DNA of 64,000 bases. Source: Pelagomonas calceolata. Its lineage: Eukaryota. Below are positions 1 through 64,000 of the stretch, one piece after another. The notes beneath the pieces were generated by a model that worked only from the letters and a program-made list of their open reading frames with translations, was not told where the DNA came from and searched no databases. Location of the stretch: contig CAKKNE010000004.1 of the NCBI GenBank assembly GCA_918797485.1, forward strand, positions 1,550,001 through 1,614,000. Reading direction: 5' to 3'. Position numbers and translations under genes: made by a program. How positions within the stretch are numbered: position 1 is the stretch's first letter; every line of letters starts with the position of its first letter.

Positions 1-154
1 TGACGCAAATTCGAAGGGTAGTACGAACCCTCGGAATTAAAGCGGCTAAGACAGTCCGCCCGAGTGCCACCACCCTGGGCCTTAAGAATGATACACTATC
101 TAGTTTCGTGAACGGCCCAGGCCCAAGTCCAGGCCCGGATGTATGTGAAAACAG

Positions 155-429
155 ATAGGAAGGGTATAAGGATAGGGGATAGGGGGTACCTACCGTGGCG
201 GTATTAAATCACACTTACCCTTTTTATACTACAAGTAAGGGTCACGGTAAGCACTTAAAGTTGCGAATGTGCAAGACCAAAGGAGTACGCACCTTTGGGA
301 GTACGGCGGCTGAGATAGTCTGCCGCGGAGCTACCTTAAATACACTAAGTAGTTTTGGTTTTAACTGTGTTTATTACGCGTTGCGTGTTGAAGGGTGATG
401 TAAGTGTATAGGAAGGGTATAGGATAGGG
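155..429. repeat. Short purine-rich direct repeat ATAGGAAGGGTATA(A)GGATAGGG, 2 copies (155-177, 408-429)
   Basis: Two near-identical 22-23 bp copies read directly; probably part of a repeat truncated by the window edge. Confidence 0.55.
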
Positions 430-1474
430 GGGGGGGTATTTCGCCCTATTTATCGCACTCCCCCTTTTCATGAGGGTAAGCTCTTGTTTCCCTTAGGAGA
501 ATATGGGGTGAAACTTGAAATTGTCCTCCATCCTTTTCGTTCGTTTCATTGAACTGTGCATTTTGGTATATATCATCAGGTAGCACATGGGCATTTGCCT
601 CTCAATGAATACACTTAATCCTCCACGTAAGAATTGGTAGAGTGTTCTGTAGGTTGGTTTGTGGTGGTCGTAGTTCGTGATAATGTAGCGTTGAGATGTC
701 GAATGATTATGTCAAATTCCTTAGTCGTCATACCCGCTGGGTTGCCGGCAGCTGCGCGCTGTTGGCTTACCGTTTTCTTCAATTTCCATTGCACCATTGG
801 CAACTTGAAGTTGTCTCTTGGCTTTCAAGTTATGAAAAGTACCAGTCTATCCTGGTCCTTCGTCTATCGAAATGTGCGTTGTGGCAATGAATGGACAATT
901 GACGCGCTCAGGCTAAAGCATAAAATTTTGATTTCCGATGTAAGTTCAAGTTCAACTTGACTCGGAAGTGGGGAACTTGAGTTTGATTTGTTCCTAGTAG
1001 TCTGTCCAGTCGCAGAATTGGATTCAGCGGCTGATTCGGCAGCTGATTGATTTCCGGACAATGCCAGTGGTACATTGTCAATGCTGCCTGCCAGTGCCAG
1101 TGCACGACCGGCGTGACCGTGACCGCCGTGACGCTGCTGCACGTATCTGCCATCTTTGTTGAAATGTATAGGAATTTCGAGCAGTGAATTCTCCGGGATT
1201 AATCTTGCTGTCGTCACGGCGCTGTTGGTATTATCATTTGGTTATGCCTAAGACTCGAGCCGCTGACGCCGCTGGTACCAGGTACCGTAGGTACGTTAAC
1301 GTGCGAGTGATACAAGGCCGGCAGCTGATAGTTTATGACACCAGGGCTGGAGTGGGAGGCTCAGAGTTGGTGAGAATATCACGTCGTATCGGAAAAATGC
1401 CGGAATAATGGGACAAACAAAGATAAAAAACCAGATAAGCACGTGATGGAAATTAGAGAAGCCAAGTGAAGTCA

Positions 1475-4400
1475 ATGTTGGGTCAGCTCAAAGCTACGTT
1501 TCGCTCAGCGCCACAGCATGATGATGAGCCTGAGGTTGAGTCGATTCTGAAGAAATCACGCTTCAATTTTTACCAGGAGTACGTCGAAGGGGTGCAACGA
1601 AGGAAGATGGAAGAAATGAAAAATGACTCAATCCTACAGGAACGGCTCACCCAAGCAACCGAGCGTGACTTGATGGAGAGTGAAGAGCAACTTTCTTGGA
1701 ATGCATATGAACTACCTTTGCGCAACCGAATGCGATTGATCAAACGACATTTGGACACACAACGTCAAGCTAAGGAAACACGGCTTCGACGTCTCAAGGA
1801 TGAAGTTCGACTGAAGGAGGAGGGTTTCACATACCACAATGGCGTCTTGAAGGAGTTTTCGCGATGGCGGGACTCACCAGCGTTGTTCCGCTACTACCAC
1901 GGACACAAGGGCCAGGTCTATGCTTTCAAAATGTCCGAGTCACTAGACTGCTTCCTCTCTGCGTCGGCGGACACAACCCTTAAGCTCTGGGATTTCACTA
2001 GTGGCACATGTGTCCGTACCTTTGAGGGCCATGGCAAGGCTGTACGCGACTGCGATCTGTCGCCAGGGTTCTCTATAAACAACCGCGGTGGACTTGGTCT
2101 CGCCGTTTCCTGTTCAACTGATAAAACTTTGCGCATTTGGGATGCGCGAACCGGCGGACTCCGTAAGGAGATACGGGGGCACACCGATGTGGTCTATGCA
2201 ACACGCTTTTCGCCCGACGGGCGTCAAATTTGCTCTGCATCTGCCGACTGCACCGTTCGCCTCTTTGATGCCCTTGAGGGCCACCTGAACTATATTTTTT
2301 ATGGTCATGAGTCTGCTGTCGTATCCATTTCCTACGCTCCATCTGGACGTTATATTGCAAGTTCTTCTGACTATGGTGAACGTGCTGTCAAGCTGTGGGA
2401 CGCAGATGTGCCCGCAACCAGAAGCGTGAAGCCAATCACCGTGCGTATCCAATGGACGCTTGAGGGTCTCATTTCCCGAATCACCCTTGTCACTGATCCG
2501 CCCAGAGCGCTTCTTGAGCCCCCCCAGAAAGATCGACTGTCAGACCATTTTAGTGAAAAGCGCCAGGATCCATGGGATCTGCTGACCGACGGCGAAGACG
2601 AAGAAAGCGAGCACGAACGTCGCCAGCGTGAGAAAGAGGAGAGCCGGAAGCAGTGTGATGCAGAACCTCGACTTCGAGAGTGCTCCATACAGACGGCCCC
2701 TGATGTCAAAGAGTCTGGTGGATTTACCTTGAGCGTTGCGTCGGTTGATCGATTTGGGCGATCAGCACAAGTGGATCAATACTATGGTGGGGTGACTCTG
2801 CAAATAATTTTGCGAGGTGTCAATGCTATAGCTGAGTTTTTTGTCGGCTCATACATAAAGAGTTCGATTCATGACACATTTATCGAAAACAGCGGTCGGC
2901 GCAGCGGTCAATTTTCATGCAGCTTGCCATTAGGAATTCGCCACTCATGCGATAGGGCAGCCATACATACAAGGCGCTTTGACGCTAAGTCTGAGATCAT
3001 TTTATCCTGGCAAGCGCCCTCCTGTGGTTCTGGGACGCTCATCATGCGGGCAAACGTCGCAGCTGCTGCCGAGAGCAATAACGAAATCAATCGAATTGCA
3101 CTGTCATATACACTTAAGGAGGTTGAGCCGCCGAGGAAGGGTAGTGTTCTCTCTGACCTCTCCCAACAGGCAACAACGCTAGGAGGCCATGCTACCATCT
3201 TCAACTTCACAGCTTCAATCCTCCACCAGCTCTTCATTGAGCTTATTCGCAATCGCGATACTGCTGAGGCATCAAATATGGTCAGTCCGGTGAGTCGGCT
3301 TAAGATTCGTGAAGGCCTGAAGCGTGGTGCCAACACGGCAGTTTACAAAGGCAAAGCTACTGTCATGGAGCAGGTAAGTGTCTTCTGTTCTACTCCACTC
3401 AGTAATATCGTGTTTGACTCGCAAACAATGGACTATAGGTGGATAGGTGGATGGCTAATGGAGTTTCAATTCTCAAGGATGCTAAGGACTTGTCGCCAGG
3501 TAAAAGTATGGGCGTGCTGCTCCATGGCGTGCCCCTGGAGTTGCCACCACCAATCAAGCAAGCTCTATCGAAGACCAGTGCCAGACCGATTTCTCAGGAC
3601 CTTGATCAAGCCAAGAAAGAGGTCTCACGCAGACAAGACTGGCGCAACAGAAGGCTTCAATGCTCTGAAGAGGTGCGATCGATGTGGGAGCCATCTGTAG
3701 AGGTAAGTGAGCTACCAAAGCCAGCCGCTGCGTCTGATTCATTGATTAGTGATGGTCGTTACGGTGGCAACTTGCCGCATTTGCAGATGCCGTTGCCATT
3801 TCTCTACCCCATCAACGCCAGGGGCTTTGGAACGCACGATGCTGCTCGCAAGGGTATTGAGGCCATGGACAGCCTAGGTAAGGATGACAACGGAATTGGG
3901 AGATTGGGTAGAGTGCAACGGTCTAATTCGGACCGCCAAGCCCAGGTTCTAGCCCTCTCGAAGTTTGCGCAGCTACGTGGCGTTGCGCAGAGAGCTGATT
4001 CCTCCAGACGTCGTGCTGCCCAGGTTGTTCTTCCTAGTTTTGAGAAGGCAGGCTCCGATTTGGGAACGGCAGGACACGTCCGTGCCAAAGCAGTGCTCGC
4101 TGCAGGTTTCTCTTTCCACCCCCTTCCGGACCGAATTGCGTACAAACGACTCTGTCAACTTCAGCTCGTGGCAAAGATGGCTCCAGTTACTTCACACCGC
4201 GGTGGTGTTGCTTTCCTGATGCACCAAACGGTCATCCAAGATGGGCAGAGGCATAATAATGATATTAGAGGAGGGACATTGTCAAAGAACGAAAAGCCAC
4301 TACTGCGGCGACGGAATTCTTTCCCAGCCCTTCCGGGTCTTACAGCCAAGCCAAAGTCAAAGCTACTAGACCGAAAGGATGAGACTAGATTCGCTGCACT

Positions 4401-6732
4401 TGCTCGCGTTGTCGGCGGCTGCCTTCGGACGTTCTGGGCCAGCAATGGTGACTTCCATTCTCATCACCACACGGTTAACCAAGTCGTATGGTCACTTGAT
4501 GAAAAACGGGTCGCATCTTGTTCAAATGACAAGACTGTACGTCTCTGGGCGCCCCAAACAGGCCAATGTGTACGTACGCTTGTTGGTCATGACGACGCTG
4601 TTATGGGATGTGCGTTTTCTGAGGATGGCCTCCGTCTTGTTTCTGCTGGTATGGATAACTTCCTCATACTGTGGAACACTGTGAACGGCGAAATGTTACG
4701 AAGATTCTTTGGTCACGACGACGTTATCTATCGTTGTGTACTTTTTCGTAACTCATCAGCCATGCTCTCGTGCTCATCTGATAGAACGCTTAAGTCTTGG
4801 TTCCTCACACCACAGCCACCCGATCCCCCGGCTCGACCAGCAGTATCAGATGCAGGCCAACGTGCCGCTCATGTTGCTTGGCGCGCCCCACCAGCTTACA
4901 ATGACGATATTGTTGCTTACAAGATACAATGGCGTGTCGGTCTCCGTGTGTCATTTAAGAACGAGACAACAGTTGATGGTTCAACTTTCAAAAAACAAGT
5001 TGATGGCCTCAGGCCGGGCCAGAATTACCAGTTCCGCATCTGTGCTGTTAATCGCATGGGCCAAGGAGACTGGTCAGAACCATCGGCACAGCACGTCACC
5101 CAGGTTGGCATCCCCGAGCCCCTCGAGCAGCCTGTTGTCATCCGGTCGTGGTTCCGTCCGCGTAGAATTGTTTTTTGCTGGCATGCGCCTCTTGCTACAG
5201 TCGAGGGTACAGCAATCCATCGGTTCCGGGTCCAATGTGCGGGCGAAGGTAGCGCCTTTGCCACTCGGCCTGACTTTGAAAAATTCATTACGTGGAAGGA
5301 GGGTCGTGCATTGGCACAGCACGTCGAGGCTGCCCTGAAAGACCAGATTCGAGAGGATGTGAACATCTGGCAGCGATCAGGACCTGCCACTAAGGGCAAG
5401 ACTTTCGAGGTCCCAGAGTGTGCCCTGGTCAAATTTAATCATGAGACGACTGCTATGGCCAATGACGAAAAGTTCTTGCCCGAGGAGCGCAATCCTAGAC
5501 TCCCCAGCATCAATCGGCGTTGGCGCCGCACTATCAAATGTGTTCCTCAGAATGAGCAGAAAAGACGAGACGACCTTCGATTTGCTAAATTGAACAAGGG
5601 AATTCTCATGGCCGCCGCATTTGATGAGCTCAAACCCGGGTTTGATTATCGTTGTCGTGTATCTGCAATCTCATCTGTTGGCGAGGGCCCATTCTCATTG
5701 CCAACATACAATGCCAAGACCCCTCCAGATTATCCGGCAAATCCGAGATGTCCCGTAGTCAAAGCGCTCTCTCAGACCGCGCTCAAGCTTAAATGGGTGG
5801 CACCGCTTGAGAATGGGTCTGCGATCATGCGTTTCCTCATTCGACGCAAGGATGTTACAAATGATGTTTCCGAATATACTCGACACGACTCAGAGGCGGT
5901 ATTTGACTGTCTCGAACCAGGGAAAAAGTACTCGTTTCAAATCTGTGCTTTCAATCAGATAGGACCATCCACCTGGAGCCCCTGGAGTGAGCCTACATCA
6001 ACACTTACAGCTCTCCCCAAGGTTCCGGAGCGTCCCACAGTCCTCGAAGCCACCATTACTGCGGTGACACTCCGCTGTGTTAAACCACATAACTCTGGCA
6101 AGATAATCTCGACGATTGTCGTTCAGCGGCGCGAGCTCCGACCTGGCGGTGTCAAGTCAGAATGGGCAAGCAAAACGAGATTCCCCCCTAACCCAGGTGG
6201 AACCGGAGTTGCTTGTATCTTTACTATTTCCCCCCTCGAACCGTACACGGTATACCAGTTTCGATGTGCTGCAATTAATGCGCACGGGCAGTCAGACTGG
6301 TCGCTACCATCATTCCGGATACGTACCTGCAAAGCACAACCGCCAGCTGCGCCCCAGCACCCAAGAGTTGCAGAGGTACACCCTGCAAGTGTACACCTCA
6401 TATGGATCGCCCCAGACCCTAAAGGGTGTCCGATAATTGGCCATGCTCTCGAACTCAAGCGCCTGCGCAGAGAGGTCGCGTTCTTAGATACACACGAGAT
6501 GCTTCAAACTGAAAGAAATGATGCCGCCAGCAACACGGATCGCGAGACTGATGGTATTGTCTCCTCGCTGGATATTGGCTACACGAACAAATATGAAGCA
6601 GAGAATCTCGAGCCCTCTGCGAAGTATATATTTCGTGTGGCTGCTTACAATGGTAAAGGGCAGGGCGACTGGTCCTGCTGGTCCGACACATTCACAGGTG
6701 GTTTCGCAATACCGTTGGAGACAGCACAGTAA
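1475..6732 (+). CDS. Large WD40-repeat / Reeler-like / fibronectin type III multidomain protein (~1730 aa, 2 exons)
   Basis: ORFs 1466-3700 and 3439-6732 join in phase 0 across a GT-AG intron at 3374-3438 (CAG|GTAAGT...TATAG|GTG). GH...WD repeats (GHKGQV...LKLWD, GHTDVV...VRLFD, GHDDAV...LILWN), several FN3 repeats (LRPGQNYQFRICAVNRMGQGDWS) and a Reeler-like segment (KSEIILSWQAPSCGSGTLIMRANV). Confidence 0.85.
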
Positions 6733-6877
6733 CTTCATAGCATCTGATCTTCAGGAGGAAAGTTATTGAGTTATTGATATGAACGGAAAGTCTTGGTATG
6801 CGATTATTCGGCGCGGGCAGTCTTGGTATGTGAGCACAGCCACTAACCTTAGGGGGCTAGGCCGGATGATGATGATG

Positions 6878-6941
6878 TAAGTAAATAAATAAAAACTTCA
6901 TAAATAACTTGAAAAATAAATAAATAAATAAATAAATAAAC
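6878..6941 (-). repeat. (TTTA)n tract on the minus strand, probable tail of a short non-LTR retroelement remnant
   Basis: Run of TAAA units on the + strand; the same TTTA tail follows LINE 3' ends at 18523 and 63592. Confidence 0.5.
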
Positions 6942-7098
6942 TTGAGAAAGAGAGCAGTTGCATTAACTTGAGCTTGTAATAAAATTTGGTGGTTTACTAC
7001 AAGTATATCCAAGAGCCCGGGGGATCCTAGCCAGGATAAACCTCCGGTCACGTATCAAATTTGGGAATCGTGGCCGGGCGGGTTGCTAGGACGGAGGC

Positions 7099-8020
7099 TC
7101 AATGTCCCATGACACCTTTTGTCGTCACAAGGAGTACCTCGCAAGATAGTCGTTCACTTCCACTCAAAGCCTGGCTGGCGCAGAGGCCACGAGAGGCATC
7201 GGCTACCCGCGAAACCCTAGATCGACCAATTGCGTCATTTCGCTTTATATCAAATAACACCATACCCTCCATCATGCGGAGACAGCAGTCAAGGGCTGAT
7301 GGACGTAAGTCACAAATGGGGCCATCACGATAGTGACGAAGGTCTCGGTGGTCCGTGGCACGCGCATCATATAGATAGGAGATCGCAGCTGTTAAGATGC
7401 ACTTGTGGCCATCAAGCTCACAGAGCTTATCAAAAGCACTGCAGTGGCGATGTTGTCGCAATCGCCAAACCAACTCAAACATCTTTGCAACTAGCAGCTC
7501 TTCACCGTAAGTCCGCTTTACCTCGGGGCCATTCAAGGAACAGCACAACTGAAAAAGGCGGATACCCAAACATTCTACGACCAACCTGAGCTCAAGACAT
7601 GAACCCCAGGCTTCTCTTCTTGCCGCAATGCAAAGTACCGCGCATGCATCGTGAACTGTTGTTAGACCATCTTGGTCCATGCAAAATGCACCAGCGCACG
7701 AGACCATGCATGGCTCCAACATTAGAATTACGTGCCCCCCCCGATTAATAGCGTTTGCAAGCATTTCTGCTGATAGATCACGGAGCTTTGACGGGGACCC
7801 TTCGCCTGTACGAATTATTGCAGCCTGAGACACATTTGACTGGCCAAATAAGGCAACATTAGAGAGTAGGAACGCACTGCCATGAGGTGCGCATTAGCAG
7901 CAGTCCACTCGAACACACCCACTTCCCTATCGAGACTTCTAACGATTAGTGCCGCACCAGCAGCAAAGCGAGCATCTTTTGGAATGTGGTCACGTGTCTT
8001 TGACCGCCGAAAAGACGATG
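7099..8020 (-). CDS. Hypothetical helical-repeat-like protein, possibly truncated
   Basis: 244-aa ORF 7099-7833; an upstream exon (…DHIPKDARFAAGAALIVRSLDREVGVFEWTAANAHLMA) can join through a GTGCGT…TCTCAG intron. No family recognised; flanked by repeats on both sides. Confidence 0.4.
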
Positions 8021-8170
8021 CCTACTGCACTAGTGAGCTAATCTCAATATAATTCGGCCCGGTTTGAAACCAGCTCGACGCAGCATCGGTGCTGACTCGA
8101 CGGAATGCGTTGGAATGATTGCATGAAGTAGGAGCCTTGACGGACAGGTTATGGTTCCAAGAGTACTATA

Positions 8171-9307
8171 CTTACATGGGGGGGTCACTAGGGGGAAACC
8201 GCCATTTTACCTCCGTCCTGCCCAGGCTGTGTGGCAATTGGGGCTGCCTGCGGCCCAAGGGTTGCATCTGGTACTGGCTGCGCCCCCGCACCTACAGCAC
8301 GCCGACGTGAGGGCGTCACATGCGAAGTTTCAGCAGCGGCGGCTGCCGAGAAGGGCTTCATCGACTGCTTCTTGATCTTGCGATAGGCGACGATCGGCCC
8401 CCCGCGAGTCAATATCGGGCGGATGACGCACTTTTTTGCGGAAAGCCCGAGTAGGCATGTTCGCCGGCCATTTGGAACGAAAAAGTGCGTCATCCACCCA
8501 CGGGACCACGCACTCATTCGTTTCCAAGACGGCCGCAAACAGGGCCTCGAACCTGCCGACACGGCGGTCTCTCGCTGGAGTAACGACCGGAATCGATGGT
8601 CGGCATGGTAGGCGACCTCCCACCGCCGCGGCGACGCTCAGAGGCTGCACTAAGGCCTCAAAGACATTGCCTCGAGATAGAGCAATTTGCTTTCGGATCT
8701 CCGCGAGCGAATATCGGGTGGGTAACCAATGTTTTGATGGATCGGCGTTCTAGGCTTACTCGACGGCCATTCCGAACGAAAAGGTTGGTTACCCACCCAC
8801 AAGATCATGCACTTATTCGTTTCCGAAGACAGCCGAAAATGGGCCCGCGACGGTGCATCTTACGGCGTTTTTTCGCTGGATTTTCCATCGCGATCCTTAG
8901 TCGGTATGGTTTGGCGCTGCCTCGCGGAGCCACGACGCTCAACGGCTGCGTTAAGGCCATATGCACACCATTTTGTGATATAGTACTTGTATAAATTTAT
9001 TAATTTTGTACCCGTCCCGGGACTGCGGGAGGGGTGGAGAGACCACTGAAAGAGACGTTTCGCGTGGAGGCTCCGATCCTCATAATAGCAAATTTTAGCT
9101 AAAATTGCTAAACGTTTTTGCCGTCGTTCTCGGCCAATATTGCGCCTGCGCGCAAAAGAAAAGCTGCCGAGGGCCGCGTGGGTGCTCACACGCCCACACG
9201 CACCGCGCACTGCCGCCGGGAAGCCGCACGGGCAGCCGCACGGACGCCAACCGCACATAGGACGCAAGTCGTATGGCGGTTTCCCCCTAGTGACCCCCCC
9301 ATATAAG
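8171..9307. mobile_element. Non-autonomous TIR DNA transposon (~1.14 kb, 35-bp TIRs)
   Basis: CTTACATGGGGGGGTCACTAGGGGGAAACCGCCAT (8171-8205) is the reverse complement of 9273-9307 with one mismatch. Contains a diverged internal duplication of ~300-bp period (about 8465-8660 vs 8765-8960). No clean TSD and no transposase ORF. Confidence 0.8.
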
Positions 9308-9789
9308 GTTAGTTCCTCTTGATGGTTCGAGGTCCCTTGACCCGCACGTTGCGCGTGGAGTGCACGACCGCCCTAGCCCGACGGATGGGTCCCGGGACGC
9401 CCATCCGGTTGTCTAGGCTATTTTTGCCGGTCAGACTTGTCTGTGGCCATGGTAGCGAAACGGCCATATGAGCTCCTCTGACGCCGAGTTTCAGCGAAAA
9501 CGGCCGCTGAAGGCCACGATCCAACACGGTCGCAAACTGGGGCACGGCTCATTTCAAGGCTTCTAGCCGCTGTTGGAGCAAGGGAGGCTTTGAGAAGCGC
9601 CGTCGAGGCAACTCCTAGCTCATTGGCTTTCCAGTTGTAACGACAAGGGATCACCTCGGATATACCAACAGGCACCTCACGTAGTTTTCTTATTTCTCGT
9701 GACGATTAGACGACTGGGCCCTTTGTCCGCGCCCGTGGTGCACGACTCAGCACCACGTGTGCTGTATAAATCCGGCCGAGCAAAACTAC

Positions 9790-12700
9790 TCATTTCTCAT
9801 AGAAAAGTCCAATGCAGATGTTCATCCCGGCCAATTCATTTTTCAGATACCTACATTTCTTAGTTGAATAATTTAAGATCTGCAGCAAATCACCTGAAAA
9901 CGTAGGGTATGGTGATGGATGCAAGAGTCAGAATATGTCCTTTGCCAGACGAGTTCGGCGGGTGAAGAGCGAGCACTGCTCCACACCTCGTGTCGACAAA
10001 AACACGAGCAGGATGACTGTCAGAACAAATCACGAGCCTATCATGTAGAAGGAAAGAAATGCCGTGTGCAAGCAATGAGTCTCTCTCCATTTCACCCAGA
10101 CGGATTCCACCATGTCTTTTCCGACCTTTGACGGGTTGTTGTGTGAGTGGATGTACAGGACCGGTCCCACGAACTTGCGATTTGTCAGATACCATATGAC
10201 GCAGGCGCTGATAGTATACAATCCCCACGAATATCTCCATGCGCATTAATAGACCAGATAGTCCCGAGTAAACCTGTCCAAATTATATATTCCAATAGAT
10301 CTTGATCTCCACGCAGCTATTGAGACTGGTTCAGATCCAAAATATTCATAGCCAGCCGCACAAAGCTGGGAACCTGGGAAGTGGGATCTAGAAGAAACGG
10401 AAGAGTGAAATGCACCAAAGAAGTCTACAGCTTTACGATGTTCTTGAAATGCAAATGGCGTGCCATCGTGGAAACGACCACATGACGCAGCGGATTTCCC
10501 AGCCATTGATTCAATGAGCATCCCAATAGTCATTCGCGATGGGAACCTTGAGTCGCAAAAATACTGCTAGAGAAGTAGATACAAATAACATACGCATGTG
10601 GGTTTATGATGATGTCAGGTGTAAGTCCTGACTCGCAGAACGGCATATCACATTCAGGCCATAGAACAGAGAGAACACCTTTCTGACCATGTCGTGACGA
10701 AAACTTGTCCCCAATGACTGGTCTGCGAGGATAACGCAATGTGATGCTAGCTCTGTGTTGAGTAATATCTTTCCTGTTTTCGTTGCACCTGGGACCGGAG
10801 GGTCAATTCTAACACACCCAGGAATGACGACGGGAGGTGCCCTAGAAAGCGTATCGCGTCGACGTAGGCATTCTCCGTGTCTTTGTGTGCTCCAATGATG
10901 TGCTCATTGCAGTTCTCAACGAATGCACACCACAGCGGATCTCCTGGTCCAATCTTCTGCCCAACCGACGGTAACCCATCTTCTCCTAGCATTGGAGCAA
11001 CATACTCAGGGCCATCAGCTGTGTTCTTTGCACCATTATTCGCAGGTTTCATGACAGTATTCTTATTGCCAAAACAAAGTAGGCTAGTTTTACCCAGGGG
11101 GCCCTTCCTACGCTCGGCCTCTGCAGTAAGATCAACAAGCAGCGTCTTATAGACAGTCCCGTGGCCAAAGCCTCGCTCAAACGCAGATTTATTGATAATC
11201 ATTGCATCCTCCATATCGTATCCAGTATATGACACAACCGCAACAATAGAATTCGTCCCCTGGGCATTGAGATCAAGCGTTAAGTTGTGATAATCTCGGG
11301 TGCAGACAAGAGGGGACTGTGGTGTCAGGAGCCGATACATTTTGTGATCACCCCGATGATAAAAAGAATGCGAAGGTGTCCCCATAGTTTGCTTTCCCAT
11401 CTGGCATTGGTACATGTTGCGAGGAGACTGATTGAAGTCTGAAAAAGGTGTCAGGGATGCGAGGAAGGAAAGCATGACTGTGGGGTCTATTTCTGCATGA
11501 GTCTCAGTGACAATGGTCGATATGTTGTCTTCAGGCAACGATAAGCCTGATTTAGTGCACGATATTTGCAACGTGCTTTGTTCAAATGGACCAATCAGTT
11601 CAATCTGTGCCGTCAGGCCACACTGCAACACTGGGCGCACAAGCCGAGCAGGTTGTGAGAATAGGTACAAGCCGGAAAATGGACAAGAGGCACTCAGTCC
11701 TTGTTGTTTGACGTGAGCAATTTCAAGTGTTGTATCAATCCCTATCGCACTGAAAGCCTTGACCTTTAAGCGCCTTAGCACCCAAGATATATTGGCACAC
11801 ACTTCATCTGGTGCGGATCCAAGCACAAAGCCATCAAGGCAGACATGAAGATGGTCGCTCATGCATTTCCAGCTAGTTGTGCATCCTGTTGAATTAGCTC
11901 TACCATTCTTGGCACCATAACCAAGTGACAAAGTTCGCGTCGGTAACATCCCTAATGATATTAGTATGTCAATCAATAAGATACGCCAATTCTTCGTGTT
12001 TGCCGCCATATTACTGCTGTTGCAGACAACGTGTGTTTTAGCAGAAATATGCGACAACAATCCGCATGGGGCACCATCTGGCGTGTGAACAGGGCAAAGA
12101 AAGCCCCAAGCCTCAGGCAAAAGTTTACGGACACTTGTTGTTTTCATGGTGGTGAAGAATTGACCACGATGTACTGAACGGAAGTGGCTCAAGTATCTCC
12201 ACTTATTCAATCGTTCTGCGACTATAGCAAAACCTGTTGTTTGTTGTAGATCCAATCCACTGGAAGAAATTAGATTCCCACTGGCGATGAAGGAAGAAAT
12301 CTTCGACCCCACGACTCCAACGTATCGTCCGAGGATTTTACTACAATATGGCAAAATGTTTTGGTGGATATTTAAGGAACTGTGTGTAAGATCATTTTTA
12401 GCATCACGGCGCATATGAGCTATTGATTGTCCAAGAGTGTCTTCCATCTTCTCTCTGATATAAGCGCTTAGAATGTGTCCTGGCATAAGCAACTCCTGGT
12501 GGCTGACTGAATCCATGTTATCCTCACAGCATTTAGCGTGTACAAAACTGTGCAACTTGCGAGACATGAGTGCAAGAACATCTTGCTTGGCAGACCAGCT
12601 GTTTACGTGCACAGCAATATATCGCTCTAGAAAGAATAGTCCAAACACATCATCGTCAGCATCTTCCGGGAGATTCTGGCGAAAAAGGCTGGCACACATG

Positions 12701-13780
12701 GTGCCCAGTAACGCCAAGGGATTAGCTTTGGTTGAAGATTGATTGGTAAAAAAACCTGCACAAGTGGTGAGATTTACAACGGATAAGAAACAAGGAGGCT
12801 GGCTAGAACTCTGTTTGCTGCCTTCATCTCGAGGTGTGCCCGTGCTTATCGCATGGGAAAAATTACCTTGATCATAAAGATCAGGCATCAGGGCATTGAG
12901 AACGACAACCAGAGGTATCATCAAATCCTGTTTGCGTACAGAAACTCGAAGACGCATACTTCCATTTGAAAGATAGTGTAAAGTCATGGTGCAAGTTGAC
13001 TGATCTGATCGGGCGCAACGCATTGTCACCGCGTATCTAAAATTATTGTGTGAAGGTAACGCTAAATGTCATGAAGCGTACTGGGTATAAAAGGCTCCGC
13101 GTCCTCTGTACACAGGTCGCTGTATTGCCATTGGCATGTTTCGCATCGGCACCTAAGTTGCCGAATTGTTGGTCGCTCTGAAGTGATGATATGAACTCAT
13201 GTGGTGAACTTGAATTAACCTGAGGACCTTTTCCAGACCGTTGATTATGAAATAGCCGCCAAGCTCATCACATTCCTGTGTAGCAAATATTAATCAGCTG
13301 AGCACAGTCAAAAAGTTCTCTGGCGTAGCCCACACACCTCACGGGCAGCAACTAATCCGGCTTCATCTAAGCCCGAGAGGTGACATCTGCGAACAGGGGT
13401 AATTTGCGATGTCCAACTAACTATTAGCACCTATTGGAGAGAACCATGATGGGTAAATACCCTGCTGTCCGGGTAATGGTCCCTCGATCATCAATGCCAT
13501 TCATACCACACTTAAAACTGGCAGTCATGGGCGCTGAATAAGTAATCTTTCGTTCTCGACATTCTCTTGGGGTGATTATTGTTTGGGGATCCTTGTTTAG
13601 TATCGGATAATCAATTGCGATGGCAGTCATTTGCAGCATAACTTGAAGCCTCTCGTGACATCCATCAAAGGCGCATTCATGTGGAAGCGCGCAATCCACA
13701 GCACTACTTAGGTCATGCTGGAGGAACTGATTGAAGCTGTGGAGATGATGGACGGCCGCGGATTGCATCAGACGGACCAT
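9790..13780 (-). CDS. RPA2: DNA-directed RNA polymerase I second-largest subunit (RPA2/RPA135), multi-exon
   Basis: Motifs [98 protein letters not shown] and LRHMVSDK are Pol I-type. ORF pieces are joined by ~50-60 bp GT-AG introns. Confidence 0.93.
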
Positions 13781-14079
13781 GCACGAAGCAAGCCTTGGCG
13801 CTGCTGCTATGTGCCGGTTATCGTTCCGGGTGTACCGGGTCGGAAGTCAAGGGCCACGAGCTCAAGTCAGCACCTGCCCCCGCACGTAACCCGCGGGGAG
13901 TACTCTCGAGTGACCTAGCCCCCAGAGGGTAGAGCTAACTCTACTAAGCGTGCGTCGACGGTCGATCGTAAAAGCGTGCGTCGACGTCGGTGTGAGCGGG
14001 CCGTTGGTGAGTCTCGAATTGCCGCCGACGAGGTGGAGGCCGTCGATCTGTGTCGTGATTCCTGCATTGGTCGCAGCAA

Positions 14080-15299
14080 ATGAAGTGCGTCGGGCCAGAT
14101 AGCGAGCAGGCAGGCAAAGCGAAATCGTGTGTTGGTTGCTTAAATCAGTCAGCCTGTGCGAACAATGCAAGGAACAGCGGCGATCTGACAGCCGAGCTTG
14201 TCCATGAACGACTCTCTGGTGTGAAACATGTAATCATGGTACTATCGGGCAAGGGTGGGGTGGGTAAATCTACTGTTTTTGGTATTCCTCGTCAATTACG
14301 CATTATTCGTATCATGACTATAGCCGACCACAGGTTTCATGCCAACTAGCAGCAGCTTTAGCAAATGAAGGCAGGGATGTGGGCCTCTTAGACATAGATA
14401 TTTGCGGTCCTTCCGTACCACAGATGCTCGGACTAAAGGGACGAGGAATTCATCAGTCATCTACGGGATGGACGCCAGTTTTCGTTGATGTCGGAGCAGG
14501 CACAGGCGAGCTTGGTGTTATGTCAGTAGGATTTATGCTCCCTGATGATGACAATGCAGTTATTTGGCGTGGTCCACGAAAAAGTGGCCTTATTAGACAA
14601 TTCCTCATCGAGGTGGACTGGGGTAAGTAAACGGGGTGGTCTGCCACTGATGTCTAACCTCCTACTTTCTGGATATTTCGCTTTGTAGGCGAGCTAGATT
14701 ACCTCATAATCGATACGCCACCCGGCACATCAGATGAGCACATCTCTGTTGCTCAGTACCTAAAGATGGTAGATATAGGCGCAATTGTTGTGCGGGACCA
14801 GAGTCAATCTAGAATCGAGCTGGACGCATATGCGCTTTAGGTGACAACACCCCAAGAGGTGTCTATGCAGGATGTTCGCAAAGAGCTTAACTTCTGCGCC
14901 AAAACCAAGATCAGGGTTATTGGTGTGTTGGAAAATATGAATCAACTACTCATTCCTCTTTCCCATCTCAACTTTGTCGAGAGGAAGACCGGAAGAGATC
15001 AAACGGAATATGTCCGCGGGGTCCTTCAGCAGTGTGATCTCCAGCAGTGCGATGCTTCTATTACAATATTTCAGTGTGCCCTGGACAATTCGCCCCAGTC
15101 CATGGCAGCCCGCTTCAATGTACCATACCTTGGCGCTTTGCCGCTTGACCCTTCCTTGCAGCGGGCCTGTGAATCAGGCACATGCCTTGTCTGCCAATGT
15201 CAGCAGCATAGCCCAGCGTTTACTCCATTTGTCAGACTTGTAGACACAATGCTCTCTATTATCACTGCCAACAAAGCCAAAATACCCAGCCAGGCATAG
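14080..15299 (+). CDS. NBP35: Cytosolic Fe-S cluster assembly scaffold Nbp35/NUBP1 (4 exons)
   Basis: N-terminal 4-Cys motif ([24 protein letters not shown]), P-loop [44 protein letters not shown]. Introns at 14275-14333, ~14623-14688 and 14790-14840. Confidence 0.93.
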
Positions 15300-15634
15300 A
15301 CCAATCAAGCATCATCTTTCGCCTATTTGCTGCTGGTCTCAGCTGGTCTTCACCTCCTGCAGAGTAGCTGCATGCAGTGACTTCGGAGTTCGTCTGGGGG
15401 GCGCGGTGATTCTGGTAGAAACTTGAAATTTACCTGACAGCGCGTCGCGAACTGTTTTCGGCGAACTTGGAAGGCGAACTGCTTGTGGCACCTTCGAGAG
15501 CGCACGGATACGCCCTGTGCGCCGTCGAGGCCGTGGCGCGCGTCAGGCGTTGCGGCGCGTCGCACGCCCTTCCTTCATAGACAGGCAAAATGCAGCAAGA
15601 GTTAGAGTCTCGTAAACAACGCAAAATTCCCGCG

Positions 15635-15800
15635 GGTGAGATTAGCGAAAGACCCTGCCTCTAAGGCGGATGAGGACGCAGCAGGTCGAGCCTGGAATAC
15701 GTGCAGGAACGCCAAGGCAAGTACCAAGGCATGACGCCGCGGACGGCCCGGCACAGCCCAGACCCGCCCGGGTAATAGTCGATCATCGGATGCCCCCCCC
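15635..15800 (+). repeat. Diverged copy of the interior of the hAT-like MITE at 53651-54032
   Basis: GTGAGATTAGCGAAAGACC…ACGCCAAGGCAAGTACC…GGCCCGGCACAGCCCAGACCCGC aligns by eye with 53767-53890. Confidence 0.6.
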
Positions 15801-15959
15801 CTGCAAATCACCCTCCTATTTATCCGCCATTCACCCGTGTGGTCACCTCCGGGGCGTGCTAGCTAGCCTAGCGTGCGAAGGGCGGCCGATCGTATCTCTT
15901 AGATAGATTCTCTATAACTAGGCGTCTTGGCTGCGGGCGAATTGAGCCAAAGGGGCGAG

Positions 15960-16982
15960 CGAAACGATTTGGCCTGGCAATTTTAGTGGCCTGCGAACGT
16001 CGCGCCAGTGCCAGTGGAAGTGCCAGTGGCGTTTCGTGCCGCGTCAGGCGACCTATCTGCAGCCCAGCGGGCACCCGGCCGCGCCTACGCATCCTCCCTA
16101 CACCACAGGTACCCGAGGGCCCCTGGGGGACCAAATTACCAGCAGAATGGACTTCGCGGCGGAAAGTGACCCCTCTCCCCCCAGCCCGGTCGCGGGGCGT
16201 ACAAAGGGCTCTTTGGGACCCCGCAGCAAAATCGCCGCCGGCCAAGTGGCTGGTCCGACTCGAATCTCGAATATAATTCCGCAACAACATCTTGTCGTTG
16301 GGCCCTCGGGATTTCCTCGTTCGCCGCGTATACGACGGCCTGATGAATGATTCTAAAGGTCGCGGTTCGTCGAGGAACGGGGCTTTGTTCCTGGAAAATC
16401 TTGCGTTGGAAGCGAATTGGCCCGGGCCTCTGAAAAAACCGGCCGCGAAAAAGTTCGCCAATGAATACGTCGCATCGCGCCGAGTTTCCGAGCTCGCCGG
16501 CGGTTTCAAGAGAATGTCGACCCTTCATAATATGAGCAATTGGGTCGAGAAGGAACGTTTCGGCTTGCCGGAATATTTACTCAGAACGTGCCCCGCGTCT
16601 CTCCGGGAAGGGCGGAGGCTGAAAACGAAATTCCGATTGGGTTGCCACGATCTTCGAAGCTCGAGTTGTCGAATGCAGCTCGTCCGTAACGCGCAATGCC
16701 CTTGTTGCGAATCTCGCGAGTCGGAAACTATCCAACACACGTTGTTTGAATGCACAGCCTTTGAGGAAGAACGCGAGGTATTTCTTTCGAGATTATACTC
16801 GGTTCGCCCCCTCGCACGGCAATTGAATGATGAGTACCGTTGTCGGCTGGTCATGGGGCACAAGTTACCCCGGGAGATTGAAAAAACGTTGTATCGGTAT
16901 TTTATTGCTATTTCGAAGCTCCGGTTGGGTATCCTGACCGAGCAGGGAGAAGGCTCTTAGGAGCTTGTTCCTTTTTTTAGGT
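15960..16982 (+). mobile_element. 5'-truncated, degenerate non-LTR retrotransposon (LINE) 3' end
   Basis: ORF 16292-16960 carries KFRLGCHDLR…CPCCESRESETIQHTLFECTAF, the CCHC zinc knuckle that follows RT in LINE ORF2. Its 3' UTR (GAGCAGGGAGAAGGCTCTTAG…TTTTTAGGT) recurs at 63541 followed by (TTTA)n. The 5' boundary is approximate. Confidence 0.8.
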
Positions 16983-18522
16983 CTTCCTCCGACCTGACCT
17001 AGTTTGCGCGCGACTTAGACGTTGGAAAGCGTCCGAAACGTCCCGTCAGAAGCGGGAGTAAATTTATGGAGGTCTGAGGGGGGTCCGTGGCTACCTATGA
17101 CTACCTTTACTTCAACTTCAGGTTGACGTCACTGGAAGTTGAAGCCGAGATACTACGGAGAGCTAAAACCCGCGCGGTAGGGGGGCTGTAGTCTTGGAGG
17201 GCCCGCGCGCGGTGACGGGGGTGGTGCGGGTTTTCCTTGCACCAGAGAGTGCCCCCAACCCACCACCCGCGCTGGTATCCTATGATAATACGCCTAGCGT
17301 CCTAAAGGCCGCTCTCGGACGAGTTCGAATCCCCGCGGTCGGCGTCGCGGGCCATAAGTCCATTCCACTGGCGTGGCGCGTCGGCGCGTCATTCCAACGT
17401 CCGCTGGAATGCATACGTACGTCATACCGGTCGAATTTTGTCGATAGGTACCCAAGCGGCCCGCGATCGACATTCACCGAATATGCTCCCGACCGGCGCG
17501 GGTTGACATGTGGCGACGGATAGCTGGTGGACTCCTGGAGGTGCATCGCTGTTTGCGTTGGTCAGGCGCTTCTCTACCAGCAATTTGGAGATCTGTTCGC
17601 AGTCGCGCGCCGATTTAGGGCCTTCGCAGAGCACCAGGCTTTTGGGCACTCGCAGACCGCCGAGGCGGCTAGCTTTCAACGCGCGCTCTTTACGCCAGGC
17701 GCGGACGAGTTCCTAGGACCTCCACACGCGCTGGCGGCACAAATGCGGCTCCACGCTAGCCGTAGAGTGCCCCCAAAATGGCTGTCGACGTAGAAACCCG
17801 CGAGCTCAGGAGGCCCGGGGCTCGATCGCAAGTGATTTATCTTTAGCTTTGTCTTAAACTCCCCAGCCTTAGTGCTCTTCAGGCTGCTCCAAACAGCGCC
17901 ACCTCGTCGGCGTTTCGCCCACAGCAACGACGCACGACACGCTTTTCGTTTGGTTAGGGCGATGCACTGGCGGCCGGCGCGAGGATGTACGCACGGAGGA
18001 GCAAAGACTCGGCGTTGTTCGGCTCGGCGCTGCAGAAAACTAGTAGGATAGACCACGCACCTTGATGAAATGTAACGTTGCCAGAGTCCATTAAAGAAGA
18101 GAAGTCCGTGGGGCGAAATATTGGTTTCGACGCGGCCGCGGGTGGTCCAGGGCGCACTGCGCTCTCGCTGGACCGAGGTCGTTGGGGATCTACGTGTAGC
18201 GGTCGACGTCACGTCAAAATAATTCACGCATAGCTACGTGTACCATCCGCGACGCGCCGCGGGACGCTAATAGGTCATTTTTCCTATCTTGTTTTTCCTT
18301 TACCAGCATAGGCAAGTCGTCGAATGGAGTCTCTAACGGTGCTAAAACCGGTTGTAGATCGGCGTGAAATGGCTGTCCTAACTGCTGGACCATAGTCCTC
18401 GAGGCCCCCGCGTTTGCGTGTCGTTTCACCGACTCCGGTTTGATGTCGGAGTGGAGGACGTAGGTCGAGTACGGGTCCCTTTCCCCAAAACCCTACGCGC
18501 AAACTAGAGTGTGTCGCACTAG
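16983..18522 (+). mobile_element. Non-autonomous TIR element, family H copy 1, inserted between the LINE 3' UTR and its (TTTA)n tail
   Basis: Imperfect TIRs (…CCGACCTGACCTAGTTTGCGCG / CGCGCAAACTAGAGTGTGTCGCACTAG); long high-identity inverted match to 48221-48825 and 51901-52119. Confidence 0.75.
17779..18482. mobile_element. ~700-bp insertion nested in H copy 1, flanked by 8-bp duplication CCCCAAAA
   Basis: CCCCAAAA at 17771-17778 and 18483-18490; H copy 2 lacks this segment at the equivalent point. Its 5' part matches 21566-21710. Confidence 0.65.
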
Positions 18523-18550
18523 TATTTATTTATTTATTTATTTATTTATT
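18523..18550 (+). repeat. (TTTA)n tail of the LINE at 15960-16982
   Basis: Perfect TTTA run right after H copy 1; the same UTR-tail adjacency is uninterrupted at 63541-63610. Confidence 0.7.
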
Positions 18551-19082
18551 AATATTAGGCTGTTGATATTAGGAACTCCCTCGTAGCGTGCGTACCCGCT
18601 GCCTACTCTCAGTTGGCTAAGGAGAGCTAGTACATGATCATGTAACTTGAAAGGGGCTCGGACTCGGAAGTGATTCAAGTGAACAGAGGATTTTTCAGAT
18701 AATAAGCGACAGACGCCGCCCAAGGCCGGTGACTGGACCTTTGGGTGTGTGCAGGATCTGCCTTACTCGTCTCCGTGCCTTTTTCTTAATTTCAACGGAT
18801 GACGACGTCCGGGCGCCGCCGCACGTCGCCGCTACTCCAAACCCGACGACTTCGACTACACGGGCACGCAACCAGGTGACCAATGACCTTCGTCCGTATG
18901 AGGCGGGCGCAGGCGGGGGTAGAAGTGTGGCAGCGGTAGAGCGTGGGAGTATAATAGATTAAAATTGGGGTTGAGCACTGAGGGTTCAAGCGGCACGGCA
19001 GCGGGGGTTCTCCCAGCTTGTACTATGCCGGATTTAAAAGCATTCGATAAATGTACTGTCAGGTGGCTCTAGGCAACTTCCT

Positions 19083-21495
19083 TCACGTGTAGTTTGTCGG
19101 AGGTGAAAACTGAACGTCTATGTCCTTCAGTGAAATTTCCTGAAGTTGCTCAGTGGGAACACGTAGGTCTCCAATATCTGTCGTGACAGAAAAGCGCAAC
19201 TTGCATGCGAGCGAATTGGCAGTTTTACGGGTAGGGAGGCGCCGAAAGAGTACGTAGCAATGGCCAGTAGAATTACAGGTAAGCAACTTCAACATAACTT
19301 CTCCGTCATGAATATAATCCTCCACATTCCCAAGGGACTTGGCATGTACGTGGACACTCTTAATACGCTGACCATTGGGTTTATTTGTAACATGGAATTG
19401 AAGTACAAGATGCGACTCAAAGAGGTAGCCAACGCAAGCAACATGGCAGCAATGAATGCCTTCCCTAAATTCCTCGAGTACTACAGGTTGAAGCGACCTG
19501 AGGATCTTCCCCAAAGCTTCAAGCCTCGGAACTGACAACAATTTGTAGTACCGTATTAATTGGCGTTGTGTACCCTCGTGCTTAAGATCCGCATATTGCA
19601 CACGCAAGAGATTACGTTTGACAATTGCCGCTCGTCTTTCGGACTCGGTGAAATGAAGTAGATCCTAGGGCGCAAGAGTGAATATTTGAAATAAAAAACA
19701 GCGCGCCGCGAGCATACTTTGACAAGGTTTGAGCAGAGAGTCATACTCACGTTTTCAGGGCAACATTCTATTGCATTAAGAGGATGAATGCGACGAAAAT
19801 TACGGCGAATAACATCAACTGCATGCTCAAGGGGTTGGAGGCATTTGCCCGTATGTGCACGCGACGCGTAGCGTCTAGCAAGCCTCACATAAATATCAAG
19901 TGCGCTTTCCACCTCGTCTGACTTCACAATCTGCGGCATATTTTTGGCAGCAAGCCAGATAGTACTGGAGTATATCTCTGCGAGATTGTCATCTGAAAGT
20001 TTAAGAGCGTAAACATCCAAGACGGCAGAATGGGCAGCAAGTTGCGACAATATCAGCGCCTTTTCGTGCAGGAACCCCCCGGGTAGGCGCGAGAGCAGAA
20101 AATTGCATTCATATTTGTCTGAATATCGCAGAAAGTTGCGCAGTCGTGTTCGATACAGGTGCACCATCACGGGATCAACTGCAGCAAAAAGTTTGACTTG
20201 GTCAAGAAGAGTGGTCGCAAGCTCCATGTGCAATATAGCAGGTTCCTCGCCTGCGTATATAACATGCTCTAGATATGCACAAGCCACTGATGCTCCACTG
20301 TGCAGAGGAAATTGCCCCACTTGTTCAGGCACGGCGCAACCTTTACTGCATTGCAATGGCGATCCAACATAGTGAAGACTCGATTGAACATCCTTGGCTG
20401 CGTTGAATGAACCACCCTTCAAATCTAGTTTCTTCATCCAGGCAGCTATGCCAAGAGTCGCCATACCTGCATGAAAAAAAAACTCAACTAAAAGTCTGAC
20501 GCATGTTAGCACCTCGAGAACTCGTATGGGGTGGTTGGTCACTATCAACGTCATCCTTTTTACCAGACATGTCAGCGCCGGTAAAAATGGCTAGGCCCAA
20601 CGCAGGTGCTTGATAAAATACTGAAGCAACATGTTCTCGCACCATTGACACTAATGTTGGCTTTCTGGAGAACCACAGCCAACGCAAATACCTTGCTTTC
20701 CATCGCCAACCTTGAGTGCAATTCCACCTCGAATTTTCTTGCCAGTTGCACATGTCCATGATTAGTGTCAGAGCACGTTTATGTGCATGCTTGCTTCTGT
20801 ACAGCCAGAGAAGCGGCTCTACGTATGTAGGACCACCTGCAGCCATCAAAGTCGCAAGTGACTCAAGGTCACATGACTGAGCTGGATCTCGCAGCAGGGA
20901 AATAGTATCTTGAAGTCGGGGGGGGGCGCACTGAAGTCTCGCAGCAGCAAGCATGGTATCAACGAGTACAAGCCTGCAACACTTTACTGCGCCATATTCA
21001 TTTGATATCGGATCAAAACTATGTGCCAGTAACCAATTTCGCATAGTCTGAAAGTAAGAGACAACGGCCGCGGCGGTGCGTTTTAGCGTGACTCCTCTAA
21101 GCACCAATTTAGACAGAAATCCAAACCATTTCTCTGGATAACTTCGTAGCTTGTAGCCCGTTGGAATAACCTTCTTTTCCGAATCCAGCTCGATGTTAAA
21201 ACCGGATGGCCAAATGATGGCATAAAACTCAGCGACCGTTTCGGGCGCCGTCAATGCATCTAACCAGTGTTGTAACGCACGTTCTAATTCCCCATGCGAG
21301 TAAAGTGCGTAAGCGCACCTAAGTCGAGTATGGTAGCGTACATTACCCATGGAGCTATCTGTGAGTTGAATGTACGCACCGCTCTTCAATCAGTTGGATG
21401 TCTTCTTTGGGGCTATCTGTGAGCATGCAGAATGCAAGCGCATTTTGGTACTGCGCGTTATTTAGCAAGTCTTGCACCTGGTCTTTGACACTCAT
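19083..21495 (-). CDS. Vps39/TGFBRAP1-like alpha-solenoid protein with C-terminal gamma-COP appendage-like domain; no CNH domain seen
   Basis: MSVKDQVQDLLNNAQYQNAL, LLWLYRSKHAHKRAL, AYLEHVI…LHMEL, LRNFLRYSDKY…LLSRLP…HEKALILSQL resemble Vps39/clathrin-repeat segments. After the intron at 19665-19717 the last exon reads DLLHFTESERRAAIVKRNLLRVQ and runs in frame into a gamma-COP appendage-like sequence. Confidence 0.75.
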
Positions 21496-21565
21496 CTAAC
21501 CTGGCTAATACTACTAGAACTAGAATTAGCGCAAAAGGACCGGTTGACCATCTGAATCCGTAAAC

Positions 21566-22630
21566 TGTCGACGTAGAAACCGCGAGGCTCGGGGCTGGTC
21601 GCCAATTGATTTTTCTTTAGCTTTGTATAGGTCTACGGCCTATGTGCTCATCAGGCTGCTCTTGTCACGCGTTTCGCCCACAGCAACGACGCCGCGAACT
21701 CGCACAAACGGCCCTCAAAAACCTGACAACAAAACCCGACGCTAGCCGAAGCTTCCTTAGGATCCTATGCCGCGCTAGCGTAAATATATTATGGTTCACG
21801 GCGGTTGATAGTACCCTCGCCTGCCGCGTTAAGCTGGGTTTGGTCAATACATCTTTCCCGAGCGCTCGAACGCGACCGCAGTGTCCGGGGGTACCCCACG
21901 CATGTGCCCGTCTAGCGATTTCTGCTACGACGCGCGCGGGGCGGTAAAGATAGCTGCCCCTGCGCGTTCCAATGGCTTCAGTCCCTTCTCGGGCAGCCTC
22001 GGCTCAGCGAAATTTTTTCGCGGGGAGCCTCACGATGCCCGCTAAGGGCGCGTCGAAGGGCCGTACTTCAGGCCAGCTTTTCTCGGCCGCATCGCGTGTG
22101 CACTTGTCACGACCAACGCGGCTGGGTAGCCCTGGCTATGGGCTTTCCAGCGCACCAACCCGTGACAAGTGCACACGCGATGACGCTGAGCTAGCCGGAT
22201 GTAAATCCCCCACTGCGGCGGCCCTCAGCCCGCTGCTCGAAGCGAAGCTCGCGTCCGGCGCAACCCTCGACGGGTCGGCCGGGCATCCCTTTTCGAGAAG
22301 AAGAAGGAGGGAGGTCCATGCGACCACCTTACCGTGACTCTGTCCTAGCCCGACGAATGGGTCCCGGAGGAGCGGGAGCGACTAGGGGGTCGCGCGCCGT
22401 GTAAAACCCGAACCCGAACCCGCTGAGAAAATGGGCCGCTATGACGCCGGACTCGTCGTGCACGCGGACGCAATGGTTGATCGACGCTCGGGCAACGTGG
22501 CAAAAAATCGCCAGACGCATGTGTTAAAAAAGCAATGCGTCGGGCACATGCGTGGGGTATCCCGGAAACCGGAGATAGTATCGAAAGTTTAATGGTGGAA
22601 CCGTCTCTTCCTCCTATAGACCTACGCAAC
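21566..22630. mobile_element. GC-rich repeat element with nested internal inverted repeats
   Basis: The 5' end matches 17783-17940. Inverted pair 21886-21910 / 22541-22565 (1 mismatch) and perfect 22-bp inverted pair 22090-22111 / 22161-22182. The right boundary is approximate. Confidence 0.6.
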
Positions 22631-22992
22631 GCAGGGCCATCAAGGTACCCCGGGGCCGGTACTCCCGAGTCTCACAGTCGCAGGTGGGGGCCAAGCAAAG
22701 GGCCTTAGGCGCGGGCGTGGTACGATGAAGTCTGGACATCAATAATTATGTCCAAACAAGAGCCTGAGAAGCGGCTCCGAGTCCAGAGGGTGACTCGGAA
22801 GTTAGGGGGGCGGCATCTCCGAGTCCGCGTCGGTAGTGCATTTTAGCTTGGCTTTTAGTATTATTTTGGCATCATTCCAGCCTAATAGCCATCATGCGCG
22901 CCAAGCGTATACCGTGTACATCGGTACCTACGGTACGATTCTACTTCTAGTAGCATGCGTACTAGAATGTAGAGTTGTACCTGGCCATGTAA

Positions 22993-28840
<5,848 letters not shown>

Positions 28841-29935
28841 TACTGAAAGCGCGAACTCTATACTTTGGTTAAGCACCAGCAAAGGGGTCGTTGAACAAAG
28901 CACCAGGTACCTCGCCGCTGCACTCACGCTAGACTTTGATGGCGAGTTCTGACGTACACTAATCTTGGACAATTGCAACCACCACTCTGTTGACCTTGAA
29001 AATACTGAAGGCGAAAGGGGAACTGGAGAAGACGAAGAATTGCACCCAGCACTACAACGTGCTTTGCATGCTGATTAGCGTTTATGGACGCAGTGCGAAC
29101 TCCTGTCGCGGTCACGGTGGCCACAGTCTGCCAGTGAGTGTCACGGTGACTGGCACGGTACAGAACTACTCGGATACGGGGCCTTTTGGGGGCGTCAGAT
29201 CGCAACAAAAGTGGTAAAAAAATCGTTTTAAGGTGCAATGGAAATACACGTCTAGTAGGATCCGAGTCCCAAGGTTCAACTGAGACGTATCCAAGCACAA
29301 CCCGTACTTGTATTACCCGCTTAGCTTACTTCCCATCCTAGGGTACTCCGATATCCCCTTAGTAGGGGGAAGTCGCCTCTCACTCCTAACTATTATCATC
29401 CTGAGTCACTTTTATTGACGGACGCAATTCCCCGTCACAAACCCCATCAAACATGGGAGAAACTATTTCGTTAGACGACTACACTACGCTGCCGGGGAAG
29501 TCCGGAGCTACACACTCTATTTCCCTATGCATCGCATAAGGACAAGCCAGACCGCTACGCGCGGCGGGCGACCTACCCGGCCCAGGTAAACAAGGGCGGG
29601 CCGCAGCATAAGAACGCACCAGTGCCAGTGATTCAAGTTGGACTTGAACTTTGAACGTACTACCAGGATCGGCCCTCGTTCGACACCGCCTTGTGCTTCA
29701 TGTTCTACTAGTAGTACTTCAAGTTAGTAAATATTAGTTTATATAGTTTGAAATTAGACTGCCAGCGAAACCGAGCCAACCCGGATGTTCATTCACATTG
29801 GGGACGCCCCGCCGGCGGAATCGCACTCGGGGGGGGTCGACGCTGGCCCGAAGACTTGCGCCAAAAAACTTACACCATCAGATTTTTTTAACCCTCACCG
29901 CTTGCCATTCAAGCATAAAATTCGCTGGTTGTATA

Positions 29936-32900
29936 TCAGTGCATGGTTGAAAGAAGCATGGCAGTGCCACGACACCTACGAATCTCGCACAATTATTTTT
30001 AGCCTTTGAAAGAAAATGACCAGGGGCTCGTCCCTGGACACCGCTTCAAACGTCCAATACTCTGAGCCCTGAGCGCCGCATCTGACTTCACAAGAAATTA
30101 CGAAAGACGGTCGCTCGCGACTTCCTGTTCTTAAGGGATACAAATACAACGGACAAGAGTATATGCCTTTAATCGATTTCTTTTTATTGTCAACTGGCTT
30201 GAAGTGAATTACGGGCATAGAGCAACAAAGCTCCATTGGTATCGGCTCAGTCAAGCAGCTGTTGTCTAAATCCCATCGAGCCCCTTCGAGGAAGAGCCCG
30301 TGACAATATGAACCATCCTTGGCATATTGTGCAATAGACGTAGCTGGGGTGTTTATGATGGGAAACTCCCAGCTCAGAGAGTCTATTGCGATGCCATTTT
30401 TGCGAGCTGAAGTTTGCAAGACAGCGGTCAGAAAACCCGTGGGATAAGTGAAGCCAGGCAGCCAAAAACATCGGGGGAGAGCCTCATTGATCCATTTTTG
30501 TAGGGCACTTATTCGACACACCTATGGCAACATGATACAGCCGAATAACCAATAATTACATTAAAATTAGATTGACACTTTCTTCAGGAGAAGAAGCGGA
30601 GGGATTACGAGATCTCGCATCCAGGGGGTCAACGGTTTTAGGCTTGGATAACACGTTGACCATGCGCGGGGAACCTGTATATATGTCATTCGATAATTCA
30701 AGCGGGCTAACGTGCGATTGACGCTGGTGGAGCGACTTTGAACTCAAGCACAGCTTCTATTATCTCTTCTAGCTCTGGCGTCACAATCACCAGACCCTGA
30801 ACACCTAGTTCCGAGGCCTTCAGTGTCTGATGCAAAGTCAGCAAAAGTATGTTGTATCTATCTACTTCCTGGTATAGCACCTACGCACCACTTGCTTATC
30901 AACAAATAATGTAGGCATGATTTAATTAAGGCTCTGTGGATCCTAAGGGAAATTTTTTGGGTGGCAGTTTTCATGGGTTCAGGGTCTGCCCTCGGCCCCA
31001 TACCCCTTCTCACAGCTGCAGCATCAAAAGATGGAGGCACTTCCTCCTGCATCAGATGGCAAATTCGTAGAATCTTTTGCTCCTTGCTTTCACCCCCAGC
31101 ATCAATTACTTTCGGTTGGAGTGAGACAATCGTGTCAAGTAGCGTACTTGAGTCCTCTATTTGCGACGCGATGTCAGCATTCGCATGCTGACCGAATGCA
31201 AGTGCGTTGTCTAATTGAGGGAATGTTTTTATGGCTAGCTTTGCGCTAGCTAGATCTGCATCATTTGGAATTATGTACGGGCTATCTGACAGTTGCGGCG
31301 CAAGATTGAACTCGGTCTGGGGACTGATAGCCTGCTCACAAAATAGCTGGGTTATGTAAACATTGACAAGTCGTCGATCCATGGCGTCAGTGACGCGACC
31401 ACCATAGTTAGCTTCGGCAATGAGGTACCGCATCGCATCGAACCTGTGTAATAATTTTCTTTGTGTTGAAATGAAAACACGCCCCAGAAATTATTGAAAA
31501 AAAAACACAAGTGCCAAATGGGCAATTCAAGTTCATGGACGGTGTTTCATCTGGATATTCGTCCAAGAAAACAATGACTAGATCATGACAGATACTATAG
31601 TCCGATTCATTGAACTCGTATGGTACGTTGAAGCCTAGGCTTTTGAATTTGCGTCGCTCTAGGAGGAGCGCGTGGAACCAGCATAGCGAAAAGAGCAATC
31701 TTTGATATTTTAAGCGCTGCTGGCATCTTCCGAATTGTTCCTCGCCCACTAGATTGTATAGCTTAAGCATATTGGCTCGAAGCCCACGTGGAGGTTCCGT
31801 GGTCATTTTTATGCCACGCTGTAAGATGGCTATCGGAAATTTAGGACTCGGGCTGGCCGAAAGCCACAGTCTAAAGTCGCAATGTGGTGCGTGTGGCATG
31901 TCTTCGGTCATCGCGCAGTACTCAGCGATTCGTTTTTCCAACTCAGGCATCCAACTGAGCATAAGGTGACTATAACAAAGTTAAGTGCGAATTCGAGGTA
32001 CGAACAACACAAGTCGACGCACCAATTAGCAAGAAATACCCACGAGCCGCTTCGAAGCCCCAGATTCATTAAGCTCATTGCTACCGGCGCTTGTCCCTGC
32101 CCAAGGGCGCATATGTCTACATTTGTGCTAAGATCGTTTGCTAGAGATTTGACCTGTGCTGTTGGGTCTACGCCAGGGGAGAGCACAAATATGAGTGGTG
32201 TTCGATGATTGGATGATTGAAAAATGGCCCTAAGGTCAAACGGGGGCGGATCAGCGAATTGCGGACCCAAGTTTAATCTGACAAAACGACTTGCGCAAAA
32301 TAGTACTCGATCAAGCCGCAGCGCACGAATAATGCAGATTCGCTGCATCTCCGTTACCTTGTTTTCCCAGTCGCCTGATTAGTGTCGATGCCATTATGCC
32401 TCTTGGAAGTTGACTTACCTGGCAAGGGGGTTTCTTCTGGCTCGGACGAAGTAAACCATGCCCGCCAGTCGCGCTGCCCCTGTTCAAATGCTGATGCGAT
32501 GCCCATACAAGCAGGGATGCTATCTAACGCAGTGATATTGTCCCATGCTCCTGCATCTATCCATTCCGGGCAGGGATTAGGCCGTTGATCGGCTCGCTCG
32601 ATCCCTGCTCCGCCGTAACATAGAAAATCAAACTCCTGCTTTGGGACCTTGTTTTCGCTTGTCATGATTCGCAAGCATAGCTGCAACGCAAACAAGAGTT
32701 TGTCTCGCTCAAAAAGGCCACGACAGGTGTACTGATAGACAGAAAGAGTGTGCGCAACATTTATCTGCCTGCATCTTTCAGTACCAGTTATATTTTTTGG
32801 ACTAGTGCGACTTTTGTCCATAGACTGATTAAAGAGATCAACATAGGCATCAAGCGAAAATTGGTACATGGGGTCGACTCTACCCATGTCGTCTAGCACA

Positions 32901-35900
32901 AAATATGCTATGGAGCTTCGGATTGCCGCAGGGCGGAATTCCTCTCGTTTGGCGTCGATCTTAATCTCTGTTTCTTCAGCTTCATTGAGTTGACGAGTTA
33001 CTTCATCAGAAGTCAATTTTGATTGTTGCAATGTGTCTACCAGAGTTTCATTCTCTAGCAGACTGCCCTCTGCCTCAGAGAGGAGCCTTAGAATTTCATC
33101 TTCTAGGTCAACCAGCTTTTGTTTTCCGGCAGCAACGCGCAATGTTAAGTCTGCTTTTTGACGCTCAAGCGTAGGTTGCTCTTTCTGCACAACGATACCG
33201 AGGAGTTGTGCTTCCAAGCCTTGCTGTTTCACCGCAAAATTGATTATTGTCGTCTTTGTGGAGACTTCTGGTGTATAATGACTAAAAAGACATGACGGTT
33301 ACAGGGCGGGGGGGAATTTAAACTTTGCTTTTACGCTGAGTCTGAACGGGTTTGCAAGTTTGGTTGTGATGTACAATTTAAAGTCCTACGAAAAGGAAAT
33401 CGACCCCTTCAAATATCTGCCAAAAATAAAAGCCTCCCTGCAGACACTGAAAGTTTCTTTATTATAATCTAATTCTTTGTCACCCAATCGTAGCACCTCT
33501 CTGTTTCCGACCTTGATCAATGCCTTGGCGAGGACAGGTTCTAAAGCTGGATCGAGCTCCTCTAATACGTCCTGGAGCAGAACCGGTAGTCCATAGACAA
33601 TTCCGTTCTCTATTTTGCGTAGCATATCTTTGGACTTGAGATCCACTATGTGCAACTGCGATTCCTCCATTTTACGCACCCATTTATTTGCCTGGTTTTG
33701 CCTATGATATCAAATTTAGGGTGACAATGCGGCACCAGCAACGAAGGGACACTGCCAAAATTACGGATCAATCATTAACGGCCACCTCGAACAACGAACA
33801 GATATGGCTCCATTTTCGGTGCTGAAGTTGTCTGCTGGAAGCCCCTGAATGTTCCATTGTCGAACATCCGTTGGTAGGGCACAAAACGATGCAAAAGTAA
33901 AATTCTCCGTAGATGGTAGTTGTTGTTCCCTTACAGCCGAAAGCCAGCCACCAACCTAATTGTTGCACTTAAAATGCAGCCAAATTGTAACAAGACACTC
34001 GAGCCCCAGGAAGGATTGCGTTGAACAAGGTTGGAGCGGTATTGGGTGTCAAAGGGGCCGGCGTAGGACAGAAATGCTGCGGCAACAAGCGCATCCCCGA
34101 GAGACCGACCAATTTCATTTTGCAGCTGACCAATGCTGGCTCGCCACCTCTCGTTTTCGCCTGCCAAGCCTTTCACGAGCTTATCAGCACGATCTAGTAA
34201 CAATTCCATCTGATCTGCTTCGGCGCGAAGACGGTTTTTTTCACCCACTGAGTCATCATATTTCTGCTTCAGTCGATTGACTTTAGCGGTGACTTCCGCG
34301 AGCTCCTCCTGTGCTTTTTGCAACGAAGCTTGCTTTACCGCCAGGGATTCTTGAGCACCTTTTAATCTTGCCCTTTTTGGAGCGACCTCTTTTGCAACAC
34401 TGGCGTAGATGTAGATTGCGTGTACCCAAGTGCAAAGAGCCCCCGCAGCCTTGGAAACTGCACCCACTGCTTCTGGCTTAAAGTCCGCATGAGAAACATA
34501 CCCCTTAATTTTTTTCATGATTGTTGCACTAACATTGTCCTTGTCGTAGCCTTTAATGCTCTGCAGGAAATTGGCTTCACCAAGGACTTTCTTGGCAGTG
34601 GTCCAATCAGTCTTATTTCCGAAGAGTATCATCACTGCGGCAAGCACCGTCTCCACTTGTTTTGGCGGGCTCTTGTATGCTTTAATCTCAGAAATGGCGC
34701 TTTTATCAAGCTTCTCAACTTCAGCCATGGCCTTTTGTAGCGCTGGCAAAGCGACATTTAGTTCGGCCTCAGCATCATCTGCTATTGCCTTACACTCAAT
34801 TTCCTCCTTACCTGTAAATTTGACCATCTGCACTAGTGCCATTGGGCAGAGCACCAAAGTATACTCTGGACACTGTCGAGAAGCCTATTCGCTCGGAGTC
34901 TCCTTCTACTTGCTTGCGCTGCTCGTCAGCAACGCGGCGCTCCGACACAATCTCGACTAGGAGATTCTCGCAGTCTTTTTGTGACTGGGCACACACAACT
35001 TTTTTTTTCTCCAATTCCACCGACATGACTTCAACGCCATCGCGTGCCTCAACTAATTTGGCCAGGCCGTTGGCCAATTTATCTCTACCATTGCCGAGTT
35101 CTGTGCGTTTCTCTGTCAGGATTACGCGATAGCCCTTTGAAAGCTCAAGGAAATGTGTTGGGGTAATGTAGTTATGACGCTTGAGTTGCTGAAGCATTTT
35201 GTCAGAAAAGTCTTGTGCACTCAAGTGAATTACAGAGAATACGCTGGAAATTTTTGCCCGAGTGTCATCAGAGTCAAGAGTCAAATTGTCAAGAAACGCC
35301 GAGCCAACCGCAGTGAGTGCGTCTGCGGGCCAGCGGTGAAACCAATCGATGGTAGTGCTGTTAATTAGGCCTGGATAAAAGCGACATCGGGTGTGAAATG
35401 CGGATCCAACTGGGGACCTGTGGACACGACAGAGTATGAGTCATCAGAGTCTAGTTTCACTACGGGCGCAGGGGTGGGGACATGGCTAGGATTACATGTA
35501 AATTCGAGCGAATTGAGTCAACGAAGAAGGCCCAAAGTTCTTCCGCAGTTCCGCCCGACTCTGCATCAGCTGCTCGTTTTCGTACGCCATCGTAAATGGC
35601 TGGTAACTCATCCTTACCATACAGGCTAGGTATTTCGCCCGAACTAAGAATATTGTTGATATCCTCCAAAAATGCTTGCTCTTTCAACTGGGTGTCGTTG
35701 AAGAGAAAGGCAGTGGGCGTGTTTGATACGCCAGTAATTTCAAAAAGACGTTTCATGTCATCACGCCACTCAATCAAGCGATACTGTTTCGTAATCTCGA
35801 TCACAAAAACGCCAATTCCAGCAATATGAGATGCGAGACGAGCCAATGATTGGCGTCCAGATCCCCCGACACCAACCAACATTGCGTTGCCCCTAGGCAT

Positions 35901-38900
35901 CATTAGGATACCTGCGACACCAAGACCGTGGTAAAGAAAGGCGACGTCTTGAATAAATTTTGGCCATATAATGACGCCGCTGTGCCGTCGAGGCATCGCC
36001 TTCAACACGGTGAATTCTGCAAATGTGTCGAATAGCGTCTTTGAAAAGCACGAGATTCATGTTTATCAGTTTTGGCTCAAGATTATAATCCTCCAGTTTG
36101 TCTTCGCAGCATTGCTTGAGTTGCGAATAATCGGCGACTTCTTCATAAGGCAGAATTTCCGTTGTCTCGCTCATAAAACTGCAAAAAATCGGACCATAGC
36201 GTTCGTCATCGATATCCTCCATAACTTCAGCCCATTCGGCACCCTCAAAGTGGTCCCGCATCACCTGGCTCATGGCTTCGATGAACTTTCCAATGTCGTC
36301 TGCTGAATCTTTGAGAAATCTATCAGCGAAAACACGCATGCACTCGTGAGTCCACAATCGTATCATGGACTTTGAAGTATCAAAGTACTGTCTTTCGGCT
36401 TGGAGTGTTCCCTGAATGACCTTTGCGACGTCGCCTAAGGTATCAAAAATGAAGTTTGTTGCCCGACTGGCGTTTTTGGACAGAGACTACATCACGCAAA
36501 TTGAACCTATGATATGCAAAAATCAAACTTTCATCTGGTAAGCGCAACGCTGCGAAGTCACAAATAGTGGCTCTTGTCCGGAGTTGGAAGGAATCGTTCG
36601 GTGACGTTGCGGTACAGCCCAATGGTTGCTCGAGCTAGAGACCGACTCATTGGCTTGATTTCATTGTCAAACTCCTGAAGCTTTGGCATCATGATAGATT
36701 CAAATATCCGCGTGAGCTGTGAGTCTTCAGGTGTTGTGATGTTTACAAGATGGAAACGTGCTTGTGTACGATTGCAGATGACCGCTCGTCCCCCAGATGG
36801 TGGCGCCATAGCTGCTACTAGCTGACTGTCTAGAATGTATTTCCAGGCGCATTTAGAGCGGTCGTACCAGCCGCCATAGTCCATCCAGAGCCGCAGCAAC
36901 TCGAGGGGTGGTTGGAACGGAGACTCGGCTGAGGTTTTCTGCGGCATGTTGAAGTCGTCGACCTATTAGCAACAGAAAGTCCTCCAAGACGGACACGTGC
37001 CCCCCAGAACATGTGTAAGTTTGATAAATACTCAACAATTTCTGTCTGTGACGAGTTGGCACTGTCTCGCGCAAAAATGAGTAACTCCTTGCCACCCAAT
37101 GGCCCGAGCTTGTCTTTGGAGCGTTTCTCCATGACACTTTCTACAATATCTTGGAGAGCACTTGATTTAGTTGTAGCAGAAAAATTTATTACAAGCTTAC
37201 TATTTTTTGCGGGCAAATTCGTCATGAGGCCCATCACCTGAACTGTTTTACCCACGCCAGTATTGCCCACAACAAGCAAATTGTGTTTGGATGAAACAAT
37301 GGTCCTGAAGATGAATGAGTTTCGCAGGCTATCTGACGTTGGCACTATCATTTTGAAAAAAGAATCCCCTTTGCGTGGACGCCAGGTTGTCAACCCACTT
37401 TCCCATTGCTCAAAATCCTTTTTTTGGGGATCACAGAAATAATCATATATGGTACGGGAAGGCGGAAATTGTGCTTCAAGATCGCGGAGGTATATATCGA
37501 GCTTCTTGCGTCCCGTCTCGTCCACGGCGGCCGTAATAGACCACGTGAGCGCAAAAAGAAACCACCTCTCCGCCATTTGACCGTACGCTTGTATGTCTGC
37601 GGACGCATCTAGCCCGTTCTCTTTGGTGTGCAACGCTTCGTAAAGCTGGGTGAAAGAGAGAATAGCATTGAAATCAGAAATGGGGACGGGCTCAACGCAA
37701 CTCGACGCCTTGTATTCGAGAATTTTGGAAACATATTTTCCAAGAAGATTTTGGTGCAGCTTTTGCACCTCGGGCTGGGTCCCAAAAAGACGTTCAAGCC
37801 ACGACTCGAGGAATGGTTTAAAGCCCATTTCGCTTTGATCCAGAAATATCATGCCAGCACGCGAGACAGTGGCTGGAGATGCGACCCTTAGATCTTCAAC
37901 CTCGAATAACAAACTCATCGACGAAGTGAGAGGAATTCTGTCCCCGTTAATCAGGGTCAGGATCTTATTGTCGTCCATGACACTGTTCATCGATTCAATC
38001 CACATGGCATCGACTGGCCCATCTATGACGGCAATTAGCCAAAGCAAAAAAGAAAAAACTTACCAAACATTACCCATTTCTCGTCATTTTTATCTGACTC
38101 CGCGCACGACTTGAATATAGTAGATAATATTCCATCAGCCCACTCAAAAGTGGTGAGGTCATATGCTCCATACAGTTCCGTAAGTGTTATTGCTTTAGGA
38201 TTTATGACAAAGGAAGTTACCGGCAAATAGCCCGTGACGTTTTCCTTGGCAAGCGCCGTCTTGGCTTTTGCCAATGTTTTCCAAGCGGTACTTTTCCCTG
38301 AGAGTGTCGCACCAACAAGCATGTTACAGTGTCTCGTAAGCTTCGAGTCGTAAAGTTGCCCAATTTTGAATACAAGGAAAGGGTGCATCTGCAAACCAGC
38401 GGATTTTAATTCTGATTCGAGTGCAGCGTTGAGATTTCCAATCTCTGTGACCGGCAGTTCAAGGGAAGGGAAAAGATCGCCGAGAAGTAAGCGAAAGAGA
38501 CGTTCATCGTCCTTGATAAATTTTGGCAGGTTCATGTCGCGCAAAGCGCGCATGAGAATTGCCTCCTCATTTGTCGATGGATCTGCGCGCTTGATAGAAC
38601 CTGCCATGTTCAACACGGCTTTTAGGTTCCTCAATCCATAGTCATAGTGGTCCTGTTTGCTGAGCTGCTGTTGCATGAGAGAATAGAGCGTTATCGTTTT
38701 TTTTGATAGATTGCGGGCATCTGTGAAGCCTTCTGCACTCAGCATCACCTCCGCTATCATTGCTAAGTCTGGTACCATCATTGCCACCGGGCGCATCAAC
38801 GCTTTCAGATTATCAGGTAGCTCGGTGCGTCCTGCGTATCCCGGATTCATGGTTATAAAGAGGCCACAATTTCCATCGCAGCGGATAGTCGATCCCATAA

Positions 38901-41900
38901 AATCAAATGTCTCTGCGTCTCGGGACAATGCGTCTACGATCGAAAGTACTTGCATTGCGACAACCGAAATCACCTCAATTTTTATTCTGTTGAACCTGAT
39001 GAATACCCCATTGAGGCTGCGACTGCATCTCGACGACGACGCCCCCCCCCCCCCCCCTCTCTGCAAAACACGTTGACCAAAAGGCCAAACTGAAAGATGA
39101 GTAAAACCACAAAGATATATATTAAAGGCACCTTGAACTATTCTTTCTACTCGCGGCTGACTCGTCGAAGCACCCCCAAGCCCCAGCCTGGCATAAGCCA
39201 GAAAATATACGACCGACCGACTTAAAGTCCATGCCTGCGTGTCAGTAAGGCAAGTATATACAAACACGTCATTATTTGAGCCCCAATACGCCTTTTGTAT
39301 TGACTCTGGCTCCCTGCCGTCGCTGCAATTGATTACAACACAATACATGGCGAGGTTCTTGCTTAGATCCTTTACGGTCTCCGTCTTCCCTGTGCCCGCG
39401 GGACCGAGAGGGTTGCCTCCTCGATTCAGAAATTTGGCTGTGAGTAGGGTCAGGACACATCGGTCTGTGAGCGGAGTGACAACCAGACGACCATTGTTTC
39501 CTTGATACTCGTAGCCATAATCCAGATTACAGTTTGTCTGGCGCACAGTACAGATACCGCCAAACTGGCCTTCTTCCTTGTTGAACAGAAATCGAAGCTG
39601 ACATAGCCAGTCAAAGTCAGTGACTGATGAGCATCCAGCCTTAATCATACGCTCCATGACATCGCGATTGTGAATTTCCATGGTAATAAGTGCAACAAGC
39701 TTAGTACGGACCAACCTCGGGAGTTGGCCGCGAATCATGTCGGTAAGTCGGGTCAAATAGGCTACCTGCTTTTTCTTGAGTTGTCTCAGTGCGTTTTTTT
39801 TTCCATTCGAGATGCTGCCCAGTGCCTTTGAACAATCATTGGTCCACTGAATCGAGCCCGTGGTTATGAGCAACTGCCCTTGCACGTCCGTGATCCATTT
39901 TTCCTTGTCTTTGCCACGGTGAGCTTGGATTGAAACAGCCAATAGCTGTTGCATTGACTTTTTCATTGCATGCTCAAGTTCGACGAGCCAATTTTCGACT
40001 GCGCCGTCTAAAACGACATTCGAGACAAACGCTGCGGTTTCCCCCGTTGACGTTTCTCGCATCCCAGTCGCCTAAAGACAAACTTGCTGCATACCTATAA
40101 AACCTAATAAAAAAAGGCTTACTTCAAAGTTACGATTGAGCTGCTTTCCAGGGGGGATGATGTCCATCACCTTGAAGCCTTCAAAGCATTTTTTGATATG
40201 TTTCTGGACCAGAAGTGGCTCACGGCTTTGGCCGAGGATTTCCAAGAGGTCGTCATCTGAAACCTGCAAAATTTGCTGAATTGGCAGAGTTTAATAATAC
40301 TTGAATGATCAAGACTAGGTGGACGTGCAAAATAAAACCTAAAAATCGAACCCGCATGTTACAGTATACTTCACACGACGAAAGGCACACTCTCGGGCAA
40401 GCTCCGCCATGCCGTGTGGTGTTGCACCAAAGTCATGTTTCCAACACTGCCACGCGACCTTGGGAATACGTCCCTTTTTGTCTCGAGGTACCTATGTTGC
40501 AATAAGCATCGAGAATCGGCTACTCATCTGATGAGTAAAGGACTCAGTTCCCTTGGGTGAGAAAAGGGTAAGTAGGGAACGAGTCAAGCGACTTTTGGAT
40601 GGTTTCGAGCTTATCATCCATGCAAGTGACCGTCTCGAGCATGCCAGTGGCAGTGCATTGAATGACAGCATTAGGCTGTTCAGCTGCATTTGACATTACG
40701 TGACCAAACGTCGCGTTAACCTCGATGAACAATGATGATTCTTTTGGTAGTTGTTTGCAGATGTCTTCGGAGGCCATGAAAATTGACTCGAGATATATCC
40801 ATTTTCGTTGAACAGTGAGAATCAATTCTATAACCTCAGACACGAGCGCAAGCGCCCCTTCCCATTTGTCGATCCGGGACTTGAATGATCCATAAAATTT
40901 AGACGCTTTCATCGTAGACAGGGCGACGGCATCATCTTCCAATACTTGGAATAGATCATCAGTGCTACGAATTTTGAAGTACTCCTCCTTGTAAGCACTG
41001 ATGTCTATGTCAATCTCCCCCCACCGTGTTTCAATCTCTTTGAGAGTCTCTTCGATTGCAAGCTCTTTATTTGCGTTCGCGCTAAGCTCGGAGATAAGAT
41101 CAGGCACTGCACTCAGTCCAATAGAAAACACAGTTTCCAAAGTAAACTCTGCGCTCGTTTCGTCAAAGTTGCGTCGTAGGTCTCGCTTTAATGCGTCCCA
41201 GTGGCGTGATCGCATTGCAGGGTTCCTGAGATCCTGGATAAGAGGCATGGTCTGGAGGAACTCGGTCAGCTTTGTGCGCATCGCCTCCCAGATTCCCCAG
41301 CGCTTTACATCGCGACCAAGCTTACCCACTTTCTTATTGAATTGTCCTGCTACTGTTTCCATCTCGCTGATATCGAGTTCATCAAAGCGGCCAGTCTTCC
41401 AGTTGTCAAAAGCCCGAGTCCAATCGCGCACCAGGATCCAAATTTGATTAGCAAGTTCCAGATCCCGTTCTGTGTCCTTTAACTCTCTGTGCTCAGGGGA
41501 TTCCATATTGAAAATATCAAGCCCTGCTTGAAGGTCATGCTTCCGCAGGTAGACTGCTTCAACACGGTGTCTAAAGTCGTGTATCACAGCAAAAGCCTCG
41601 TCTGGGGTCAACTCCTGGGACGTTGGAATTTCGATAAGGACTTGTTCTCGCAACTGCAGCACTTGCTGGCAGTAGGCTTCAAGGTTGCTTTCAAGATCTC
41701 GCCTCATGTTGACCTTGGCTTTGTCTAGTGCATGCTGTGCCTTGTCAAGCATGGACAAGAACTCCTTCCAAGCGGGCCGAAGTTCCTGCAGCTTGACAAT
41801 CTCGTTAGAGGCAACTTGAACATCAAACTTAGTCAGGGTTGCATACCTGAGTTGGAAACGACTTAAGCTCTTTTTGCATGTATTGGACAAGGCAATCTTC

Positions 41901-44900
41901 AAGGAAAGATAGAAAGCAGCTACATTTCTTCAATCGGAAGGATTTTTGTCTCAATCACTTGGCTATTGCTGCGAAAATCTAGCAGGATCCTTAGCTTATC
42001 AGAAAGCTCGTTCAGATCAGACGGTGTTGCGCACAGGGTGCGCGTGTTGTCAGCAAAAAGGTTATGGAGATACTCGAGCCCTTGAGAGGCATTTTTGTTG
42101 AGCAATCCAAGCAGATTCCTTCGCCATTGCTGACAGTGTGAGATCAATTGTTCCTTCAAAAGGGCACAGTCAAGTTGTACGAAGTTTACTACGTGGGATA
42201 TATCTTCGTGTTCAATCTTGGTTTGCTGGTTTCTGTATTTGGTGACATCATCGTCGTAGTGTTTTAGACTCCTGTTTGCCTTCGCATAGCGACGAATGTA
42301 TGCCTCTTTGTCCATTTCCCACAGTGTTTTGTACCTTTCCCAGTAGCTGCGACGGAAAATTGAGTCACATACAATAACAAATAATCGCTCAAGGTGAATC
42401 TCTTAGTATTGATCGACACCGGATATAAGACCCTAGGTGCCTTTGAAGTTCAGTGGCAGCCAAGGACATTCCATTCATGATTTGAACAACTATTTTAAGC
42501 ATGTCTTCATCATTTGAAATGGTAGAGTAAAACGACCGATGGCGTTTGGTCAGAGCACTACAGTCACTTCTGTCATTAGCAACAGAAGACTGCTTCACTG
42601 TCTCAGGCGAAAGGATGTCGCAAAGCCGCGGAACTACAGCAATAGTAGAAATGAGCTCTTTGGCGACTATGTTAACAAGATGGGTCAAGCTTATCATGGT
42701 TGGTTTGTAGTCAATGCGACCATTTTCGAGCACTAATTTGAGACAAAATAGAGTCTGCGGTTCTGACATGGCATCACCATTGATAGCACGACTGAGCGCT
42801 TGAAGACTCCTCTTGACCGCCTGTCTCAAGGCTGCTTCGACCTGGCTGTCTATTTCCTTGACAAACTCGCGCCACTCACGTAGCACTTCTGAGGTGCCAT
42901 CACAGAAATTCGTGAATATTGCACGCAGTTCCAATTGGGTAATCTCATGACTTTGTTGCAAGCGTCGTTTCATTTCGGTCCTGCGAGCAGCTTGCGTTGC
43001 CTCAAAAATGTCATGAGCATAAGTAACATTCTTGTCTATTTGCAAAAGGAGCATGGAGGATGCAAGCCGGCACTGATGCGATATTCTTTGCTTTCCTTCC
43101 TTAAAACGACGCACGATTGCATATATTTCAGCGCAATGAGCACAACAATCGTTGACATAGTGCTCAATAATACCCTTGCTCACCCAAGTCAATTTCTGTA
43201 GCCCCTGATTAATGCGTTTATCGAGTTTGCGGATGTGATCTGAAAACAAGCGACGTTCTACAGCACTTAGATCACACAGGATCTTGTTATAAGCATCTAC
43301 AATCCGCATTACATGTTCACGCATTGCATTAAACTTTGCTTTTTGATTATAGAGATCATGGGCGTGGTATGGAATTGAAAACTCACCGTGAAACTTTTCC
43401 CAGTATTGCACCTCCGTGAACAGAGCAAGCAAATCCTGGTCAAAGTTGCACTGTAGAAAGACTCCTTTGACATTAAAAGTAGAGACTGCGAGAAATTCTC
43501 TTTCTGTGGTGTCCGTGTGGTTAGTTCTTTTCATCAGGGGCTTGTCAAGTTTTGCTTGCAATGTTGAAGAGTCCAGTGCCCCCATAGAACCAACCCAGTT
43601 CTTGTAACAACCAGCCATATACTCGTCCACTACGCCCATCAATGCCTTGTAGGCGATTTCTGCTTCTTTAGTTTCGCTTGTAGGCATGAAATACCTGAGA
43701 AAGCCAAATTTCAAATATAACTGGGCGCTATAAAAGTCACAGGCAGCACGTTGCGGCTTGGAGGAGAGACCACGAGTGTTCTACGTTTTGTGCCAGAGCC
43801 GTAGCCCATAGGGCAGATCCTGCCCAGCGCGGCTCATCGTTGCGCAGAGGTGGTGCTCTGCGATTTTCATCAAATTCACGGCGAACCTCTTCTACATCAT
43901 GAATAAAAAGAAGATACAAATCGCTGTTTTTTTTTTCCACGCAGCGCTTAATTGCATCTCGCTTGGCAAGTGATTGGAAAATTTGGAGTACTCCAACTGC
44001 CTCAGCCATACAATTGACTCCTTCAAATGACGCGCTTATCATGTTCGTGTACATGACTTCAAGGTCCTTGACCGAGTTCTTGAAGATGTTAAAGTCTTCG
44101 TGCCAATGGCTAAGTCTTACGTCAAGAATCTGGTACTTGAGGTCACATAAACGGCTTATCTGATTATCAAATTGGTTCTGAATTGCGACGAGCGACTTAG
44201 TAACTTCCTGACCACGCAAGCCCTTAAAAAACGAAACAGAGTTATCCCCCGCCGTGGTGTATGACTTGCGCCGAAACTGAATCTGACCCTCGCAGACTTC
44301 TAAAAGGTCACGGCATCTCTGGACAAAGGCATCAGTTTGTGCAAAAATAGACGTTGCATCAAACGTCCAGTGCAGCTCCGGCGAGCTTGGATAGGCAAGA
44401 CGAATGGCGGCGGCAGTGCGATAGTACAGGCATTTCCACAGAACACCACACTGAATCGACTCTTTTAGCGCAACCTGAGGACAGCATCGTGATGTAAAAA
44501 ATGCAACGGTCGGAGGGACACCGTCAGTAGAACCATAGAAGCCTTAATGTTAATGCTGTCCGCATACAAGATATCACTCAGTGATACTCGTGTGCGGCAA
44601 CGGGAAATTATTTCATGTGAAATTTTGCGTAGCAAACTGGCAAGACGCTCAGGATACTTGTTGTTATAATAACCTATCAGCATCAATAAATGAGGAACTT
44701 AGGTTCCAATACGTAAAGCAGTTGACAGAGAGGTAGATACCAGACAAGGTCCATATCATGCGAATGTGCCCGAGAAGCTCAGGAAGAATGCAGCATATGC
44801 CTAACAAAAAGATCGCCCAAACGACAAGAAGGCTCGCCACTTACGAGCGGGATCAGCGCTTGCAAGGATCTTGCAAGACGTGACAAGGTTCTTGAGAAAG

Positions 44901-45748
44901 TTTACATTATCATTTGCTTCGACGGAGTTCTCATGGATCCTCCTAGCGAGGGATAGGAAACGCGCCAGGTATGAGGACTTTGACGCCTCAAGAACGCAAA
45001 CAACACGGCAGACATCTGCTCTTTGAAGTTGCTGTAATATTCCACAGAGATCTTCCTTGCGTGTGCACCAGAATTCAATTTCCTCGAGTGGACCCGACAC
45101 CTCAGTATGATAATGACTATCCTGGCTATTCACCACCCCTTTGATTTGACGAGTCCAATTGATTACAATGGATTCCAATTGTTGCACTAACTCCTTGTTT
45201 TTTGCAGCAGTAGGTACACTTGGAAGGAACTTTCCAGATGGCAAGTAAAGAACCGTTTTTCTGGAGGCTGCAAAAGTAGATTCGGTAAGTGAACCCATGA
45301 ACCTGTGCACATGACCAGATAGATCCCTTTTTACACTCTCGGGCCAGGTGCTGGATTCAAATAATTGTGGGCCAAAGACTTGTCCCATTGCCTCAAGTAG
45401 CGACTGCATAGCCGTCCCGCGCGACAACATTCCATGATGGATTGACATGTCGATATTGTTCAATCTTATTTCCTCGGAGCGAATGAAGTAGTAAAGCTTC
45501 TCGCAAGATGTTGCTTCTGTGTCAAGAGTCGCTGAGAAGTGCAGCTTGCCGTTCGACATGTAGCACAAAAGCTGACATAGTCGTGGATTATTCAGGAAGG
45601 CTGCGGCTTTTTCTTCGTGCTCGACTGACCACAAACCTACATCGTATCCCGGAAGCTGGATGTGCCCTTGAAGCCACGAAATCATCTGTGAAACCAAAGA
45701 TTAGCGGGCGTATTTTTTGGTTCAATCACATACCTGTGCGCGCAGCAT
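29936..45748 (-). CDS. DNAH2: Axonemal dynein heavy chain, inner-arm I1/f beta type (DNAH2/DHC10-like), many exons
   Basis: Four P-loops [79 protein letters not shown]; stalk; C-terminal YSCPLYLYP…[10 protein letters not shown]; long N-terminal tail ([12 protein letters not shown]…GPLEEIEFW). Subtype is judged from motif resemblance; the start codon is approximate. Confidence 0.9.
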
Positions 45749-46043
45749 CGCAGTATTGCATGCCGGGCCGCGCTCGTTGACCAGAAAGATACAGGGTACA
45801 TGTATACGGTACCCGAACCGCTGGGCTTTATATACTAGAACCCTTCTGAAATGCCCCGAGCACTTAAAATTTCGAGCAAGTATTCAGGCCGAATACTTAG
45901 AATGGGACCGGAGCACTGACCGAGCACTCGCCAGGGAGCTGCGTGCCGCCTCCCTAGTTGTGTATATCCTCTACTCTAGGCTACTACCGTCTACTAATCC
46001 GTCGAACGTATACCGCTGAAACTTAGCTACTCTCCCTTGTTTC

Positions 46044-46935
46044 ATGACAATGAATAACACTCGTGAGAATCTCGTTTATCTCGCAAAACTTGCAGAGCAA
46101 GCTGAGCGTTTCGACGAAATGGTTCCGGCCCGCGTTGAGACTCGACCAAATTTAGAAGCTCGCGGAATTCGCCGATCAACGGGCCCGCGCAATTCTTCAA
46201 AATTCGTGGCGAATTTGTTCTAGGCGCGCCTCGGGGTGTTTACTAGAATTTTTTTAGGTCGATCATATGAAATCTGTCGCGAATTACTCAGAGGAGCTGT
46301 CTGTCGAGGAGCGGAATCTTCTTTCTGTTGCATACAAGAATGTCATCGGGTCACGCCGTGCATCGTGGCGCGTAATTTCCTCTATCGAGCAAAAGTCCGA
46401 CTCGGAAAAAACGGCACTGATCACTAATTACAAGAAGAAGATAGAGACTGAACTAGAGACCATTTGTGAGGACATCCTTGGAATTATAGAGAAAACGCTA
46501 ATCCCGAATTCTGCCGGGGATGAAGGTAAAGTCTTCTACTACAAGATGAAAGGCGACTATCACCGGTACCTGGCGGAGTTCCAGAGCGCAGACAAGCGTA
46601 AGGAGTCCTCCTCCAGCGCGCTGGAGTCATACCAGCAAGCATCGCAGATTGCCAATAAGGACCTTCCGCCCACGCACCCTATCCGCCTTGGTCTCGCACT
46701 CAATTTCTCTGTCTTCTATTACGAGATTCTCAATTCGCCAGACCGTGCTTGCCACATTGCTAAACAGGCCTTTGACGACGCCATTGCCGAGCTGGATACT
46801 CTTTCTGAAGAATCATACAAAGACTCTACCCTCATAATGCAGCTCCTTCGCGACAATCTTACCCTCTGGACCTCCGACAACGCTGACAACAATCACGACA
46901 ACAATGCCGATGGTACCGCAGTCCAGGACCTTTAA
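46044..46935 (+). CDS. 14-3-3 protein (2 exons, intron 46122-46257)
   Basis: [82 protein letters not shown]. Confidence 0.97.
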
Positions 46936-47241
46936 CTCAGCTTGAAGCGCCAAAAATCAAACCATAAACTATCCCCCAATTTGAGACCAGGGCATGTGAT
47001 TGACCTGCGGTTGGCCCGGCAGATGCGTGCCTCCTCTCTCTAAAGGTTGGAAGCAGGCTCGCGGGCTAATAATGGCGCACTATCCTATACCCCCTGCACC
47101 ATATAAAGCAGGCGCAAAGCCACTGCATGTGCCAGTATTTGGGACTGACAGTCGAGTTCCCCTTCTTTTTCCCTAATAAGGCTGTCGAATCACCTATTGT
47201 GAATAAATAGGTAGTACTAGTTAGTAGGGGGGAAGCTTATG

Positions 47242-47900
47242 CTAAGTACTAGCTCCTGAGAGTGAGAGTCTGAATCCTGCAACCCGCCGGGGGTCCTGCC
47301 GCGGCGCGCAGCATGCCCCAGCGAGAGCATACCCTGCGCTACACGCCGACCCAAACGTGGCGCGAATCTCCAGTATGCCTTGCTTGCTTTTGGATTTTTT
47401 CCCTTTGTTCAGGACTTGTGAGATCACGAATGGACCATTAGCTGGTATGTTCATACCAAGGTCGGTGAGCATTGCCCCCGAGTCCGACGCTGCGCCAGAG
47501 CCCACAGTATGTTTGAATTAGTCATAACAAAGTTTCGCCCCACCGAAGTACTGCGCAGTCGAATCACGCATTCCAGGCCGGCATCGGGCCTGAATCCCTT
47601 CCCTCCCCCGGCGAGCCTCCCCGCGCGGCGGATGGTGTGTCTGGGTGGCGTTCTTAGGGTCTTCCCTTGGAGCGATTCTCCTGCATGCACCATTTCGTCG
47701 TCCAGGACGGCTTGACTGCTCTCTCCCACTGAACATACTGAACATTGGGAATATTGAATCGATTGCTAGAACTTGAACTCGAAGGCTCAGCCTGAGGTTC
47801 GAGGTTAAGGAACGTCATGGTGTGGTTATCGACGTTCCAGCCATTCACTTGGGTCAAGATTACGGCCAGAAGACCCGACAAGTCACTGGAGTTGATAGCT
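47242..47900 (-). pseudogene. Frameshifted coding relic of unknown identity, possibly TE-derived
   Basis: Three overlapping minus-strand ORF pieces (47654-47881, 47451-47729, 47242-47505) read like one decayed ORF. Footprint words AACTTGAA (47769) and AGCCTGAG (47789) lie inside it. Confidence 0.3.
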
Positions 47901-49340
47901 GACCGGCGCTTTCAAATAGTTTTGGGTGGCTCGCTCAGATTTATCGAAACCAATACCAATAGCCTGAGCACGGCAGTAATCTTGAAATGTTAGACGTGTT
48001 GATGGCTTGGTAAGCAGATCCGCCGGATTTTGCTGCCCGGGCCATCGATGTGGTCACAATGAGTCGTGGTTGAGCTTGATATTCGCGCCGCGGGCAGAGC
48101 ACTCCAATTTTCAAATATCGCCCGGCGGCCGCGGCCCCCGGGCCGGGCCGGGGCTGTGGCCTACTAGTAGACACCATGCAGAGCTAGGACCCAAGTAACG
48201 CCGCGTAATTCTTCCTTCTACTAGTCCGACTCACCCTAGTTTGCGGTGGGGTTTGGGGGCTCTCACGGCCAGCGCGGAGGCGCATTTGTGCCGCCAGCGC
48301 GTGTGGAGGTCCTAGGAACTCGTCCGCGCCTGGAGTAAAGAGCGCGCGTCGAAAACTAGCCGCCTCGGCGGTCTGCGAGTGCCCAAAAGCTGGTGCTCTG
48401 CGAAGGCCCTAAATCGGCGCACGACTGCGAACAGATCTCCAAATTGCTGGTAGAGAAGCGCCTGACCAACACAAACAGCGCTGCACCTCCAGAAGTCCAC
48501 CAGCTATCCGTCGCCACATGTCAACCCGCGGCCGGTCGGGAGAGCATATTCGGTGAATGTCGATCGCGGGCCGCTTGGGCACCTACCGATAAAATTCGAC
48601 CGGTATGACGTACGTATGCATTCCAGCGGACGTTGGAATGACGCGCCGACGCGCCGCGCCAGTGGAAGGGACTTAAGGCCTGCGACGCCGACCGCGGGAA
48701 GTCGAACTCGTCCTAGAGCGGCCTTTAGGACGCTAGGCGCACTATCATAGGCTATATTCGAATACCAGCGCGGGTGGGGGATTGGGGGCACTCTCTGGTG
48801 CAAGGAAAACCCGCACCACCCCCCCAGCGCGGTGATGCTGGGGGCGCGTCGGCGGCGGCGGCCGGGCGCCCTAACGCCAGTACGAGGGTGGGGGCCGCGG
48901 CCCTGATGCGGAGGGCGGCCGTTAGGAGGGTGTGGACGCCCTTCTCGGGGTCGCCGTCGAGGTTGATGTCGCCGACGGCCGTGACTATGTCCTTGACCGA
49001 GTCGTCGGCCATGTTGTCGTTCGGGGGCGTCGCCGGCGGCGGCGCGGCTCTCGTGGGCCTCTGTGGGCGCCCCCGGGTGGCCCTGGGCGGGCGGGGGGGC
49101 GCGCGCGGGCGCGTGTGTCGATCGGCGAGGGTTTCGCAGATTTTCGCGGGGGCGCCGGTTTCGTGCGTGAAACGGGGCGCGCCGCGTCCCTACGTGGTTC
49201 TGAGGCGGCCTGAGCCTCAGCAGACAGCGATGGATCGCGTAGAGTTGCAACCACGGTGATGCTGGTATGCGAGAGTTAGTAGGGGGATCGAGGACTAGAG
49301 CGTGCGGGTATCAGCGCAGCGCGCTGGCCCTCCAAGACTA

Positions 49341-51062
49341 GGGGGGGTGACACCAAAATTGGAGCTCGGGTTCTCGACGACGAGCAGTCCCGGGGATTTC
49401 TCCGGAGAGAGGCGTCCAGCCGGCTCGTCAACCAAGCTTCGCGTTTGGGGAGGGCGGATTCGGGACCCTAAATATTGCCGCTTTTGGCCGTCGTCGTGCC
49501 ATTAAGCGCCTCTACCGAACCGCAGGCTGCTCCTACGCAAAAACTTCATCGATGGCGCACCATCAGTGGGTGTTGGTGCCGGCGTAGGAGCAGCCCCGAT
49601 GAAGTTTCGGCACGCCGCGGCTGCGCATGCGGCGGAGATAGTTTCATCGGTCGAGCTTCAGGGTTGGGCCGTTTTTCAAAACGCATGCGCAGCCCGAAAA
49701 AAGTTGTCTAGGAGTTGCCCGATGAGGTTTCGAGCCGCGGCCGCGATTCCTTTTCAGCTATTCCAGCGCTGATAGTCCGCCAGCGGCCGCGCCGCCCGCG
49801 CGGCGCGTCCGAGTCCCGCGAACGACGTAAACGGGGCCAAAGCGGCCACGAGGAGGACGAACGCGTCAAAATAGGTGGTCAAGGCCCACGCATGGTACAC
49901 GAACGAAGTCCTGCGACGCTCCATCTGCCCAGTCGGCCCCCAAATCGCTTCAAAATGGCATTTCGACCTCGTTTTGGCATGTTTTTGCCTCACCACGACC
50001 CGAAATCCCCCTAAGCGCCGGTAAATTTTGTCTGAATGTACCCCATAGAACCCACAGAGAACTACCCCGGGACTGCTGAAGCAAGGCTCATCGAGGTCTT
50101 GCGCTAGAACCCAGCCTGGGGGAGGGGGGCACCCAGGGGCACCCGGTTTTGGCCGGTTGCTTCCGAAGCACCTGCAATCCGGAGAGGCCGTCTGGGGACT
50201 CCTCTGGGGGCACAAAAGCGGCCCTCAACTTTTCGTGGGGATTGGTACGACTGATGCAGCTACTGATGCTAGCGCCCCATTTTAAGACGCCGCGTGTGCG
50301 CCATGCGGGCCTAGCTGCGGAGGCTGCGGCGGTGCGCCGGCCCAAGCACCCCATCGACTACACGAGGGGGCGCCCACTTGGCATTTGATGCGGGCTGCGC
50401 ATAGAACGCGGACGCTGAACTCGGCGTTTTTCCTAAAACGGCAAATCGTTATACGCGGGCGATGAGGCCAAAATCGTCACAATAAGGTCGTATGGGACCA
50501 TACGAGGCACACCGCGGCCTTAGTTTGCTCAGATTGGACCGGTGGTGCGCGTGAAGGCCCGGCCGAGACGTCGAGAGCGTTGTGTACAGCGGGCTGAATG
50601 GCGGCGCTGCAGGGTTGTAGACCTCCGTAGCGGCCACAGACCCAACCGAGGGGTTATGTGCGAGGTCCGAAGCGGCCGAACTACTGCCGGGGGCGATTTT
50701 GACCTTGCATCCCGCGCCGCGGCGGTCACCGAGACACAGTAATCAATCTGTTTTTCTTATGATAAGGCCGCTGCCCTACGCTCGAATGACCCCTCCGATC
50801 ACATGCCTCGTGCACGGATTTAGGCTATCTAGCGTCGGGAGCTAGGTCGGCTGGTCTAGGGGGGTGCCCCCCCCCTGAGCCTCTGGTGCGTAAAGACCCC
50901 ACCCCTCTTTTACGTCGTCAAAGGGGTACCACCCCTCTCTCCTACGTCGTTCGGGGTGCTACCCCTTTTTCCTCCCGAAAAAAGAGAGAAAACGGGTTTT
51001 ATCGAAAAGGGTGCGGGGTCTTTACCCGCCAGCCTGAGCCTGGGGTTAGTGTCACCCCCCAT
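49341..51062. mobile_element. Mutator-like non-autonomous element A (GGGGGGTGACAC termini, 9-bp flanking duplication CCAAGACTA)
   Basis: Terminal inverted GGGGGGTGACAC/GTGTCACCCCCC; CCAAGACTA at 49332-49340 and 51063-51071; the empty site is visible in H copy 1 at ~17181-17203. Confidence 0.75.
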
Positions 51063-51084
51063 CCAAGACTAAGCAGCTAGACTA

Positions 51085-51879
51085 GGGGGGGTGACACCAA
51101 CCCCAAACCGGTTCTAGCGCAAGACCTCGATGAGCCTTGCTTCAGCAGTCCCGGGGTACATGTAGTTCTCTGTGGGTTCTATGGGGTACATTCAGACAAA
51201 ATTTACCGGCGCTTAGGGGGATTTCGGGTCGTGGTGGGGCAAAAACATGCCAAAACGAGGTCGAAATGCCATTTTGAAGCGATTTGGGGGCCGATTGGGC
51301 AGATGGAGCGTCGCAGGACTTCGTTCGTGTACTATGCGTGGGCCTCGACCACTTGTATTGAAGCGTTCGTCCTCCTCGTGGCCGCTTTGGCCCCGTTTAC
51401 GTCGTTCGCGGCACGCACCGCGCGGCCGCTGGCGGACTATCAGCGCTGGAATAGCTGAAAAGGAGCGGGCAGCGCGGGTCGGAACCTCATCGGGTAGCTC
51501 CTAAACAACTTCTTTCGGGCTGCGCATGCGTTTTGAAAAACGGCCCAACCCTGAAGCTTGACCGATGAAAATGGGCAGCCCTTTTTTGATGCGGCGGCGT
51601 GCCGAAACTTCATCGGGGCTGCTCCTAAGCCGGCACCAACACCCACTGATGGTGCGCCATCGATGAAGTTTTTGCGTAGGAGCAGCCTGCGGTTCGGTAG
51701 AGGCGCTTAATGGCACAACGACGGCCAAAAGCGGCAATATTTAGGGTCCCGAATCCGCCCTCCCCAAACGCGAAGCTTGGTTGACGAGCCGGCTGGACGC
51801 CTCTCTCCGGACAAATCCCCGGGACTGCTGAAAGAGGCGTCGCCGGAAACCCGAGCTCCATTTTGGTGTCACCCCCCAT
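51085..51879. mobile_element. Mutator-like element B, internally deleted inverted relative of A (9-bp duplication GCTAGACTA)
   Basis: Same termini as A; 51111-51879 is an inverted copy of 49341-50110; GCTAGACTA at 51076-51084 and 51880-51888. Confidence 0.75.
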
Positions 51880-52561
51880 GCTAGACTAAGCACTTAGACT
51901 AAGCTCCCCTACCGCGCGGGTTTTAGCTCTCCCGTAGTATCTCAGCTTCAACTCCCATTGACGTCAACCTCAAGTTGAAGTAAGGGTAGTCATAGGTAGC
52001 CACAGACCCCTCTCAGACCTCCACAAACTTACTCCTACTTCTGCTGTGATCTTCCCGACTCGGACGCTTTCCGACGTCTAAGTCACGCGCAAACTAGCCT
52101 GAGGTCAGGTCGGAGGAAGTAAGATTTGGACGCATCCTCCATGAGCCCTAATTAAGATAAAATAAATTTCCCTGCGAAGCTTAATACTGCGTGGAGTTCG
52201 ACATTTAGAGAGGGGTCAAGCGCAATAGTCGACGTTGATTTTATCATGATATTTGGCGCAATGCGCGTAAAACCACGCGCCGGCCGAATGGCGGGAAACT
52301 TCTGCTGAGGCGCAGGTTCCGTACTAGTATGCTAAAATAACTTGAATGGGCTGACCAAAGAATGCAATGCGTGAACAAGACGACCATCGGCACACCACCT
52401 CAACCTGGCTTCTAAAATGGGCTGAGCGGCACACCACCCCAACCTGGCGTGCTACGAGAAAGGCCGACAATTCAAGGAACTAACTGTAGATGTACCATTA
52501 ATTTTATAGATTGGTACATACATAATATCAGGCTATATAATATATCGTCTCTCAATCGCCA

Positions 52562-53134
52562 ATGGACGTCGCAGCAGCGCGCGAGAAGATGATAGCCCGC
52601 CGCTTCGGTGGGGCGCAGCAATCTCGTACGGGCGGAAAGGGGTCATTCCGCCGGAAAAAGAAAACTGTGCACAAAACAGCTACCTCTGACGACAAAAAAT
52701 TGGGAAGCACATTGAAGAAACTAGGAGTAACCAACATCCCCGCCATCGAGGAGGTCAACCTGTTTACGTCAGATGGTAAGGTAATCCATTTTTCGAATCC
52801 CAAAGGTGATGATTAAACACATATATTTTCACTTACTGGATGAATACAGTCCAAGCATCAATCGCCGCAAATACCTATGTCATCAGTGGTCCGAATGAAG
52901 CGAAGAGTGAGTACATTTTATCTCTGCGTTGTTGATAATAAATGCGCAGAGCTAAGTGATTTACTGCCGGGTATAATGAACCAATTGGGACCTGATAATA
53001 TAGATCATCTCAAACAGCTTGCTGACAATCTCTCGAACTCAAACAAAAGTACCAGTATGGGTGAAGAGCATGATGATGGTGACGAGGACGTCCCCGATCT
53101 TGTTGAGAATTTCGAGGATGTTAGCAAATCTTGA
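52562..53134 (+). CDS. BTF3: Nascent polypeptide-associated complex beta subunit / BTF3 (3 exons)
   Basis: [39 protein letters not shown]…[44 protein letters not shown]. Confidence 0.95.
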
Positions 53135-53650
53135 TTATTTGTCGTGGAAAGCCTCAGCGACGGAAAGGCCACCTAGCTGCCAGTCTATTATGTGGCTCTT
53201 ATATGGCTGGTCACCATCATGTATTGCCGTAGAGTATTGCCGTCATCGACGCCGTCATCTACCCGCAATTCTCGTAGTGTAAATGGGGCCTAGTATGGGG
53301 CCTTTTGCATTTTCGAGTTTTACTAGTACTACTAGTAATTCAAGTTAGATCCGAGTCTTGGTTTCTGGCTGGCCCGGGTTCTGAGGGTTGGCGTTGAGCC
53401 AACGCGAGTCCTATACGGTATACCCCAGAAACCCCGTTGATGAAATGGATCTAACACTAATATCGGGACCAACGGCACCGACCAGCCTGAGTGCCCTGAC
53501 CGAGGGGCCCGGCCCGGTCCCGGGGGGCGGGAGGTCCTGAGCGAGTCTAATCGATCAGAAAATTACCGGCTTCTTCGGATAAGCCTCCTAGTTGCATGCT
53601 GTTGCGATTGCGAGCAAGGTGTGCACTCTAGGTGTGCGCTTATGCGCCGT

Positions 53651-54032
53651 CTAGGTTGCCATTAACCGCTTAATAACCGGTAATTTACCTATTAGTACCC
53701 CTCGGAGGGGATCCGGGGTTAATAATCCGCTCAATAACCCGACGGGTTTTCGACTAAACCCGTTTAGTGAGATTAGTGAAGACCTCTCCGGGCGAGCGGA
53801 TGGGCGCAAGCAGCCCGTTGAGCTTTTGGATACGTACAGGTACGCCAAGGCAAGTGCCAGGTCATGTGGCCCGGCACGGCCCAGGCCCGCGCGCCAGTGG
53901 GCCGTGAGGCCCCCTCCCCTACCCCTCTATAAGATCCTGAGGTAAATAACCCGTACTAACCGGCAATTACCCGGGTTATTAACCCCGGGCGGCGCCAGGG
54001 GGTAATAACCCCTCAGGTAAATGGCAGCCTAG
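53651..54032. mobile_element. hAT-like MITE (382 bp, 17-bp TIR, 8-bp TSD TGCGCCGT)
   Basis: CTAGGTTGCCATTAACC … GGTAAATGGCAGCCTAG (2 mismatches); TGCGCCGT at 53643-53650 and 54033-54040; several subterminal TAA(T)AACCC/G motifs at both ends. Confidence 0.85.
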
Positions 54033-54220
54033 TGCGCCGTGCGGCCCGTGCTCGTGCTGCTATTGAGCTGCGTGGCCACCAAGGCCTTGTTTAGGCGCTC
54101 TGCCTGCGTAAACTGCACCCTAGGGCATTTAACTTACCCGGGGCGACAACGTAGCGGGGAGTCCTCGTCTCTCTCTCCCTAGACGCATGTTCAGCGACCG
54201 GAGCAAAGGGCCCTAGCCAG

Positions 54221-57200
54221 CTACAAGTCAGCTTCGATGATTTTCTCTTGGACGTCAGTCACCATGGAAGCTGGAGCTTCAACCATGGACATGTCATTGA
54301 CCCCAGAGCTCATGCTTGCCTGATCGACCGGTGTTGGCTGCGGTCGGGCAGCTTCTGCCTCAATAGTGATTCTGTCCACATCGTCGGCCAGTGACGCCTG
54401 CTCATCTCTTGATTTATTCCGGTAGACAACCATGGCCAAGATGAACAGAACAGCAGCTCCGGCAACAACACCACCAATGATGCCGGCGCTAGCCGCGTCG
54501 ACCCCCCCTCCCGAATTGCTGCTTGAACTCGACCCGGAATCGCTGCTTGAACTCGACCCGGTCGATCCCCCCCCATCCGTGGGCCCCCCATCCGTGGGCC
54601 CCCCATCCGTGGGAGCAGTGGGGCTAATTGGCGAGGTAGGGGTTGAAGTTGAGGGTCTTGGTGTGGGCATGTCCTTGGTGGGCATAGGCGTGGGAAAGGC
54701 TCCAGTGGGCATTGGCGTGGGTCTTGGCGTGGGTTGCTTTGTCGGCCTTGGCGTAGGAAAGCCACCCGTAGGTTTTGGCGACGACGTCGGCACCCACGTG
54801 TCTGTGGTAGGCATTTGGGACGGTTCGTGGGTATCTACTGTACCCACAGAAATGCCAAATAAAACGAAAGCCTGGTGGGCGCCCGGTTCGCCAACCATCA
54901 GATCGTCAATGCCGTCATTATTGACATCAAATGTGCCAAGAGCGACAGCCGCACCGGCCTGCGCTCCAAGATTAGTACCAGTAAGAGCAAAACCATCGCT
55001 GCCATCCAACATGCGAACATCAATACTGGCATGCGCCGGAACCAGGCTAGCAGAACCAAAAACAACATAGGCGGTGCCGGGCTCCGAAGCCGTACGGTCA
55101 AGGCCGTTGGACGCACCAATAAGAATGTCGTCAAGACCATCGTTATTTATGTCCCCGGCACCTGCGACAGCTGAACCAAGCGCACCTCGTCGTAGGGATG
55201 AAACGATAGGCATGGCCTTCTTTGTATTCTCCTTTTTCTTCCAGTTATCAGGTTTGCCAAGCATGATGTATACCATGCCCGAGCCATGGTCAACGCCAGG
55301 AGCTCCGACGAGGAAGTCAGCATAGGAGTCGCCATTGACGTCACCAGCTGCGGAAACAGCAACACCAATATAACGCTCCTCGCTGTCTTTATCTCCCCCC
55401 TCAGATGAGGTGAACGTCATGAAGCCTGGACTGTTATCGGAGTCTGGATCGAGATCGTCGCACTTATATTCAGCGGGGGCATCATCATTGCGCATATACT
55501 CGTTACCAAAAACAACACAGACAGTAGCAGCAGCAGGTGCTCCAACCGCCACATCATCATAGCCATCGTCGTTGATGTCGCCGATGCCGGCAACCGATGA
55601 TCCGAGGTCAGATTGGTCATGGGTGAGGCGAAATCCCTCGGTCGGACCAAAAGTCGTAGCATCAACAATTGAAGCTGATAAGGCCGTCGAAGCCATCCCA
55701 TAATATACATAGGCGCAACTAGACTGCGGGGCGCCGATGACTACATCGGCATAGCCGTCATTGTTGAAATCAAGAGTCGAGAGAGATGACCCAAAACCGT
55801 CGCCGTTCGACCCGCCTTGCAGTTGGATGTAGTCAACACCAAGCATCATGTCGCTCTCTAGAGAAATGATATTAGTTTCCGGAAACCCATCACCTCCAAA
55901 TACTACAAAAACTGTGCCCGTGCTGTCATTATCCGCCGGACAGGCCAACGCCATGTCGTCATGGCCATCAAGATTGAAGTCTCCCGCTGATGCAACGACT
56001 TGTATACTACAGGGGGCTTCTATGGCTGCACCGACGAAGTTGCCAGAAGTCTGTGTGGTGATAGAGTTGAGATCGCCCGCAAAAATATCATCGTTGGCAG
56101 CGCCGTAAATCAGGTAAGCTTTGCCATCGGCGGCCGCGACGAAGTCATCAATACCATCAAAGTCAACGTCACCAATGAATGCTATAGAGGGGAGCGTTTC
56201 TTCTCCGCGCAAGATAGAACCCGCTGACATCCCTTGTATGGAGCTCAGGGCAACTTTAGAGGGAAAGGGGAGCTTTTCGTTGCCCAGAGAGTAGGTCGGA
56301 CGCGAAGGAGCGGGCGTGGGCATTGCAGATGGACCAGTGGGCATTGTTGTGGGTGCCTTGGAATTAAAATGTTGGCCAAATATGACGTAGGCATTGCCTC
56401 CCTTGTTAGAGGCAGAACCCTTCTGGAATACCGATGAAACTATGATATCATCTATACCGTCATTGTTGAAATCGGCGGCCGCGGCAACATCGAAGCCAGC
56501 ACCGTCGCCAGAGTGTTCGCCATACATGGTAAAGCCATCGAAACCGTTAAGATCAGAAAGATCAAAGGTTCCCTTTTTCTTGGACCCTCCAAGCACACAA
56601 TAGACGGTACCAGCCATTTCGCGCGCTTGGGGAGATGAAGTAAAGGCCCCGATGAGCACATCGTCGAGGCCGTCACCGTCTACATCACCTGCGCTGGAGA
56701 CGGAGTAGCCAGCCATGTCCTTAGCAACATCGCCACGAAAGGAGATGTCAGCCCGGACAGTTGGGCCGAAGTGCTTGCGGCCCAGCACTATGTAAGCAGC
56801 ACCCCGACGATGTTCAAAGCCTGCCGCGCCAACAATGATGTCTCCGTAGCCGTCACCATTGAAGTCGCCAGCCTTTTTAACATCACCACCACAAAGATCG
56901 CCCTTTTTGGCACCAAGTATGCCAAACCCGTCGGAGCCATCCATTTCGTCTAGAAATAAAGTGCCGTGGTATTGAATACCCCCAAATATCACAAACGCCG
57001 CACCGCCATCTCCGTACTGGGGAGCGCCCACTGCGATATCGTCATGACCATCACCATTCACGTCATCGAGTGCCGCCATCTCGAGACCCAGCAGGGCTTT
57101 CTTACCGGCACCATCTTTATTCTTCAGTGCAAGAATTACACCCCGTGGGTTCATCGACCCGCCCTTACCAGCAAGATTTTGGAGTGGTAGGATCGACCGG

Positions 57201-58363
57201 TCGAATTCGTTGGTTCCGTAGACTAAAACAGCTTCGCCCACGTCGTCCACGTGGCCATTTTTGGAGTCGGTCTCCACGCCAATGAGGAAGTCATCAAAAC
57301 CATCGTCGTTGAGGTCAAAGCCACCCGAAATAGATTGACCGACGCCTCGAAAATTTGCATCGCCTTCTATGCGAAACCCACGCTCGATCGGAAATCCTGT
57401 GTGCCCGGAGCTAGTGAGATCCCAGGCGCCGTGGCCCGTCAAAGTTGTTCGATCTCCGCCAAAGAAAACGTAGACCCGCCCTTGCGAAACCAAGGAAGAA
57501 CCCACACCATCTCCCGAGGCCCCAATTAAGATATCATCGAAACCATCTCCGTTCACATCACCGGCCGTCGTGACTTGCGAGCCAAATGCACTGTCTTCCT
57601 GATCGGTATTATCCTCTCGGAGGATCATGAATGCATTTTCTCCCAATGCGTTGATAGCGGTCTCAAAGGTTCCAACATTTGATTTCTGATCAGCCCACGG
57701 CGGATATTTTGACTGTAGCCGGCGACGACGAGCGGAGGAGTCATATTCACTTGAACCAAAGAGTACGTAGACATGTCGCACCCCCGGAGCACCAATGATG
57801 ATATCGTCCACACCATCACCATCAACGTCGCCGGCCGGTGCCACAGATGCCCCCAGAAAGCCTAAGTCCGTAAACCCCTGGAAGGACGCGGCGTTCACGT
57901 AGTACCCATCCCGACGACCAGAGTTGCTCAAACCTAAGTCACTGTCCGGCCCAAAATTCATATTCCCGAGATTGAAATCAACGCCAAAACCGCCGTCCGC
58001 CGAGGAAGCGATCTTGAGCCGCTCTAGCCTCATGCATCGCTCGTGTGCCTCGATCAAGTTGCTGCATTCATCTTCGTCCTTGTTATTCGCATTCAAGCAC
58101 TCCTCTTTCTGCTTCCTTGTCTTGGGGCATCGGTCTTCCTCCGCGACGGTTCTGCTCGCCTCGCCATACTCGTATGAGTACGACAGCAGATCCTCGAATT
58201 CAAAAGTCGCCACTAACCCTTCATCACGTTGCCCCCCAAGCATGTTCAGGCGGTCGCTCGCCGGCGTCGCGCCGCGAAGAGCTTCGTAGTCCACGAATGG
58301 CGCGGCGCGTGTCATCAAGGCGCCAGAGCACGCCCATGCGAAGGCGAGCTGAACAGACCGCAT
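54221..58363 (-). CDS. Intronless FG-GAP (integrin-alpha-like beta-propeller) repeat type I membrane protein, 1380 aa
   Basis: Signal peptide; many G.SV..AGD(V/F)NGDG.DD(I/L)IIGA…G.(A/V)YV(I/V)FG repeats; Pro/Thr-rich stalk; TM helix GIIGGVVAGAAVLFILAMVVY; short acidic tail. Confidence 0.9.
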   Translation of the reverse strand: MRSVQLAFAWACSGALMTRAAPFVDYEALRGATPASDRLNMLGGQRDEGLVATFEFEDLLSYSYEYGEASRTVAEEDRCPKTRKQKEECLNANNKDEDECSNLIEAHERCMRLERLKIASSADGGFGVDFNLGNMNFGPDSDLGLSNSGRRDGYYVNAASFQGFTDLGFLGASVAPAGDVDGDGVDDIIIGAPGVRHVYVLFGSSEYDSSARRRRLQSKYPPWADQKSNVGTFETAINALGENAFMILREDNTDQEDSAFGSQVTTAGDVNGDGFDDILIGASGDGVGSSLVSQGRVYVFFGGDRTTLTGHGAWDLTSSGHTGFPIERGFRIEGDANFRGVGQSISGGFDLNDDGFDDFLIGVETDSKNGHVDDVGEAVLVYGTNEFDRSILPLQNLAGKGGSMNPRGVILALKNKDGAGKKALLGLEMAALDDVNGDGHDDIAVGAPQYGDGGAAFVIFGGIQYHGTLFLDEMDGSDGFGILGAKKGDLCGGDVKKAGDFNGDGYGDIIVGAAGFEHRRGAAYIVLGRKHFGPTVRADISFRGDVAKDMAGYSVSSAGDVDGDGLDDVLIGAFTSSPQAREMAGTVYCVLGGSKKKGTFDLSDLNGFDGFTMYGEHSGDGAGFDVAAAADFNNDGIDDIIVSSVFQKGSASNKGGNAYVIFGQHFNSKAPTTMPTGPSAMPTPAPSRPTYSLGNEKLPFPSKVALSSIQGMSAGSILRGEETLPSIAFIGDVDFDGIDDFVAAADGKAYLIYGAANDDIFAGDLNSITTQTSGNFVGAAIEAPCSIQVVASAGDFNLDGHDDMALACPADNDSTGTVFVVFGGDGFPETNIISLESDMMLGVDYIQLQGGSNGDGFGSSLSTLDFNNDGYADVVIGAPQSSCAYVYYGMASTALSASIVDATTFGPTEGFRLTHDQSDLGSSVAGIGDINDDGYDDVAVGAPAAATVCVVFGNEYMRNDDAPAEYKCDDLDPDSDNSPGFMTFTSSEGGDKDSEERYIGVAVSAAGDVNGDSYADFLVGAPGVDHGSGMVYIMLGKPDNWKKKENTKKAMPIVSSLRRGALGSAVAGAGDINNDGLDDILIGASNGLDRTASEPGTAYVVFGSASLVPAHASIDVRMLDGSDGFALTGTNLGAQAGAAVALGTFDVNNDGIDDLMVGEPGAHQAFVLFGISVGTVDTHEPSQMPTTDTWVPTSSPKPTGGFPTPRPTKQPTPRPTPMPTGAFPTPMPTKDMPTPRPSTSTPTSPISPTAPTDGGPTDGGPTDGGGSTGSSSSSDSGSSSSSNSGGGVDAASAGIIGGVVAGAAVLFILAMVVYRNKSRDEQASLADDVDRITIEAEAARPQPTPVDQASMSSGVNDMSMVEAPASMVTDVQEKIIEADL

Positions 58364-58499
58364 CGTCGAAAATTTCGACTGCCAAAAATTCTAGGATACA
58401 ATTTTTGATTGAACTTCAGCATAGGCTGACCAGCGAGATATACGAGTTACTGGGGCAACTAGGCGTTAATCCCACCAGTGCCCAAGATGGGTCACGGAA

Positions 58500-59110
58500 A
58501 TCATGATAGGGCCACCGTGAGCGCCCGGGCCTCAGGCTCTATACCAACTTACTGCGGTCACGGTTACTGCGGCGCGGGTCACGGTGTCTAGCTGTACGTG
58601 CCCGCTTAATGACCCTCACAATTCTGAGCCACACGAGATACATCCTCCAGTAGAAGAGGCCGCTTATGTTCCGAGTCAACGGTTGGACGTCACGGTTTCA
58701 AGTTGCGTCCAGGGGGAGCCTGAGTAGAGAGAGAGGAACCCTTTAGCCTGAGCCCATCCTACTAGTACCCTAGATATGTATCTCTCACTCTGTAAATTGA
58801 GTCCATACATTGCCAGTGACTCGGAGTGCCAGTGTCTATCGACGGCGACTCGGACCGTGACCGTCACGGTTACGCTAGTACTCACTGGCACTCAGGCTGG
58901 CAGGCTCAGGCCCGGGCTATGTCACGGTAAACCAGCCTGAGCTTATAATACAACACTCTCGTAGTGGGTTAGCGCCAGTTTTCTGATTGAGCAGCTAGGA
59001 CCCTGCTACTTTACATAACGCTGCGACATACTCTTGCTACGTAGGTACCACGGTACCGTAGGTACCGTAGGTACAATACCGTAGGTACCGTGTACGGTAC
59101 CTAGGTATGT
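58500..59110. repeat. Mosaic tract of XY-C-rc(XY)-G-XY octamers followed by TA-centred (TACCGTA/TAGGTA) iterations
   Basis: 22 rule-obeying octamers counted in 58500-58941; GGTACCGTAGGTACCGTAGGTAC array at ~59041-59107. Confidence 0.85.
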
Positions 59111-59226
59111 CTAGCGTGCGTTGGCCGCTTACTCTCACTACACCGCACAAATTGAAAGCAAGCTGAATTTTAAATCTCTCGAGAACATTAGACGAAGTCG
59201 ATGATCTGCTTATCGTGATATTCGCA

Positions 59227-61623
59227 ATGGTTATGGCGAGACCGAATATTCGTTTGGCAAGGCTACGTGCGAGACGGAAACAAGCTGTGTGGAGTCCCGC
59301 ACTTACATCAGCTGTTCCCGCAACTCATTCTGCAACATTTTCAAAATCCAACAAAATTGCAGCTTACCTTGCCTCGAAAATCACATCTACTCTTACTGTG
59401 AGATCAATTGTATATTTTTATTTAGTGGCAACTGCATATACGCAGGCCATTTTCACTGCCCTTGTGTCTATACCCAACTACAGATCGAGTGGAATCATCA
59501 CTTATGCCCATGAAAATGTGACTAGTGATGAGCAAAGGTTAGTATCTTGGATACGTCACATCAACCTCAAAGGGGCTCTCAGGCTATTATCACACGCCAA
59601 GCTGAAGGAACGTCAGTGGCACTGCGGTCAGATTGTGGTTAATTTTGCGGAAATTTCATCAGTGATCACAAATTCGCTAACCAATTCGTGGTCCGCGTGC
59701 GATTATGCTACATTTGGTGGCAGGGTGCATGTGGCTCCAGCTCGCTTGCTGATGTTATCGGGTGTTTATTCTGACAGACTCTCAACCATTCATAGAACAA
59801 GTCAATACGAAATGGTTGGCAGGACAACGCAGGATATGGCCCGAGTTCCAAAATTTGCCGCCTTGACAGAAGTCCTTTCAACTGGTAGCCCACGTCCGAT
59901 AGAATTTTACGAACAAATCATAGAACACGCAGGGCAGTTACTGGGCCAAATGAAACCCACGTTGGCTCCCGATTTGCATGATAATAATGATAAGCTGATT
60001 TTTGCTATTCAAAGGCAAATTTTCTTCGCCACTTATTACAGGCTTGCCAATTTGGGAAGAATAATGCCTCTACAAATGGCTAAAAGAAACACACTTCGAA
60101 TATCAGTTTTTGCAAGGGACATGCAAGAGATCCAATATGGCCCTGCAGGCAAAAAGATTATATATTTTGTGCCAGATGTTGCGCAGTCAGACGTAGCAAA
60201 AACTGATCCCACATCGACCAAAGATCGCTTTCACAGAGCTCATCGTTGCGCTTTCAACAACAAAAGAGGAGCATTTCCATCACAACAATGCCCAATTGTC
60301 TTGTCTGATGAACACAAGCGGAAACAAGTTGCCCCTTTGAATCAGTTGCTTAGTGTCATGGGGGACCTTGGTGCGCTGTGCATAGTAGCTGCGCGTTCAC
60401 AGTATACATGCAAACAGCTGAAAATTTTCACCACAGCATGCGGTGTATATGCAACCTCATCTGAATCCGTGAGACTTGATGCCCAAAACAGCCGTGACCA
60501 TACTTGGGCCTACAACTTAGTGAAAGATGTGCAGGATATTCAATATCCTAATTTCAAACTTTCTGCACAATTTATCTGCACATCTACTAGCATTAGACGC
60601 CTCCAGAAAGATGCTTCTGTTCCTGCCATTTATGATCACTCACTAGCACGACGTGCATCCATGCAAATGTACACAACCACTCGAGAAGATATTAGACACT
60701 ATAACCCCCATTTAGCCTTATTTGGGCATCAAAGAGACGCCGGTGACCAATTGCCTATGGGGGGGGGAACCCAAAACGTTCACCAAGGCTCACATCTGCC
60801 AGTGTACAAGGATAAGGAAAGTAACTCATCCATCACAAAGCCAATTCTTCTGATTGAAGATATTTCTCTTCGTTGGAACGTCCATGCCAACATGGCCAGG
60901 AGCATATTGCGTGAACTCAGAATGGCAGAACTCTCGATTAGACCCATTGATCACATTGCCGTGAGCTTATTGAGCACATCTAGTAAGCTTGCAATGACAC
61001 TACATGTAAGATCAAGGAAAAGTGTATTTCAACGCTATGATTACATTGAGGCTGCAGAAGGGAAACTGTGTGCATTGCGCGTTTGCCAGTCTCAAATAAC
61101 CGCACTCAAAGTTCATCCGCATATTTATAGCTGGAGCGCCAAGGATAAGGAAAGAATTGGACTAATTTCGCAAGGAGCACATAACCTTAACGCTCTTGAT
61201 ACAATCAGATTGTTTTTCAGGGAGTACCTTGCGCGCAAGCACAAACCAACACGGCAGCAGCTGTTGGGTCAGACTATACATGAACCATCTAGCACAGAAT
61301 TGCATGACTTAGCAACCAGGTCAGTACCCATCAGCTCAAGTTATACAGCTCGCTATTATTATCAAAATGAAGTATGTAAAAGACTTAGCCCCACATGCAG
61401 GATTCAGGGAGCACTCGGTTTGATCTTACAGCCTCAATCTGTTTGCACCTCACACGACCGCAAAGTAATTGTCTCCACAAAGAAAAAATTGAGCTCAGCG
61501 CTTTCACAATATATGGTAGACACATTTGCCAGCCTGTTACTTCATCGGCTATTCCCCGAGAACATCAAGATTGTCCACGACTTTACGGTCGAGTGTGGAA
61601 CTCATAGGCCATGCGATTGGTGA
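59227..61623 (+). CDS. Hypothetical protein, ~800 aa
   Basis: Uninterrupted 2.4-kb ORF in relatively AT-rich sequence; no motif recognised. Confidence 0.6.
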   Translation: MVMARPNIRLARLRARRKQAVWSPALTSAVPATHSATFSKSNKIAAYLASKITSTLTVRSIVYFYLVATAYTQAIFTALVSIPNYRSSGIITYAHENVTSDEQRLVSWIRHINLKGALRLLSHAKLKERQWHCGQIVVNFAEISSVITNSLTNSWSACDYATFGGRVHVAPARLLMLSGVYSDRLSTIHRTSQYEMVGRTTQDMARVPKFAALTEVLSTGSPRPIEFYEQIIEHAGQLLGQMKPTLAPDLHDNNDKLIFAIQRQIFFATYYRLANLGRIMPLQMAKRNTLRISVFARDMQEIQYGPAGKKIIYFVPDVAQSDVAKTDPTSTKDRFHRAHRCAFNNKRGAFPSQQCPIVLSDEHKRKQVAPLNQLLSVMGDLGALCIVAARSQYTCKQLKIFTTACGVYATSSESVRLDAQNSRDHTWAYNLVKDVQDIQYPNFKLSAQFICTSTSIRRLQKDASVPAIYDHSLARRASMQMYTTTREDIRHYNPHLALFGHQRDAGDQLPMGGGTQNVHQGSHLPVYKDKESNSSITKPILLIEDISLRWNVHANMARSILRELRMAELSIRPIDHIAVSLLSTSSKLAMTLHVRSRKSVFQRYDYIEAAEGKLCALRVCQSQITALKVHPHIYSWSAKDKERIGLISQGAHNLNALDTIRLFFREYLARKHKPTRQQLLGQTIHEPSSTELHDLATRSVPISSSYTARYYYQNEVCKRLSPTCRIQGALGLILQPQSVCTSHDRKVIVSTKKKLSSALSQYMVDTFASLLLHRLFPENIKIVHDFTVECGTHRPCDW

Positions 61624-61765
61624 AAATTACAAGAATTGCAAACCGGGAAGGGAATTTGTTAGCGTTAGGTTTTTGCCATAGTGCGGAAGACGACGCTCGA
61701 CAGAGGTGCGACAGCGCGGCACTCCCACTGCGAGCGCTCCAATAAAAGGACCCAGTTTGAGGCCA

Positions 61766-63024
61766 TGCAGGGCTACCCGGGGCAGATGCCGGGCCAAATG
61801 CCCGGCTAGGGCCAGATGCAGATGCCCGGCCAGCTGAACCAGGCCGCGAACCAACACCGGCCGCCGACGGACGCGGCGACACGCGGTCGTCGATCTCGGC
61901 GCTCGACGTGCTCTCGCGGCCAGCGCCGCCCGCGGGCGCCGGCATGCCCGGCTACGGCATGGCCGGGCAGATGCCCGGGATGATGCCCCGGGGCAGATGC
62001 CCGGCACCGGCCATGCCGGGCGCGATGCCGGGTGCGATGCCCGGCGCCATGCCCGGCGCCATGCCCGGCGCGCCGCCGCCGCGGCTGAGCCCCCCGAGCC
62101 GGCCGGCCCGCCGCCGTTGCAGCCGCTCAAAGCCAAAGCCCGAGATGCCGGGCGCGCTCAACGCGGCGCCCCCAGCGCCTTCGGCGCCCGCTGTGCCCGG
62201 CCTGCTCCAGCCGACGCCCTATGCGCCGCCGGTGCTCGCGCCCGTGCCTCAGCCAACGGGCGCCCTCGACCTCTTCGGGCTGCCCGTCGCCGCGCCGCCG
62301 CCCGCCCAGGCGCCGGCGCCGCCGCCGCAGGAAGAGAGCTGGGGCCTCGACGGCCTCGACCTGAGCGCGGGGCCCGCGGCGCCGGCGCCCTCCGGCCGTC
62401 TGGGCGCAGCTCCCGGAGGCCATGCAGCGCGAGATCCTGATGCAGCGCGGCGGCGATCCGCACGCCGACTCCGCGACGGCGGCCGTGCCGCCGCCGCGCG
62501 GCGCGGACGCCTGCCGCTCCCAGACGCACGCCGAGGCGCCGGCGCACAGCATGCACGGCGTCGTGCAGATCGAGTGCCTCGCGCGGTGTTCTTTACGCAC
62601 GCTGAATAAGGTCTGGAAGCCATCGGTCGTCATCATCAAAGGACATAGGGAGCTCCTCGTGTTCCGCAATTCGTCGGACTGGGCGCAGTACCGCACCGCA
62701 AGCGTCCATCGGGGCGGCGACATCGTCCAAGCCATGAAGGCCGTGACGCCCTTAATCAAGCTGCACATCATGCTCAGCGCCGTGCATGTGACGGATGAGG
62801 TGAAGGCCAAGGAATACAAGACCTTCGGGCCGACCTTCGGGCCACTGCACCACTTCACGCTGTCGGAGACGAGCGCGGAAGGGAAAGAAAAGGTCGTCGC
62901 CAAGTTCGCGTCGCGCGGCGCGCGCGAGTGCCTCGACCTGCGCGGCGCGATCAACGCCGCCGTCCGCAGCGGCGGCGCGTCCCGTTCCGGTGGTGGCGAC
63001 GCCGTCGGCCGCTACAACTCGTGA
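61766..63024 (+). pseudogene. High-GC gene with MPGQ/MPGA low-complexity N-terminus and PH-like C-terminal domain; in-frame TAG and frameshifts
   Basis: ATG CAG GGC TAC CCG GGG CAG ATG CCG GGC CAA ATG CCC GGC TAG GGC CAG (apparent CAG>TAG at 61807). The repeat reading switches frames at ~61990 and ~62090. The last segment (LARCSLRTLNKVWKPSVVII…VVAKFASRGARECLDLRGAI) looks PH-like. Confidence 0.55.
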
Positions 63025-63528
63025 GTAGTTAGAGTGAGTAGTATAGGGTTTCGTGTACTTCATGCCCCCATACTGACAAATGACCCGGATGCAAAGACGC
63101 ATACAAAATCCGAATTTTGAAATCCGATATATAAAAACTAACATATCCCGTCGACGGGTTATGTTATACGGACGCAGGCCAAGCGGGGAACAGATGATCC
63201 GTTTTGCAGAAGATTGGTGGCGCATGTTGCCGCGTATCTAGACGTGCTTCCTCGGTTCCGGTCCGCGTATTCAAACTATGTTTTAAATTATAGTTCGAGC
63301 ACCCTTCAAGCTCGGCGGGTTCGTGAAACTTGAACGATCATGATAAATGTTGTATGGTTACATTTTTACTAGCGCCGCCATGTTTAGTCATTTTTGTAAA
63401 TTAAGAGATCTGATATTAGTTGCAATTGAAAAGAATTAATCCAGGAGCACAAAAGACATGTTTTTCGGTATCGTAAAAACTTGAAGTTGAAATTAGAGAT
63501 AACTGGGACTCGGAAAAAAGAAATTCAT

Positions 63529-63610
63529 CTTCTTGACTCGGAGCAGGGAGAAGGCTCTTAGTAGGTTTTTTCTATTTTTAGGTCTACCTTAATTTATTTA
63601 TTTATTTATT
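63529..63610 (+). mobile_element. Extreme 3' end of the same LINE family as 15960-16982, with (TTTA)n tail
   Basis: GAGCAGGGAGAAGGCTCTTAG is identical to 16940-16960, then a T-rich UTR and TTTA repeats. Confidence 0.7.
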
Positions 63611-63726
63611 CAACTTGAAAGTCTATTTATTTTAGTAACCGGTGATGAATCCCTAAACATGGAACAGCGATGACACCGGTGACAAGCGATAGTATATATA
63701 AGACAAGTCACACGGCGAACGACACA

Positions 63727-64000
63727 CTAGATCCCGAGCACTGCGTAGTCGTGGATGAAGCAGTAGGCGAAGAAGAGCAGGTACCCCAGTATGTAGAAGA
63801 TGCCCGACAGCCGCGTCTGCACGTAGCGCTGAGTCACGGCGCTCACAACCGTGAACAGGAACGCGCCTGCGATGATGCCCGAACCTAAATCGGACGTCTG
63901 CACGAGGATGGGCTTCCCGTTTATAGCGGTCGAGATCGCCCACGGTAAACCCAGCGCAAATAACACATCGAAGATGTTCGATCCAAACACGTTCGCCACG
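63727..64000 (-). CDS. K+-dependent Na+/Ca2+ exchanger (NCKX/SLC24-like), C-terminal fragment running off the window
   Basis: Alpha-2 repeat signature ANVFGSNIFDVLFALGLPW followed by two TM helices. Confidence 0.85.
   Translation of the reverse strand, partial: VANVFGSNIFDVLFALGLPWAISTAINGKPILVQTSDLGSGIIAGAFLFTVVSAVTQRYVQTRLSGIFYILGYLLFFAYCFIHDYAVLGI

Follow-up and report, generated by a model that had tools for sequence, protein, structure and literature searches.

In the reactions of RAG and Transib, hairpins on the flanking coding ends are opened near the tip, and RAG nicks at the border of its element and leaves no element base behind. The usual opening position is about two bases beyond the tip. 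Chapaev elements generate a 4-bp target duplication. The hairpin footprints of Ac/Ds, as outlined in one account (PMC5873905), are palindromes whose centre complements the flanking base, and mariner footprints are described as retaining the target duplication plus bases of the element (PMC4561436). Elements of the CMCT kind are summarized as having duplications of 2–5 bp, CA..TG ends in most cases and a core like that of RAG1 (PMC12730594; PMC12810828), and an active RAG-like element with a 5-bp duplication, AanRAGL, is recorded from the pelagophyte Aureococcus (PMC9435367).

The scar analysed here is an 8-mer of the form d-C-rc(d)-G-d, in which d is any dinucleotide, found in a 64-kb stretch of Pelagomonas calceolata DNA (the whole stretch analysed, hereafter the window). 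By analogy, the process behind it appears to work like hairpin-type transposon excision. With hAT elements (Ac/Ds, Tam3 and Hermes), as far as they are set out in PMC5873905, it shares joints with odd palindromes, P nucleotides added in short runs, joining through microhomology and a small set of dominant products; unlike them as described, it has a centre that is always C/G whatever the flank, where a hAT centre complements the base of the flank, and a duplication of 2 bp instead of the usual 8 bp. A hAT-type centre is ruled out by the flanks, which offer C before plus G after at 4 of 75 sites, and by the empty site at 52096, which has no such G, and a hAT duplication of 5–8 bp is ruled out because only the 2-bp form is enriched, the GTAC family described below apart.

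Tc1/mariner and Stowaway elements likewise carry a 2-bp duplication on both sides and leave bases of the element end, and the shorter products d-C-d and d-G-d found here resemble the two ways in which a terminal mismatch can be repaired, as outlined for mariner (PMC4561436). In contrast to Tc1/mariner as described in such accounts, the scars show no TA specificity (TA serves as d in 6 of 97 non-genic words, with 4.7 expected), one base is left, and the main product bears an inverted copy of the duplication. Tc1/mariner footprints hold bases of the element end; the fixed C/G here is not copied from the flank and may come from such an end. Flank hairpins opened near the tip, here inferred, would be shared with RAG/Transib, a RAG-like element of which is reported as active in a related alga; the duplication given for those elements is 5 bp, and the window has no 5-bp form. 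As they are described, CMCT elements (EnSpm/CACTA, Mirage, Chapaev, Transib, Plavaka and ESTA) match the 2-bp duplication, and the 4-bp duplication of the GTAC family; their ends are mostly CA..TG, that is C...G, and the first base C is read here from the scars alone. A terminal C kept in the flank hairpin does not figure among the traits given for CMCT in PMC12730594. Judged by the features tested, the scar belongs to none of hAT, RAG/Transib or canonical Tc1/mariner; it is consistent with CMCT.

Results

The scar word and its controls

The window contains 110 words of the form d-C-rc(d)-G-d, with all 16 choices of d present, compared with 17–28 expected from Markov models of order 2–4 and 20.7 ± 4.6 (maximum 34) in 60 block-wise dinucleotide shuffles; 15 alternative pairs of centre letters give 14–49 words each. 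Non-genic DNA (26.2 kb) accounts for 97 of the words, versus 10.8 in shuffles and 5–37 for the control pairs, whose high counts come from G/C-rich repeats, and the 37.8 kb of genes hold 13, which is background (control pairs 8–18). The enrichment is confirmed as real and beyond chance, the chance share being about one in nine of the non-genic words. Recursive stripping of the window removed 109, 4 and 2 events in rounds 1–3, and no control centre pair exceeds one second-round (nested) event. Forms with a fixed centre and a duplication of 1, 3, 4 or 5 bp show no enrichment in the window (GTAC family apart), and longer palindromic additions at dinucleotides number only 3–4 cases each. Repeat motifs compared with viral and prokaryote collections gave 0 matches.

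Pairs of empty and filled sites were found both among alleles and among repeat copies, with the target duplicated: relative to the empty site, each 8-mer amounts to 6 bp added at a dinucleotide of any kind (d). The choice of d tracks background dinucleotide use, and the flanks carry no motif. Flanks with C before plus G after occur at 4 of 75 sites, about 5 being expected; because the flanks supply this pair so rarely, the fixed C/G would have been brought in from outside, so that the inverted part of the scar reads as a copy of the flank and the C/G as coming from elsewhere.

The window, its genes and its alleles

The window has a GC content of about 50% and carries protein genes for WD40/fn3, Rpa2, axonemal dynein, 14-3-3 and FG-GAP proteins; the nearest named homologues of its proteins are from pelagophytes. 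Sequencing runs that contain the window come from cultures of a single organism and from marine metagenomes. ANAPC4, dynein and Rpb2-domain genes are located in the window region, and accounts of P. calceolata describe gene-rich centromeric regions of 52% GC with such genes (PMC9481584; bioRxiv 2024.10.30.620910), which the window region resembles. For these low-GC regions, PMC9481584 proposes a recombination-poor status and reports that transposon build-up is absent.

A scan with the WD40 protein confirmed 498 stretches, of which the best 80 were kept (79 loci); among these, L001–L005 match at 100% identity, L006 at 97% and L007/L008 at 84–85%, the other 71 being distant WD40 proteins. The WD40/fn3 gene itself (positions 1475–6732, forward strand) lies downstream of a scar cluster, comprises two overlapping ORFs and carries scars at background level; in the related L008 it is a single ORF of 1763 aa. 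The split in the window lies at 3377–3700, where about 70 extra bases that begin near a GT donor motif are probably an intron. The FG-GAP repeat ORF (54221–58363) has a COX17-like CX9C stretch in frame at its start (58027–58129), and an unassigned 1616-aa ORF is armadillo-like (a weak lead) and not a transposase.

Several larger elements and repeats share this DNA. Dispersed repeat families lie at 48219–48823, 16983–17777, 53588–54080 and 58766–59074, with about 5 to 100 copies as judged from contig depth; many of them end in CTAG, possibly a Helitron-like end. An inverted-repeat element of 1.16 kb, whose ends are CAAG...CTTG and which is flanked by a 7-bp duplication, is present in the window (8159–9321) and in L004 (16724–17890), and its site is empty in L002 (7390) and L003 (16697). 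The letters of the 7-bp duplication differ between the window/L002 background and L003/L004, which suggests that the element entered this one site twice, independently. A 2.56-kb element with 770-bp inverted arms (49341–51901) interrupts a dispersed repeat at the motif AGACTA, contains a second pair of similar ends and is absent from other copies of the host repeat. In L006, an inverted-repeat element of about 460 bp (6218–6690) with a 10-bp, Mutator-like duplication bears a scar-free copy of the repeat found at 52118–52340 of the window. Alleles upstream of the scar cluster differ wholesale: about 530 bp of the window (268–796) is missing from L003/L004, and the upstream ends of L001/L002 and of L005 run into different repeats.

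A scar cluster upstream of the WD40 gene

All seven strings that the original prediction had singled out were present where it placed them. The region 901–1130 holds seven words and one hidden one, a total of eight events against 0.05 expected (at most 2 in 2000 shuffles). Its nested scar (954–967) consists of an outer AACTTGAA (d = AA) interrupted by an inner GACTCGGA (d = GA, 959–966), and three natural states of the site exist: empty in L003 and L004, outer only in L005, and outer plus inner in the window, L001 and L002. The claim that the outer event preceded the inner one is borne out, in that alleles with zero, one and two events fit this order. At the tandem pair of TGCCAGTG (1089–1102), L003, L004 and L005 have one unit, the window and L002 have two, and L001 has two plus a nested GTCACGGT; L005 has four events of its own within a few bases on the left side.

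Elsewhere in the cluster, CTCAGGCT (907–914) is present in the window and L001–L004, with no empty allele seen; TTCAAGTT (945–952) has an extra AGCCTGAG directly upstream in L005; and TGCCAGTG (1062–1069) occurs in all six alleles. A threefold array of ACCGTGAC (1105–1132) holds two +3 scars, CG-G-CG at 1109–1113 and CG-C-CG at 1124–1128, and insertions of this kind hide the units that they interrupt from an 8-mer scan, the word at 1116 noted originally being the sole intact unit in the window. The array consists of three clean units in L003–L005; the first +3 is present in the window, L001 and L002, and the second in the window only. Further upstream (802–831), scars AACTTGAA at 802 and TTCAAGTT at 824 are accompanied in L003/L004 by a further +6 at 818 and a +3 at 823. 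An 18-bp insertion beside the 802 scar in L004 (9339–9356) does not parse under the rule.

Across 782–1474, the six alleles differ by 21 distinct indels, 18 of which belong to the scar family by our reading of the alignments: 11 of +6 (two of them with a mismatch in at least one allele), five of +3, one of +5 and one GTAC +9. The three outside the family are of +18, +4 and +1. Substitutions relative to the window in 820–1474 number 0–16 per comparison, and the coding region (1475–6732) has zero indels in five comparisons. Because nearly every allele has private events, the scar-making process is recent or ongoing.

Sibling products and the GTAC family

Besides the +6 word, sibling insertions of the form d-C-d and d-G-d (+3) were found, and in polymorphic d-N-d insertions outside microsatellites N is C or G in all. 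In four +3 cases (850, 1111, L005 and 58879) the base before d differs from the inserted base, and for this reason these four do not represent slippage. The inverted-copy product is the commonest among polymorphic events (11 versus 5).

A second family, GTAC-C...G-GTAC, is represented at 1275–1294 by a +7 unit and a +9 unit, the latter absent from L003–L005, and at 59045–59103 by an array of units of +8, +9, +9 and +12. Further sites lie at 22924 in the window and in the related-species locus L008 (7339–7490 and 9873–9900), stacked into arrays. In this family the C is followed by 0–3 bases, and the G preceded by 0–4 bases, of inverted flank; the +9 unit is polymorphic twice. Palindromic additions are thus graded in both settings (+3, +5 and +6 at dinucleotides; +6, +8, +9 and +12 at GTAC), as hairpin opening would give. 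The rule does not cover the GTAC +7 unit or a TACATG insertion at 51157. The latter, of 6 bp, lies in one arm of a large inverted repeat (TA-CATG-TA; 51151–51164 compared with 50063) and may be a TA-type footprint.

The densest hot zone and repeat copies as empty sites

The densest hot zone (58500–58941), between two divergent genes, packs 25 events into 442 bp, and scars make up a third of its DNA. PolyA reads over it number 0–4 outside the repeat pieces, in the roughly 6% of one run that was read. The original prediction had named a second nest at 58905–58918, which is real and was under-called: it is the tail of a six-event nest (58881–58918) in which 38 bp collapse to a single CT in three rounds. 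Under random re-insertion, a nest of six events has P 0.003–0.008.

For TCCGAGTC (58670) and AGCCTGAG (about 58716/58717), within 58670–58724, a haplotype without each 6 bp is present in marine metagenome runs X12 and X14; the same haplotype carries an extra AGCCTG after 58654, and an X14 contig shows two more nested cases near 58791. Dispersed repeats provided further empty sites. A second window copy (near 17000) of the repeat with AGCCTGAG at 52096–52103 lacks exactly these 6 bp; TACTAGTA and AACTTGAA at 52322–52346 are both absent from the L008 copy of their repeat, and in the L006 copy the first is absent and the alignment stops at the second (52339). The 6 bp of TCCGAGTC at 29261–29268 are absent from the L001 copy, and two TGCCAGTG units (16009 and 16021; within 16003–16028) belong to an 18-bp stretch absent from the L008 repeat copy. 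For the repeat of about 100 copies at 58766–58979, loose ends match the stripped window sequence when compared by eye.

Re-hits, ordering and stripping

The original prediction held that the process hits the same spots repeatedly. For a null, each region was stripped, an equal number of events was re-inserted at random and overlaps were counted. In the window only, 10 re-hits compare with 3.7 expected when re-insertion may occur anywhere in an intergenic interval (P 0.002) and with 7.8 at cluster density (P 0.25). When the window was pooled with the L003 upstream region, L006 and L008 (164–183 events), 19 re-hits were counted against 11–12 in tight clusters (P 0.016–0.033) and 7.4 in wide ones, an excess that is if anything overstated, as the window and pooled counts include a doubtful G/C-only four-step nest at 48127–48152, which a filter for G/C-only words left in; in the pooled counts one nest common to L003 and L006 was entered twice. 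Pooled nested cases number 10, versus 7.6–8.4 in tight clusters (P 0.21–0.34) and 5.1 in wide clusters (P 0.03), and pooled tandem cases 9, versus 3.5–3.9 (P about 0.01). Polymorphic events fall in or beside an older unit in 9 of 17 cases; the corresponding P is 0.012 for a unit coverage of one quarter of the zone and 0.10 for 35%.

Hot zones of 200–500 bp mostly account for the nesting, and a modest extra tendency to re-hit may reflect slippage or finer hot spots; base-exact re-targeting is weakly supported. Repeated hitting of the same spots is supported in part, through the tandem excess, and nested cases lie near the random expectation at hot-zone density. The comparison with random overlap that had been proposed as a refutation is split in the same way: nesting in tight clusters occurs at about the random rate, and tandem units exceed it, with slippage as a possible source.

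The further proposals, that events can be ordered in time and the ancestral sequence recovered by recursive removal, are borne out by the wild alleles, within limits. Nested events can be ordered, as the empty, single and nested alleles of 954–967 illustrate, whereas tandem units cannot; earlier allele states are recovered by stripping, but exact stripping is blocked by +3 and +5 variants. In 15 pairs of alleles with 510–550 bp shared, stripping left fewer gaps in 12, an unchanged number in two and more in one, the sole pair that worsened being blocked by a +3 unit. The expected improvement in alignment was thus seen between alleles but not with the intergenic DNA of related lineages, which is still unalignable.

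The rule in related lineages

Coding identity to the window is 91% for L006 and 74% for L008. L006 contains 16 words against a control mean of 3.4, and L008 contains 47 against 8.7; both have nests of their own, and the AA/GA nest recurs at an unrelated site in L008. Scar positions in L006 and L008 are unrelated to those of the window, and the rule is unchanged. The upstream DNA of L006 and L008 gave no alignment with that of the window, whether or not scars had been stripped. Unrelated loci totalling 533 kb show no excess (214 words; controls 146–256). All of the DNA studied for scars is one syntenic low-GC region.

Discussion

We consider it probable that the scars are repair footprints of a cut-and-paste transposon that leaves by way of flank hairpins. 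In this model, the element would enter without sequence preference and duplicate 2 bp (d). At exit, the first nick would fall one base inside each element end, so that the terminal C stays on the flank, where it would be joined to the opposite strand to give a hairpin d-C-rc(d) on each side. A host nuclease would then open the hairpins near the tip, and end-joining would seal the break. If both hairpins were opened two bases past the tip, the ends could pair via rc(d)/d to give d-C-rc(d)-G-d; openings at +1/+1 or +2/0 would yield the same word, and opening at the tip would give d-C-d or d-G-d. One product would dominate because a +2 opening on both sides gives complementary 2-base ends. The scars would pile up in intergenic zones of 200–500 bp, probably open chromatin, and nests would record order because later events land in earlier scars within these zones.

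The element is most likely of the CMCT kind (CACTA/Mirage/Chapaev-Transib) or a relative of Tc1/mariner with relaxed target choice. A search of the window and scanned loci gave no clear case of an inverted-repeat element that combines C...G ends with a 2-bp duplication. In the small sample of five alleles (2.6–13 kb each), none holds an element where another holds a scar, and no transposase domain was found in 39 ORFs (25 + 14), so none of the DDE type with the C(2)C and H(3–4)H motifs of CMCT elements. The entries listed in the published Pelagomonas gene table, made from repeat-masked DNA, include one Tc1-like DDE gene and an SNM1/Artemis-family gene, and no CACTA, hAT or RAG-like gene is among them. 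A 664-bp segment of the window (21894–22557) with 17-bp perfect inverted ends that start CCCC, flanked by TA (or GTAC/GTAT), is a possible non-autonomous element of the GTAC family with ambiguous boundaries. In the text of the accounts that were compared, we found no enzyme described as both leaving its own terminal base and hairpinning the flank; the CACTA footprints of PMC3193017 and PMC6379663 are given in figures. In a literature in which subscription papers were thinly covered, no description was found of this scar or of footprints in pelagophytes. What is new is the fixed C/G centre together with a hairpin-type inverted copy of a 2-bp duplication; hairpin-type excision itself is known.

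The same words might be written by a host enzyme instead of a mobile element, which we regard as unlikely: breaks with a 2-base stagger, made by a Spo11-like enzyme or a domesticated transposase and perhaps mainly in centromeric low-GC regions, would be filled in, tailed with a single C, closed or folded back into a hairpin, and rejoined. Spo11 does cut with a 2-base stagger, which fits, and the rule is constant across lineages 26% diverged in coding DNA, which is long for one transposon family; no element was found in the window or scanned loci. An invariant single C at both ends is nevertheless most easily understood as the templated terminus of an element, the sister GTAC family, which shares the C/G but duplicates 4 bp, has the look of a second family of transposons, and this DNA also contains polymorphic inverted-repeat elements of other kinds. 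The setting cuts both ways, as the region is like the gene-rich centromeric low-GC regions described for Pelagomonas but such regions are proposed to be recombination-poor (PMC9481584). Were a host enzyme responsible, the scars would form a self-nesting six-base tape with an order readable like that of an engineered lineage recorder. Still less likely is excision without an enzyme-made hairpin, by which mariner-type 1-base C overhangs would be folded back by host ligase or polymerase to give the +6 unit. The commonest polymorphic product, the inverted copy (11 versus 5), is not the mariner pattern, and TA is not preferred (6 of 97, with 4.7 expected), even though d-C-d and d-G-d are the products expected after mismatch repair as outlined in PMC4561436 and a Tc1-like DDE gene is annotated in Pelagomonas.

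Two readings without any element seem to us very improbable. A break-free origin, by slippage during replication or by template switching at palindromic words, may account for some of the tandem units, which exceed random re-insertion (9 versus 3.5–3.9, P about 0.01), but slippage cannot create an initial unit, nor a nested one made of another word, and the flanks offer no template for the C and G; for single and nested units it is ruled out by the empty alleles. Selection of the words as promoter motifs would suit their clustering a few hundred bases from gene starts, and is ruled out as their origin: all 16 words are used in proportion to background dinucleotides, individual alleles gain them separately, one word interrupts another, and their positions in related lineages are unrelated.

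If the words are transposon scars, as we favor, they form a readable record of past visits by the element, and would measure past transposition where no element remains. The cutting chemistry that they predict, a nick one base inside the element and a flank hairpin, would stand between those of mariner and hAT/RAG. Within the zones that are hit, wild alleles differ in length mainly through scars (18 of the 21 indels in 782–1474). The host is likely among the most abundant algae of the open ocean, and such nearly deterministic, nesting scars may serve as ordered markers of its population history in metagenomes.

Follow-up and report, generated by a model that had tools for sequence, protein, structure and literature searches.

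The window analysed here is a 64,000-nt stretch of the Pelagomonas calceolata contig CAKKNE010000004.1 (assembly GCA_918797485.1, positions 1,550,001 to 1,614,000), and the gene under study lies on its minus strand. PolyA reads define four exons and three GT-AG introns, and the joined coding sequence encodes 750 aa. The 5' UTR (21496-21735) is unspliced; read ends cluster at 21735/21740, and neither a joint nor a listed loose end falls at 21496. Coding exon 1 (21380-21495, aa 1-39) starts the Vps39-type alpha-solenoid and aligns to aa 405-450 of the relative P0203, directly past the CNH region of that protein. It is followed by intron 1 (21319-21379, 61 nt; 22, 6, 15 and 48 spliced reads in the four runs), coding exon 2 (20513-21318, aa 39-308), which continues the alpha-solenoid and is helical in the model, intron 2 (20467-20512, 46 nt; 33, 59, 31 and 62 spliced reads), coding exon 3 (19718-20466, aa 308-557), assigned to the C-terminal half of the solenoid by family profiles against yeast Vam6, the phase 0 intron 3 (19665-19717, 53 nt; 118, 79, 68 and 135 spliced reads), and coding exon 4 (19083-19664, aa 558-750 plus the stop codon). 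The 3' UTR covers 18559-19082, and contigs from the datasets X4 and X7 stop at 18559/18560, where the raw-read depth drops.

All three introns are backed by spliced polyA reads in 4/4 runs, the runs representing one sample, and the strand-specific polyA depth is unbroken from about 21735 to 18560. The solenoid exons and the last exon are found together on single spliced contigs, one in X4, which is the sample of the polyA runs, and the other in X7, which is a metatranscriptome of seawater from a separate study. Intron 3 is spliced in both contigs, and the assumption of the preliminary description that the two parts of the protein belong to one mRNA is thereby confirmed. Intron 1 is kept in some transcripts, e.g., in the X4 contig, and an X13 contig over the gene is unspliced. 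Between the joined 750-aa frame and the database protein P0011, whose cluster has 199 members, there is a difference at a single position, and the frame is intact in several variants. An Rfam search of 15300-23100 gave no match.

Several other reading frames are found in the window. On the plus strand, a pair of long frames that overlap (1457-6732) contains WD40 repeats as well as five FN3 domains and is probably one spliced gene, and a 1622-aa helical-repeat-like frame at 23707-28575 has no Pfam match at E<0.1. A WW-domain exon (22993-23292, plus strand) lies 5' of the 1622-aa frame, with a transcript start near 22988. An 818-aa open frame at 59167-61623 (plus strand) has no Pfam match. On the minus strand, FG-GAP repeats are numerous in a 1389-aa open frame (54221-58390), in which aa 88-122 also match a cysteine motif like that of COX17 (E 7e-6, above the cut-off); the product of this frame looks like a surface protein, which would be an odd partner for such a motif.

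The protein was modelled with AlphaFold2 from a 61-sequence alignment (mean pLDDT 89.9). The predicted layout is an alpha-solenoid (residues 1-548), a single long helix (549-597) and a beta-sandwich up to residue 741, and the modelled helix passes directly into the sandwich. Exon 4 is open over 193 aa and contains the peptides quoted in the preliminary description, which had seen in it one frame leading from a helix into a gamma-COP appendage. The exon-4 translation matches Pfam COP-gamma_platf (PF08752) at E 2.2e-17 (64 bits, cut-off 25), and gamma-COP chains of human/bovine/mouse type in the PDB are matched at E 7e-8 to 4e-7. In the predicted model, the appendage beta-sandwich or ear (aa 598-746, 19098-19544) superposes on residues 616-765 of 1r4x with a VIA Z of 18.2 and an rmsd of 2.5 A over 143 residues at 27% identity, while alpha-adaptin and GAE ears score lower in the same fold search (Z 9-10.5). 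The fused ear descends from gamma-COP. However, the window protein stops 4 residues past the sandwich, so the platform subdomain (PF16381) is absent, and the gamma-COP-derived part is the sandwich half of the appendage only. The claim of a gamma-COP appendage therefore stands for the beta-sandwich and falls for the platform. No match to Adaptin_N was found in the window protein (Pfam).

For the solenoid, searches of the PDB with single exons or with the single window protein matched no Vps39 chain, and family profiles alone did so. These profiles match yeast Vam6 residues 756-971 at E 1.7e-9 and 4.4e-9. Profile A3 matches the N-terminal half of C. thermophilum Vps39 (7zty_A) at E 9e-25 and yeast Vam6 (7zu0_E) at E 1.7e-9, the latter match stopping at residue 971, and it matches gamma-COP at E 6e-27, beginning at positions adjoining the end of the Vam6 match. 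None of the other HOPS/CORVET subunits is among the matches listed for this profile at E<=0.1, and many of the phmmer matches are CNH/Vps39_1/zf-Vps39_C proteins. Pointing the other way, the window protein alone reaches only E 0.002 for Vps39_1 (aa 177-235, about 20730-20906), which is below the Pfam cut-off. Among the structures listed by the fold searches were clathrin solenoids and, from the HOPS entry, chain A, with poor rmsd, but not the Vam6 chain; because the Vam6 chain is poly-alanine in that entry, its absence is no evidence against homology. As for Vps39 versus Vps3/TGFBRAP1, the profile matches in the PDB are to Vps39 only, Atlas matches tie at 0.83, and the trees are without a labelled Vps3 reference. 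Atlas gave no usable match for the window protein and leads below 0.9 for a full-length relative.

The long C-terminal helix (aa 549-597, 19545-19744, across intron 3) is one 49-residue helix in the model. In the alignment it shares its register with the corresponding helix of Vps39-like proteins that end in a zinc finger, its conserved residues are L576, L577, R578, L584 and K585, and it is the best-conserved portion of the join. It is the homologue of the helix through which Vps39/Vps3 bind Vps11. When the proteins are aligned on the helix, the ear starts where canonical proteins begin their zinc-finger strand and cysteines, i.e., it sits at the zinc-finger position. The preliminary description had proposed a Vps39-type scaffold in which the appendage replaces the zinc finger, and this agrees with the family profiles against Vam6, with the helix register and with the lack of a zf-Vps39_C match to the window protein in Pfam.

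The search for homologues by phmmer over 50%-identity representatives gave 264 matches, and the best 150 were taken up. In 30 of the best 150 of the 264 representatives, the ear follows 2-8 residues past the end of the solenoid profile, and in all of these fusions (30/30) 4-20 residues remain after the ear. The profiles used in this join scan were built from the family itself, and all 30 fusions also pass Pfam PF08752. In the Pfam scan, which covered 105 of the best 150 representatives, PF08752 and zf-Vps39_C were never found in one protein (0 of 105), and PF16381 was detected in 4 canonical gamma-COPs only. A third homologue search, covering proteins of 1291-3685 aa only, added one new protein. 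The carriers with a species name are the pelagophytes Chrysophaeum taylorii and Aureoumbra lagunensis, the brown alga Discosporangium mesarthrocarpum, and Chrysoparadoxa australica. Since the same join recurs among named carriers of several classes, the fusion is an old ochrophyte feature. The architecture is shared with other stramenopiles, and its suspected lineage specificity applies only to a group as wide as several classes of ochrophytes. That neighbouring genes were wrongly joined, or that the locus is mis-assembled, is scarcely conceivable and is refuted by three observations: the join lies within one exon, spliced reads and spliced contigs span solenoid to ear, and 30 independent cluster representatives (of the best 150 of 264) have the identical join. 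The domain swap is real, it is old, and the gene that carries it is expressed.

One fusion member, P0173, is labelled as the foraminiferan Bolivina argentea and is nested with brown-algal-type sequences. The label is doubtful and the sequence possibly represents prey or contamination; it was not counted as a non-ochrophyte carrier. In UniRef, the Chrysophaeum protein is named after the coatomer appendage, and the swap helps to account for a possible mis-annotation of Vps39 in this group of algae.

The solenoid-only tree, which left out 22/63 rows for time and coverage, places every fusion in one subfamily (100/100) on a long stem of 0.58, and unites the window gene with Chrysophaeum and Aureoumbra, the two pelagophytes (100/100). 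Other end states occur in the same subfamily, namely a clade without ear or cysteines and P0040, which has a zinc finger. The bare-end sister clade (P0038, P0039, P0043, P0048, P0049, P0059, P0065, P0067, P0086 and locus L003) is well supported; its proteins stop 13-51 residues into or past the helix, and 9/10 rows reach the helix. In free trees the fused rows are not one clade and the backbone of the subfamily is without resolution, and a single origin of the fusion is not rejected for either part (p-AU 0.41 for the solenoid and 0.47 for the ear). One large clade of fusions is divergent; in the other fusions, the ears are mostly 34-52% identical to the gamma-COP P0150 and 24-37% identical to Dunaliella gamma-COP, values that would fit, and do not prove, a gamma-COP donor from within the lineage. 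Four proteins without an ear (P0017, P0034, P0045 and P0051) are nevertheless nested among the fusions; they look like gene calls running into an intron, and were not counted as losses. P0156, which grouped with a fusion in FastTree, dropped out of that clade in IQ-TREE, and P0151, a long row that was 38% filled, was removed.

The preliminary description overlooked that the window copy is without a CNH propeller. An in-frame stop lies directly 5' of the ATG, thus no propeller is encoded, and the CNH part of 8 relatives gave no tblastn match in the window. The propeller is present in the full-length relatives P0021, P0028, P0031 and P0203. The ear branch of the window copy is 1.05 compared with 0.065 for the nearest full-length relative, and the solenoid branch is 0.79 compared with 0.27. 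The window copy thus evolves faster than this relative, and is therefore a poor model for the family. This could mean that the fusion is functional in the family and that the window copy is decaying or relaxed, with the propeller lost beside repeats and the ear drifting. Such decay would account for the lack of CNH coding sequence, for an ear branch that is the longest among pelagophyte-type rows, and for the repeats and the 23-nt inverted-repeat pair at and upstream of the 5' end. However, the intact frame across variants, the steady polyA expression, the clean splicing and the confident predicted fold all speak against it, as does P0088, an 82%-identical fragment that starts at the same place as the window protein. 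A metagenome scan with CNH motifs reduced 294 candidate stretches to 3 loci, 0 of which belong to the window lineage, and this argues weakly against a full-length spare copy. On balance, we consider decay of the window copy quite improbable. P0018 was considered as a second propeller-less gene and rejected, as its cluster mates P0203/P0204 have the CNH part and the loci L001/L002 encode the full 1219 aa.

Repeats lie around the 5' end of the gene and beyond its 3' end. A repeat of 130-150 nt occurs inside the 5' UTR (21565-21692) and, 3.8 kb apart and 72% alike, at 17782-17933; the former may be the source of the new start once the CNH part was lost. Just upstream of the gene, 21888-22563 has 23-nt inverted repeats 630 nt apart and an inner 30-nt hairpin pair (22082-22190). 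This element resembles a MITE, and reads that stem from its other copies stack on it. At 16277-17777 there is a LINE-type element remnant (zf-RVT, E 0.008, weak) followed by repeats, which recur at 48252-48823 (93%) and 51896-52119 (85%).

In COPI, the base of the sandwich is reported to bind beta'-COP and the platform to bind ArfGAP (PMC5482573, PMC3385859). When fused ears were compared with canonical gamma-COPs, of which only four were included, the motif L[TS]E.E[TM]EY (E.EY) was found in 0/38 fused ears and 3/4 gamma-COPs, NT...Q.L in 1/38 and 4/4, and EY.LEDLE in 1/38 and 4/4, while fold-core motifs were kept in 27-36 of the 38 fused ears. Because the ArfGAP-binding platform is absent and the gamma-COP signature motifs are eroded, a COPI link is unsupported. 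The same two observations lead us to abandon both the earlier label of a COPI accessory-binding module and the proposed link between trafficking machineries. An ear that had kept its binding to beta'-COP would let the tether capture COPI-coated vesicles or compete with gamma-COP for uncoating. Some fused ears are indeed near gamma-COP (P0028 is 52% identical to P0150, Pfam E 6e-36), but the near loss of the canonical motifs (0-1/38) beside a retained fold core, which is indirect evidence as regards the beta'-COP interface, together with the missing platform, makes kept beta'-COP binding appear unlikely. We are similarly doubtful that an early ochrophyte grafted a coat ear onto Vps39 in such a way that, in diatoms, pelagophytes and brown algae, HOPS/CORVET takes direct hold of COPI-coated vesicles or of accessory proteins of the coat; if this is true, the three end states (ear, bare helix and zinc finger) would offer a rare marker for relationships deep within the ochrophytes. 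As the platform is absent and the canonical motifs are almost gone while the core motifs persist, a repurposed module is favoured over a kept COPI contact.

The protein might also have left HOPS/CORVET and act, by itself or within a different complex, as an adaptor made of solenoid and ear that binds short peptide motifs in the manner of AP-1 gamma/GGA ears. Its ear fold is that of the gamma-adaptin/GGA ears (Z 9-10), several of which have been solved with peptides, and both the long family stem (0.58, 100/100) and the loss of the CNH part in the window copy would suit such a change of function. In contrast, the helix for anchoring to Vps11 has been conserved, and it keeps the register seen in canonical Vps39-like proteins. 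In addition, Table S2 of Klinger et al. lists T. pseudonana with a single Vps39 (1461 aa) and no Vps3, and Phytophthora infestans with Vps39 and Vps3 that bear Vps39_2 (PMC3785458). The fusion protein P0190 of the divergent clade has 1461 aa, the length of the T. pseudonana Vps39, which is a match in length only; if P0190 is that protein, T. pseudonana would have no other Vps39/Vps3 in that table. A role as a free-standing adaptor therefore seems improbable to us.

With moderate confidence, we favour a HOPS/CORVET-type subunit that is anchored to Vps11 by its helix and carries the ear as a repurposed, putative binding module. In yeast Vps39 and Vps3, the long C-terminal helix is described as pairing with the Vps11 helix and RING, which anchors the subunits to the core; the Vps39 tail touches the Vps11 RING, and the tail-less Vps3 anchors to Vps11 anyway (PMC9592082, PMC11187117). 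As the helix is the best-kept portion of the join, the window protein is probably still part of a HOPS/CORVET-type complex. A single ancient fusion would have drawn the ear from the lineage's own gamma-COP gene, the long helix would dock the protein onto Vps11 of a HOPS/CORVET-type complex, and the ear would be placed beside the Vps11 RING, where it may pack on Vps11, recruit a new partner, or both. The window copy would additionally have shed its CNH propeller. This loss need not end Rab binding, since the site predicted for Ypt7 in yeast Vps39 lies on the solenoid and not on the propeller (PMC9592082, PMC11187117).

Our literature search, covering titles and the beginnings of abstracts, found no description of the fusion; it could still appear in supplementary domain-architecture tables of papers on algal genomes. 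Both HOPS/CORVET and COPI are ancient, conserved machines, and they are usually treated as separate. A coat-to-tether domain transfer conserved in several algal classes suggests that the Vps11 hub can accommodate a C-terminal module of a very different kind, and, for the vacuole pathway of these algae, the fusion points to an interaction that has yet to be characterised.

Compared with known systems, the alpha-solenoid and long helix are homologous to those of Vps39/Vam6 in HOPS and its paralogue Vps3/TGFBRAP1 in CORVET (7ZU0 chain E, 7ZTY). Where canonical Vps39 has zf-Vps39_C, the window protein has a 150-residue beta-sandwich, and the N-terminal CNH propeller of canonical Vps39/Vps3 is missing from the window copy. 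Yeast Vps3 has nothing past the long helix, unlike the window protein with its ear, whereas the proteins of the bare-end clade end after the long helix as yeast Vps3 does. With gamma-COP (COPG/Sec21; PF08752; 1R4X, 1PZD) the window ear has in common the fold, the sequence homology and a short lead-in helix. In contrast to gamma-COP, the window protein has neither an adaptin trunk nor PF16381, its surface signature motifs are eroded, and its ear sits on the solenoid of a tether rather than on a coat adaptor. The GAE ears of gamma-adaptin/GGA are, as in the window protein, a lone C-terminal beta-sandwich on a trafficking protein (Z 9-10), but here the likeness is at the level of the fold only, with 7-17% identity.

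Follow-up and report, generated by a model that had tools for sequence, protein, structure and literature searches.

Six-base insertions following a single rule in non-coding DNA of a marine picoeukaryote: candidate excision scars of a cut-and-paste transposon

Throughout the 64-kb window (the whole stretch of DNA that was analysed), octamers of the form XY-C-rc(XY)-G-XY, in which rc(XY) is the reverse complement of the dinucleotide XY, were found to arise from XY by insertion of six bases. This insertion is the commonest class of indel between haplotypes, lies in non-coding DNA, is piled up in hot spots and often falls inside earlier octamers. We lean towards reading the octamers, which appear at arbitrary dinucleotides, as excision scars of a candidate cut-and-paste transposon with a 2-bp target duplication, C...G ends and hairpins formed on the flanks.

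Results

The rule octamers form a family of 16 words that is closed under reverse complementation. They were counted 110 times in the window against about 17 expected from Markov simulations (16.5 at order 1, 17.6 at order 3). DNA outside stop-to-stop open reading frames (ORFs) of at least 150 amino acids makes up 34% of the window (21,765 bases) and holds 84 of the 110 copies, where 6.4 were expected (z = 31); within ORFs the count is close to chance and consists mostly of GC-only words. The most frequent complex octamers, counted on both strands, were AACTTGAA (21), GACTCGGA (16), AGCCTGAG (15), CACTGGCA (12) and ACCGTGAC (11), all of rule form.

The enrichment is specific to the rule in each of its parts. 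Replacing the C/G spacer by any of the other 15 letter pairs gave 14-49 copies, and replacing the middle by XY itself or by its plain complement gave 47 and 46, respectively. In a count matrix of XY-C-NN-G-XY, only NN = rc(XY) was enriched, standing out in almost every row; all 16 dinucleotides are used as XY, and the inner bases co-vary with the target. The opposite polarity, XY-G-rc(XY)-C-XY, was raised only where it overlaps tandem rule hexamers, with about 14 isolated copies against about 12 expected. For XY-rc(XY)-XY, XY-CG-XY, XY-GC-XY and XY-CATG-XY the enrichment was weak or absent, and three-base versions of the rule gave 3 matches in all, 2 of them GC-only. The copies stand in unrelated contexts and are therefore not members of a dispersed repeat family, and no flanking base preference or target consensus was found around the rule sites.

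Rule octamers are clustered in nearly every intergenic stretch of the window, at a density of about 1 per 260 bp of non-coding DNA. Examples are 11 copies at 241-1123, upstream of a WD40 gene, 4 copies within 65 bp at 22761-22825, and 8 copies at 29111-29725, between convergent genes. Such concentration between genes would suit selected regulatory words, for instance binding sites in promoters, with the indels described below as gains and losses of sites. We nevertheless consider this reading very unlikely: the 16 words are linked by a copying rule and share no core, they are found not only in promoters but also where 3' ends converge, their origin is an exact gain of six bases in which the dinucleotide is duplicated, and they are nested inside one another and inside repeats.

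For comparison of haplotypes, three metagenome contigs (L001-L003) were retrieved with a 28-base pattern taken from 58340-58367. They align to 46510-64000 at 96.7-99.4% identity and belong to the same species; as a measure of divergence, L003 and the window are separated by 86 substitutions over 10,214 aligned columns. Walked alignments of the window to the three contigs yielded 54 indel events, distributed over lengths of 1 bp (10), 2 bp (5), 3 bp (9), 4 bp (3), 5 bp (2), 6 bp (13) and longer (12), some 1-, 2- and 7-bp rows in the hot spot being alignment fragments of more complex octamer differences. Six bases is thus the commonest length (13 of 54). Under a strict test, in which the longer allele had to become the shorter one when a rule octamer was replaced by its dinucleotide, 10 of these 13 passed as an exact octamer against a dinucleotide, so that rule-fitting insertions, which the original prediction had set against other 6-bp indels, are the commoner kind between the window and the wild contigs. 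By chance such a pass would be rare, being achieved by only 62 of the 12,476 distinct 6-bp deletions possible in 46510-64000.

The octamer is present in the window in eight of these events (52339, 53484, 58716, 58863, 58883, 58921, 63506 and 63535) and in a contig in two (52056 in L001, 63159 in L003). On the plus strand, AACTTGAA at 52339-52346 and AGCCTGAG at 53484-53491 are reduced to AA and AG, respectively, in L001, and GACTCGGA at 63507-63514 to GA in L003; conversely, the window has an empty GA at 63158-63159 (plus strand) where L003 carries GACTCGGA. The three failing events were TACATGTA at 51156, GTGGCG at 62993, in a GC-rich coding triplet repeat, and AAATTA at 63490. One of the two 12-bp events also fits the rule: at 63330, two adjacent insertions, AACTTGAA and ATCATGAT, lie two bases apart (63327-63344, plus strand) and are both absent from L003, which is 12 bp shorter. 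The target duplication is always kept: in each rule event one allele or paralogue has XY...XY and its counterpart a single XY.

Indels of other lengths in the same alignments were mostly ordinary slippage. Tandem duplication or replication slippage was ruled out as the origin of the rule octamers, in which XY alone is directly repeated and the remainder is C, rc(XY) and G. An assembly or sequencing artefact, to which we give practically no credence, is already refuted: contigs from an independent run of this organism agree with the window throughout 8 listed pieces (0 differences), and most octamers are common, base for base, to the three metagenome contigs.

Further length differences were recorded in the same alignments. 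L001 carries a polymorphic 9-bp GGC-CAG-CTG-GGC insertion inside a rule octamer at window position 51031, and the TACATGTA scar at 51157, likewise polymorphic, is found in the window only. A segment of 82 bp at 47626-47707, flanked by a 4-base repeat (CGGC), is missing both in L001 and in a metagenome contig. At 62004, inside a GC-rich coding repeat, all three contigs have an extra block of 68-89 bp, a 15-bp tandem unit at 54569-54598 occurs in 3, 2 or 1 copies, and a 12-bp tandem duplication at 62820-62831 is polymorphic in length. L001 also holds 208 bp (its positions 10289-10496, window position 53588) beyond the window sequence, with a junction that shows neither duplication nor inverted ends.

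Three comparisons between repeat copies within the window had been put forward in the original prediction. All are present in the sequence, one of them cleanly and two less so. The clean case is the octamer AGCCTGAG at 52096-52103 (plus strand), which lies within aaactAGCCTGAGgtcagg in H copy 2. H copy 1, read as the reverse complement of 16983-17021, is aaactAGgtcagg and has an empty AG on the minus strand at 17000-16999, so that the copies differ by exactly +6 bp with otherwise matching flanks. A gapped self-alignment of 51896-52119 to 17194-16983 (85% identity, 225 columns) likewise placed an exact 6-bp gap at this octamer. At the same site, a contig from a same-organism run, probably from another H copy, reads AGCTAG, two letters being missing; this could be an XY-rc(XY)-XY form lacking C and G or a plain CTAG duplication. 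Further H copies were looked for in viral_contigs, with 0 matches. H copy 2 is itself interrupted by insertions at 48824-49318 (495 bp) and 49341-51901 (2,561 bp), and other genomic H copies lack both, as judged from contigs joining across.

In the second comparison, element A (49342-50134) is 90% identical to its inverted copy B (51089-51877) and holds TCCGAGTC at 49808-49815 (plus strand), within gcgTCCGAGTCccgcgaacg, where B (at about 51411) has GCGTGCCGC, within gcgTGccgcgaacg. The +6 is borne out, the gap being 6 bp with one adjacent mismatch, but A has TC and B has TG as the dinucleotide, so that one substitution is needed as well, a point absent from the original prediction. In the third, at the LINE end, GACTCGGA stands at 63535-63542 (plus strand) and the surrounding window reads cttcttGACTCGGAgcagggag, with cctgaccGAgcagggag in the paralogous piece at 16934. 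The octamer is there, but the GACCGA of the other copy (16934-16939) is homologous only from the shared GA-GCAGGGAG onward, so the paralogue simply has a single GA, at 16938-16939, as does L003.

Two further differences were seen between repeat copies. H copy 2 carries GACTCGGA at 52057-52064 (plus strand), +6 relative to copy 1 in a divergent flank, and L001 has a further ACCGTGAC insertion overlapping this octamer. Copy B carries TACATGTA at 51157-51164 (plus strand), which is off the rule in its inner AT and has the classical TA-CA-TG-TA footprint form; copy A and the copy B of L001 both have TA, so it is derived in the lineage of the window. Over about 1.6 kb of paralogue alignment within the window, all four six-base indels are of the form XY-CNNG-XY and three of the four follow the full rule, and the remaining gaps (1, 2, 8, 9 and 10 bp) include none of the form XY-CNNG-XY.

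The claim that the octamers were inserted at dinucleotides already present, once the repeat copies had diverged, is supported by the population indels, which settle it, by the outgroup at 63535 and by nesting; the three paralogue comparisons, of which one is clean, would have been thin evidence by themselves. Its second part, a duplicated dinucleotide plus four templated bases, stands for the duplication; templating applies only to the two central bases, the reverse complement of the dinucleotide, and C and G are constant. At 63535 the paralogue and L003 are both short, and the octamer is therefore derived there.

Nesting was measured by peeling, in which every rule octamer was replaced by its dinucleotide and the replacement then repeated. 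This uncovered 8 and then 2 further octamers (10 nested), against 0-2 in nine control families. The hot spot at 58500-58941, between two divergent genes, is enclosed by a stretch (58441-59000) that peeling shortened from 560 to 410 bp through removal of 25 rule insertions, 19 visible and 6 nested. Within it, all four haplotypes differ at 58847-58900, and octamers are polymorphic at 58717, 58863, 58883 and 58921; another octamer nest lies at 11930-11983 of L003, in the 4.2 kb beyond the end of the window.

The haplotypes form a series at 58880-58900. L003 reads actCACTGGCAgg, with an intact CACTGGCA; L002 and L001 read actCA-CT[CAGGCT]GG-CAgg, in which six bases split the octamer of L003 at its inner CT and complete the rule octamer CTCAGGCT; and the window has an additional CACTGGCA at the preceding CA. 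Were the series read as deletions, each step would need an accidental perfect rule word. That the octamers are ancestral throughout, the short alleles being precise 6-bp deletions between 2-bp repeats, could be argued from the long form of the window in 8 of the 10 polymorphic rule events and from the fact that most of these events have no outgroup. We regard it as extremely improbable in view of this series and of the short form shared by paralogue and L003 at 63535; in addition, the long form is confined to a wild contig in two events, and the 13-fold excess of octamers would require a creating process in any case.

A candidate source element was sought in the DNA read here. No transposase domain was found in the 45 scanned of 69 window ORFs of at least 130 amino acids, nor in the extra DNA of L003, where the 2 longest of its 8 ORFs were scanned. 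The search likewise turned up no element that combines a 2-bp duplication with C...G ends, and none of the 54 indel events, a small sample from 3 contigs and about 17 kb, is a filled site. A search of the window for terminal inverted repeat (TIR) pairs with 2-bp flanks returned 186 candidates; nearly all of them lay within the long A/B inverted repeat, and no convincing family with C...G ends was among them.

Other repeats were noted as well. A family with G-run inverted ends (GGGGGGGT[G/C]AC...) is represented at 8178-9300, 49341-50134 and 51085-51877; the first copy is 1,123 bp long, with an inverted repeat of 31 bp (2 mismatches allowed) and an AT on either side, and the other two, of about 790 bp, are the A/B inverted pair nested in H copy 2. 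These elements were rejected as the source of the scars, since their ends are G...C and the G...C scar family has no independent enrichment. A repeat of about 430 bp at 53641-54072, with roughly 70 times the single-copy depth in a same-organism run, appears MITE-like from its imperfect inverted ends (GTTGCCATT... / ...AATGGCAGCC) and a TAG on both sides. At 58993-59110, with about 300 times the single-copy depth, 9-base units CGTAGGTAC with GGTACC palindromes vary in number between haplotypes (indels of 8, 9, 5, 3 and 1 bp).

The window is eukaryotic: its genes encode an axonemal dynein heavy chain, the second subunit of RNA polymerase I, a 14-3-3 protein, WD40/fibronectin and FG-GAP proteins and coatomer gamma. 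Among named relatives, the 14-3-3 protein is closest to those from Pelagophyceae sp. CCMP2097 (78-81% identity), and positions 52000-61999 are present in 20 of the 24 listed public runs, from 11 studies and mostly marine metagenomes. According to the genome preprint, the Pelagomonas calceolata genome has 32.4 Mb and 63% GC, and each chromosome has one trough of about 259 kb with 50-52% GC, rich in dynein and transcription genes and containing three repeats common to the troughs; these gene-bearing low-GC troughs were proposed to be centromeres (10.1101/2021.10.25.465678). With 50.7% GC, dynein and polymerase genes and GC-rich repeats, the window fits one of these troughs, as judged from GC content, gene content, the shared GC-rich repeats and the pelagophyte-like 14-3-3 protein. 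The preprint contains none of the words motif, palindrom- and indel (10.1101/2021.10.25.465678).

Discussion

Both strands of the product read D-C-rc(D)-G-D, which means that each 3' end has been extended by C and the reverse complement of its own last two bases, the middle dinucleotide being common to both ends. As known from Ac/Ds footprints and V(D)J joints (PMC5873905, PMC5499845), an inverted flank copy around one unpaired base marks a flank hairpin opened off-centre. The apex base of such a hairpin must adjoin XY in the donor, and C on both ends would then imply a donor XY-[C...G]-XY; the constant C and G would thus point to an intermediate with foreign, C...G-ended DNA between two copies of XY, which makes the de novo origin put forward in the original prediction less certain. 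That the two central bases are always rc(XY) fits P nucleotides, and the constant C and G fit the ends of the putative element.

A pathway leading to this product can be formulated, of which we infer every step from the insertion of an element onward. An element with 5'-C...G-3' ends would insert with a 2-bp target duplication, giving XY-[C...G]-XY. At excision, a nick by the transposase would fall one base within the element at each 5' end, and the 3'-OH of the flank would be joined to the opposite strand, leaving on each flank a hairpin with the retained C at its apex (...XY-C-Y'X'...). Cleavage of both hairpins by a host nuclease, two bases beyond the apex, would create 3' tails that read ...XY-C-Y'X' at the left end and, on the lower strand, ...Y'X'-C-XY at the right end. 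Annealing of the last two bases of the tails and subsequent fill-in would produce exactly XY-C-Y'X'-G-XY. The inverted dinucleotide would be a P nucleotide, and C and G the terminal bases of the element. As the duplicated dinucleotide is identical on the two flanks, the final two bases of one tail would always pair with those of the other, whatever XY; annealing and fill-in would yield only the observed word, which would explain its uniformity. In a haploid cell, which offers no homologue as a repair template, each local hop of a few such copies would leave one scar.

On a rough rate argument, the lifetime of insertion alleles would fall far below the coalescence time of the haplotypes, so that finding none among four haplotypes would not be surprising, and the transposon reading is feasible. 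The TA-CA-TG-TA and GGC-CAG-CTG-GGC scars at the same loci both fit elements ending in CA(G)...(C)TG. Against the transposon reading count the outcome of the search, which found neither an element nor a transposase domain nor a filled allele in the DNA read here, the density of the scars, which is very high for footprints, and the heterogeneity of known excision footprints, whereas one form dominates here: in Candida, 128 Ds excisions left 28 different footprints (PMC5873905), and only 8 of 94 rice excisions were 'perfect'. Nor is any transposase known to us to couple flank hairpins with a nick placed one base within the element.

A serious rival is a templated insertion that involves no transposon, in which an endogenous nuclease or topoisomerase-like activity would make a cut with a 2-base stagger at arbitrary sites of open or centromere-like chromatin, and a specialised repair, by fold-back or hairpin capping and addition of C to each 3' end, would write the six bases at an empty XY. 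The extreme uniformity of the scar, its clustering in intergenic hot spots with recurrence inside earlier scars, the lack of a target consensus and the outcome of the search, in which neither the scanned ORFs nor the 54 indels held an element or filled site, would all suit such a process. So would the behaviour of trapped type II topoisomerases, whose 5' overhangs of 2-4 bases are filled in to give short duplications. The constant C is hard to supply in this way: the apex base should come from DNA adjoining XY, and an empty XY site could not provide C on both 3' ends. Moreover, known repair polymerases do not add exactly one C and then copy two bases backwards, and the other scars at the same loci, keeping 2-3 bases of CA(G)...(C)TG ends, point to real elements. 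We give templated insertion a real but clearly minor chance.

Equally tentative is the more general proposal of a deterministic six-base 'zigzag' insertion at any non-coding dinucleotide, made by an endogenous process with no resident transposon. Candidates for it would be a hit-and-run or domesticated hairpin-forming transposase, or a route of break repair peculiar to the gene-bearing low-GC, possibly centromeric, troughs of this pelagophyte, which is abundant worldwide. If true, the process would proceed at an appreciable fraction of the rate of point substitution, act as the chief source of small indels there and make intergenic DNA steadily longer.

Among the small indels that separate wild haplotypes of a widespread marine picoeukaryote, the largest class is thus a single rule-based scar, and in one intergenic hot spot about a quarter of the sequence (150 of 560 bp) is due to it. 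On the transposon reading, the scar would be a readable record of the chemistry of DNA breakage, namely a 2-base stagger, a hairpin, one retained base and a 2-base microhomology, and the responsible enzyme and the hairpin-opening and end-joining machinery of the host would be directly testable in an organism that is as yet without genetics. The polymorphic octamers are ready-made strain markers for metagenomes. They also call for caution, as k-mer or motif scans of such genomes will report 'enriched octamers' that are mutational scars and not regulatory words. No description of the octamer words or of such scars was found in open-access papers and bioRxiv.

Among known systems, polymerase theta leaves short insertions at break junctions that are copied from the flanks, sometimes as the reverse complement. 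These vary in length and source and have no constant bases, whereas the same six-base design recurs here in each event. Tc1/mariner footprints (TA-CA..TG-TA, TA-CAG/CTG-TA) resemble the rule octamers in the duplicated dinucleotide that flanks constant element-end bases, but they are restricted to TA, their inner bases are constant and they lack an inverted copy of the target, whereas the rule octamers use all dinucleotides. An origin as Tc1/mariner footprints was ruled out accordingly; only TACATGTA, with 4 copies, has the mariner form.

Flank hairpins are described for hAT, Transib, RAG and Muta1 (PMC5499845), and the P nucleotides of V(D)J coding joints are like the rule scar in that a hairpin on the flank leaves a 2-base inverted copy. 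In V(D)J recombination, such hairpins are opened some two bases away from the apex; the nicks made by RAG and Transib lie precisely at the border, so that the apex retains no base of the element. The duplication of RAG/Transib is 5 bp and their joints are diverse.

The Ac/Ds elements of the hAT superfamily, studied in plants, budding yeast and Candida albicans, come close in several respects: their footprints are palindromic P-nucleotide insertions joined on microhomology, the target duplication is kept, short copies of the flank are inverted around one unpaired base, and these features are explained by flank hairpins opened off-centre and joined on microhomology (PMC5873905). They differ in variety, with 28 kinds of footprint in 128 excisions (PMC5873905) and one dominant form here. 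Furthermore, hAT duplications are 8 bp, and the centre base of a hAT footprint complements the flank base that adjoins the element, whereas here it is a constant C; no hAT element was seen in the DNA read here.

The CMCT clade (EnSpm/CACTA, Mirage, Chapaev, Transib and Plavaka) has mostly 5'-CA..TG-3' ends and duplications of 2-5 bp, PlavakaB making 2-3 bp (PMC12730594). No member of the clade was found in the DNA read here; the predicted element would share its 5'-CA..TG-3' ends, its 2-5 bp duplications and its kinship with the hairpin-forming Transib (PMC12730594). We would class the rule scar with the hairpin-type excision footprints, as a distinct form in which one retained base and a 2-base inverted copy stand on each side and any dinucleotide can serve as the target.
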